Shown: in pieces, positions 1 through 32,858 of the stretch
Layout: each line of letters starts with the position of its first letter
Position numbering within the stretch: position 1 is the first letter of the stretch
DNA from: Candidatus Micrarchaeota archaeon
GTDB lineage: Archaea > Micrarchaeota > Micrarchaeia > Micrarchaeales > CABMGC01
Reading direction: 5' to 3'
Assembly (NCBI GenBank): GCA_030040595.1
Contig: JASHTL010000064.1
Span: 1 to 32,858 of the forward strand
Length of the DNA stretch: 32,858 nt
Made by a program: the position numbers and the translations under genes
The notes under the pieces: generated by a model
Databases searched by the model: none
Told to the model about the DNA's origin: nothing
What the model saw: only the letters and a program-made list of their open reading frames with translations

Positions 1-70
1 TTATGAAATTTATCCTTTTCAGGGATTCGACTATGGCTGGGTCTAAGCTCATTTCTGAGAATGCTTTCAA
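1..70 (-). CDS. 5' end of a DEAD-box RNA helicase (runs off window; not in ORF track)
   Basis: Minus strand from TTG at 70 translates MKAFSEMSLDPAIVESLKRINFI, matching the N-terminal part of the Q-motif (F..M.L...I...L...F..PT). AGGAAAGGTG RBS-like sequence lies just upstream. Confidence 0.7.
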   Translation of the reverse strand, partial: MKAFSEMSLDPAIVESLKRINFI

Positions 71-212
71 ACTTTACACCTTTCCTAAAAGCAAAGAAGT
101 AGTTATACGACGACTAATTATAGCCTGACTTATAGGAACTACTGTATCTGCTCGCAATAATCTATATCGACACTGATATTTAAACCTTGACATTGTAAGG
201 TCTTGCGGTCAC

Positions 213-2663
213 ATGGCAGATCTGGATGCGCCCGGCCAGTCTTCATTCAGGCAGAATGGGCTTCTTACTCGCGTTTCCGGAGTGCTTGCCATAGTTGCAG
301 CAGCGCTCACGATATATTTTCTGTACAGGAATGGCCTCAGAGGACTATCGGAATTAGTCTTCATAGCCACCTCACTCGCAGTTTTCATCGAAGGAATGCT
401 GCTATTAAGGCAAACCAGGCACCGGATCATAGCCATAATGATTATTTTAGAAGCTGTAGTGCTTTTCATATTTTTTCAATATTCGCCATACAGGTGGTTT
501 GTTGTTCCTCTCTTGCTGATATCAGGACTACTAAATTTGATATACAACCCCGTCCCAAAACCCAAATCTCCCCACCCGATCTCACAAAAATGGCCGGCAT
601 TGGTACTGCTCTCTTCCATATTCATGCTTATTGTGATAATTATAATGGAAATCCTGCAGTATTACCTGATATCCTCGCAGAATGCAAGCTTCCTGTATGT
701 TCTATCGCTCGTTGGTTACTCTACATACCTCCTATATGCATCATGGATCGTGGGCATGATGCTGCCCCTGACCCTCCTGGTTTCCGGCCTGAAAATGCGA
801 TCCACTGAAATAAACAAAGTGAGGAGATGGTCTTTGATTTCGCTGGCACTCTCAATTCTCGTTGCGATATTCGCATATACTCTCCTATCCGCCCCTTATA
901 ATTTTGCACTTCTTTCTTCGATAGCTTCGGGAGCTACCACAGCCAGCCATAATCAAATTAACATCGTATTGCTCTTAGGAATTATTGGAGGGATAACATT
1001 ATTTGGGGGGATAGGAACAGCGGCATCTGCATTTGCGGTGTTCAGAAGTAAGGCAAACGAGAGCCTTCCTAAATTCGTAACCAAACGATACAAACTGGTT
1101 GTACTAACTGCAGTAGCCGCGGTAATTATTATAGCAGTATATCTGAATGTATCGATTTCCCTGGGAAATGCCTACGCGCTGAAAAGTCTCAATGACCAGA
1201 TATACGAATACGGAGGAAACCTAAGATATCTGCTCGCAAACAAGACAATGTTTCTTTCCCTTATCAGCACGAATTCCGGATATTATACACAGAACTATTC
1301 GCAGTTATACGAAGCGCTCTACAACGAGTCACACAACCAGACAACAATTAACGAGGCCCTTGGTCCGAATTCCACATATAGTGGTGCGGCAACCGCATAT
1401 GACTGGGGAGAATACAATCCCATAATCCGAGGCACTGTTGTATATACATTATACTACTTGGGGCTTCCAGTACTGAACAGCACAAAAACCCCACCCACGC
1501 TTAACCTTCCTGAGAGCGCCACGGATCTTGAATCTCTGTATCAGCTCAGGAGCACCGGTACCGGAATCCTGCTCATAGCAGATGCTCTAAGTGTGCTGTA
1601 TTATTCTGGCGTATTCGGAGGAACTGTGAACTATACCGCATATACCAAACAAAGACAGCTGACATATGTTGATTATACATACGGTAATTACGTAGGATCT
1701 GAATCTCCTTATTACTCGTCAAAACTGAGTGGAGGGGTAACCACAACGGCATCAACAACATCAAGCGGCGATCAGTACGATTACTCGTCTGCTAGCGTAG
1801 TTGGATGGCTAGTTCTAGCATCTAACATTGGAGGACCCCTACAACTATTGTCCTACCGTGGGCTCTATAACAATACCATTACAGACAAGCAGCTATTTTA
1901 TCTTGCGGCGCTGACCCAGTACGATGGCTACCTATCATCTCAAATACTCTACAACAAAAGCATGGGGGCTGGGATTGACGGTTTGGTGTATAATGGAAAC
2001 ACTTTAATCATAGACCTTGGAAACCTGAATCTTACTTCGAACCAGTCAATATCACTGCATGTGGATGGCATCGCGAGCAACTATACTAGATATTACAACT
2101 TCCTTGTCGCTGACGGAACCATTGGGGTGGGCCTGCATAACATAACCGTTGGAATAGGAAGCCAGTCTTCCTCGGCCCCGCTTTATATCTCACCAGCCGT
2201 GCTGGAACCTGAATCTGTCACTCTGTCTACAAATGGAAACCTGTCCATGACGCTTTCAAACCAATTCTCGTTATACACGCCAAATTATTCCAACCATACA
2301 TACCGTAATTCAAATTACACGTTTTATCCAAAACCAGGATTTGGCAATGTGATCTTATCCGATATCAACCTATCAAATGCTCCTCCAAGTTTCGATTACA
2401 TAAACGGAACGCGTGTCAATAGCGTCAAAGAGTTTCCCGGAATCATGGAGTATGCAACACAAAATTCTTACGGTGACATAACATATTCGAATGCTGTAGC
2501 GGTGACCCCAAATCAGAATTATACTATCCCAAGCAATAGCGAGGCCCAATTGACTTTCTATACTGGCCCGCCCAGCTCTGTGGGTTCGCAACACATCTTC
2601 TTCTTTTCCGCCAACAGCAATTACGGCAAGGCCTATTACATAATCTATACAAAAACCACTTAA
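213..2663 (+). CDS. Large hypothetical multi-pass membrane glycoprotein
   Basis: 816 aa ORF with about 9-10 hydrophobic helices in the first ~320 aa, then an N/S/T/Y-rich extracellular region with many N-x-S/T sequons. TTTAAA box at ~179-184. Confidence 0.75.
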   Translation: MADLDAPGQSSFRQNGLLTRVSGVLAIVAAALTIYFLYRNGLRGLSELVFIATSLAVFIEGMLLLRQTRHRIIAIMIILEAVVLFIFFQYSPYRWFVVPLLLISGLLNLIYNPVPKPKSPHPISQKWPALVLLSSIFMLIVIIIMEILQYYLISSQNASFLYVLSLVGYSTYLLYASWIVGMMLPLTLLVSGLKMRSTEINKVRRWSLISLALSILVAIFAYTLLSAPYNFALLSSIASGATTASHNQINIVLLLGIIGGITLFGGIGTAASAFAVFRSKANESLPKFVTKRYKLVVLTAVAAVIIIAVYLNVSISLGNAYALKSLNDQIYEYGGNLRYLLANKTMFLSLISTNSGYYTQNYSQLYEALYNESHNQTTINEALGPNSTYSGAATAYDWGEYNPIIRGTVVYTLYYLGLPVLNSTKTPPTLNLPESATDLESLYQLRSTGTGILLIADALSVLYYSGVFGGTVNYTAYTKQRQLTYVDYTYGNYVGSESPYYSSKLSGGVTTTASTTSSGDQYDYSSASVVGWLVLASNIGGPLQLLSYRGLYNNTITDKQLFYLAALTQYDGYLSSQILYNKSMGAGIDGLVYNGNTLIIDLGNLNLTSNQSISLHVDGIASNYTRYYNFLVADGTIGVGLHNITVGIGSQSSSAPLYISPAVLEPESVTLSTNGNLSMTLSNQFSLYTPNYSNHTYRNSNYTFYPKPGFGNVILSDINLSNAPPSFDYINGTRVNSVKEFPGIMEYATQNSYGDITYSNAVAVTPNQNYTIPSNSEAQLTFYTGPPSSVGSQHIFFFSANSNYGKAYYIIYTKTT

Positions 2664-2727
2664 ACGACATCAACCACTCCTGATTTAGGGACATTTATTA
2701 TACATAACGTCACTAAATAATCTAAAC

Positions 2728-3795
2728 ATGGAGAAGAATGGGGAATCGGCGCCTAAAGACAGGTTCACCCTGATATTCCTCAACCTTGCATCGCTGATGC
2801 TTGTCCTGGGGTCCGTGTACATAGTTGAGGAAATCTCGATAATATACGGGATAGGCGCCGGAGCGGTGATCCAGAGCTCCTACGACAATAACGCGACTAT
2901 AGCGCCGTCGATAGCTGCTGCGGCACAGCAGCTGCTGGCGGTCCACAAGAGCATACTGGAATCGTATGTCCTCTTCATCGTGGCATTGGCCCTAATGGGC
3001 TGCGCATTCCTTATGTTCATCAGGCGCAATGAACGCAACACCGCTTCGCAGACAAGGTACGTGCCGCTGCACGCCGGCATGGTGGCAGTCTACACGCTCC
3101 TGCTTTATGTCATCCTCTCTGGACTCTTCACAACGATACAGAATTACTACATGGACGTAACCTATGCGGGAATAGTTGTCTGCTTCGCGTGCGATGCCTT
3201 CATAGAGTACACGAACAGGACGCGGAGCGTATCAAGGGTCACAAAGGTGAGGCACACCATGGCAATAGACCCTGCGAAGCCGTTCTCGAACCTGATCAGC
3301 CTTCGGGAGAGCATCTTCGCAAACCTCTCCGGCCATCTCCGCATAATAGACAAGCACTTCAATTCGACTGCGCTCTCCAACCTGCACAGGCTCATCGAGG
3401 AGAGCAAGGGCAACTTCAAGAAGATCACCATACTCACCTCAAAGGAGATGCTCGATTCCGATACAAGCAGCTCAGTGTCAGATTTCAGGAGCGAGCTTGC
3501 GCATGACGGAATAGCATTCGAGATGAGGCTAATGGACGACAAGGACGCGGTGGAGCAGCACGAGAGGCTCATGCTCGACGACAAGATAGCGTACAAGGTG
3601 CCTCCGTTCAACATAATAAACAAGAAGAGCGAGCACATAACCACCGTGAGCTTCTCCACGGCAAGCAGGAGGTTCGAATACCTCTACGGAAGGGCAATAC
3701 GGCTTGACAACTACATGACAAAGATGGCAAGGCCAGGCAACGAAGCCGGCGTGGCAGAGCACGGACAGGAAGGGAACAATACCCCCAGCCCATGA
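2728..3795 (+). CDS. Membrane protein (about 4 TM) with C-terminal PLD-like-fold domain
   Basis: Four hydrophobic segments, then IIDKHF...ITILTS...HERLMLDD, resembling HDR-type PLD-like domains. Host-like codon usage. Confidence 0.6.
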   Translation: MEKNGESAPKDRFTLIFLNLASLMLVLGSVYIVEEISIIYGIGAGAVIQSSYDNNATIAPSIAAAAQQLLAVHKSILESYVLFIVALALMGCAFLMFIRRNERNTASQTRYVPLHAGMVAVYTLLLYVILSGLFTTIQNYYMDVTYAGIVVCFACDAFIEYTNRTRSVSRVTKVRHTMAIDPAKPFSNLISLRESIFANLSGHLRIIDKHFNSTALSNLHRLIEESKGNFKKITILTSKEMLDSDTSSSVSDFRSELAHDGIAFEMRLMDDKDAVEQHERLMLDDKIAYKVPPFNIINKKSEHITTVSFSTASRRFEYLYGRAIRLDNYMTKMARPGNEAGVAEHGQEGNNTPSP

Positions 3796-3894
3796 CCTGC
3801 TTTACAAAAGAGAGAGCTGCACCCATGGCGTTGGTTATTTTGGGATGTAGCAATTTTGGCAAAGTTTAAATGCCTTTTTGTTTTATATGAGAGC

Positions 3895-4977
3895 ATGGAG
3901 CACAATCCATACTCGTTCAGGAGCGAGTTTAACGAGAGGCAGAGTCCGCTCACAAGGCAGGTCCTCAGGGCCCTCTCCGAGGATTCTAGAATATCCATAC
4001 TCGAACTCTCAAAGAAGCTTGAAGTCTCAAGGCGCACGGTCAAGGAGCGCATCCGCAAGGCGGAGGCAGAGCTCGGGATAAGGTATACGATAGAGCTGAA
4101 CGAGGAGCTGCTCGGCCTGAACAGCCCGCACATAATAATGCTCAAATTCGTGAACAAGCCCAACTACAACGAGGTACTCTCCCTACTTGAGAAATCATAC
4201 ATACCGCAGGTTGCAGTCCAGGTCCGCGGCAAGTACGACATGATAATATACGCGAACGCGATCAGCAGCCAGGATTACGTGCACTGGGACAAGACAATGC
4301 AGATCGCGCTCTCGAAGTACGGCGTGCTCTGGCAGGCGTCTGACGTGGCGCACAGGTCGCTTGGGTTCTTCCCCTCAAGGAACCAGCTGATAGACAGGCT
4401 CTCGATCCCTTCGAAGTACAAGGAGATGCTCAAGCTGCTGAATGTTGATGCAAGGATGTCGTACAAGCAGATATCGGACAAGCTCGGCATGCACTTCAAC
4501 ACCGTTGCTTACAACTTCAAGAAGCTTACCGAGCTCGGATACGTCAAGCGCTTCACCATGGTCATGAAGCCGCAGGATAACACGTCGATAATGTCGATGT
4601 TCGGCAAGTACATACTCGCAGAGAACTTCGAAGTGGACGGCTCTCGGCTGCGGCGCGAGATACTCCAAAGCGACGACAATGATCCAGTGGTATGCAGGTT
4701 CCCGCTTGCCGCGCAGATGGTTGGCAGCTATGACTATTTCCTCCTTGGTGTATTCGACAATTACGACGTGGCATACAAGCGCCAGATACAGTACTACAAG
4801 GAGCGCTTCAGGCGGCACCGCGTAAAGGTCCTTTACGGCGAGGTTACCAGGCTCCTCCTTGGCGACCTGCCGCTCAGAAGCATAGATACAAAGAAGGAGT
4901 TTACCCCTATAAAGTGGCACTCCGAGCAGGCCGAGCCGCGCGCGCAGGAGCAGCAAGCCGAGATGCAGGAAGCATAG
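3895..4977 (+). CDS. Lrp/AsnC-family regulator with two tandem HTH domains
   Basis: LRALSEDSRISILELSKKLEVSRRTVKERIRK and LKLLNVDARMSYKQISDKLGMHFNTVAYNFKKL. ATG 3895 is preferred because TTTAAA at 3865-3870 lies 25 nt upstream. Confidence 0.85.
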   Translation: MEHNPYSFRSEFNERQSPLTRQVLRALSEDSRISILELSKKLEVSRRTVKERIRKAEAELGIRYTIELNEELLGLNSPHIIMLKFVNKPNYNEVLSLLEKSYIPQVAVQVRGKYDMIIYANAISSQDYVHWDKTMQIALSKYGVLWQASDVAHRSLGFFPSRNQLIDRLSIPSKYKEMLKLLNVDARMSYKQISDKLGMHFNTVAYNFKKLTELGYVKRFTMVMKPQDNTSIMSMFGKYILAENFEVDGSRLRREILQSDDNDPVVCRFPLAAQMVGSYDYFLLGVFDNYDVAYKRQIQYYKERFRRHRVKVLYGEVTRLLLGDLPLRSIDTKKEFTPIKWHSEQAEPRAQEQQAEMQEA

Positions 4978-5041
4978 CAAAAGCGAACTTTCGCGCAGTG
5001 ATTATAAACGCTTTCGGCAAGAATAATATCAAGGCATCTCC

Positions 5042-5710
5042 ATGGCGCAGCAACAAAACACTCCTACGGCAACGGGCCAGCCGGCAGGCCAGCAGGGCCA
5101 GGACAGGACCCGCCTTTACATAATAATAGGCATCATAGTAGCGGTAATCGTAGCCCTGATACTTCTGGGGATATACTTCTCCTCATCTGGCGTTCCGGCG
5201 CTTACGCAGACCGCATCGCAGAACTCCACCTCAATACCGATGGGCTCGGCCCAGGCGCAGACCCTGCTGGGGTCTTCCCTTATCAACTACAGCGTCTCGG
5301 ACCTTTTCAACCCGGCATCGCCTCTGAACATGTCCGACCTGATATCGGTTGTCCCGCAGCTATACGACAATGCGACCAGCGGGTGGATCACAGTTGCACA
5401 GGGATCCAACGCAACCTCGAACGCCAGCATCGAGTATATTGCCATCACGACCTCGAACGTGCAGACGATCTCGAGCCTGCTCGGTTCGGCATCGGTCTCT
5501 GGGCTTCCAATGACCGAGGAGAAGACCAACACGGGCAGCGTGAACGGGTTTGCCTACACGTACTGGCTCTATTCCAATTCCACCGCCAACATGCAGGTGC
5601 TCTCCGGATGGAAGAACAACGACGCAGCTATAGCTATAATCCTCTCAAATCCTCCATTCACGGTGAACGAGACCGCGCTGGTAAGCGCAGTGGCGAACGA
5701 CACCCCGTGA
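5042..5710 (+). CDS. Hypothetical membrane-anchored surface protein
   Basis: Single N-terminal TM (LYIIIGIIVAVIVALILLGIYF) followed by an S/T/N-rich domain with sequons. Confidence 0.75.
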   Translation: MAQQQNTPTATGQPAGQQGQDRTRLYIIIGIIVAVIVALILLGIYFSSSGVPALTQTASQNSTSIPMGSAQAQTLLGSSLINYSVSDLFNPASPLNMSDLISVVPQLYDNATSGWITVAQGSNATSNASIEYIAITTSNVQTISSLLGSASVSGLPMTEEKTNTGSVNGFAYTYWLYSNSTANMQVLSGWKNNDAAIAIILSNPPFTVNETALVSAVANDTP

Positions 5711-6850
5711 TCATGGCATCTGCGTGAAATAAGTCGATCCGCTCTGGTTTATGCCTCCAACACAGTACACATATCCGCCAGTAGCGGCACAGCTCCCCTC
5801 TCCCAGGCCCGGACCGGGGTAGACAGTCCCGTCGCTCCACACGCCGAACCCCGAACCCGATATACTGGCATAATACGTGTTGCTTATTGGCGTGGCATTG
5901 TATTCATCTCCACCAACGCAGTAAACCGTGCCGCTGGAGGTGACGCAGCTGGGATCATAGGCTGGCAGCGGGTACGTTCCGGAACCGTTCCATTCCTCTA
6001 TCTGGTCTAACGCGGAGGAATTTACCGTACCGTAATAGTCGTCCTGACTGCCTGTTCCTCCCACGCAGTATATCTCGTCCTCCTGGCTAACGCAGCCGGC
6101 TAGGGACGTGTTTACGGGATACGGATCTGTAGCGGCCCAGGATGTATACTTGCCATCTTCCAAAGTCGCGTGGTTTACCGCATCTGTGCTTGCGCCGTAA
6201 CTGTATCCGCCTATGCAGTAAAGGCTATTGCTGGCAATCACGCACGACGTGCTATCTATTGGGATAGGATATAGGCGCACAGGTCTCCATCCTGACACTC
6301 CTGAAGAGCTTAAGTTTGCGTAGTATGCGGTCGAGACGGTGCCATAGGCATCGCCTCCTCCTATGCAGTATACTGTGCTCGAGTAAAGAGCGCATGAAAG
6401 TCCGCTCACGTTGGCCGGGTAAGAGGCCGTGGCCTCCCAGCTGCCTATGCCTGACTGCGAGACCTTGGCGAAGTAGACGCTGTCAGTGTCAAAGCCCTGG
6501 CCAAGCGTGCCGTCAATGCAGTAGATGTACCCGTTCAGGCCCACGCACGTCTCATTGTATACTGGAAGCGGATACTGCGATGATGCCTGCCATTGCCCCG
6601 GCTTCCCGGCTGGCAGCACCGTGGTAGTGGCTATGGACGATACGATTGTAGTTGTTTGCGAGGTCGTTGCCTGGGTCGTGGTGGCCGGAATCGTGCCTGT
6701 GACATTTATCACCGATAGCACCGATGTTGTTGAAAGGACTGTTGTGGTGGTTACCTTCCCGCCTGATGCGTATATGCTTGATAGTATGACAAACACTATG
6801 AGGGCGATCACTGAAACGGCCAAGAGGATAAATGGCGAGACCTGCTGCAT
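5711..6850 (-). CDS. Membrane-anchored Kelch-like beta-propeller protein
   Basis: Signal/TM anchor from ATG 6850, Thr-rich linker, and six repeats of W....YP......(S)C......YC(I/V)GG. Confidence 0.8.
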   Translation of the reverse strand: MQQVSPFILLAVSVIALIVFVILSSIYASGGKVTTTTVLSTTSVLSVINVTGTIPATTTQATTSQTTTIVSSIATTTVLPAGKPGQWQASSQYPLPVYNETCVGLNGYIYCIDGTLGQGFDTDSVYFAKVSQSGIGSWEATASYPANVSGLSCALYSSTVYCIGGGDAYGTVSTAYYANLSSSGVSGWRPVRLYPIPIDSTSCVIASNSLYCIGGYSYGASTDAVNHATLEDGKYTSWAATDPYPVNTSLAGCVSQEDEIYCVGGTGSQDDYYGTVNSSALDQIEEWNGSGTYPLPAYDPSCVTSSGTVYCVGGDEYNATPISNTYYASISGSGFGVWSDGTVYPGPGLGEGSCAATGGYVYCVGGINQSGSTYFTQMP

Positions 6851-6950
6851 GCTCGCAATTAGCCATATCAGATTAATATATCTATTCGGGCTTGATGCAC
6901 CTGGCAACGCGCATCGAGGCGGTTTGCGATGCCGCCTATTGCGATCCTCA

Positions 6951-7520
6951 TCACAGTTCACCGTATCTGAAGCAATAGGTCATGTGGTCATTGACCATGC
7001 CCGTGGCCTGCATGTGCGCATAGCATATCGTGGTGCCAACGAAGCTGAATCCTCTTTTCTTGAGGTCCTTGCTCAGCGAATCGGACTCCGCTGTGCTCGC
7101 AGGCACCTGGTCCATGCTCCTCCACCTGTTCCTTATCGGCTTGCCCCTGACGAACTTCCATATGTAAGAGTTGAAGCTGCCGAACTCTTCCTGCACCTTG
7201 AGGAAGCATTTTGCGTTGTTCACCGCAGACTCTATCTTCAGCCTGTTCCTTATTATCCCGGCATCATTAAGCAGGTTCTTTATCATCGGGCCTGTGAATA
7301 CGGCTACTTTCCCAGGATCAAAGCCGCTGAAAGCCTTCCTGTACCCTTCGCGCCGGCTGAGTATCGTGAACCAGCTAAGCCCTGCCTGCGCGCCCTCGAG
7401 CACAAGGAATTCGAAAATTCTCCTGTCATCATGTACGGGCACGCCCCACTCCGTATCATGGTACCTTATGTAGAGGGGATCTGTATTGGACCACTCGCAG
7501 CGCCTTATTTCTTTTGCCAT
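6951..7520 (-). CDS. tag: DNA-3-methyladenine glycosylase I
   Basis: RCEW, YHDTEWG, LEGAQAGLSW, IIRNRLKI, FVGTTICYAHMQATGMVNDH motifs. Confidence 0.95.
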   Translation of the reverse strand: MAKEIRRCEWSNTDPLYIRYHDTEWGVPVHDDRRIFEFLVLEGAQAGLSWFTILSRREGYRKAFSGFDPGKVAVFTGPMIKNLLNDAGIIRNRLKIESAVNNAKCFLKVQEEFGSFNSYIWKFVRGKPIRNRWRSMDQVPASTAESDSLSKDLKKRGFSFVGTTICYAHMQATGMVNDHMTYCFRYGEL

Positions 7521-8926
7521 CGTTCACGCCCTTCCTCGTTGCCTTTAATCGCCGCCCTGTTCTCCTTGCCCCTGGCATATGATAGAACCGCAGCTATGAA
7601 GAGCACGATTATCGAGAGCACCAGCGCGGCGTCTATCCCTGTGATGAATGCGGTGGAGACGCCGCCTATGAGCTTGGATGTCCCAAGGAAGATCGAAAAT
7701 GCTATTGGCCTTGAGACCGCGAGCGATGCCACGGTGAGTATTATCACGTAGCTGGCAAGCGTGCCTATGTTCTGCATCAGCCGTGAGAGCCCGGATATGC
7801 TGCCGTAATGCTCGCGCTGGGCATTGGCCATTATCGCGCTCATGTTTGCAGGGAAGAACATCGAGACCCCGATTCCCGATATGAACGACGCAACGAGTAT
7901 TATGTAAAGGCTGCTTGTAGCGGTCAGCGTAAGGTAGATGGCCACTGTCGCCATCATCAGGATAAGCCCCACAGTCGCTATTATGCGCGCACCATGGGTA
8001 TCAGAGAGCCTGCCCATCTTCGGCCCCACTATTGCCGTTATTATGTAACCCGGAGTCAGCAGGAGCGAGGCATCGAGCGGGTTAAGTCCCCTGACGCCCT
8101 GCAGGTACATTATGATTATGAAGACAACGCCAAGGTACCCTAGGCTCATGAAGAATGTCGCAAGGATGGAGTAGGTGAGCACCCGGTTTCCCTTGAAGAT
8201 TCCGAGGTTCATGAGGGGGCTCTTGCTCCTTATCTCGACAATGAAGAAGAGGCCCAGGACAACAACTCCCGCTGCCATCAGGCCGATGTTGAGCGGAGTA
8301 GCTCCCTGTCCCGCAATGTCTATAGCACCATATGCTATCAGGAGCAGCGATGAAGTAAGCGTGACCATGCCTGGCCAGTCGATCTGCGCCTTGATCCGCT
8401 GATTGTCCTTTATGTACCTAATTCCATAATACGTTGCAACTATGCCGATCGGCACGTTTATGTAGAATATGTACTGCCACCCTGCGAAAGTGGTCAGGAC
8501 TCCGCCGAGGAGAATGCCGAGCATTGCGCCAAAGCTCCACCCGACTGAGGTATAGCCGAATGCGCGGCCGCGCTGGTGCGGCTCGAACGTGTCTGCTATT
8601 ATGGCTCCGGAGTTGGCCTGGAGCATGGCGCCGCCTGTTCCCTGGATGATCCTGAAGAGTATCAGGAAGATGATTCCGGGGGCAAGCCCGCAGAGGAAAG
8701 AGCCTATTGTGAAAACGGCGAATCCAAGGTTGAATATCCTGCCACGGCCGTATATGTCGCCTATCCTGCCAAACTGGGTCGTGGCAACCGCTATGACAAG
8801 CAGGTATGCAAGGATTATCCAGACCGATAATACCAGGTTGGTGTGAAGTGCCTGGTTGATGGTAGGCAGCGCGAGCAGCACTATGGTAGTGTCTATGGCG
8901 CCCATGAGCACCCCCAGCACAAGCAC
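7505..8926 (-). CDS. MFS drug/H+ antiporter (DHA2/EmrB-like, about 14 TM)
   Basis: DTTIVLLALP, GRIGDIYGR motif A, RIIQGTGG, WQYIFYINVPIG. The true start may be a few codons further upstream. Confidence 0.9.
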   Translation of the reverse strand: MLVLGVLMGAIDTTIVLLALPTINQALHTNLVLSVWIILAYLLVIAVATTQFGRIGDIYGRGRIFNLGFAVFTIGSFLCGLAPGIIFLILFRIIQGTGGAMLQANSGAIIADTFEPHQRGRAFGYTSVGWSFGAMLGILLGGVLTTFAGWQYIFYINVPIGIVATYYGIRYIKDNQRIKAQIDWPGMVTLTSSLLLIAYGAIDIAGQGATPLNIGLMAAGVVVLGLFFIVEIRSKSPLMNLGIFKGNRVLTYSILATFFMSLGYLGVVFIIIMYLQGVRGLNPLDASLLLTPGYIITAIVGPKMGRLSDTHGARIIATVGLILMMATVAIYLTLTATSSLYIILVASFISGIGVSMFFPANMSAIMANAQREHYGSISGLSRLMQNIGTLASYVIILTVASLAVSRPIAFSIFLGTSKLIGGVSTAFITGIDAALVLSIIVLFIAAVLSYARGKENRAAIKGNEEGRERWQKK

Positions 8927-9108
8927 TGCAAGTATCTTGCCTTGATTGTTCAGAATAACACCTTTATTTTTGCGGCTGACCGCCTTGGGCTACCAGCCGG
9001 CATGAAAACTATGCTACTAGAAAATTATAAACCTACCGCAGGAATGCCCCCTGTGTTTGCGAAACGATTGGATTGTTTCTAATACCTTATTGTGGCATAT
9101 GTAATTGA

Positions 9109-9933
9109 GTGATTTCCATGGCCAATGCCGAAATGATAAAATACAAGACACAGGTTGGCAACGACATATACGCATACCTGGCAAGACCTGACGGTGAGGA
9201 AAAGCTGCCAGGCGTCGTGCTGATACACGAGATATTTGGGCTAAGCGGCCATGTCAAGGCCGTTGCTGACAGGATAGCAAAAGAGGGCTATGTGGTCCTG
9301 GCTCCCCATCTCTATTCATTCAGCCCTGAGATCTCCTCTGTCTTCTCAGATCAGAATCTGGCTGCGACTATGCGCTTCATGGGGAAAATCCCAAGGGAGA
9401 AGATGCGCGATCAGGAGTTCGTCCAAGGAGAGCTCTCAAAAGTGCCTTCACCGGAACGCGAGACGGTGCAGAGGGTCATGGGAATGATGTTCGGAGGGCT
9501 CCCTATGGACAAGCTGACCACGGCAGGGGTGGACGGCGTGGAGTACCTTAGGTCGCAGGATTACGTCAATGGTGATAGGATAGGCACAATCGGCTTCTGC
9601 TTTGGAGGCGGCATCTCGGTAAACATAGCATGCAACACGAGGACAGCTGCGTGCATAATCTTCTACGGAAACAACCCCTCGCCAATAGAGCTCGTGGAGA
9701 AGATCCAATGCCCGGTGATGGGGCTGTACGGAGCAGAGGACATGCACATCAATGCAAACCTTGACAAGCTTACGGCAGCTATGGCAAAATACCGGAAGGA
9801 CTTCGAGATGAGGATATATCCGGGAGCCGCGCATGCGTTCTTCAACAACACCAACAGGCAGGTGTACAACAGCGCGGCGGCGAAGGATTCGTGGAAGAGG
9901 GTAAAGGGGTTCTTCAAGCGCACGCTTAAATGA
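9109..9933 (+). CDS. Dienelactone hydrolase family protein
   Basis: IHEIFGL, GFCFGG nucleophile elbow, YPGAAHAF. Confidence 0.92.
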   Translation: MISMANAEMIKYKTQVGNDIYAYLARPDGEEKLPGVVLIHEIFGLSGHVKAVADRIAKEGYVVLAPHLYSFSPEISSVFSDQNLAATMRFMGKIPREKMRDQEFVQGELSKVPSPERETVQRVMGMMFGGLPMDKLTTAGVDGVEYLRSQDYVNGDRIGTIGFCFGGGISVNIACNTRTAACIIFYGNNPSPIELVEKIQCPVMGLYGAEDMHINANLDKLTAAMAKYRKDFEMRIYPGAAHAFFNNTNRQVYNSAAAKDSWKRVKGFFKRTLK

Positions 9934-9939
9934 CGATAT

Positions 9940-10314
9940 TCACTTCCTGATCCTGAGGTAGTCGGTATCGTCGAAGGCGAGGGCCATCGCCAGAAGCAGT
10001 ATCGCAAGGTCCCTTATCACGATGTCGTTGAATCCGAAGTAGTAGGTTACCGAAACTACTATCGAAAGCATGATCAGCGAGGCAATCACGGCCATGGCCC
10101 TGAGATAAAGGCCAAGGAGCACGGCTATTCCCACTATGACCAGAACCACTCCGTGTATCATGACAAAAGTGTTTATGGCTATGAATGCTGAGAAGAACGG
10201 AGGGACATACGAGGCCCAATAGCTTGGCTGCACAATCTCCCATATGCCTATGCCTACGAAGACTACGGCAAGGCCAAGGCGCATCAGCAGATGGCGTATC
10301 TGTGAGTTCTTCAC
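9940..10314 (-). CDS. DoxX-family membrane protein
   Basis: LMRLGLAVVFVGIG...LLGLYLR...RDLAILL; four TM. Confidence 0.75.
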   Translation of the reverse strand: MKNSQIRHLLMRLGLAVVFVGIGIWEIVQPSYWASYVPPFFSAFIAINTFVMIHGVVLVIVGIAVLLGLYLRAMAVIASLIMLSIVVSVTYYFGFNDIVIRDLAILLLAMALAFDDTDYLRIRK

Positions 10315-10326
10315 CGGCTTACCCCT

Positions 10327-10908
10327 TCAGCTGCTCTTGTTGGAAGTCGGCGGAACAGTTGGCGTTGGCAGCGTGACTATATACCATACGCCTCCAACTC
10401 CCTCGCCGGTTATTGTGCCTGATGCCTTGTCCTGGGCATAGTAGTAGAGAGGCCACCCGTCATACGCGAGCTGTTTCTCGCCGCCTGTTCTTGTTATAGT
10501 GGAGAACTCAGAGATGTTTACCCCGGCAGGCACTTCAAGCGTGTAGTTTCCCGACACTATGAACGGCGGCCAGATGGTTGCGCATGAACCATAGCACGCG
10601 CTCGAGTTGCTGTACTGCTTGTCAGGAGTGTAAAGATACAGGGTCCATCCGGTGGCGTTGGAAAGGTAATAACCGTAGGTTGTGTTGTAAGCAGCGGTGA
10701 ATCTGTAAACTGTGCTCGTGCCTGCCGCGGTTGCCGTAGTAGCTGCGCTTGTAGCTCCTGCTCCTATCACGGCAGGCGAGGTAGTGGCCGGCGCCGAAGC
10801 CGACGTAGTGCTGTAAGAAGTCGCGGGCTGGTGGTATGCCAGGTACGCCGCTGCCGCTATTATCACTACAACAACAATTATCGCTCCCACAATGGCTGCA
10901 ATATTCAT
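10327..10908 (-). CDS. Membrane-anchored COG4315/Lipoprotein_15-repeat protein
   Basis: GWTLYLYTPD, SACYGSCATIWPP, QLAYDGWPLYYYAQD, GEGVGGVWY. Confidence 0.85.
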   Translation of the reverse strand: MNIAAIVGAIIVVVVIIAAAAYLAYHQPATSYSTTSASAPATTSPAVIGAGATSAATTATAAGTSTVYRFTAAYNTTYGYYLSNATGWTLYLYTPDKQYSNSSACYGSCATIWPPFIVSGNYTLEVPAGVNISEFSTITRTGGEKQLAYDGWPLYYYAQDKASGTITGEGVGGVWYIVTLPTPTVPPTSNKSS

Positions 10909-10966
10909 GCAATCCCGTTACATATGCTCGCATTGTAAATATAAACCTAGCAGGATATGCGGGTTG

Positions 10967-11581
10967 CTATGCCTTCTTGTCGCGCGCCTCCCTGAGCGCC
11001 CTCGCCATCCAGAGCAGGTCCTCCATGAAGACCGCTAGGTGATCCAGTCCCAGGCTTCCGTCCCTGAGCGGAGCGAAGAGCTCCTCGTTCGATATGTTCG
11101 GGTTGCCAGCCAGCTTCCCCGTGATGCTCTGGCCTATGTGTATGGCCCTGCTTATGGGCACTCCCCTGAGCTCTATAACAACCTCGCGGAGCTGCTCCAC
11201 GGCCCTGGCCCCGCTTACGCTCCCATAGCTCACAAATCCTATTGGTTTCCTGTTCCATTCGGGATACGTCCAGTCGATCGCGTTCTTCAGCTGACCCGGA
11301 TAGCCGTGATTGTACTCCGGCGAGATTATTATAAACGCATCGGCCTCTTCAAGCTTATCAGCCCATCTCTGCACGTCCTCATTCGGGTACTTCCTGGCGA
11401 GCATCTTCGGCGAAGTAGGCAGGTCATACCACGGCAGTTGGTAATCCTTGATGTCCAGAAGCTCAGCGTCCACTCCTTCCCACGCCTTGAGCTGCCCCTC
11501 GATCCACCTGGCCGGCCTTTCACCGAACCTCTTCTGCCTTACGCTTCCCAGTATTATCTTTATTCTTATCTTCTCATCCAT
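10967..11581 (-). CDS. NADPH-dependent FMN reductase
   Basis: ILGSVR, SPEYNHGYPGQLKNAID, KPIGFVSYG. Confidence 0.92.
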   Translation of the reverse strand: MDEKIRIKIILGSVRQKRFGERPARWIEGQLKAWEGVDAELLDIKDYQLPWYDLPTSPKMLARKYPNEDVQRWADKLEEADAFIIISPEYNHGYPGQLKNAIDWTYPEWNRKPIGFVSYGSVSGARAVEQLREVVIELRGVPISRAIHIGQSITGKLAGNPNISNEELFAPLRDGSLGLDHLAVFMEDLLWMARALREARDKKA

Positions 11582-11863
11582 GCTCTAGCCTCTTTACCCA
11601 TACAATATACGCATGCAAGATATATAAATATAGCACGTCCTATACCACAGCCGCTCAACAGGGAAGGAAACAAGGCCGGGCTGCCCTTCCGAATCCGCCT
11701 GACGGCGGATAACCTCATGGGCTATTGGAATACCGATGAAAATGAGACCGGGCACATAATGCGCATTTCTGACGTCAGAAACGTGCTGAAAAAGCGAAAT
11801 GAAAACCTAAGCATCGCGATGCCTTTTTATAGGACGGGTCTCAACTAAATGTTTGGCGAGTAT

Positions 11864-12592
11864 ATGAAGAAGATAGCAAAAGCCAGAATAAAAAAGCAGC
11901 ATCTCTTGCTGCTCTCAGTTGCGGCTGTAGCCCTTATGGGGGCTGTTGGAGCTGCAGGTTTCGGAGGAGCCTTCAACGGTTTCTTCGGAATACACAGCAA
12001 TGGTTACAATGGCGAGGCGAACCAGGCCAGGTACAATTCCTACAATGGGGTGCTAGTCCACGTGCCATACAATGGCATATACAACGGCAGTTTTACGTAT
12101 AACGGGGTATATAACGGAATGCCAGCCAGGCCAATCCAGATGTACAATGAGACAAACACGATAAAGGCCGATGCAGCTGTTGACCAGTGCAAGACGACCT
12201 ACGCAAACAACGTCTCTACTGTGGCATCGAACAGCGCGGGCCTTACAATAAGCCCAACGCAGGTAGACCAGGCAAATGCAAACCTGCAGAGCAACGTGAC
12301 TGCCAATGCGACTAGCTGGGATACCACGATCAGCCTTGCATTCTTTACGAATGCGTACCAGAACTTCATGCTGCATTACTTGCTAGCAACACACCAGCTT
12401 AATTCGACCGCGGCATCGACTCTGAATGCCTCGCTGAACGGTACCAGGACATCGCTGCAAAACTGCATATCCACCAACAGCACGGCGCAACCGGGCTATG
12501 GACCTTATCCGACAAGATCCGGATTCGGCGGCTTCGGGACCGGGCTTGGGATATCGGGCAGACTATGGATGGGATCCGGCTGGGATAGATAA
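11864..12592 (+). CDS. Secreted hypothetical protein with YNG repeats
   Basis: Basic N-terminus plus hydrophobic signal, six YNG tripeptides, two Cys, Gly-rich C-terminus. Confidence 0.7.
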   Translation: MKKIAKARIKKQHLLLLSVAAVALMGAVGAAGFGGAFNGFFGIHSNGYNGEANQARYNSYNGVLVHVPYNGIYNGSFTYNGVYNGMPARPIQMYNETNTIKADAAVDQCKTTYANNVSTVASNSAGLTISPTQVDQANANLQSNVTANATSWDTTISLAFFTNAYQNFMLHYLLATHQLNSTAASTLNASLNGTRTSLQNCISTNSTAQPGYGPYPTRSGFGGFGTGLGISGRLWMGSGWDR

Positions 12593-12605
12593 ATACATCA
12601 AAGTC

Positions 12606-12639
12606 AGGGCGGGCTGCAGTCCCAACCTGCAGCCTCCCT
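12606..12639. terminator. Hairpin between convergent genes
   Basis: GGCTGCAG-7nt-CTGCAGCC extended by AGGG/CCCT, lying between the stops at 12592 and 12652. Confidence 0.45.
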
Positions 12640-12651
12640 TACCCACTCGGC

Positions 12652-13185
12652 TCACTTCCTCTTAGTTATCACACTGCCTTTTGACTCTTTTATTTCCTGC
12701 TCCATCGCGCTTATTTCAGGAATTGCGGCCTTAGGAACCCTGTCATGCCACCTCCTTCCCTTCTTTATTATGTTCCTGATTTTTGTGGCCGAGAGTCTTC
12801 TCCTGTCATACCATTTCGGCGATATGACGCGTATGCCGTGATCCCTGAAGATCCTCTTCACCAGTTTTGTCTGCGAGAAGACAACGTCTATCCCTGGGTC
12901 ATTTCTGATTATGTAACTGAACCACTTATCGTTGTCGTTGAAATCAGGTATCATAAGAAACCTCACGCGTCTCTGGAACGCAGGGCCCTTAATCGCAGAC
13001 CTTATTATCCGTATGCGGTCCATCGCGGAAAGAGGATTTATCTCTGTTCCGGATTCCTGCGCGCTGCCCACCCCAATAACAACCTTGTCGCACATGCTTA
13101 GGGCTACCAACAACGCCTTCATGTGACCTTTGTGCAGCGGCTGGAACCTGCCGATGAACAGGCCATTGCTGAACTTCCTGGGCAT
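12652..13185 (-). CDS. Nicotinamide-nucleotide adenylyltransferase (archaeal NadM-like)
   Basis: GLFIGRFQPLHKGH, GVGSAQ, NPLSA, LSATKIR, W...VP. Confidence 0.88.
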   Translation of the reverse strand: MPRKFSNGLFIGRFQPLHKGHMKALLVALSMCDKVVIGVGSAQESGTEINPLSAMDRIRIIRSAIKGPAFQRRVRFLMIPDFNDNDKWFSYIIRNDPGIDVVFSQTKLVKRIFRDHGIRVISPKWYDRRRLSATKIRNIIKKGRRWHDRVPKAAIPEISAMEQEIKESKGSVITKRK

Positions 13186-13257
13186 GCATTTATACGATAA
13201 CATGCATGCTTTATATTGGAATGTATGGGGCCTATACGGAAATGAACATTCCTAATA

Positions 13258-14349
13258 TCAGGATGACCCGTACCTTAATACGGCTTCTGACTCGAGGAAA
13301 TCTCCATATCTGCTGGCCGATTCCCTTATGCCAGCAACTTGTTCTCTTGTAAACTTTCTGAATGGGGTTACAGTTACAACAGACTTTCCCTTATCATTGG
13401 ATCTCTTCCATGTACCTACAACCTTTCCATCGGATATTACCATTGGCAGGAAGAGAAGCGTTGAACCGTTGATTATCTTCTTCGCGTATTTTGGCTCCAG
13501 CACGTCGCTGCGGTCGCTGTACGATATTATATACTCGTCGAATGAGGGGAGCAAGTAGACGGAACCCGCGTTCCGAGCGGATATGCCGGTTTTCCTTGAC
13601 ATCCAGTAGCTCTTTCCGGACAGCTCTACCTCTTTTAGGTTGGATTTTATGCTCTCGATCCCGACCTTCGCCTCTGATATTCTGAGGCCAGACCACCATG
13701 CGAAGTCCTTTATTGTCGCAGGGCCATGGCTCTCAAAGTACACTGAAGCAAATTTGGCTAGAGACGTCTCACGATTGTAAGTATTGGCATCAGGCACCAT
13801 CACGTTCAGCAATTTGAATGCGGGCTGGTTGCCAACGTATCCGCTGAAACAGATTATGCCTCTTCTTCCCGCCCTTCTGGTTATGTGCCTCTGCACTTCC
13901 GTATTCCTGAGTTCGGGAATGCCGGATCGTGAAAGAATGCCGCCCAACTCCTTATAGGTCAGCTGCTCATCGCCCTCGAATGCGTCCCGCACTATTTCAA
14001 GCCCTCTTTTGAGCATACGTTCTGTAAGACCATTCCTGCGCTGGTAGCTCGGGATGGACTCATCCGGATAGAGGCTCAGCATCCATCTGACTTCCAGCGG
14101 CGGGACAAAGTGCCATGTGCCCCGCATTGACCAGGTCCTTATTATCTTCTTATTCGCTATCGCATCCTCTACCTCTGATTGCGTCGCACTCCTGCAACGG
14201 AGGCCTACGGCCCATAGCGCGTCCCTATACGCCTGCGCCTGCAGCGCGCCCAGGGACTTGACAACGCCGACCGGACCTGACGCTACTACTGAAGAGATAT
14301 GCTGGTTGGCGAGCCTGGCATAGGGTATATCCTGAAGATCCATCATCAA
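13258..14349 (-). CDS. AlkZ/HTH_42-family DNA glycosylase (QxQ type)
   Basis: LQAQ, RTWSMRGTWHFV, HGPATIKDFAWWSGL, LLPSFDEY, DGKVVGTW. Confidence 0.88.
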   Translation of the reverse strand: MMMDLQDIPYARLANQHISSVVASGPVGVVKSLGALQAQAYRDALWAVGLRCRSATQSEVEDAIANKKIIRTWSMRGTWHFVPPLEVRWMLSLYPDESIPSYQRRNGLTERMLKRGLEIVRDAFEGDEQLTYKELGGILSRSGIPELRNTEVQRHITRRAGRRGIICFSGYVGNQPAFKLLNVMVPDANTYNRETSLAKFASVYFESHGPATIKDFAWWSGLRISEAKVGIESIKSNLKEVELSGKSYWMSRKTGISARNAGSVYLLPSFDEYIISYSDRSDVLEPKYAKKIINGSTLLFLPMVISDGKVVGTWKRSNDKGKSVVTVTPFRKFTREQVAGIRESASRYGDFLESEAVLRYGSS

Positions 14350-14394
14350 TTACTCCGTTCTAAAGCTTAAAAACAGGAGGCCTCAAGAGCCGTA

Positions 14395-15519
14395 TCAGAA
14401 GTGATGGCCTATCGGAACTGTCGTCGTAGGCCTGATGGTAGTGGTGGTCGTGCTGGTAGTGGCTGCCTTCGGTTCCGAGACCGTGAAGCTAGTTCCGTCA
14501 GTGCTTAGGGCTGAAGGCGTTGCCAGCGTGGTCAGGGTCCTTCCATTCTCGCTGACCATGGTTATGGAGGTGACGCCAGGCATGCTGCTTATCGGCTCAG
14601 TGCCTGAGCCCATGTTCGCAAAATTGGTTCCAGGCACGCCGGTGTTGTCGCTGCCGTAGTAAGCGGTGCCGAAGCTTGCGAGCGTGGTGAGCGAGCACGA
14701 TGATCCCGAGCATAATTCAGGCCTCTCCTCGACCCAGTCAGAAGACTTCTGCGATGAGCTGTATGTCACGATGATGCTGAATCCTTTGTGCTGCGTCACG
14801 TCCACAAGCGTTACGTTCCATTCATCCGAAGTGCCAGGCACCTGGGTGACGCTTGCGTTTATTATGTCACCTGGAGAGACGGATATTCCTGATATTGGGG
14901 TCTCGGCAGCTGGTAGTACTTCGTACCATGCTGTGTAATGCGCTGCGCCATCGTAGTAGTCAGACTCTGTGCCCGTCTGCACCAGGGTGTCGTCGCTGTA
15001 CCCTCCTATCCCGATCCATTCTGATGAGTATGTCGCGCTTGAAGTTGATCCTGGAGCCTGTACGACCCAAGAGCCCTTTACCGATGTCGTTACAGGCGAG
15101 CTTGACGTTCCGACATAGCCTGCCCAGTTAAGGGACTCTACCTGGTTCACCAGGCTCTTTCCCTCTGTGATGGCGCCGGAGTAGGAGAGACCGCTCGGCT
15201 GGCAGTTGTATATGCCATTGGTATAGTTACCGTTCGTGCCAGCCTGCAGGCTGCATGGCGAGACCACATTCTTGTAATTCTGGCTGTACGCGTTGCCGAG
15301 ACCGAACACCTTGTTGTCACCAACATATGTGTACGGTGTGCTTTGGCTTATTGTTACGTTATTAACCATGTCCGATATGTTGCCGTGCTGAAGCTGTGGG
15401 CCTGGAAACTGTGCAAGCTGGGACCCTAGAATGCCGGAATAGCCCGTTGCCACCACAAAAGTCGCGCTAAATACCGCAGCCAAGGCCATGACAAAAAGTT
15501 TGTTTTTGAGAGCACCCAT
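14395..15519 (-). CDS. Secreted G1-family glutamic peptidase (eqolisin-like)
   Basis: Signal peptide; SLNWAGY, WIGIGG, LVQTGT (catalytic Q), AWYE, DWVEERP (catalytic E); Thr-rich tail. Confidence 0.88.
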   Translation of the reverse strand: MGALKNKLFVMALAAVFSATFVVATGYSGILGSQLAQFPGPQLQHGNISDMVNNVTISQSTPYTYVGDNKVFGLGNAYSQNYKNVVSPCSLQAGTNGNYTNGIYNCQPSGLSYSGAITEGKSLVNQVESLNWAGYVGTSSSPVTTSVKGSWVVQAPGSTSSATYSSEWIGIGGYSDDTLVQTGTESDYYDGAAHYTAWYEVLPAAETPISGISVSPGDIINASVTQVPGTSDEWNVTLVDVTQHKGFSIIVTYSSSQKSSDWVEERPELCSGSSCSLTTLASFGTAYYGSDNTGVPGTNFANMGSGTEPISSMPGVTSITMVSENGRTLTTLATPSALSTDGTSFTVSEPKAATTSTTTTTIRPTTTVPIGHHF

Positions 15520-15566
15520 CCCACAGCACCTTGCTCTCTATTAAGATCCCTAGGTATTTAAAAGTT

Positions 15567-15578
15567 TTGGACTCGGCG
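15567..15578 (-). repeat. Exact direct copy of the tRNA-Ala 3' end (att-like)
   Basis: TTGGACTCGGCG is identical to 19103-19114 and is intergenic. Confidence 0.85.
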
Positions 15579-15595
15579 CCTCTGTAGCGCTTCTT

Positions 15596-16090
15596 CTAGG
15601 TTCTAAATGCTGCCTTCACGTGATCTATGGCTTCCTCCGGGGTGCTTGCACTTTGTATTTCCCGGAAAGACTGGCTAAGCTGCCTGAAGAAAGCTATACT
15701 CTCCGAGCTATTCCCCAACAGTATGACGGGCTTTCCCTCTTTTATGCCCAGGGCCGCTTCGCTGGCAGTGCCCGGATTCATGCCTACTACCACCAACGCG
15801 TCGCTGGTAAGCACATTGATGCAGTTTCTCGCCTGCTCCATGTTTGTTACGATTGGTATGTCCAAATGTTGAGACCAGTCTGAAGTGTTGCTGTTTGGAA
15901 GTATGCCTACGGTAAGGCCTCCCTCCTCATGCGCACCTCTCATCGCAGCCCCCATGACGCCGGCTTCCCTTCCCCCACTCAGGGTCACCCATCCGTTCCT
16001 TGCTATCAGCCTGCCGACCGCGTATGCATTATCGGTGTGCGGTTGAGTAGCATCTCCTGGTCCCATTACTCCAACTATGCGCTGCCTCAC
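15596..16090 (-). CDS. TIGR00725 / SLOG (LOG-like) family protein
   Basis: IVGVMG, LSGGREAGVMGAAMRGA, GGLTVGILP, ARN..NVLTSD, GTASE. Confidence 0.88.
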   Translation of the reverse strand: MRQRIVGVMGPGDATQPHTDNAYAVGRLIARNGWVTLSGGREAGVMGAAMRGAHEEGGLTVGILPNSNTSDWSQHLDIPIVTNMEQARNCINVLTSDALVVVGMNPGTASEAALGIKEGKPVILLGNSSESIAFFRQLSQSFREIQSASTPEEAIDHVKAAFRT

Positions 16091-16144
16091 ACAATCCCCG
16101 GGAATTTAATGATTATCCTGATATTTAAAGCAGCCGTTTCGGGC

Positions 16145-16154
16145 TTGCACTCGG
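16145..16154 (-). repeat. Degenerate tRNA-Ala 3'-end repeat
   Basis: TTGCACTCGG versus TTGGACTCGG (9/10), located between the TIGR00725 and fic units. Confidence 0.5.
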
Positions 16155-16163
16155 ATCACCACT

Positions 16164-16283
16164 TTACCCTTACATTTCATTATAAATTCAATATTTATAC
16201 AAATATGTGAGGGTAATAATGTTATTCGCTATTACCCTTACTTTAAATTAGAAAAGTAACTATTTATATATTTGTAAGGGTAA
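16164..16283 (+). promoter_or_regulatory. Tandem pair of inverted-repeat operators, each enclosing a TATA box, upstream of fic
   Basis: TTACCCTTACA-N31-TGTGAGGGTAA (16164-16216) and TTACCCTTACT-N30-TGTAAGGGTAA (16232-16283). Each spacer contains TATTTATA. Confidence 0.7.
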
Positions 16284-16292
16284 GTACCAGAT

Positions 16293-17189
16293 ATGGTTGT
16301 TATAAAGAAAAAGCAGATAGGCGACAAAACCTACTATTATCTTGGACATACGTATCGCCAACAAGGCAAAGTAAGGTACAAAGAGACATACCTAGGAAAT
16401 AAGGTACCTGCTGACATCGAAAATGTAAAGAAAGGATTCCTACAGCAACTATACAAGGAAAAATGGTTTGGCCTGTTTGAAAAGATAAAATTGGAATATG
16501 CTAAAGATCTCAAGAAAACACCGCCAGAAGTGTTAGAAAAGAATCTAGAAGCATTTATGATATCATTTACGTATAACACCAACAGAATAGAAGGCTCAAA
16601 ATTATCCCTCAAAGACACTGCATTGCTGTTGGAACATGGAATAACCCCTAAAGGCAGGCCCATTGGGGATGTAAAGGAAACTGAAGCACATAGAAAAGTA
16701 TTCTATGAGATGTTGGAATATGAAGGAGACTTATCCATAGGGATACTGCTCAAATGGCATAGAGAGTTATTTGGCGAGACAAAACCCGAAATAGCGGGTA
16801 AGATAAGAGATTACCAAGTCTATATTACTGGAACCAGATATAAACCCCCAAGCGCAATTGAGGTTCAGGCATACATCCTAGAGTTCTTCAGATGGTACAA
16901 CAGGGAAAAGAGTGCATTGAACCCTGTCGAACTTGCGGCTCTTATCCATGTAAAGTTTGAGGCAATTCACCCATTTGGTGATGGTAACGGCAGAATTGGA
17001 AGACTAATCATGAACTTCGTATTGCATAAGAACGATTACCCGATGTTAAACATACCATATACAAATAGGCTAGGTTATTATAACGCACTTGAAAAAGCGC
17101 AGATAAAAAAAACAGATTCAATCTTTGTCTTGTGGTTCTTCAGAAGGTACCTAAAAGAATGCGGCACGTATCTGCCAAGAAGTAAGTAA
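16293..17189 (+). CDS. Fic-family protein with N-terminal basic beta-rich putative DNA-binding domain
   Basis: Canonical HPFGDGNGRIGR; N-terminal autoinhibitory motif TNRIEG; KKKQIGDKTYYYLGHTYR...YLG N-terminus. Confidence 0.93.
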   Translation: MVVIKKKQIGDKTYYYLGHTYRQQGKVRYKETYLGNKVPADIENVKKGFLQQLYKEKWFGLFEKIKLEYAKDLKKTPPEVLEKNLEAFMISFTYNTNRIEGSKLSLKDTALLLEHGITPKGRPIGDVKETEAHRKVFYEMLEYEGDLSIGILLKWHRELFGETKPEIAGKIRDYQVYITGTRYKPPSAIEVQAYILEFFRWYNREKSALNPVELAALIHVKFEAIHPFGDGNGRIGRLIMNFVLHKNDYPMLNIPYTNRLGYYNALEKAQIKKTDSIFVLWFFRRYLKECGTYLPRSK

Positions 17190-17219
17190 ACTATTTCGCA
17201 CCAAGTTAAATGGACGTAG

Positions 17220-17230
17220 TGGACTCGGCG
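17220..17230 (-). repeat. Exact direct copy of the tRNA-Ala 3' end
   Basis: TGGACTCGGCG is identical to 19104-19114. It is preceded by ACGTA, as at the tRNA itself. Confidence 0.85.
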
Positions 17231-17300
17231 AAACCAGCAAATGAGTATGATGTAAGAACAACATTAGATAATGGTGTTTAATAGTACTTGATAGTATTCA

Positions 17301-17687
17301 CTAGCATTCTATTGTCTTGACTCCGGCTTTTCTAGCAAGGTTTGCCTGATTATTGTCGCAGGTCACTAATTCGTAAGCATTCTTTAGTGCTGCAGCTACA
17401 AACATAGCATCATATATCGACGAATTGTATTTCCTAGCAATTTCAAAGGCCTTACTCGTATGTTTTCTTTCCTCTATAAACCTAAAGGTATCAGGGTACC
17501 TCTCGAGAATCTCGACTGCCTTCTTATATTCAAGCTCATTCTTACGGACTTTTTTCAGAAGTGCGCTGCCTAGCTCTATCATGGAAAGTTCTATGCTTAT
17601 TGGTTCGTAGAGATACTTTTCAACCTCTTCCCATCCTGGCTCTTCTGAAAAGTACTTGACAATAACGGAGCTATCAATAAGCCTCAT
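17301..17687 (-). CDS. vapC: VapC/PIN-domain toxin
   Basis: LIDSSVIVK, E in SMIEL, IYDAMFVAAA, LVTCD; overlaps the upstream antitoxin. Confidence 0.9.
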   Translation of the reverse strand: MRLIDSSVIVKYFSEEPGWEEVEKYLYEPISIELSMIELGSALLKKVRKNELEYKKAVEILERYPDTFRFIEERKHTSKAFEIARKYNSSIYDAMFVAAALKNAYELVTCDNNQANLARKAGVKTIEC

Positions 17688-17892
17688 TTCTATCCTCCCT
17701 TATTGATTTCACCGCGAATCCGGCTTTAGATGGTTTTGAGGTTTTAATAATTTCTTTCAATTCGAGTAAGACTTTTTTGGCATTTGCCTTCCATGCAATA
17801 TCCTCTATGTATTCTTTTGGGTTTATGCCAGCCCTTTTGAGCTGTTCTGCAGTGCCACGCCTTACTCTAATACTGATTACTTCGGTGTCCAT
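17674..17892 (-). CDS. Antitoxin (VapB-like, RHH-type)
   Basis: 72 aa, N-terminal TEVISIRV strand, C-terminal SIREDR, 14-nt overlap with vapC, TTTATATA box upstream. Confidence 0.8.
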   Translation of the reverse strand: MDTEVISIRVRRGTAEQLKRAGINPKEYIEDIAWKANAKKVLLELKEIIKTSKPSKAGFAVKSIREDRNEAY

Positions 17893-17958
17893 GATTATAT
17901 GTCAGCATACAGATATATAAACATTTCTGTTTACTTAGTCGATTACACAAATACCAGA

Positions 17959-17967
17959 TGGGCTCGG
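17959..17967 (-). repeat. Degenerate tRNA-Ala 3'-end repeat
   Basis: TGGGCTCGG versus TGGACTCGG (8/9), located between the vapBC and ribokinase units. Confidence 0.4.
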
Positions 17968-18042
17968 TTATGGAAGATCTTCAAGTAATGGTTGTACTTT
18001 CACAATCGATAACTGGACATTCTATATATTTTTTGCAGGTGC

Positions 18043-18954
18043 TTACCTTTGCATATACGTGTCCACTTCAGAACGAACAGGTAAAGAAGAAGACGCTCCT
18101 AAACGCTGGACACTTAGTGCCGCAGCTTTATTGGCAAAGCTGAGTGCATCATTCAACGATTTTTGTTCTGACAATGCAACTGCAAAAGCCCCAGCAAAGC
18201 AATCACCTGCAGCAGTAGTATCAATTGCATTTACTTTAATCCCTTCCACTCTGACTTCTCCATGCTGATTAATACAGAGCGCACCTTTTGCACCCAAAGT
18301 AACAATTATTGTCTGGTCTTTCCTAGCTTTTACTTTATTTGCATAGTTTTTAATGGTCTCTATGTCCTCAGTAACTGTTTTGTTTGCAAAGAAGGCAACC
18401 TCATGCTCATTTACTATTAAATAATCTGCAAGGATAAGGAGCTCTTTAGAGCATTTCGCAGCTGGTGCTGGGTTAAGTATCGTCTTAGCGCCTGCGATCT
18501 TGGCTCTTTTGAAGAGTGATAGTATTGTTTCTTGTGGTATCTCGAATTGTGATAAGAGAATGTCAGAGCTGCCCAGCTTTATTGAAGATACATCATCAGC
18601 AGATACTTTGGCATTGCTTCCAAGGACTACCACTATTGAGTTTTGCGAATCTTTATCAACACATATAATAGCCGTGCCAGTTGGTGTGCCCTTTGTAAAT
18701 CTTATCCCATCGACCTTCATCTTTTCCTTTTTCAAGACTTCATATATTGACCTTCCAAAATCATCTTCTCCCACCCTGCCTATGAATTCTACGTTACCAT
18801 TAAGTCTGCTTGCCGCAATTGCCTGGTTAGAACCCTTACCACCAAGTATAAAATGAAGACTATCCCCCAGTACTGTTTCACCCGGTTTTGGCATTTTATC
18901 TGTTCTAGTGACAACATCCATGTTAATGCTGCCAACAACGACTATCTTCCCCAT
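18043..18954 (-). CDS. rbsK: Ribokinase
   Basis: VVGSINMD, GGKGSNQA, GRVGEDDFG, ILNPAPA, NEHE, DTTAAGDCF. Confidence 0.92.
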   Translation of the reverse strand: MGKIVVVGSINMDVVTRTDKMPKPGETVLGDSLHFILGGKGSNQAIAASRLNGNVEFIGRVGEDDFGRSIYEVLKKEKMKVDGIRFTKGTPTGTAIICVDKDSQNSIVVVLGSNAKVSADDVSSIKLGSSDILLSQFEIPQETILSLFKRAKIAGAKTILNPAPAAKCSKELLILADYLIVNEHEVAFFANKTVTEDIETIKNYANKVKARKDQTIIVTLGAKGALCINQHGEVRVEGIKVNAIDTTAAGDCFAGAFAVALSEQKSLNDALSFANKAAALSVQRLGASSSLPVRSEVDTYMQR

Positions 18955-19103
18955 TTATTTGCCTCGATACCTTACTTATGATTGTTAATAATTAAGATAC
19001 TATCTTACTCTGGACAGATCGACGCAGGATTCCCATACCATGTATCATAAGCTTTATATCATTTTCAGGGGTCCACTGCGCCAGTCCACAAAGGAAACGT
19101 AAT

Positions 19104-19177
19104 TGGACTCGGCGGGATTCGAACCCGCGACCTCGCCGTTGCGAACGGCGCGCAAACTACCGCTGTGCTACGAGCCC
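19104..19177 (-). tRNA. tRNA-Ala (anticodon CGC), intronless, CCA not encoded
   Basis: GGGCTCG/CGAGTCC acceptor with G3.U70 and A73; CGCCG-TTCGCAA-CGGCG anticodon arm; GCGGG-TTCGAAT-CCCGC T arm. Confidence 0.95.
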
Positions 19178-20178
19178 TTTGGTAATAGTCTACCTGTCTT
19201 TATCCATTGGCCATACCTTTCTTTTATCAAAGGATGCGATGTACCTATATTGTACATCCATCTTCTTATATTCCTATTACCACGCAAAACTACGTCTCCC
19301 GAGTCTCGTTTATTTTGCCAATGAACATATGCTGGGAAATCTAAATTGTTTAGTAATTCTCCCATATCATAAAGGAACGACTTACTCCCACTAGATATTT
19401 TAAGTTCTAGATATTTGTAATCCTCGTCTTTTCTCGCGTATAGACAACCATCTGTATCAAGCAAACCACGCAACACTGACGCTTTAACATCTATTGGACT
19501 ATTGAATATCTGCTCTGTTATTCTCAATTTATTCTTCTTTTCACCTATGGGCATACCTAATGAATTAAAATAATCGAATATTAGTCTACTTTTTATCGGA
19601 ATGCCTATTACGTGTTCACTTGATCGTTTATAATAGTAACCCGATAAATTAAACCTCCTCTGTAAAATTGGTATTACATAATCTAGATAATAATGTAAAT
19701 CGTCGGTCATATTCCCAGTAAATAAGGTCTGATAGCACCAACGGTTTTCGTATGTAGAGAAAAATTTTGACAAGCATCCATCTCCCATGCAAATGCCTAC
19801 CAACTCCCATATTTGCGGATCCACCTGCGGTAAGTCCACTGTATGTCTAAAACTTCTAACGAATGCCATTCTTGAGTTTATCTGATTTTTATATTTCCTA
19901 TAAGATTCTAGACCTCCGAGGCGGTTTCCCCAATTGGAAGGATAGGTTTCTATGCCCTTTGAAACTTTTCTTTTAATATCTGGCGAAGATATGTCCAGAA
20001 GTTCATTAAAAACCTCTTCAGGTATAAGTCTAGTACCAGAACACCAATTCTTAACTGCAGAATAACCGTACCCTAATTTTTTACTTAGGTCTATTATAGA
20101 AATTTGATTATCTTGCAGAATATTGTCAAATAAGAGTGCTCGTGATTCATCATTAAGTCTTATTCTATCCCCACCCAT
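19168..20178 (-). CDS. Free-standing HTH + double-LAGLIDADG endonuclease-like protein overlapping the tRNA 5' end
   Basis: N-terminal HTH (ISIIDLSKKLGYGYSAVKNW); motifs ELVGICMGDGCL and VLRGLLDTDGCL; AT-rich; TATAAATA about 30 nt upstream; stop TAG is tRNA positions 8-10. Confidence 0.85.
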   Translation of the reverse strand: MGGDRIRLNDESRALLFDNILQDNQISIIDLSKKLGYGYSAVKNWCSGTRLIPEEVFNELLDISSPDIKRKVSKGIETYPSNWGNRLGGLESYRKYKNQINSRMAFVRSFRHTVDLPQVDPQIWELVGICMGDGCLSKFFSTYENRWCYQTLFTGNMTDDLHYYLDYVIPILQRRFNLSGYYYKRSSEHVIGIPIKSRLIFDYFNSLGMPIGEKKNKLRITEQIFNSPIDVKASVLRGLLDTDGCLYARKDEDYKYLELKISSGSKSFLYDMGELLNNLDFPAYVHWQNKRDSGDVVLRGNRNIRRWMYNIGTSHPLIKERYGQWIKTGRLLPKGS

Positions 20179-20289
20179 TCAGATCCGATTATAATAAAAA
20201 CCTCAGATTATTTATACCATTGGACAGCGTGGCTGACAAAGATATCAAGCGTTATAAGCTTTACATTGGGAAGTAATATCGGTGCGCCA

Positions 20290-20622
20290 ATGGCAGTGCA
20301 ATATCTGGGGTACATACTGATCGGGCTGGGCATAGCGATAATACTGCTTGCCCTGGTCCTCGGATACGGGGTCTACATAAGCGCGAGCGGAAACATCAAC
20401 AGCGCTGCGCTTGCCAGTCCAAGCAGAAACAGCACGATCAACGGCTCAGTGAGCACGCTCGCCAGCAACCTTCAGAATACCGCTACCGTAGGAACGTACA
20501 CTGCAATAGAGATAGCAGTGCTCTTCCTGATAGCATCGATAGGGTACAAGCTTTCGTACCTCGGGCTGCAGATGAACGGCAGGCAGAGCACGCCGGGCAA
20601 GCAGGCCAAAATGAACGATTGA
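20290..20622 (+). CDS. Small two-TM membrane protein
   Basis: Two hydrophobic helices; GGTG RBS at 20281; first gene of the cca cluster. Confidence 0.7.
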   Translation: MAVQYLGYILIGLGIAIILLALVLGYGVYISASGNINSAALASPSRNSTINGSVSTLASNLQNTATVGTYTAIEIAVLFLIASIGYKLSYLGLQMNGRQSTPGKQAKMND

Positions 20623-20643
20623 TTCGGGAAACAGGTTGAGAAC

Positions 20644-22023
20644 ATGGAAGTCAGGAAGATAAGAAAGGCTGAGCAGGTATTCGCGCGTGCGCTCTCCGAG
20701 GTAAAGCCAAGTGCCGTAGAGACTAACGCAACCATAGCGAGCATAAACACGGTAATGCACAGGCTCGGCAAGATCGTCGACAACGGCGTAGAGCTCAAGG
20801 TCGTCGGCTCCATAGCCAGGGGCACAAACCTCAAAGGCGATTCCGATGTGGACATATTCGTACTGTTCCACAAGAAAACCGACACGAAGGAGCTTGTGAA
20901 GAAGGGCCTGGCATACGGAAAAATCCTTGCAAGCGGCAAGCGCGACAGGTATGAGATAAAGTACGCGGAACATCCGTACATAAGGATCTACCTTGACGAG
21001 CTCGCGGTCAGGATAGACCTGGTGCCGGCGCTGAAGATAGACAGCATAGAGGAGATGGGCACCACAGTGGACAGGACGCCGATGCATGCTGATTTCATAA
21101 ACTCCAACCTAAGCGAGAAGCAGAGGGACGAGGCGCGCGTGCTCAAGTACCTGCTCAAGGAACACAACATATACGGTGCGGAGGTAAAGGTTGGCGGATT
21201 CCCCGGATACCTGTGCGAGATACTGATATACCAGTTCGGTTCGCTGCTCAGGCTTCTAGATAACGCGGCAATGTTCAGCCTTCCCGTCATACTCGACCCG
21301 AAAACGAAGAACAAGCTCAGCGACAAGTCCATTGCAAAGAGGTTCAGCTCCGATTTCGTGGTAATAGACCCTGTCGATCCTGACAGGAATGTCGCAGCCG
21401 GCGTATCTCAGGAATCGCTGGCGAGATTCGTGCTCCTGGCACGCCGCTTCGTCGCAGATCCGAGCATGAAATGCTTCTACGGGCAAGGTTTCTCCGACAC
21501 GTCTGCTAGGAACATGGTCGGCAGGTTCGTGAAAAGCTCCGGCCTGTCAGTGTATCTACTCTCCGCAAAGGTCCCTGATAAGAGCGAGGATGTGGTCTGG
21601 CCGCAGCTAAGGAAGGTTGCAAACATGGTTGCGGAACTGGCCTCGCGCTACGATTACGAAATCTACCTTACAATACCATGGATAGCGAACGGGTCAGGAA
21701 ACGTACTCTTTATAATGCCCGACTCAAGGGTCAGGGCCCGCATGCTTAAAGGCCCCGATGTCTTCATGCGCGACGCATCTAACAATTTCATAAAGACGCA
21801 CAAGGCCGCAATGGGCACGATTATCAGGGGATCATCCATCTACACCATAGAGAGGAACAGGTACCAGAGCATGGAGGACTTCCTGAGAGGAGTGCTCAAG
21901 AACGGAACGGTGGTAAGGCACAAGGACATAAATCTCAAGTCCGCTAAGCTCTACATCAATAAGATACCAAAGGAGCTCTCGGAGAGCGCCTATTCCGAGA
22001 TACTTAAGCGGATAACCCTGTAG
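20644..22023 (+). CDS. cca: Archaeal class I CCA-adding enzyme
   Basis: VGSIARGTNLKGDSDVDIF, YAEHPY, VDRTPMH, YGAE...GGFPGYLCE, IDPVDPDRNVAA. Confidence 0.96.
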   Translation: MEVRKIRKAEQVFARALSEVKPSAVETNATIASINTVMHRLGKIVDNGVELKVVGSIARGTNLKGDSDVDIFVLFHKKTDTKELVKKGLAYGKILASGKRDRYEIKYAEHPYIRIYLDELAVRIDLVPALKIDSIEEMGTTVDRTPMHADFINSNLSEKQRDEARVLKYLLKEHNIYGAEVKVGGFPGYLCEILIYQFGSLLRLLDNAAMFSLPVILDPKTKNKLSDKSIAKRFSSDFVVIDPVDPDRNVAAGVSQESLARFVLLARRFVADPSMKCFYGQGFSDTSARNMVGRFVKSSGLSVYLLSAKVPDKSEDVVWPQLRKVANMVAELASRYDYEIYLTIPWIANGSGNVLFIMPDSRVRARMLKGPDVFMRDASNNFIKTHKAAMGTIIRGSSIYTIERNRYQSMEDFLRGVLKNGTVVRHKDINLKSAKLYINKIPKELSESAYSEILKRITL

Positions 22024-22041
22024 GCAGAATCGGTTGTTGGC

Positions 22042-22848
22042 ATGGGATTCCTGGACGGAGTGGCTGGAAGGCTCAAGAAGTTCAGCGATGGCAGGATCGA
22101 AGGCAGGGTCGAGAGGATAACAAGGGAGACCGAGAGGATCGAATCGCAGTTCAGGGCCGAGGCAAAGAAATTCGGCATTGAGATATACAGGACGGCATCG
22201 AGGAACTACTACGAGATACTGGGGATAAGGTACACCAACGACCAGAAGCAGATCAGGGACGCGTATCTGAGGCTGATAAAGAGGTACCACCCCGACGTGA
22301 GCAGCGACGTCTCGGCCAAGGAAAGGTCCGAGGAGATTAACGAGGCGTACGGCGTGCTCAAGGACAGGTCGAAGAAACTCGATTATGACACCGCCTTCTC
22401 CAAGGGCACGAACCGGCTTGGCGCCGGAGCAAGCAGGGCCATGTCCGACGCGCTGCTCAAGAGGTACATGGAAATGCGCGAGAAGGAGTTCAACGAGTTC
22501 AGGGAAAGGATCTCCACGCCACAGTATAAGGATGCGATAAAATCTGCAATAGAGGATGTTACCGACTGGAAAAAGAGATTCAAGAAGTCGGAGAGCTACG
22601 TCTTCGGCCCGATTCTTGACCAGGCCAGGTCGATCCGGAAGCTAGGAAGGGTAAACAGTTCCATATTGAAGAGCAAATACGGATCCAGGTATTACGAGAA
22701 ACTGAGCAGGAACGCAAGGACTCTTGCGATGCTCTCCGAATCCGCATCAGAGATAGAGAAGGGAATAGCGGCTGTCGCTGCAAGCACAAGGTCGAAAATC
22801 GGAGAAGATGAGGAAAAGATAGCGCGCAGGCTGCGCGCATCGGTGTAA
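22042..22848 (+). CDS. J-domain protein (internal J domain, helical flanks)
   Basis: NYYEILG...IRDAY.RL.KRYHPD...INEAY.VLKD...YD; no G/F region or Zn finger. Confidence 0.85.
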   Translation: MGFLDGVAGRLKKFSDGRIEGRVERITRETERIESQFRAEAKKFGIEIYRTASRNYYEILGIRYTNDQKQIRDAYLRLIKRYHPDVSSDVSAKERSEEINEAYGVLKDRSKKLDYDTAFSKGTNRLGAGASRAMSDALLKRYMEMREKEFNEFRERISTPQYKDAIKSAIEDVTDWKKRFKKSESYVFGPILDQARSIRKLGRVNSSILKSKYGSRYYEKLSRNARTLAMLSESASEIEKGIAAVAASTRSKIGEDEEKIARRLRASV

Positions 22849-22850
22849 GC

Positions 22851-23474
22851 ATGAGACTCATATTGATAAGGCACGGGCGGACGCATTCGAATGCGAAGAG
22901 CATAGTTCAGGGCGACCTTGACAGCCTGAACAGGGAGGGCATATCGCAGGCAAGGCGCGCTGCCAAACGCCTCAGGAAAGAGGAAATAGACGTCATATTC
23001 TCGAGCGACATGAAGAGGGCAAGGCAGACAACCAGGGAGATAGTCAAGTTCCATGACGTTCCTGTATACTACGTCAAGGACATAAGGGAGAGGAACTCAG
23101 GAGCACTAAGAGGAAAACCGCTCGAGCGTATGCTTGAAGAGATGCGCAGGAGCGGAGTGCCTGCGCACAAATACGCGCCGAAGAACGGAGAGAGCATAGC
23201 CCAGGTGCGGAAGAGGGCCATCAAGTTCATCAGGAAGCTCCATGGCAGGTATAGGGACAAGACCGTGCTGCTTGTAACGCACGGACATGTCATAAGGGGA
23301 ATAGCCTCGTTCTATCTGGGGCTCCCGCTGGAGAGGCTTGTTGACGTGCCTGTGAAGAACACCGGAGTAATGATAATACGCTTTGAGGGAAAGAAGGCAC
23401 GGAAGGTGAAGGACGAGATGTTCCTCTGGAAATTGGAAAGATCAAGGCGCGCTGCCAAGCATGCCGGCAACTAG
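22851..23474 (+). CDS. Histidine phosphatase (PGM-like) family
   Basis: LILIRHG, SSDMKRARQT, RERNSG, GES, LVTHG. Confidence 0.92.
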   Translation: MRLILIRHGRTHSNAKSIVQGDLDSLNREGISQARRAAKRLRKEEIDVIFSSDMKRARQTTREIVKFHDVPVYYVKDIRERNSGALRGKPLERMLEEMRRSGVPAHKYAPKNGESIAQVRKRAIKFIRKLHGRYRDKTVLLVTHGHVIRGIASFYLGLPLERLVDVPVKNTGVMIIRFEGKKARKVKDEMFLWKLERSRRAAKHAGN

Positions 23475-24260
23475 CATGCCCTTTGCAGTAAGCCTGACAT
23501 GCCTGCTTTTCAGCACAGAGCCAACGCCCCTCTCCTCGACCAGCGAGAGTCTGGCGAGATCCTTCACCTGCTCCTCTATAAGCCCCTGGGTCCTGTGCAC
23601 AGGGCTCTTCTCCATTATCCTCCTTGCAAGATCCTGCACCTTGCTCTCGCCGGATTTTGCCAGGTCAACAAGTATCTGCTCCATGTAGCCCCTGTCGCCT
23701 ATGAACGCCACAACGGTTCCGTCGCCAAGCTGGACCGCCTTTGGCATCGCGTCGTTTATCCTCCAGACATTGAACCTGTTGATCAGCGACGCATACGATC
23801 CTGTCTTTGACTTCTCGCGCTCCGCGTCTGCAGCATGCTTCTCGCAAAGGTAGACGCTCTTGCCCTCGCTCAGCCTTATGAATATTTCCGCGGGCTCATA
23901 ACGCGCCTCCTCGTTGTAGCAGATGTCGCAGCAGAAGATCGCGGTCATAACATCCTGCTTTACCCCTGCCTTTATCTCCTTCATCCTGTACTGCTGTATG
24001 CCGGTGACCTTGTAGAGGTAGCCGCACTCCCTGCATCTCGAGACTATGCTCCAGTTGGTTCCGTGCGAGTCCGCAGGGGAGACCATGACCTTGAATTGCG
24101 GAGTGGTGGGTGTCATCGCCTCAGTGCTGAAATCCGGCCTCTCCGCATAGAATGCATCCTGCTCCGTGTCCTTCAGGCAGACAGGGCATCTTCTTATGAC
24201 AAGTTCAAGGGGATGCAGCACCATCCTTTTCTTCGACGACAACAGGACCATGCTATGCAC
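23442..24260 (-). CDS. Hypothetical Zn-finger + winged-helix protein
   Basis: CPVC...CREC, then CDIC...CEKH, and a C-terminal wHTH-like segment ending VRLTAKG. Confidence 0.65.
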   Translation of the reverse strand: MHSMVLLSSKKRMVLHPLELVIRRCPVCLKDTEQDAFYAERPDFSTEAMTPTTPQFKVMVSPADSHGTNWSIVSRCRECGYLYKVTGIQQYRMKEIKAGVKQDVMTAIFCCDICYNEEARYEPAEIFIRLSEGKSVYLCEKHAADAEREKSKTGSYASLINRFNVWRINDAMPKAVQLGDGTVVAFIGDRGYMEQILVDLAKSGESKVQDLARRIMEKSPVHRTQGLIEEQVKDLARLSLVEERGVGSVLKSRHVRLTAKGMLVAGMLGSAP

Positions 24261-25361
24261 CTAGGCATTGTTCCCTGTGACTACTATTACTGCGCTCTTG
24301 CCAACAAGCTCTCTCCTGCTTCTTTCGTACAGGTCCGCGAATCCTGCGAAACCTGCTGCCCCGCCTGGTTCCGCTCCGATTCGATTCCTGCCAAGCTTCT
24401 TTACGGCTGCGATTATGTCGGTGTCTTGCACGCGTATTGCGCTGCCTCTGCTCTCCCTGAGCGCCTTTATCGCCTCGAAACCGAAAGTGGGATAACCTAC
24501 CGCAATCGCGTCAGCAACTGTATGCGGCTCCACGTACCCGATCTTCCCCTTCCTATTATATGCCTTGACGAGCGGATCGCAGCCTGAGGACTGCACCGCT
24601 ATTATCCTTGGCAGCTTCTTTATCCATCCGAGCATCTGCCACTCCTTGAAGCCTTTCCAGAGCCCGGAGAGCAGGGTTGCGTTGCCGACTGGCAGGAAGA
24701 CCATGTCCGGAACCACGTATCCCGACTGCTCAATTATCTCATAGGCAACGGTCTTTTGCCCCTCTTTCCTGAAATGATAGTCGCCGCAGACGAATGCCGA
24801 TTCCGATACTGCGAATGACTCAGCCTTGCGCAGCGCCTCGTTGAAATCCTTGCTGACGCGGACCAGATCGGCCCCATACTTCCTTATCCTGGCCACCTTT
24901 GCCCGGTTTGCGTTTGCGCTTATGAAGATTGTAGCCTTTATGCCTGCTTCTTTCGCATAACGCGCAATGGACATGCCCATGTTGCCTGTGGATGCGCAGA
25001 CTACCCTGTCGTAGCCGAAGTCAACAGCCTTGGTTATCTCAAGCGCTGATCCGCGATCCTTGAACGACCTGGTTGGATTCTTCGTCTCAAGTTTGAACGA
25101 GAATCTGACACCATCGTATCTGGAGATGCGCTTCGAAACCAAGGGTGTGCCTCCTTCTCCCAGATCGACCCTGAAAGAGTCTGCTGGCAGGAAAGGCAGG
25201 TACTTTGCGTTGCTAGGCCTCTCTTTCCTGAAACCCTTGGGAAGCGAGAGCCTTGAATAGTCAAGCTCGACTTCGAGAATGGATCTGCAATTCCTGCATC
25301 TGAATGCAGTGCGATCGCGCGAATACCTGGAGCACCCTGCGCATTTCAGTCTATAGTCCAT
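24261..25361 (-). CDS. thrC: Threonine synthase (short archaeal type with N-terminal Zn ribbon)
   Basis: CAGC/CRNC, LGEGGTPL, NPTRSFKDRG, ASTGN, EGQKTVAYEI, PVGNA, VVTGN. Confidence 0.88.
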   Translation of the reverse strand: MDYRLKCAGCSRYSRDRTAFRCRNCRSILEVELDYSRLSLPKGFRKERPSNAKYLPFLPADSFRVDLGEGGTPLVSKRISRYDGVRFSFKLETKNPTRSFKDRGSALEITKAVDFGYDRVVCASTGNMGMSIARYAKEAGIKATIFISANANRAKVARIRKYGADLVRVSKDFNEALRKAESFAVSESAFVCGDYHFRKEGQKTVAYEIIEQSGYVVPDMVFLPVGNATLLSGLWKGFKEWQMLGWIKKLPRIIAVQSSGCDPLVKAYNRKGKIGYVEPHTVADAIAVGYPTFGFEAIKALRESRGSAIRVQDTDIIAAVKKLGRNRIGAEPGGAAGFAGFADLYERSRRELVGKSAVIVVTGNNA

Positions 25362-25432
25362 AAGATACAGAGTTTATTCTGATAGCAGGATTATATTTGT
25401 TGTTATGCCGCAACAGCAGATGCGCGAAGGCA

Positions 25433-26839
25433 TCACGTCTGTGTGCCGACAATTCCTGACACGCCGCTGACCGCAGAAGCTACGCTGCTCCCTATCCCCC
25501 CGCCCCCTATTCCAGTTCCTCCTATGCCTCCGCCTCCGCTACCGACATTTCCTCCATTCCCACCGCTCCCGCCACCAGTGTTCGCGCCTCCACTCGCGCC
25601 GCTTCCAATGCTTATGCCACCACCCCCACCTCCGATTCCACCTATGCCTGCAGCACCACCTCCAGATACTGCGGTTCCCACTGTTCCTCCTACGCCTCCT
25701 GTATAGTTACCTGCGCCTGTCGCCCTGCCAGTGCCAACTATCGGGTTGCCTGCACCCACATTCCCGGTAAAGTTGGTTACTATAAGCAGATTATTCCTGT
25801 ACCGCGAGACCATGTTTCCTCTTGGAAAGGTCTCGTTTGCCAGGAGAGAACCTGTTGTTGTGTTAATGCCTATTGTTGCGTTTTCATATTCTGTCAGGTT
25901 TCTTACCATATACCCGTTAAGGTTCATGTCAAAGTGCGAAGTAGCACCTATCCTGCCCTGGTGCTGCACTGATATGATGTTCCTGTTTGTCACTGCGATA
26001 GTCGCGTTGCTTGAATAAGTGGCAGTGATAGACGGAAGCATTACCACTGCTCCCGTTCCGGTTATGTGGAGCGACTTCTCCAGGTTGACGTCCAGGTTCA
26101 CCCAGTTGGTTGTCGCATTTGACACGTTGAATGTGGTGTTGAGCGAGATTATGTATCCCGGAAGCAGCACGCTCTGGTTCATGCCGTTGATCCTGGCCGA
26201 TACATTGCTGAGCCTAAGCGTAACATTGCCGTATTCGCCTGCAGGCAGTACCACGTTTGCTATCTCCTGCGAGATATTGTCCAGCGCCACCAGGTCAGCC
26301 CTGTCAGTGGTGAGCGGCAGCACGTACACATTCCCGGAAGACGCACTCGTGACGGAAATGCTGTTTATGCTTACGTATACGTCTGTAATGTTATAAGACT
26401 GAGGATCGTCTGACACGCTGAATACCGTGGTTCCGTTGCTGATAGGCGTTAGATTCGATGGAGAGGAGAATGCCGATATTGACGAGGTGCCGCTAACCGG
26501 GCTTGTATGGGCAGGGTGCCAGAATACCGTGAAGACCAGCAGGCCGACTACGGTCAACGAAACGAGGGCCGCCCAGATAAGCCTGTTGTCTGGCATTCCA
26601 GAACGCTGCTGTTCCTGCTTTTTGGTCTCTACCATAGCCATGTTAATTGAATAGTACTTCCATTTCTTCGAAGTGCTGAGGTTGGACTCCACTATCCTTC
26701 CAGATTCGAGAAGCTCATGAAGATGCTGGCTTACTGTTGACGGAGCCAGGCCAAGCTCTTGGCTAAGGTCTGTCAGGGTCCTGCTCTTCTTCTTTAGAGA
26801 TTCCAGTATCCTTGCCTTGGTCTCCCATGTTCGGCTCAT
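25433..26839 (-). CDS. Membrane-tethered regulator: ArsR-like HTH, TM, DUF4382-like extracellular domain, Gly-rich tail
   Basis: TKARILESL...TLTDLSQELGLAPSTVSQHLHEL...WKYY; TM; VFSVSDDP...VYVSINSI...LPAGEYGNVTL; poly-Gly C-terminus. Confidence 0.8.
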   Translation of the reverse strand: MSRTWETKARILESLKKKSRTLTDLSQELGLAPSTVSQHLHELLESGRIVESNLSTSKKWKYYSINMAMVETKKQEQQRSGMPDNRLIWAALVSLTVVGLLVFTVFWHPAHTSPVSGTSSISAFSSPSNLTPISNGTTVFSVSDDPQSYNITDVYVSINSISVTSASSGNVYVLPLTTDRADLVALDNISQEIANVVLPAGEYGNVTLRLSNVSARINGMNQSVLLPGYIISLNTTFNVSNATTNWVNLDVNLEKSLHITGTGAVVMLPSITATYSSNATIAVTNRNIISVQHQGRIGATSHFDMNLNGYMVRNLTEYENATIGINTTTGSLLANETFPRGNMVSRYRNNLLIVTNFTGNVGAGNPIVGTGRATGAGNYTGGVGGTVGTAVSGGGAAGIGGIGGGGGGISIGSGASGGANTGGGSGGNGGNVGSGGGGIGGTGIGGGGIGSSVASAVSGVSGIVGTQT

Positions 26840-27076
26840 TTTACCCCCAGATACGATACGTTCATGATGGTATTAAAGGCTCCTCCATGTTTCGGTTTTT
26901 ATCTCTGAACATGGCGTGCGCAGAGGCAGGGGCAAAACCGAAATATGCTTTAATGATATAAGTACTGCGAATCCGATATGATATCGGTTTAGAGGATGAA
27001 GGACTCTCCGGGATCCGTGTGGCACACCATTGCGCGCACGATTCCGCGCCTGTCCTGACCCATAACCCCACAATAA

Positions 27077-27113
27077 AGCCCGGCCATTCACGCGCGGCCG
27101 GGCTCTTTTCTTT
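27077..27113 (+). terminator. GC-rich hairpin followed by pyrimidine tract
   Basis: AGCCCGGCC-10nt-GGCCGGGCT followed by CTTTTCTTT. Confidence 0.55.
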
Positions 27114-27162
27114 AGCGCCTGGTTGAAAACCTTTTTATATCATGATTGCATAGAGATAATTC

Positions 27163-27495
27163 ATGCAGGAACGGAATGGCGTAAGGGAAGTGAGCTTCGA
27201 CGAGGCAACTGAGATGCTGAAAGGCAATGGCGTCAAGTTCGTCTGGCTGGGAAGGGAGCCCCTCGAGTACATAGTCAAGCTGCTGGAGATAGAGCCGACG
27301 AAGGCGGAGATGATTCCGCCGAGGAGCTTGGTGGAGGGAAACAGCGAGGAGATCGAATCGCTGAAAGGGGCCATATTCGCATGCTATCACGGAAACACCT
27401 CGGGTGTGGTGGTGAAGTCGCTCAAGTCAAGGTTCGGGATAGAGTCATACAGCCTGAAGGGCGGAGTCACTGCGGTAGTCGGCGAAATATTCTGA
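27163..27495 (+). CDS. Rhodanese-like single-domain protein
   Basis: FACYHGNTS active-site loop; YSLKGG. Confidence 0.75.
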   Translation: MQERNGVREVSFDEATEMLKGNGVKFVWLGREPLEYIVKLLEIEPTKAEMIPPRSLVEGNSEEIESLKGAIFACYHGNTSGVVVKSLKSRFGIESYSLKGGVTAVVGEIF

Positions 27496-27514
27496 CAGGC
27501 TGGGCAAGACTCGG

Positions 27515-28591
27515 CTACATCGCATTGAGCGTGTGCTTTTTCTTCATGATGTGCAGGGAGACGAAGAGCTGGAGCTGCTGGTAGGTGAGCACGCCTGCAA
27601 GCTTGCCGTTCTTTGTGACTGCAGCAATCGCCACGTCAGCAGCGGTAAGTTTCGACATGCCGTCTGATACTGACATTCTCGAATCCAGCGTCATTATCGG
27701 CACAGCCAGCTGACCGGCCCTCTCAATGACGTTTCCCCTCACCTTCTTCCCGAGGTCGATAAGGCCGTATCCGGTGCCTATACGCGTTATCACGGCATGC
27801 TCGCCGCTGTCACGCACCTTGCCGTACAGCTGCTCTATGGTAGCATCCGGATCGACGTACACGAAATGCCTGCTTGCAGCCTCGCCTATCTTCACCCCTG
27901 CCGTATCCCTCCTTACAATCACGCTGTTCTCCTCCGACTTGAGCCCTCCGTAGAGGAATACCACTATGACTATCGTAAGAAGAAGGTCGAAGAGCCGCTG
28001 CTCGAGGGAGTACGCGCTATAGAAGAAGACGAGAGCCAGGGTCGCCACGACTATCAGTACAAGCATGATCTTGCTGACCTTTGCCGTTATCATTGTCGCG
28101 TCAAAGAAGTTGTGGTTCTTCTGGATGTAGCTCCTGAAGATCCTGCCTCCGTCCATTGGGAATGCGGGTATTATGTTGAATGCGCCGAGGAAGACGTTAA
28201 GTATGAAGAGTATGTTCGCCAGCTGCTCAACCGGGCCGGAAGGCAGTATCACCGCGATAATGCCGAAGACGCCGCCGATGAAAAGGCTCATCAGCGGCCC
28301 TGCAATCGAGATGTTGAACTCGACCCTGGGATTTATCTTTGTCGTGTCTATGACCGATGCGCCTCCGAAGGGCAGCAGTATTATCCTGCTCACATTCACC
28401 TTGTTCCTTACCGCAGTAACTGAATGCGCGAGCTCGTGTATAAGCACGCACACGAACAGAAGCACAAGCACCAGGCCGAAGACCGGTATATAGATCAGGA
28501 AGAGGAGTATCATCAGGATGAAGATCCAGTTTAGCTCTATGGGTATGCCGTATATCTTGCCTATGCCTAAAGATCCGGGTGAGGCCATCAA
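27515..28591 (-). CDS. Site-2 protease (M50) with C-terminal CBS-like domains
   Basis: HELAH, IAGP, FNIIPAFPMDGGR, GKLAGVLT. Confidence 0.93.
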   Translation of the reverse strand: MMASPGSLGIGKIYGIPIELNWIFILMILLFLIYIPVFGLVLVLLFVCVLIHELAHSVTAVRNKVNVSRIILLPFGGASVIDTTKINPRVEFNISIAGPLMSLFIGGVFGIIAVILPSGPVEQLANILFILNVFLGAFNIIPAFPMDGGRIFRSYIQKNHNFFDATMITAKVSKIMLVLIVVATLALVFFYSAYSLEQRLFDLLLTIVIVVFLYGGLKSEENSVIVRRDTAGVKIGEAASRHFVYVDPDATIEQLYGKVRDSGEHAVITRIGTGYGLIDLGKKVRGNVIERAGQLAVPIMTLDSRMSVSDGMSKLTAADVAIAAVTKNGKLAGVLTYQQLQLFVSLHIMKKKHTLNAM

Positions 28592-28645
28592 ACCAGTTAT
28601 CTATGCCGGAAGAGGCTTATAAGCATATCTTGTTATTTCCATAAT

Positions 28646-29371
28646 ATGCTCGTCTCATTCGTCAAGGGCAAGCCTGCCCTCATGATAAACAGGGAAAGGA
28701 TCCTTATAGCCAGCGACCTGCACATAGGAAACGAGTTCAAGGCCGCAAGGTCGGGAATGCACTTCGTAGGAGCGACGAGGAGAATGGCCGAGGAGCTGCT
28801 TGGCATATACAAGAGGAGTAGGGCGAAGGGGATTGTGCTGCTCGGCGACGTGAAGGAGAGCGTGGGATACCCGCAGCGTGACGAGTTCGACGCGATCGCA
28901 ACCTTCTTCCACATGTTCAGGGATATCGACATAACCATGGTGAGGGGAAACCACGATGCGCATATGCACGAGCTACTGGCCAGGATAGGCATAAGCATCT
29001 ACCCGGTGAAGGAACTGCTCACAGAGAGAATTGCACTGATACACGGAAACGCGATGCCTTCGGAATCTGCAATGAAAAAAGATTACATAATAGCAGGTCA
29101 TTCCCACATAGCCGTGGAATCCGATGGAGGCGTTACAAAGGGATGGTTGAGGGCAGAAATAGGAAGCGGCGCAGCAAAGGAGTACAAAACATACAACAAG
29201 AGGATAAGGCTTGTGGTCATGCCCGCATTCAACAGCCTAATAACTGGGGTGAAAGTGGGTACTGAGACAAAATGGTCGATGCCGCTTCTAAGGAACAGGG
29301 TATTTGACCCGGAAAAGGCAATGGCATACGACCTGAACGACAAGTTACGATTCAAGGGATCAGGGTTATAA
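28646..29371 (+). CDS. Calcineurin-like metallophosphoesterase (COG1407-like)
   Basis: SDLHIG, LLGDVK, RGNHD, IHG, GHSH, MPAFN. Confidence 0.9.
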   Translation: MLVSFVKGKPALMINRERILIASDLHIGNEFKAARSGMHFVGATRRMAEELLGIYKRSRAKGIVLLGDVKESVGYPQRDEFDAIATFFHMFRDIDITMVRGNHDAHMHELLARIGISIYPVKELLTERIALIHGNAMPSESAMKKDYIIAGHSHIAVESDGGVTKGWLRAEIGSGAAKEYKTYNKRIRLVVMPAFNSLITGVKVGTETKWSMPLLRNRVFDPEKAMAYDLNDKLRFKGSGL

Positions 29372-29395
29372 TGGAGAAAAGGGAAATACAATAAT

Positions 29396-29779
29396 ATGAA
29401 ACTCAACAAGCTGACAAAGGAGGAGGAACGGGTCATACTGCATAAAGGGACTGAGCTTCCCTATACCGGCGAGTACGACAACTTCTACGAATCAGGAACA
29501 TACTACTGCAAGAGGTGCGGGGCCAAGCTCTTCAAGTCGGAAAGCAAGTTCGATGCGCATTGCGGCTGGCCCGCATTCGACGACCAGATACCCGGCGCGG
29601 TTGAGAAGGGAGAGAATCAGGGCCTGATATTCGGCACTGAGGTGCATTGCGCGAGATGCAAGGCCCATCTTGGGCATGTCTACCACAACGAGTTCCTGAC
29701 AAGGAAGAATACAAGGTACTGCATAAACTCCATCTCCATGAGGTTTGTGCCTGACAAAAAGGGAAAGAATGGAAAATAA
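29396..29779 (+). CDS. msrB: Methionine-R-sulfoxide reductase
   Basis: GTE, CKRC, CGWPAF, CARC, HLGHV, RYCINS. Confidence 0.95.
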   Translation: MKLNKLTKEEERVILHKGTELPYTGEYDNFYESGTYYCKRCGAKLFKSESKFDAHCGWPAFDDQIPGAVEKGENQGLIFGTEVHCARCKAHLGHVYHNEFLTRKNTRYCINSISMRFVPDKKGKNGK

Positions 29780-30314
29780 AACTGAAAAGATAGTACTCGG
29801 AGGAGGATGCTTCTGGTGCGGAGAAGCGGTCTTCAAGATGATTAAGGGAGTGAAGGAGGTTACCCCAGGATATGCAGGCGGACATACCGTCAATCCTACC
29901 TATGAGGACGTTTGCACCGGCAGGACCGGACATGCAGAGGTTGTTGAGATAGTATACAATCCTGACGAGACTACCCTCGAAAAGATCCTTGATGTCTTTT
30001 TCAGGATGCACGATCCTACATCCCTCAATAAGCAAGGAGCTGACTTTGGCAGCGAGTATAGGTCGATAATACTCTACATATCCCAGAAGCAAAAGAAAGA
30101 AATAGAAGATTTCGTAAAGAACTCTCAGAAAAATTTTGATAAGCCGATAGCCACCGAGGTTAAGAAATTAGACAAATTCTATCCCGCTGAGGATTACCAC
30201 AAGAACTTTTACGAAAGAAACCCTCTCCAGCCATATTGCATATTCGTCACAAGGCCAAAGGTTAAGAAAATCAGGGAAGAGTTTAAAGAAGAGCTAAAAT
30301 CAGAATACAAGTAA
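29769..30314 (+). CDS. msrA: Methionine-S-sulfoxide reductase
   Basis: GGGCFW, GYAGG, TGHAEVV, HDPT, FYPAEDYH; overlaps the msrB stop. Confidence 0.95.
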   Translation: MENKTEKIVLGGGCFWCGEAVFKMIKGVKEVTPGYAGGHTVNPTYEDVCTGRTGHAEVVEIVYNPDETTLEKILDVFFRMHDPTSLNKQGADFGSEYRSIILYISQKQKKEIEDFVKNSQKNFDKPIATEVKKLDKFYPAEDYHKNFYERNPLQPYCIFVTRPKVKKIREEFKEELKSEYK

Positions 30315-30431
30315 ACGCTAGGATTTATTGCGCAATCGCGATCGGCCTGAAGACACACAAGATGCGCGTAAGACAACATTGTGCGAAACCCTCCCGAAGC
30401 CTATAAAAAATACAAACCCGAATACATACGC

Positions 30432-30977
30432 ATGGCGATCTCAGAAGAGCTGATCATAGTCATCGCGATAATGATCTTTTTCATAGGACGCATGACATGG
30501 CGGACCATGAAAGGGACGAAGTACTCGGTAAGAAGCATATTCACGCGGCCTGTGATATACATAATTCTTTCCGCATTCCTGGTGCTCGGACTGCTGCTGT
30601 GGCAGGATGCGCTTGTGGTCGTGGTTGCGGCCGCCGGACTGCTCATCGGCCTGGTTCTCGGTAAACGGTCGAACCTATTCGAGAAAAACGGACAGGTGAT
30701 GTACAAAAGGTCAAACGAGGTCATGATCCTATGGCTTGTCGCATTCGTAATAAGGATAAGCATAGACTTGCTGTACGATCCGGCGCTCTCTTCTATTACC
30801 TCAAACGAGTCGCTCTCCTCGATACTTGCTGCGGCGACTGCATATGAGAGCACTCCGCTTGCCTTCGGCGCGGACCTACTCCTCGCCTTCTCCGCGGGCC
30901 TCTTGCTCGGCGAGGCATTCGTGCTCTACAGGAACCACAAGGCCAAATATCCTAAGACTAAGGCTACTCGGGGGTAA
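30432..30977 (+). CDS. DUF1453/CcdC-like membrane protein
   Basis: About 5 TM; IFTRP...GLLIGLVLG...LWLVAFVIRI pattern. Confidence 0.6.
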   Translation: MAISEELIIVIAIMIFFIGRMTWRTMKGTKYSVRSIFTRPVIYIILSAFLVLGLLLWQDALVVVVAAAGLLIGLVLGKRSNLFEKNGQVMYKRSNEVMILWLVAFVIRISIDLLYDPALSSITSNESLSSILAAATAYESTPLAFGADLLLAFSAGLLLGEAFVLYRNHKAKYPKTKATRG

Positions 30978-31731
30978 GCCATCTTCTTGTGGCAATGACT
31001 CCAAGTACCAGCATCACCGCGCAGAAAATGATGAGATAGAGCACGTAAAGGAAGTTGGGGGCCTGTCCGAAGAGCGCCTCCCTTCCAAAGAGCGCGGCAT
31101 AGCTTATCGGGTTGAAGGCGCTTATTGTCTGCATCCATGGCGGGAAGAGGCTTGCGGGAAAGAGAGCCTGGCTGGAGAACATCAGCGGCAGGTTTATCAG
31201 GTTCGAGACGACTCCCGGGGTCTGCCAGTCCCTTGATCTCATGGTTATTATCGCGTAGACGCAGGACATGCCTATGCCTAGCAGGAAGAGCGAGCAGATC
31301 CAGACGAAGACGTAAAACGCGTTGGTATTGAAGGTCACGCCGAACAACATGGCCACAACCACCATGACGGGTATCTGGATAATGCCGCGCGCTGCTGCGC
31401 CTGCCACCTTTCCGAAGAAGATCGCCTCCTTTGGCGCCTTTGTGACCATCATGCGCTTCAGGAACCCGAACCGCTTGTCCTGGATCATTGACATCGAGCT
31501 GAACATGCCTATGAGTATCATTCCCGTTGCGAGCTCCCCTGGAAGCAGGAATGAGATATAGTTGTTTGTTCCGAACAGCGAGGTCAGAAGGCTGGTCGGC
31601 AGTCTTGCAAGACTATTCCCGAAGAAGACAAGCCACATCAGGGGCTGTATGAACATCATCGCCACTACTGCCTTGTTCCTGTAGGTACGCTTCACCTCCC
31701 TGAGAAATATTGCGTATGTCTCCTTGATCAT
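30964..31731 (-). CDS. ABC-2 type permease
   Basis: QPLMWLVFFG, DKRFGFLK, LPLMFSS, NPISY. Confidence 0.92.
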   Translation of the reverse strand: MIKETYAIFLREVKRTYRNKAVVAMMFIQPLMWLVFFGNSLARLPTSLLTSLFGTNNYISFLLPGELATGMILIGMFSSMSMIQDKRFGFLKRMMVTKAPKEAIFFGKVAGAAARGIIQIPVMVVVAMLFGVTFNTNAFYVFVWICSLFLLGIGMSCVYAIITMRSRDWQTPGVVSNLINLPLMFSSQALFPASLFPPWMQTISAFNPISYAALFGREALFGQAPNFLYVLYLIIFCAVMLVLGVIATRRWLTPE

Positions 31732-32696
31732 TGCCTCGCCCTCTGCAGCTGCCTGTAGAACTTCCTGTAGTCGATTGGATGGTCCTCTTCCTGTTCTGCC
31801 ATGGTAGATCCAGTGAGCTTTATGAACGCGGTATCAAGGCTCGGCTTCTCAAGCCTCAGGGCGCTGACCTGGAAGAGGTCTATCTTCTTGAGTACCGAGA
31901 CGAACGAGTCCTTGCTCTTTCTCAGATGGATCTTGATCTCGTTGCCCTGCCTCTTGTAGCTGAGACTTCTTATGGAGGACATGCTGAATTCGCCTGTCAC
32001 GGTGAGCACGACCACGCCGCCCCCGGCCTTGGACCTTAGCTTCTCCGGAGTGCCTATCGTCACTATCTTGCCCTTGCTTATTATTGCGATCCTGTCGCAG
32101 AGCTGGTCTGCCTCGTCCATGTAGTGCGTCGTAAGGAATATCGTGACCTTGTGCTCGTCCCTTGTCTTCTTTATGAGGTCCCAGAGCATGCTCCTTGTCC
32201 CGACGTCGAGACCCAGGGTCGGCTCGTCCATGAAGATGACGCTCGGATCTCCGAGCAGGGCCATTGTTATCTCGACCTTCTTCCTCATTCCCGTTGAAAG
32301 GTTGCCTGCCCTCATCTTCACCGTGTTCTTTATCCCGAAATATTCCAGCAGGCGCATCGCTGTTGCGTACCAGTCGCTTACTCCCTGCAGGTCTGCCTGG
32401 AGCTTCAGGTTCTCTATTACCTGCAAATCGTCGTCAAGTATCACCTCCGATGCGATCCATCCTATGTCCCGCTTCACGACGCGTGGCTCCTTCCGAACGT
32501 CGTGCCCGTTGATTATGCAGATTCCGCTGGTCTGCGGAATGAGCGTAGTCATTATCTTTATTGTAGTCGTCTTGCCTGCGCCGTTGGGCCCCAGGAGTGC
32601 GAATATCTCGCCCTGTTTTACGCTAAAGGAAACGTTGTCTACTGCTTTGAAGGCTCCATACGTCTTTACAAGGTTCCTTACGACTATCGTATCCAT
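31728..32696 (-). CDS. ABC transporter ATP-binding protein (DrrA-like)
   Basis: GPNGAGKTT, LSTGM signature variant, FMDEPTLGLD, LTTHYMDEA, PSLD. Confidence 0.95.
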   Translation of the reverse strand: MDTIVVRNLVKTYGAFKAVDNVSFSVKQGEIFALLGPNGAGKTTTIKIMTTLIPQTSGICIINGHDVRKEPRVVKRDIGWIASEVILDDDLQVIENLKLQADLQGVSDWYATAMRLLEYFGIKNTVKMRAGNLSTGMRKKVEITMALLGDPSVIFMDEPTLGLDVGTRSMLWDLIKKTRDEHKVTIFLTTHYMDEADQLCDRIAIISKGKIVTIGTPEKLRSKAGGGVVVLTVTGEFSMSSIRSLSYKRQGNEIKIHLRKSKDSFVSVLKKIDLFQVSALRLEKPSLDTAFIKLTGSTMAEQEEDHPIDYRKFYRQLQRARQ

Positions 32697-32815
32697 TTTC
32701 TATTCATCGTATATTCTTGTGCTTTATTTGCCTTTTATTACAACCGGTAACGTTACGTCTATATGGCAGGCAACGCATATAAATATCGTACAGCCTATAT
32801 TATACGAGTGGAAAG

Positions 32816-32858
32816 ATGGAAAGGTACTGCGGTTGCGACATGCGCGGCATGCTCACAT
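32816..32858 (+). CDS. 5' end of a possible PadR-family regulator (truncated by window)
   Basis: MERYCGCDMRGMLT resembles PadR N-termini (..RG.L...IL); divergent from the ABC operon; TATAAATA at 32778-32785. Confidence 0.4.
   Translation, partial: MERYCGCDMRGMLT

Follow-up and report, generated by a model that had tools for sequence, protein, structure and literature searches.

The closest described systems are the CIMEs and the tandem accretions of bacterial ICE and IME families. In the account of PMC5704250 these are units of kilobases to tens of kilobases which are flanked by att-type direct repeats of the 3' end of their target gene, carry neither integrase nor transfer genes and stack in tandem at one tRNA gene, with toxin-antitoxin genes as typical cargo. 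In Archaea the nearest system is the 'gene capture' by SSV- and pNOB8-type elements, in which integration in the 3' part of a tRNA gene leaves partial tRNA copies, and for which tandem integration and loss of the integrase have been described (PMC8371274, PMC7253208); tRNA fragments are also treated as products of element integration in PMC9897764. The third system is the integron. Integrons and CALINs hold single-gene and toxin-antitoxin cassettes, each with a conserved site and often with no linked integrase; those of Archaea are mostly CALINs, and toxin-antitoxin cassettes are common in them (Ghaly et al., PMC9668308).

We have analyzed a stretch of 32,858 nt from a Candidatus Micrarchaeota archaeon (the window; the genome is called G000) in which copies of the 3' end of a tRNA-Ala gene punctuate a 3.6 kb array. 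The array resembles the CIMEs in its flanking repeats, its place at a tRNA 3' end, its tandem stacking, its toxin-antitoxin cargo and its lack of integrase and transfer genes. It differs from them in being archaeal, in the size of the units (0.25-1.9 kb in most spacings), in an identity block of only about 11 nt, in a ~75-nt arm which is common to unrelated cargo genes, and in that no cognate integrase-bearing partner was seen in this genome. It likewise resembles archaeal gene capture, and integrases of the SSV/pNOB8 type are present in a homologous array in another genome (G040). Unlike gene capture, the window has no int(N) or int(C) fragments, the repeats are 11-12 nt against 32-52 nt for the partial tRNA copies which punctuate the G040 array, and each unit holds one gene or a pair of genes.

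Features of the locus

The features are listed from the tRNA gene onwards; the units are putative and numbered as in the model proposed below.

19104-19177, minus strand: tRNA-Ala(CGC), gene intact (ARAGORN; Rfam RF00005, 58 bits)
19053-19103, minus strand: conserved sequence adjoining the tRNA 3' end, with homology to the flanks of tRNA-Ala in G004 and G003
18043-18954, minus strand: unit 1 cargo, bacterial-type ribokinase (Pfam PfkB, 1.2e-70)
17978-18057, minus strand: arm-like end of unit 1, 79% identical to G004 stretch L017 7064-7141
17959-17967, minus strand: decayed core between units 1 and 2 (TGGGCTCGG on the plus strand)
17301-17892, minus strand: unit 2 cargo, VapB antitoxin (17674-17892) and VapC PIN toxin (17301-17687)
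17231-17304, minus strand: left arm of the punctuation element, with a small hairpin and the conserved 20-mer TTACATCATACTCATTTGCT
17220-17230, minus strand: exact copy of the core (final 11 nt of the tRNA), closing unit 2
16293-17189, plus strand: unit 3 cargo, Fic-domain protein (Pfam Fic, 9e-23), inverted relative to the tRNA
16145-16154, minus strand: candidate degenerate core, 9/10 nt match, at a GC boundary
15596-16090, minus strand: TIGR00725/SLOG cluster-4 protein (Pfam LDcluster4, 1e-48)
15567-15578, minus strand: distal exact core copy, 12-mer match to 19103-19114

The repeated tRNA end

The repeated core is the final 11 nt of tRNA-Ala, 19104-19114 as read on the plus strand. This word, TGGACTCGGCG, is found exactly three times in the window, at 15568-15578, 17220-17230 and within the tRNA at 19104-19114, each time on the plus strand; the distal copy extends to the 12-mer TTGGACTCGGCG, identical at 15567-15578 and 19103-19114. 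As an earlier note on this DNA had stated, the copies have the same orientation and all are intergenic when checked against the list of open reading frames. The motif is not common: the assembly of 948,909 bp has four exact copies, the three in the window and one at C100:12761, and 22 scattered copies with one mismatch.

The earlier note considered two exact 11-mers so close together very improbable by chance. This is correct for this particular word, for which a first-order Markov model predicts 0.0145 exact copies when both strands of the window are counted, and 0.00086 when only the same strand and 4 kb are considered. However, three further direct repeats of 11-12 nt, each with two exact copies, lie in the same 3.9 kb (D9, D13, D14), and a lone 11-mer pair is therefore unremarkable. 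What is remarkable is that three copies are anchored exactly at the tRNA end, taken together with the comparative evidence. When the tRNA plus 60 nt was used as query in a short-word BLAST against nine loci of relatives and the window, five of the 12 short matches were the last 11-14 nt of the tRNA (two in the window, one each in G007, G004 and G008), all downstream of the tRNA and in the same orientation.

Two further copies, at 17959 and 16145, had been described as having one mismatch. This holds over 9 and 10 nt respectively; over the full 11-mer both have three mismatches, so that they are missed by an 11-mer search allowing at most one. The two have fared differently. In G009 the corresponding end of the vapBC block carries a tRNA-Ala 3' fragment of at least 26 nt, TGGACTCGGCAGGAATCGCACCCGCGGC, with which the stretch 17959-17967 aligns, and such fragments are at this end in G085 and G084 as well. 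The copy at 16145-16154 has no homology support and is not above chance, a 10-mer with at most one mismatch being expected about 0.1 times per 3.6 kb on one strand by our own arithmetic. Separate modules are well visible, namely the vapBC block and the Fic gene, which has homologs in seven of the 24 tRNA-linked arrays examined; the division into four units is uncertain because the boundary at 16145 is not above chance.

Units and cargo

The gene identities first given were all recovered with Pfam and NCBIfam profiles. Also the mixed gene orientations and the base composition are as noted earlier: the segment from about 16100 to 20250 has a GC of 0.34-0.42 and its flanks have 0.50-0.57, and the SLOG gene is host-like (0.50-0.54). 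TATA-like sequences lie upstream of the units as judged by eye, and on the minus strand the distal copy is followed by the TATA-like TTTTAAATA and then by a peptidase A4 gene.

The ribokinase, which scores 343.8 bits with TIGR02152 (cut-off 299.65), is a second, accessory copy. A PfkB ortholog found throughout the genus lies at C23:7877-8794 and is 43% identical to it; the one close homolog of the unit 1 gene is in G008 (C111, 67%). The G004 stretch which matches the arm-like end of this unit abuts a core and right arm (arm profile match at L017 7134-7199). VapC matches the Pfam PIN profile at 1.8e-15, and VapB matches an NCBIfam VapB family with 37.6 bits, under its 60-bit cut-off. The SLOG gene (TIGR00725, 107.1 bits against a cut-off of 106.9) is patchy, with matches of 30-36% identity in four of 40 relatives.

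The stretch directly 3' of the tRNA matches the corresponding flanks of G004 (L017 5833-5957, 82%) and G003 (L020 386-508, 79%). It has two conceivable origins, as an arm which came with an element and is common to related units, or as a native flank of old standing. The simple form of the model below requires that unit 1 entered between the tRNA and its flank, and this was not the case if the stretch is native.

A conserved arm-plus-core element

The copy at 17220 is part of a conserved element of about 125 nt in which an arm is followed by the tRNA-end core and a second arm. An arm profile (nhmmer and Infernal) built from 11 copies in nine genomes, the window's own included, finds the element in 27 of 151 genomes of the order, with one to three copies each. 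Of 20 fetched loci, 14 have it 0.6-4.6 kb downstream of a tRNA-Ala gene and oriented like that gene; in the remaining six the contig end was reached. The cargo which precedes the element varies and can be VapC or VapBC, a second PIN pair (PIN type-2) or Fic. In 17 arrays of relatives, the window's two spacings included, the 16 spacings between exact cores range from 254 to 4392 nt, seven of them between 750 and 1104.

The vapBC block

Nineteen of 248 genomes of the order match the block at 17237-17967 (E <= 1e-10), and in six of these, from five genera and two families, the nucleotide identity is 83-86%. VapC and VapB are 87.5 and 88.9% identical in amino acids to their G040 counterparts, compared with 35% for the neighbouring CCA enzyme. 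On the vapC side homology stops at the core in five of seven aligned copies, and on the vapB side it stops at the tRNA fragment in four of seven.

Other genomes and other tRNA genes

Across the genus the region 5' of tRNA-Ala is conserved; that on the 3' side is different in every species compared, and in G007 the AlkZ gene comes directly after the tRNA. The same pattern is seen at three other tRNA genes of this genome. tRNA-Ser (C86) has two copies of its end, one unit being an RHH and PIN pair; at tRNA-Thr (C75) an 11-nt repeat surrounds a one-gene insert of 1.27 kb with a GC of 0.405 against 0.476 for the contig; and at tRNA-Val (C45) an exact 11-nt repeat (17 nt with two mismatches) flanks an insert of 1.75 kb with a GC of 0.36 against 0.474.

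Recombinases

Neither the window, as the earlier note had reported, nor the 82.6%-complete assembly yielded a tyrosine, serine or Y1 recombinase: PF00589, PF16795 and PF00239 give no match and PF01797 only 15.9 bits. Since the assembly is incomplete an integrase could sit in the missing part. In 17 of the 18 genomes which bear the arm there is no PF00589 gene within 50 kb on the array contig, and five of the 18 have no such gene at all, three of these being 90-93% complete. The tRNA-Ala array of G040 has two tyrosine integrase genes (L014 5210-6193 and 9780-10628) which are 71% identical to each other. One tRNA fragment there is read through at the N-terminus of an open reading frame, as in SSV-type integrases, and the vapBC block lies just past the last tRNA copy of the array.

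A model of accretion at the tRNA 3' end

We consider it probable that the array consists of small units which have accreted, without an integrase of their own, by site-specific recombination at the tRNA 3' end. The reading of the earlier note, that the repeats mark repeated insertion at this site, stands. The model proposes that each entry has its crossover in the terminal ~11 nt of the tRNA gene (positions ~63-73), and each event would therefore leave a core copy downstream and rebuild an intact tRNA. Unit 1 would be the ribokinase, from 19103 to 17968, unit 2 vapBC, from 17958 to 17231, and unit 3 the inverted Fic gene with the SLOG gene, from 17219 to 15579, which may be two units. The conserved arm stands beside the core at the end of units 1 and 2, giving the order tRNA.core-[genes]-arm.core, equivalent to attL and attR. 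The enzyme is presumed to be a tyrosine integrase acting in trans, supplied for example by integrase-bearing elements like those of the G040 array.

Some observations count against the model. The Fic unit has no arm, and the SLOG gene has host-like GC and a stop codon only 17 nt from the core, also with no arm. The vapB-side junction is away from the core in G092, G040 and G232, and a tRNA fragment is near vapBC in only eight of 15 loci (about 1.5 kb of flank each). In G007 the AlkZ gene lies within a core-bounded segment; here it is outside the array.

Alternative models

The most serious alternative is that the units are the remains of ordinary tandem islands, i.e., larger virus- or plasmid-like elements which once had their own integrase ('gene capture') and of which the toxin-antitoxin genes remain owing to their addictive effect. 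It is a live rival because the G040 array, with its two integrases, long tRNA copies and adjoining vapBC, holds ordinary integrase-bearing elements. The flank after the 11-mer in G007 resembles the stretch encoding the N-terminus of a G040 integrase and looks like an integrase remnant, and integrated archaeal elements are described as often having no integrase, presumably by loss (PMC8371274). The window itself, however, has no integrase remnant when searched by tblastn with the G040 integrases, and PF00589 genes are missing near the arrays of 17 of the 18 arm-bearing genomes. Furthermore, in G084 (988, 2081, 2901) and in G092 three small units in a row each precede a copy of the element, unlike the ends of large elements, and the vapBC block ends in the same way in several genomes, which is not expected from independent decay. 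We therefore judge decay unlikely, though not negligible.

In a second model the ~125-nt elements and the tRNA gene are portable homology, and units arriving on DNA of relatives are added or take the place of others by ordinary homologous recombination, with no site-specific enzyme. The arms average 64% identity over about 130 nt and are nearly identical within one genome (G085a, G085b), contigs frequently break at arrays, and no recombinase was found in five of the arm-bearing genomes. The model is nevertheless improbable: vapBC homology stops at the 10-11-nt core and not at varying points within the arms, and tRNA-Ser, tRNA-Thr and the distal copy at 15568 repeat 11-12 nt only, with no arm. 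Repeats of 11-12 nt are below the length that homologous exchange typically needs.

In a true integron or CALIN the tRNA end would be the attI and an IntI-type integrase would act on sites like attC, and the array of single-gene and toxin-antitoxin units with a conserved site after each does recall one. It should be noted that the platform here is a tRNA gene, that the core is tRNA sequence beside a short hairpin (~10 bp, with a covariation so weak that 26-29 of 500 shuffles do as well) and not a long imperfect palindrome of the attC type, that no IntI is present, PF00589 being without a match in G000, and that the units are not all co-oriented and have, as judged by eye, TATA-like sequences of their own. 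The main text of PMC9668308 mentions neither 'Micrarchaeota' nor 'tRNA'. We find this model very improbable, and the term integron-like, used in the earlier note, is kept by analogy only.

Break repair linked to the adjacent LAGLIDADG endonuclease, which had also been suggested as the source of the repeats, is not supported and is very improbable. The LAGLIDADG_3 reading frame (19168-20178) does abut the 5' end of the tRNA, and a homolog with 52% identity has the same position in G065, but this is the only other one in about 560 kb of fetched loci. The frame is an insertion on the other side of the tRNA from the array and is absent beside the tRNA in G004, G008, G010 and G007 despite core copies or variable 3' regions, and tRNA-Ser, tRNA-Thr and tRNA-Val carry like repeats without it.

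Chance recurrence of the 11-mer in an AT-rich island is very unlikely: the other repeat pairs nearby and the three matches reached in one of 100 shuffles when one mismatch is allowed stand against the very low expectation for this word and against copies which are specific in position and orientation and recur in relatives and at other tRNAs.

Mobility of the units

For the units of this array we have seen neither excision products nor empty sites, nor a strain without one of the units; their movement is therefore putative, and that they are still able to move is possible if somewhat doubtful. Judged from the alignments across genera and families, the vapBC unit spreads horizontally, bounded by cores.

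The tRNA-Ala locus

The window is one entire contig of 32,858 bp (C53) of assembly G000, which comprises 948,909 bp in 120 contigs and is 82.6% complete. Its single tRNA gene is tRNA-Ala(CGC), which lies at 19104-19177 on the minus strand (ARAGORN, Rfam) and is intact; an Rfam scan of 14000-21000 at E <= 1 gave nothing beyond this tRNA and its antisense chance match. The last 11 nt of the gene, here called the core, read TGGACTCGGCG on the plus strand and occur exactly at 15568, 17220 and 19104. The window holds no further copy of this 11-mer when one mismatch is allowed, and with one preceding base added an identical 12-mer is found at 15567 and 19103. All core copies are intergenic, and direct repeats of the tRNA 3' segment in the same orientation bound the insert; the exact copies which the earlier note placed at 15567/15568 and 17220 are thereby confirmed. 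The genes of the region are listed below.

Genes of the region (coordinates, strand, product)
13258-14349, minus, AlkZ-like glycosylase
14395-15519, minus, peptidase A4
15596-16090, minus, TIGR00725/SLOG protein
16293-17189, plus, Fic
17301-17687, minus, VapC
17674-17892, minus, VapB
18043-18954, minus, bacterial-type ribokinase
19104-19177, minus, tRNA-Ala(CGC)
19168-20178, minus, LAGLIDADG_3 ORF
20644-22023, plus, CCA-adding enzyme

We recognize three units: the ribokinase gene (unit 1), vapBC (unit 2) and the inverted Fic gene with the SLOG gene (unit 3, possibly two units). Orientations are mixed as had been noticed, Fic being on the plus strand and the other unit genes on the minus strand, and TATA-like sequences can be seen by eye upstream of each unit. 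The GC contrast also holds, with 0.34-0.42 over ~16100-20250 against 0.50-0.57 outside. Low GC and a patchy gene distribution are signs of a foreign origin of the insert; the SLOG gene has host-like GC, and close homologs of it are found in 0 of 40 relatives. Core-like sequence is absent, by eye, from the intergenic stretches 13204-13257 and 14350-14394. Upstream of the Fic gene, at 16164-16283, there are nested inverted and direct repeats (TTACCCTTACA / TGTAAGGGTAA and GTGAGGGTAATA / TATTACCCTTAC) which look like operator sites of an autoregulated Fic gene.

G000 has two PfkB kinases. The one at C23:7877-8794 is an ortholog common to the genus. The array kinase passes the threshold set for TIGR02152, a bacterial ribokinase model, and among the 40 relatives only G008 has a close homolog of it; this suggests that the gene was gained from bacteria. 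This homolog (on contig C111) has neither arm (the conserved stretch beside the core, described below) nor tRNA fragment, so unit 1 is defined solely by its arm-like end.

A comparison of synteny, in which a 10-kb DNA query was run against 40 relatives, showed conservation across the genus on the tRNA's 5' side, from 20246 through the CCA enzyme and further out, and a 3' side that is different in every species compared. Nothing stated here depends on genome G038, which is marked as unpublished. In G007 an AlkZ gene follows the tRNA after 43 nt, in G009 and G010 there are ~10 kb with further partial tRNA-Ala copies ahead of a CTP-transferase gene, and in G004 one finds a Fic gene together with other small genes. 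ARAGORN in default mode misses the tRNA-Ala(CGC) of G009 (L013, from contig C21, 4825-4926), whose match to the window tRNA is split into two pieces ~50 nt apart, probably by an intron. When introns are allowed, two further tRNA-Ala genes beside arrays are miscalled 'Cys'.

The LAGLIDADG_3 ORF (336 aa) lies directly 5' of the tRNA in an insertion at 19181-20245, and its stop codon falls in the first 10 nt of the tRNA. In G004, G008 and G010 the tRNA is only ~18 nt from the homolog of 20246, and G065 has a 52%-identical homolog of the ORF in the corresponding place (L059 3086-3796). The ORF resembles a free-standing homing-endonuclease gene targeting the region upstream of tRNA-Ala, and judged from its position the insertion must have displaced the promoter of the tRNA. 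The link between this ORF and the capture of the units, suggested in the earlier note, is not supported: the ORF is on the 5' side and is absent in G004, G008 and G010.

Chance and anchoring at the tRNA end

The 11-mer is rare: the whole assembly has four exact copies, three in the window and one on C100, besides 22 scattered copies with one mismatch. The argument that such repeats are improbable by chance stands for a word anchored at the tRNA, for which a Markov-1 model expects 0.00086 same-strand copies per 4 kb. As to length, three unrelated exact repeat pairs of 11-12 nt are present within the same 3.9 kb. Repeat length by itself proves little; the anchoring at the tRNA end is what counts. 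When the tRNA with 60 nt was searched with short words against nine loci from relatives and the window, 5 of 12 short matches covered the terminal 11-14 nt of the gene (two in the window and one each in G007, G004 and G008), and all five are downstream in the orientation of the tRNA. The two proposed one-mismatch copies fared differently. The copy at 17959-17967 has one mismatch only over 9 nt and is validated by homology in G009, G085 and G084; the copy at 16145-16154, with one mismatch only over 10 nt, is at about chance level.

A like architecture is seen at tRNA-Ser, tRNA-Thr and tRNA-Val of G000. Downstream same-strand copies of a tRNA's own last 11 nt occur for 2 of 34 tRNAs, namely tRNA-Ala and tRNA-Ser(GCT) on contig C86. 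The last 11-12 nt of the latter (2611-2696, minus strand) recur at 2064 and 1292 with a common TTTATAT flank, and the units so delimited (1292-2696) hold an RHH antitoxin with a PIN toxin in one and a 134-aa ORF in the other. This PIN family is also found in 10 tRNA-Ala arrays of other genomes. A second scan, with all 11-mers of 29 tRNAs, added two cases. At tRNA-Thr(GGT) (C75:6257-7614) an 11-nt repeat of the tRNA 3' end surrounds a 1.27-kb insert of one gene (GC 0.405 against 0.476), and at tRNA-Val(TAC) (C45:4733-6551) an exact 11-nt repeat, 17 nt with two mismatches, surrounds a 1.75-kb insert (GC 0.36 against 0.474).

The arm-plus-core element

The core at 17220 belongs to an element of ~125 nt. 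Read in the orientation of the tRNA it consists of a short hairpin (CACCATTA..TAATGGTG), a conserved 20-mer (consensus TGTACATCATACTCAATTGC), ~5 nt and the core, G(C/T)CGAGTCCA; the ~75 nt ahead of the core are the left arm, or simply the arm, and many copies continue after the core with a right arm (TTTTCGCTTTACGAGGAAGC...). An alignment of 11 copies from nine genomes, the window's own included, was turned into a sequence model. The model matches 27 of 151 genomes of the order (13/75 and 13/74 in two large families), with one to three copies per genome, often clustered ~0.8-1.6 kb apart. Of the 20 element loci fetched, 14 have a tRNA-Ala gene (CGC, TGC or GGC) on the upstream side, oriented like the element and 0.6-4.6 kb away, and in the remaining six a contig end intervenes on the side where the tRNA is expected. 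Four loci have core and right arm at the tRNA's own 3' end, which gives the layout tRNA.core-right arm-[genes]-left arm.core. This is the attL/attR arrangement that results when a circle with left arm-core-right arm integrates.

The cargo ahead of the element is unrelated from copy to copy (VapC, a second RHH+PIN pair, Fic, other small genes). Among 114 ORFs in 24 arrays there are PIN type 2 (11), Fic (7), VapC (5), VapB (4) and RHH antitoxin (4), and a pair of 91 aa and 120 aa also recurs (3 each). Over 17 arrays, 16 spacings between exact cores, two of them in the window, range from 254 to 4392 nt. Behind the ribokinase gene, 17978-18057 is 79% identical to a stretch of G004 that abuts core and right arm, so unit 1 likewise ends in an arm and a decayed core; neither Fic nor the SLOG gene has an arm.

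The ~10-bp hairpin of the arm is weakly supported by covariation: 81.7% of cells are paired and four pairs have double changes, a result equalled by 26-29 of 500 shuffles, and RNAalifold found no consensus pair. We rejected the possibility that the arms are coding. By eye the consensus has an ATG in frame with the core, and the spacing differs by 1 nt between the window and G085 so that the frame is lost. We also considered that the right arm (TTTTCGCTTTACGAGGAAGCATGGTATGAATCC) descends from an earlier, now decayed duplicate of the 3' half of tRNA-Ala, to which a by-eye alignment shows a likeness; the similar motif TTTACGAG after tRNA-Val on C45 argues that the right arm belongs to the elements. 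TTTACGAG is not a general tRNA trailer: one of the 34 tRNA flanks has it, and the genome holds 20 copies where ~29 are expected.

Viral contigs gave no arm-plus-core pattern and no relative of VapC. A pattern scan of metagenomes gave two loci: L082, which has the end of a Fic gene, arm, core and then ordinary genes, and L083, which we discarded as a chance match.

The vapBC unit

At E <= 1e-10 the block 17237-17967 is matched in 19 of 248 order genomes, G000 counted; six other genomes, from five genera and two families, have it at 83-86% nucleotide identity. Compared with G040 the protein identities are 87.5% for VapC and 88.9% for VapB, and 35% for the adjacent CCA enzyme. The expectation that homology between relatives ends at the repeats is borne out on the vapC side, where in three- and seven-way alignments it reaches a TGGACTCG-type core and then ends in 5 of 7 copies. 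For the vapB side it is true in part: in G009, G085 and G084 homology runs as far as a tRNA-Ala fragment, the fragments aligning exactly with 17959-17967, and the junction lies off the core in G092, G040 and G232, with a tRNA copy 83-176 nt further on in G092 and G040. A tRNA-Ala fragment is near vapBC in 8 of 15 loci (flanks ~1.5 kb). On these data the vapBC unit is a discrete, core-bounded block that has spread horizontally.

Recombinases and mobility

The absence of a recombinase noticed in the window extends to the assembly: at 82.6% completeness G000 has no match to Phage_integrase (PF00589), the archaeal Phage_integr_3 (PF16795) or Resolvase in profile searches, and its best Y1_Tnp score, 15.9 bits, is sub-threshold. 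No transposase-like Pfam occurs among the unit genes, and no co-resident related element with a cognate integrase was seen in the assembly. A tblastn search of the window with two integrases of G040 found only the tRNA-encoded stretch (E 7.5) and no remnant.

Integrases were looked for in 18 arm-bearing genomes. They are inside the array in G040 only, as two genes with 32-52-nt tRNA copies, and on the array contig of G164, 54 kb and 297 kb away; PF00589 is absent across the assemblies of G000, G002, G094, G215 and G174 (82-93% complete). The G040 array (L014, G040:C16:54000-68000, at 3992-11664) has three partial tRNA-Ala copies (32-52 nt) and two tyrosine integrase genes of 71% identity. One of these ORFs (5210-6193) has its N-terminus read through a tRNA fragment, in likeness to SSV-type integrases, which have the att site inside the gene. 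One element of this array carries a 641-aa gene and a radical-SAM gene. Behind its 11-mer copy G007 has a flank that is similar to the sequence encoding the N-terminus of a G040 integrase and is a probable integrase remnant. The G040 integrases and this probable remnant indicate that ordinary integrase-bearing elements use the tRNA-Ala site in the lineage.

Contigs of four sequencing runs from one study, labelled peat metagenome, gave no joint, empty site or circle junction over 13000-21500; these are contigs only, from which rare variants have been dropped, and so have no bearing on mobility. In one run (X1) the vapBC-ribokinase stretch 17260-18963 has a summed contig depth of 14.8-21.6 against 6.7-9.6 in the flanks, about twofold, and variant contigs at ~91-93% identity, from which we infer that the sample holds further strains or genomes with relatives of these units. 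A 417-nt contig of this run carries a vapC end of ~91% identity with its own TGGACTCGGGG, and its match to the window ends at 17234.

Comparison with known systems

The locus shares with tRNA-targeting islands the same-orientation tRNA 3' repeats, the intact tRNA and the foreign insert; theirs have an integrase gene inside, beside the att site, which the window lacks and G040 has. Unit 2, with a decayed core at 17959-17967, an exact one at 17220-17230 and VapBC as sole content between them, resembles a CIME in keeping attL/attR-like cores without integration or transfer genes; CIMEs are mobilized by a related element in the same cell which encodes the matching integrase. Equivalent logic is followed by tandem accretion and cis-mobilizable elements in bacteria (PMC5704250) and by archaeal tandem integration and integrase loss (PMC8371274; PMC9897764).

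In SSV-type ('suicidal') integrase elements the att site is inside the int ORF and int(N)/int(C) flank the element, whereas all cores here are intergenic. Transposons and casposons have terminal inverted repeats, a transposase or Cas1 and a target-site duplication, and no inverted repeats were found at the unit ends here.

The attC sites of integrons are imperfect palindromes of 57-141 nt with R/L boxes. Integrons and CALINs belong to a system with an intI gene and attI, and their cassettes are promoterless, in one orientation and read from Pc; the array here has no IntI, mixed orientation, TATA-like sequences (by eye) and a punctuating site built on tRNA sequence. The array, called integron-like in the earlier note, does not belong to this class, and the comparison is one of functional analogy. 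In the main text of a paper on archaeal integrons the words 'Micrarchaeota' and 'tRNA' have 0 occurrences each (PMC9668308).

Models for the array

The account with the best support is that of repeated site-specific integration, one event after another, at the very 3' terminus of the tRNA gene. Each integration would rebuild the tRNA and leave one more core, and repeated integrations would give a stack of units without an integrase. Several features are unusual: the units are very small, the identity block is 11 nt long, unrelated cargo genes are followed by a common arm, the arrangement is spread over two families, and a linked recombinase is consistently lacking.

Two models of the units themselves have to be weighed. 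The first postulates that the units have always been non-autonomous and move by an enzyme supplied in trans; it is favoured by the recurrence of the arm after one small unit and the next, and by vapBC blocks that end identically. The other postulates that the units are stubs of larger elements; it stays alive, since an integrase-bearing array is seen in G040 and a probable integrase remnant in G007.

A more far-reaching model, which we put forward tentatively and regard as rather unlikely, is that of a previously undescribed tRNA-anchored cassette platform in Micrarchaeota, with arm and core acting as attC, the tRNA end as attI, and the recombinase unlinked. Small units (toxin-antitoxin pairs, Fic, other single genes), each ending in a ~75-nt arm and a 10-12-nt tRNA-Ala core, would be captured, stacked and exchanged between genera. 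The recombinase would possibly not be encoded by the cell and could come from, for example, a virus, a plasmid or a host archaeon. With cores of their own, tRNA-Ser, tRNA-Thr and tRNA-Val of G000 may follow the same scheme. In the literature that we could consult, supplementary tables aside, we found no description of tRNA-anchored arm/core cassette arrays in Micrarchaeota.

Significance

DPANN archaea, Micrarchaeota among them, rely on other cells and have genomes of ~1 Mb, and to our knowledge it is poorly understood how they gain and swap genes. The locus and its counterparts in 27 of 151 genomes point to a compact and repeatable entry route at tRNA genes, with one or two genes per unit; the entering genes are defence, addiction and metabolic genes, with a recognizable sequence tag and no linked recombinase. 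If the units are fossils, they are a record of integrated elements whittled down to toxin-antitoxin and Fic genes, and the tag can serve to flag such islands in the annotation of metagenome-assembled genomes, where the arrays often break assemblies (6 of 20 fetched loci are at a contig end). If the units are mobile, they would be a simple natural gene-capture system in a lineage that has none characterized, and the arm with its 11-nt core would be a concrete site with which to hunt for the enzyme.

Follow-up and report, generated by a model that had tools for sequence, protein, structure and literature searches.

A probable free-standing LAGLIDADG homing endonuclease gene docked on the 5' end of tRNA-Ala(CGC) in a Candidatus Micrarchaeota archaeon

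Introduction

In a 32,858-nt stretch of DNA from a Candidatus Micrarchaeota archaeon (GCA_030040595.1, JASHTL010000064.1:1-32858; the whole stretch is called the window here), a LAGLIDADG gene reads directly into the tRNA-Ala(CGC) gene that follows it and finds its stop codon inside that tRNA. Comparative sequence analysis makes it likely that the gene is a free-standing and probably still active I-DmoI-like homing endonuclease gene (HEG), which has a further, DNA-binding domain at its N-terminus, lives in the tRNA leader and comes from a clade that specialises in tRNA-Ala(CGC). For this element we infer cleavage activity, a target site, co-transcription with the tRNA and removal of the stop codon by RNase P. 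HEGs are thought to survive in self-splicing introns or inteins, or between genes in phages.

Organization of the tRNA-Ala(CGC) locus

On the minus strand of the window, a free-standing HTH-LAGLIDADG homing endonuclease gene (P0001; 336 aa), identified by its ORF and by Pfam, AlphaFold2, Foldseek and profile matches, occupies positions 19168..20178, with the ATG at 20178, the TAG at 19168-19170 and an in-frame stop just ahead of the ATG. It is followed on the same strand by a complete tRNA-Ala(CGC) gene with a G3:U70 pair (19104..19177), which was detected by ARAGORN and scored 58 bits with Rfam RF00005, against a gathering score of 29. Only this one among the 34 tRNAs of the source assembly (949 kb, 82.6% complete) has a CGC anticodon, which makes it the sole CGC isoacceptor found there. 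Read on the minus strand, the ORF ends in CCA AAG GGC TCG TAG and the tRNA begins at GGGCTCGTAG; the two therefore overlap by 10 nt (19168..19177, minus strand), GGC TCG TAG being tRNA nt 2-10 and the TAG itself nt 8-10. A preliminary description of this DNA had reported a 336-aa ORF ending in tRNA nt 1-10, and the ORF, ARAGORN, Rfam and the strand read all bear this out. The same description had called the gene AT-rich and had placed it outside any intein or intron. Both statements are correct: the GC content is 0.35 in the nuclease gene versus 0.53-0.54 in the flanking genes, no intein host was found, the tRNA is complete, and Rfam gave no group I intron.

The gene lies in a segment of 1,068 bp (19178..20245, minus strand) that is missing from HEG-free alleles within the genus. 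The window keeps, upstream of the nuclease gene, a conserved host element, AAAGCTTATAAcgcttg (20246..20262, minus strand), near which a divergent gene for a 118-aa protein is located (20266-20622). Since the inserted segment separates tRNA +1 from this promoter-like element, the 5' leader of the tRNA is taken up by the nuclease ORF.

The junctions of the window were reproduced, with 0 differences, in contigs from other runs of the same study, namely X2 record 14 (19124-19242), X2 record 16 (20167-20483) and X4 record 30 (19947-20411); X3 record 18 reaches just 26 letters past the junction and was left out as a bridging contig. The contigs that were compared derive from four DNA runs of one study, one run being the probable source, and no HEG-less joint was seen in them, a result that is silent on polymorphism. 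As the same junction is also kept at 11 of 11 close loci, the overlap is no quirk of this assembly, and a frameshift artefact is very improbable.

The nuclease and its N-terminal domain

Pfam recognised LAGLIDADG_3 in the 336-aa protein (E 6.3e-08). Motif 1 (E125...G132-D133-G134-C-L; 19771..19806, minus strand) and motif 2 (V235...R237-G238..D241-T242-D243-G244; 19441..19476, minus strand) are strongly constrained: E125, G128, G132, D133 and G134 in the former, R237, G238, D241, T242, D243 and G244 in the latter, and likewise K214, do not vary across the relatives that were aligned (23 of 23). The invariance of D133 and D243 means that both catalytic Asp residues are retained, in agreement with the earlier remark that each motif (MGDG, DTDG) keeps its acidic residue. 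The AlphaFold2 model of the nuclease (pLDDT 93) matched I-DmoI in Foldseek (E 2.9e-10; TM (target) 0.79), as well as I-Tsp061I, PI-PfuI and a V-ATPase intein nuclease, and the family profile, compared with solved structures, matched inteins, I-Tsp061I, PI-PfuI and I-DmoI at E 1e-12 to 1e-5. The model and the Foldseek matches give the protein the pseudo-dimeric alpha-beta-beta-alpha-beta-beta-alpha fold, and it has two motifs in one polypeptide, each with a catalytic acidic residue, in the manner of I-DmoI. As modelled, it is a single-chain LAGLIDADG enzyme, intact and folded like I-DmoI. NCBIfam and PHROGs contained no dedicated family for it and gave just intein/endonuclease cross-matches. 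A GIY-YIG HEG of the T4 Seg type was considered and rejected, because Pfam gave only LAGLIDADG_3 and weak HTH matches.

The N-terminal helical domain (aa 10-75; 19954..20151, minus strand) is a probable HTH of the Cro/C1 type, on the basis of sub-threshold Pfam matches and Foldseek. In Pfam, neither HTH_26 (E 0.026) nor HTH_3 (E 0.15) reached its curated cut-off. When the domain model of the N-terminal 112 residues (pLDDT 89) was submitted to Foldseek, all top matches were Cro/C1-type (XRE-type) HTH proteins, at E of 0.05 or more, and there was no match at E <= 0.001. Given structural matches only at E >= 0.05, the N-terminal HTH named in the preliminary description is likely, albeit weakly supported. 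The W-G-x-x-L-G-G linker motif (W83-G89; 19912..19932, minus strand), which had been noticed as well, is present and conserved among 14 N-terminal domains, with G88 and G89 invariant and W83 and G84 at least 90% conserved.

Docking on tRNA genes in close and distant relatives

In a phylum sample of 401 genomes, strong relatives of the nuclease (E < 1e-40) were found in 12 other genomes, and 10 of these 12 abut tRNA-Ala(CGC). At L009, the start of a tRNA-Ala lies 34 nt downstream of the nuclease gene and the contig ends inside the tRNA; at L011, an intron-bearing tRNA-Val(GAC) follows the nuclease gene at a distance of 47 nt. The phylum tallies, and the family tallies of genes and tRNAs given below, take in one unpublished genome (G198), on which no specific claim depends. 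At each of the 11 close loci, the window included, the stop of the ORF falls within the tRNA, and tRNA +1 is exactly where the conserved C-terminus W-x-x-T-G-x-L-L-P-K comes to its end. At L014, the ORF likewise stops in a tRNA-Ala, which bears an intron and was overlooked by ARAGORN. The stop codon starts at tRNA position 8 in six of the 11 close loci, at 13 in two, at 19 in one and at 21 in two, so that the stop is the first in-frame stop that the tRNA offers and not U8-A9-G10 specifically. The proposal that the invariant U8-A9-G10 supplies the stop codon thus stands for the 6/11 loci, the window among them, that stop at position 8, and falls for the other 5/11.

A scan of species-representative genomes yielded at least 543 relatives, and the hosts among the relatives listed include Micrarchaeota, Aenigmatarchaeota, Woese-, Pace-, Nano- and Iainarchaeota, Hadarchaeota and CPR bacteria. 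ARAGORN placed a same-strand tRNA start at most 60 nt from the ORF stop in 56 of the best 80 loci of these at least 543 (named genomes). Because Rfam caught few of the multi-intron tRNAs beside distant relatives, an acceptor-plus-T-arm detector was purpose-written; with it, a docked tRNA was found at 66 of 93 unique loci, compared with 1 of 93 when the anchor was set, as a control, 700 nt upstream. The ORF ends within the tRNA in 53 of the 66 docked loci and has its own stop just before the tRNA in the remaining 13. Most of these homologues abut or overlap a tRNA gene, as would be expected from the tRNA association proposed at the outset.

Clades of the nuclease track tRNA identity (Ala-CGC, Ala-GGC, Thr-GGT, Thr-TGT, Ser-CGA, Arg-CCT and Val-GAC). 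Mapped on the gene tree, the tRNA labels require 35 changes; shuffled labels require 63.9, and a count this low came up in 0 of 200 shuffles. The labelling of intron-bearing tRNAs by ARAGORN is not reliable, several 'Leu', 'Ile' and 'Phe' labels being attached to Ala- or Val-like stems. By this sequence comparison, the clade to which the window's nuclease belongs specialises in the tRNA-Ala(CGC) gene. Some distant relatives are seemingly intron-borne: L019 begins in a tRNA 5' exon, and the gene of L054 is spanned whole as an intron by ARAGORN.

Empty alleles, relics and distribution

The nuclease gene is carried by 0 of 11 other genomes of the genus and by 5 of 118 family genomes, from five different genera, where absence means 'not found': many genomes are 56-94% complete, and the genomes surveyed for the gene here span 50-97%. 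All 11 genus-mates have a match to the tRNA, which ARAGORN confirmed as tRNA-Ala(CGC) in nine. At these nine loci, the nuclease gene is absent, the gene for the CCA-adding enzyme adjoins the tRNA in every case (9/9), and the gene for the 118-aa protein, a membrane protein, is retained in 6/9. LAGLIDADG-free alleles, the existence of which had been envisaged in the preliminary description, were thus found in genus-mates with synteny kept. In the empty alleles L037 and L039, caatg[c/t]AAAGCTTATAAcgcttg is followed by 21 nt and then by tRNA +1. In the window, the conserved element is followed by the 1,068 bp that have no counterpart in the empty alleles, and homology to G402 restarts at 20246 in blastn. 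A second pair shows a comparable difference: relative to G075, its genus-mate G058 has gained 757 bp, inserted after position -6 of the leader and before tRNA +1. G360 has 1,578 extra bp compared with G359.

Remnants of the gene were also encountered. In G321, which the protein search had scored as gene-less, the last ~40 codons persist in frameshifted form against the tRNA, and in G265 a 52-aa piece is left. In a careful tree, the window gene falls in a clade of 10 sequences (support 100/99) in which the host families f1 and f2 are intermixed, the nearest relative of the gene of the window's genome (G000) being left unresolved. Monophyly of host family f1 was rejected by an AU test (p 0.017), for which the taxon groups were set by taxonomy and which followed the inspection of a first tree. 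The family thus displays presence and absence at one homologous site, sporadic distribution and, with the caveat on the AU test, incongruence between gene and host trees, as homing elements do. Conserved docking, empty alleles, patchiness, relics and the incongruent tree together support the early suggestion that this is probably a tRNA-hitchhiking homing element.

The linked tRNA and the upstream stumps

The tRNA of the window is 96% identical to that of HEG-bearing G058, which belongs to another genus, compared with at most 89% identity to the tRNAs of the other 116 family genomes and 78-86% to those of genus-mates; the comparison was made by tabulated identities, as 72 nt are too short for a tree. 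Despite this 96% identity, the nuclease proteins of G000 and G058 are 53% identical, so any shared transfer would be old. In four genera (g1, g11, g33 and g34), the D-arm of the HEG-linked tRNA differs from the canonical D-arm of HEG-free genus-mates, with G135 and G432 as exceptions. A stump of tRNA nt 1-20 is present upstream of the gene in 7 of 12 clade loci, where 0-7 of 500 shuffles reach the score. The stumps end in the D-loop, which is kept in its canonical form, and a TATA-like box comes directly after.

Upstream of the window's gene, no tRNA stump was recognisable (233 of 500 shuffles score as high); a hand alignment with 12/20 matches was dropped as unconvincing. The flanking duplicate that is typical of mORFs was therefore found at 7/12 related loci and not in the window, so that a 'replacement tRNA' model rests on the relatives, from which we infer it for the window. 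By analogy, the stumps and the odd D-arms fit an element that would enter a tRNA gene, bring a replacement 5' part and displace the old one.

Promoters and expression

The nuclease gene is preceded by a TATA-like box, GGTATAAAT (20210..20218, minus strand), 40 nt upstream of the ATG, which scored 8.3 with a PWM derived from the sequences upstream of 32 other tRNAs in the genome. Judged by its sequence, this box is probably the element's own promoter; analogous (G)AAATAAATA boxes are found upstream of the relatives' genes. With the PWM, no strong TATA box was detected ahead of the window tRNA at the usual -41 to -31, the best scores being 4.8 at -27 and 6.7 at -55. The moderate TATA-like site of score 6.7 lies within the ORF, 55 nt upstream of the tRNA, so the tRNA may also have an independent promoter. 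In empty alleles, AAAGCTTATAAcgcttg lies about 27 nt upstream of tRNA +1, i.e., at the promoter position, which suggests a putative role as tRNA promoter; in the window, the divergent 118-aa gene may make use of the element as well.

RNase P RNA is present (112.5 bits). The own box upstream, the weak box of the tRNA and the RNase P RNA together make an RNase P-trimmed co-transcript plausible. It is likewise plausible that RNase P would remove the stop codon from such a co-transcript and leave the nuclease mRNA stopless. As the ORF has no stop of its own, cleavage of the co-transcript would give a non-stop mRNA and thereby tie the dose of the nuclease to transcription and processing of the tRNA. 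The idea that stop-stripping is a designed feature is weakened by the 13 of 66 docked relatives that have their own stop before the tRNA.

Proposed mode of homing

The element carries its own TATA-like box, lacks a stop of its own and reads into the tRNA as far as the first in-frame stop. In the mechanism that we propose, the enzyme would cut tRNA-Ala(CGC) alleles that lack the HEG, either within the 5' part of the tRNA or right beside it. Repair from a HEG-bearing allele would then bring in the element and, with it, the 5' part of the donor tRNA or more. Because RNase P trims any leader off the tRNA, the insertion would be harmless, and leader processing would stand in for the splicing on which intron- and intein-borne HEGs depend.

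A bolder proposal, which we regard as possible and on balance somewhat doubtful, is that these genes constitute a distinct class of homing elements, with the tRNA leader as their niche, RNase P in place of splicing, a cleavage-resistant 5' part with an altered D-arm, a stump left behind, and dose coupling through non-stop mRNA, and that they have been a major overlooked force in shaping the tRNAs of DPANN and CPR organisms.

Alternative explanations

The element might once have been mobile and now be an inert passenger, with an intact ORF, no homing, vertical descent and frequent loss. Close relatives are just 42-54% identical, so that no recent transfer is visible, the stump of the window has decayed beyond recognition, and truncated forms and relics exist, all of which fit such a history. 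However, the ORF is uninterrupted and retains all catalytic and structural invariants, the GC content is still 0.35 in a genome of 0.53, and monophyly of the host family is rejected (AU); with 0/11 genus-mates carrying the gene, pure descent would need many precise losses that restore the short leader. We therefore consider an inert passenger unlikely. A still more improbable reading is that of a domesticated LAGLIDADG-HTH DNA-binding protein, not a nuclease, that regulates the tRNA or its neighbours in the manner of WhiA. WhiA has degenerate catalytic sites and a C-terminal HTH, and its distribution in Gram-positives is near-universal and vertical. The window's protein resembles WhiA in combining a LAGLIDADG fold with an HTH domain, and both this extra HTH-like domain and the fixed promoter-proximal position of the gene would suit a regulator. 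It differs in its invariant catalytic residues, which WhiA has lost, in its N-terminal HTH-like domain and in its patchy distribution (5/118 family genomes), and thus lacks the defining features of a WhiA-like regulator; relics, an incongruent tree and different clades on different tRNAs are moreover hallmarks of selfish elements.

The preliminary description had also offered the nuclease as the engine or specificity factor of a downstream cassette array. The 3' end of the tRNA, TGGACTCGGCG, is an 11-nt repeat that occurs at 15568, 17220 and 19104, and the repeats bracket two groups, SLOG and Fic genes in one and, in the other, a PIN gene, a small ORF and a PfkB kinase gene. The nuclease gene adjoins this array in the window, and 16091-20245 is a low-GC block as a whole. 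Nevertheless, similar repeats of 11-13 nt lie downstream of the tRNA in HEG-free G303 (+1952) and G318 (+4537), as well as in HEG-bearing G058; 3'-end repeats are missing at 6 of the 8 HEG-bearing loci examined, so that the expected co-occurrence of homologues with such arrays failed to appear; and HEG-free G071 has partial 3' tRNA copies. To our knowledge, LAGLIDADG enzymes do not act as recombinases. An array engine is thus very improbable, and on sequence grounds the cassette array is a phenomenon separate from the nuclease gene. Hardly credible, finally, is a nuclease encoded in an archaeal tRNA intron, or else an assembly or frameshift artefact. The seemingly intron-borne L019 and L054 show that an intron setting occurs among distant relatives, but the window has a complete tRNA downstream, no recognisable 5' exon upstream and no group I intron match in Rfam, and an artefact is countered by the junction that 11/11 close loci and the contigs of other runs have in common.

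Relation to known systems

A free-standing and probably still active homing endonuclease remains our preferred reading, and several known systems share features with it. Like the window's enzyme, I-DmoI, I-Tsp061I and PI-PfuI have two motifs in one chain, a catalytic Asp in each and the same fold. They are, however, encoded in rRNA introns or inteins, whereas the window's gene is free-standing in a tRNA leader; compared with the I-DmoI group, the window's enzyme has ~110 extra N-terminal residues (the HTH-like domain) and takes its stop codon from a tRNA. The nearest functional analogue is SegB of phage T4. SegB is a free-standing homing endonuclease of the T4 tRNA gene cluster, the recognition site of which includes a conserved tRNA motif, and it promotes inheritance of its own gene and of the surrounding tRNA genes (PMC2330249). 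Both are free-standing HEGs beside tRNA genes; SegB is a GIY-YIG phage enzyme without tRNA overlap, in contrast to the LAGLIDADG family of the window, which resides in cellular DPANN/CPR genomes and is docked at tRNA +1.

The mORFs of fungal mitochondria offer a second parallel. In Allomyces and in Glomus atp6, a LAGLIDADG ORF inserts into a gene, brings a foreign gene end and leaves the native end as a stump (PMC3630166). The 5' tRNA stump upstream of the gene in 7/12 clade loci, and a linked tRNA unlike that of genus-mates, would be mORF-like in this sense. The geometry is mirrored (5' versus 3' end), the target is a tRNA instead of a protein gene, and the stump is unrecognisable in the window. 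In related work, Nawrocki et al. deal with group I introns of rRNA genes (PMC6125680), and the only remark of Lui et al. concerns homing endonuclease genes in CPR rRNA spacers (PMC8172020). In the full-text literature, the coverage of which stops short of subscription journals, no published account was found of LAGLIDADG genes that dock on the 5' ends of tRNAs in DPANN/CPR.

Implications

The tRNA-docked LAGLIDADG arrangement recurs in many ultra-small archaea and bacteria and, subscription journals lying beyond that coverage, is apparently undescribed in print. For genome annotation, it carries a warning that ORFs running into tRNAs in DPANN/CPR genomes are real and not errors. If confirmed, the arrangement would represent a third 'safe harbour' strategy for homing endonuclease genes, located at a tRNA processing site in cellular genomes. 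It would also supply a naturally occurring set of nucleases with long targets, each directed against another tRNA gene, and would explain the odd, lineage-incongruent tRNA alleles and the tRNA stumps in DPANN/CPR genomes.

Arrangement of the nuclease gene and tRNA among relatives

Docking on tRNA-Ala(CGC) was kept in a short-form subclade of about 242-257 aa, whose members, L008/L156 (G058, a genome of another genus), L009 (G329) and L046/L157 (G432), are without the N-terminal HTH domain. A frameshifted relic of the nuclease gene, comprising its last ~40 codons, was found immediately upstream of tRNA-Ala(CGC) at locus L129 (G321:C16), although the protein search had scored G321 as a genome without the gene; between the tRNA of this locus and its counterpart in G135, a nuclease-bearing genome of another genus, there is a difference of 1 nt.

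Other geometries were found among the nuclease relatives. The distant relatives L019 (G221:C21) and L054 look intron-borne: the L019 ORF starts within a tRNA 5' exon and ends directly before the tRNA 3' part, and at L054 the tRNA-Ala(CGC) reported by ARAGORN contains an 'intron' of 1.17 kb that encloses the entire nuclease gene. At L028 and L029 (G336 and G365), the 5' part of the tRNA is present on both sides of the nuclease ORF: one copy lies at or immediately before the ORF start and the other at its end, where the stop codon TAA is formed by nt 8-10 of a multi-intron tRNA. One clade (L073, L074, L076, L078, L085, L093 and L103) has ORF ends that overlap an opposite-strand tRNA-Thr, which is a convergent arrangement and not 5'-end docking.

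A palindromic TATA-like element (TTATAAGCTTT / AAAGCTTATAA; 20246-20262), which is kept in genus-mates, is positioned between the divergent 118-aa membrane protein gene and the tRNA/nuclease unit. A similar element, AAAGCTTAT, is located at about 19044-19052, downstream of the tRNA and ahead of the PfkB gene.

Gene cassettes and tRNA 3'-end repeats

The 11-nt 3' end of tRNA-Ala(CGC) occurs three times as a direct repeat (15568-15578, 17220-17230 and 19104-19114), and these copies enclose two gene cassettes downstream of the tRNA, one carrying SLOG and Fic genes and the other PIN, a 72-aa ORF and PfkB kinase genes. GC content is low (0.39-0.41) over most of this block, with the exception of the SLOG gene, which has a host-like value of 0.54. 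The repeat-bracketed cassette block lacks an integrase. Similar repeats of 11-13 nt were also present in the nuclease-free genomes G303 and G318, and in G058.

In G071, a genus-mate without the nuclease gene, the tRNA-Ala match at locus L150 (G071:C21, about 115.8-122.5 kb) is broken into two parts, 1-39 and 44-74, and the gap may be an intron. Additional partial 3' tRNA copies of 29-50 nt lie ~5 and ~6.6 kb downstream. Such an arrangement suggests that elements are integrated in tandem at this tRNA-Ala.
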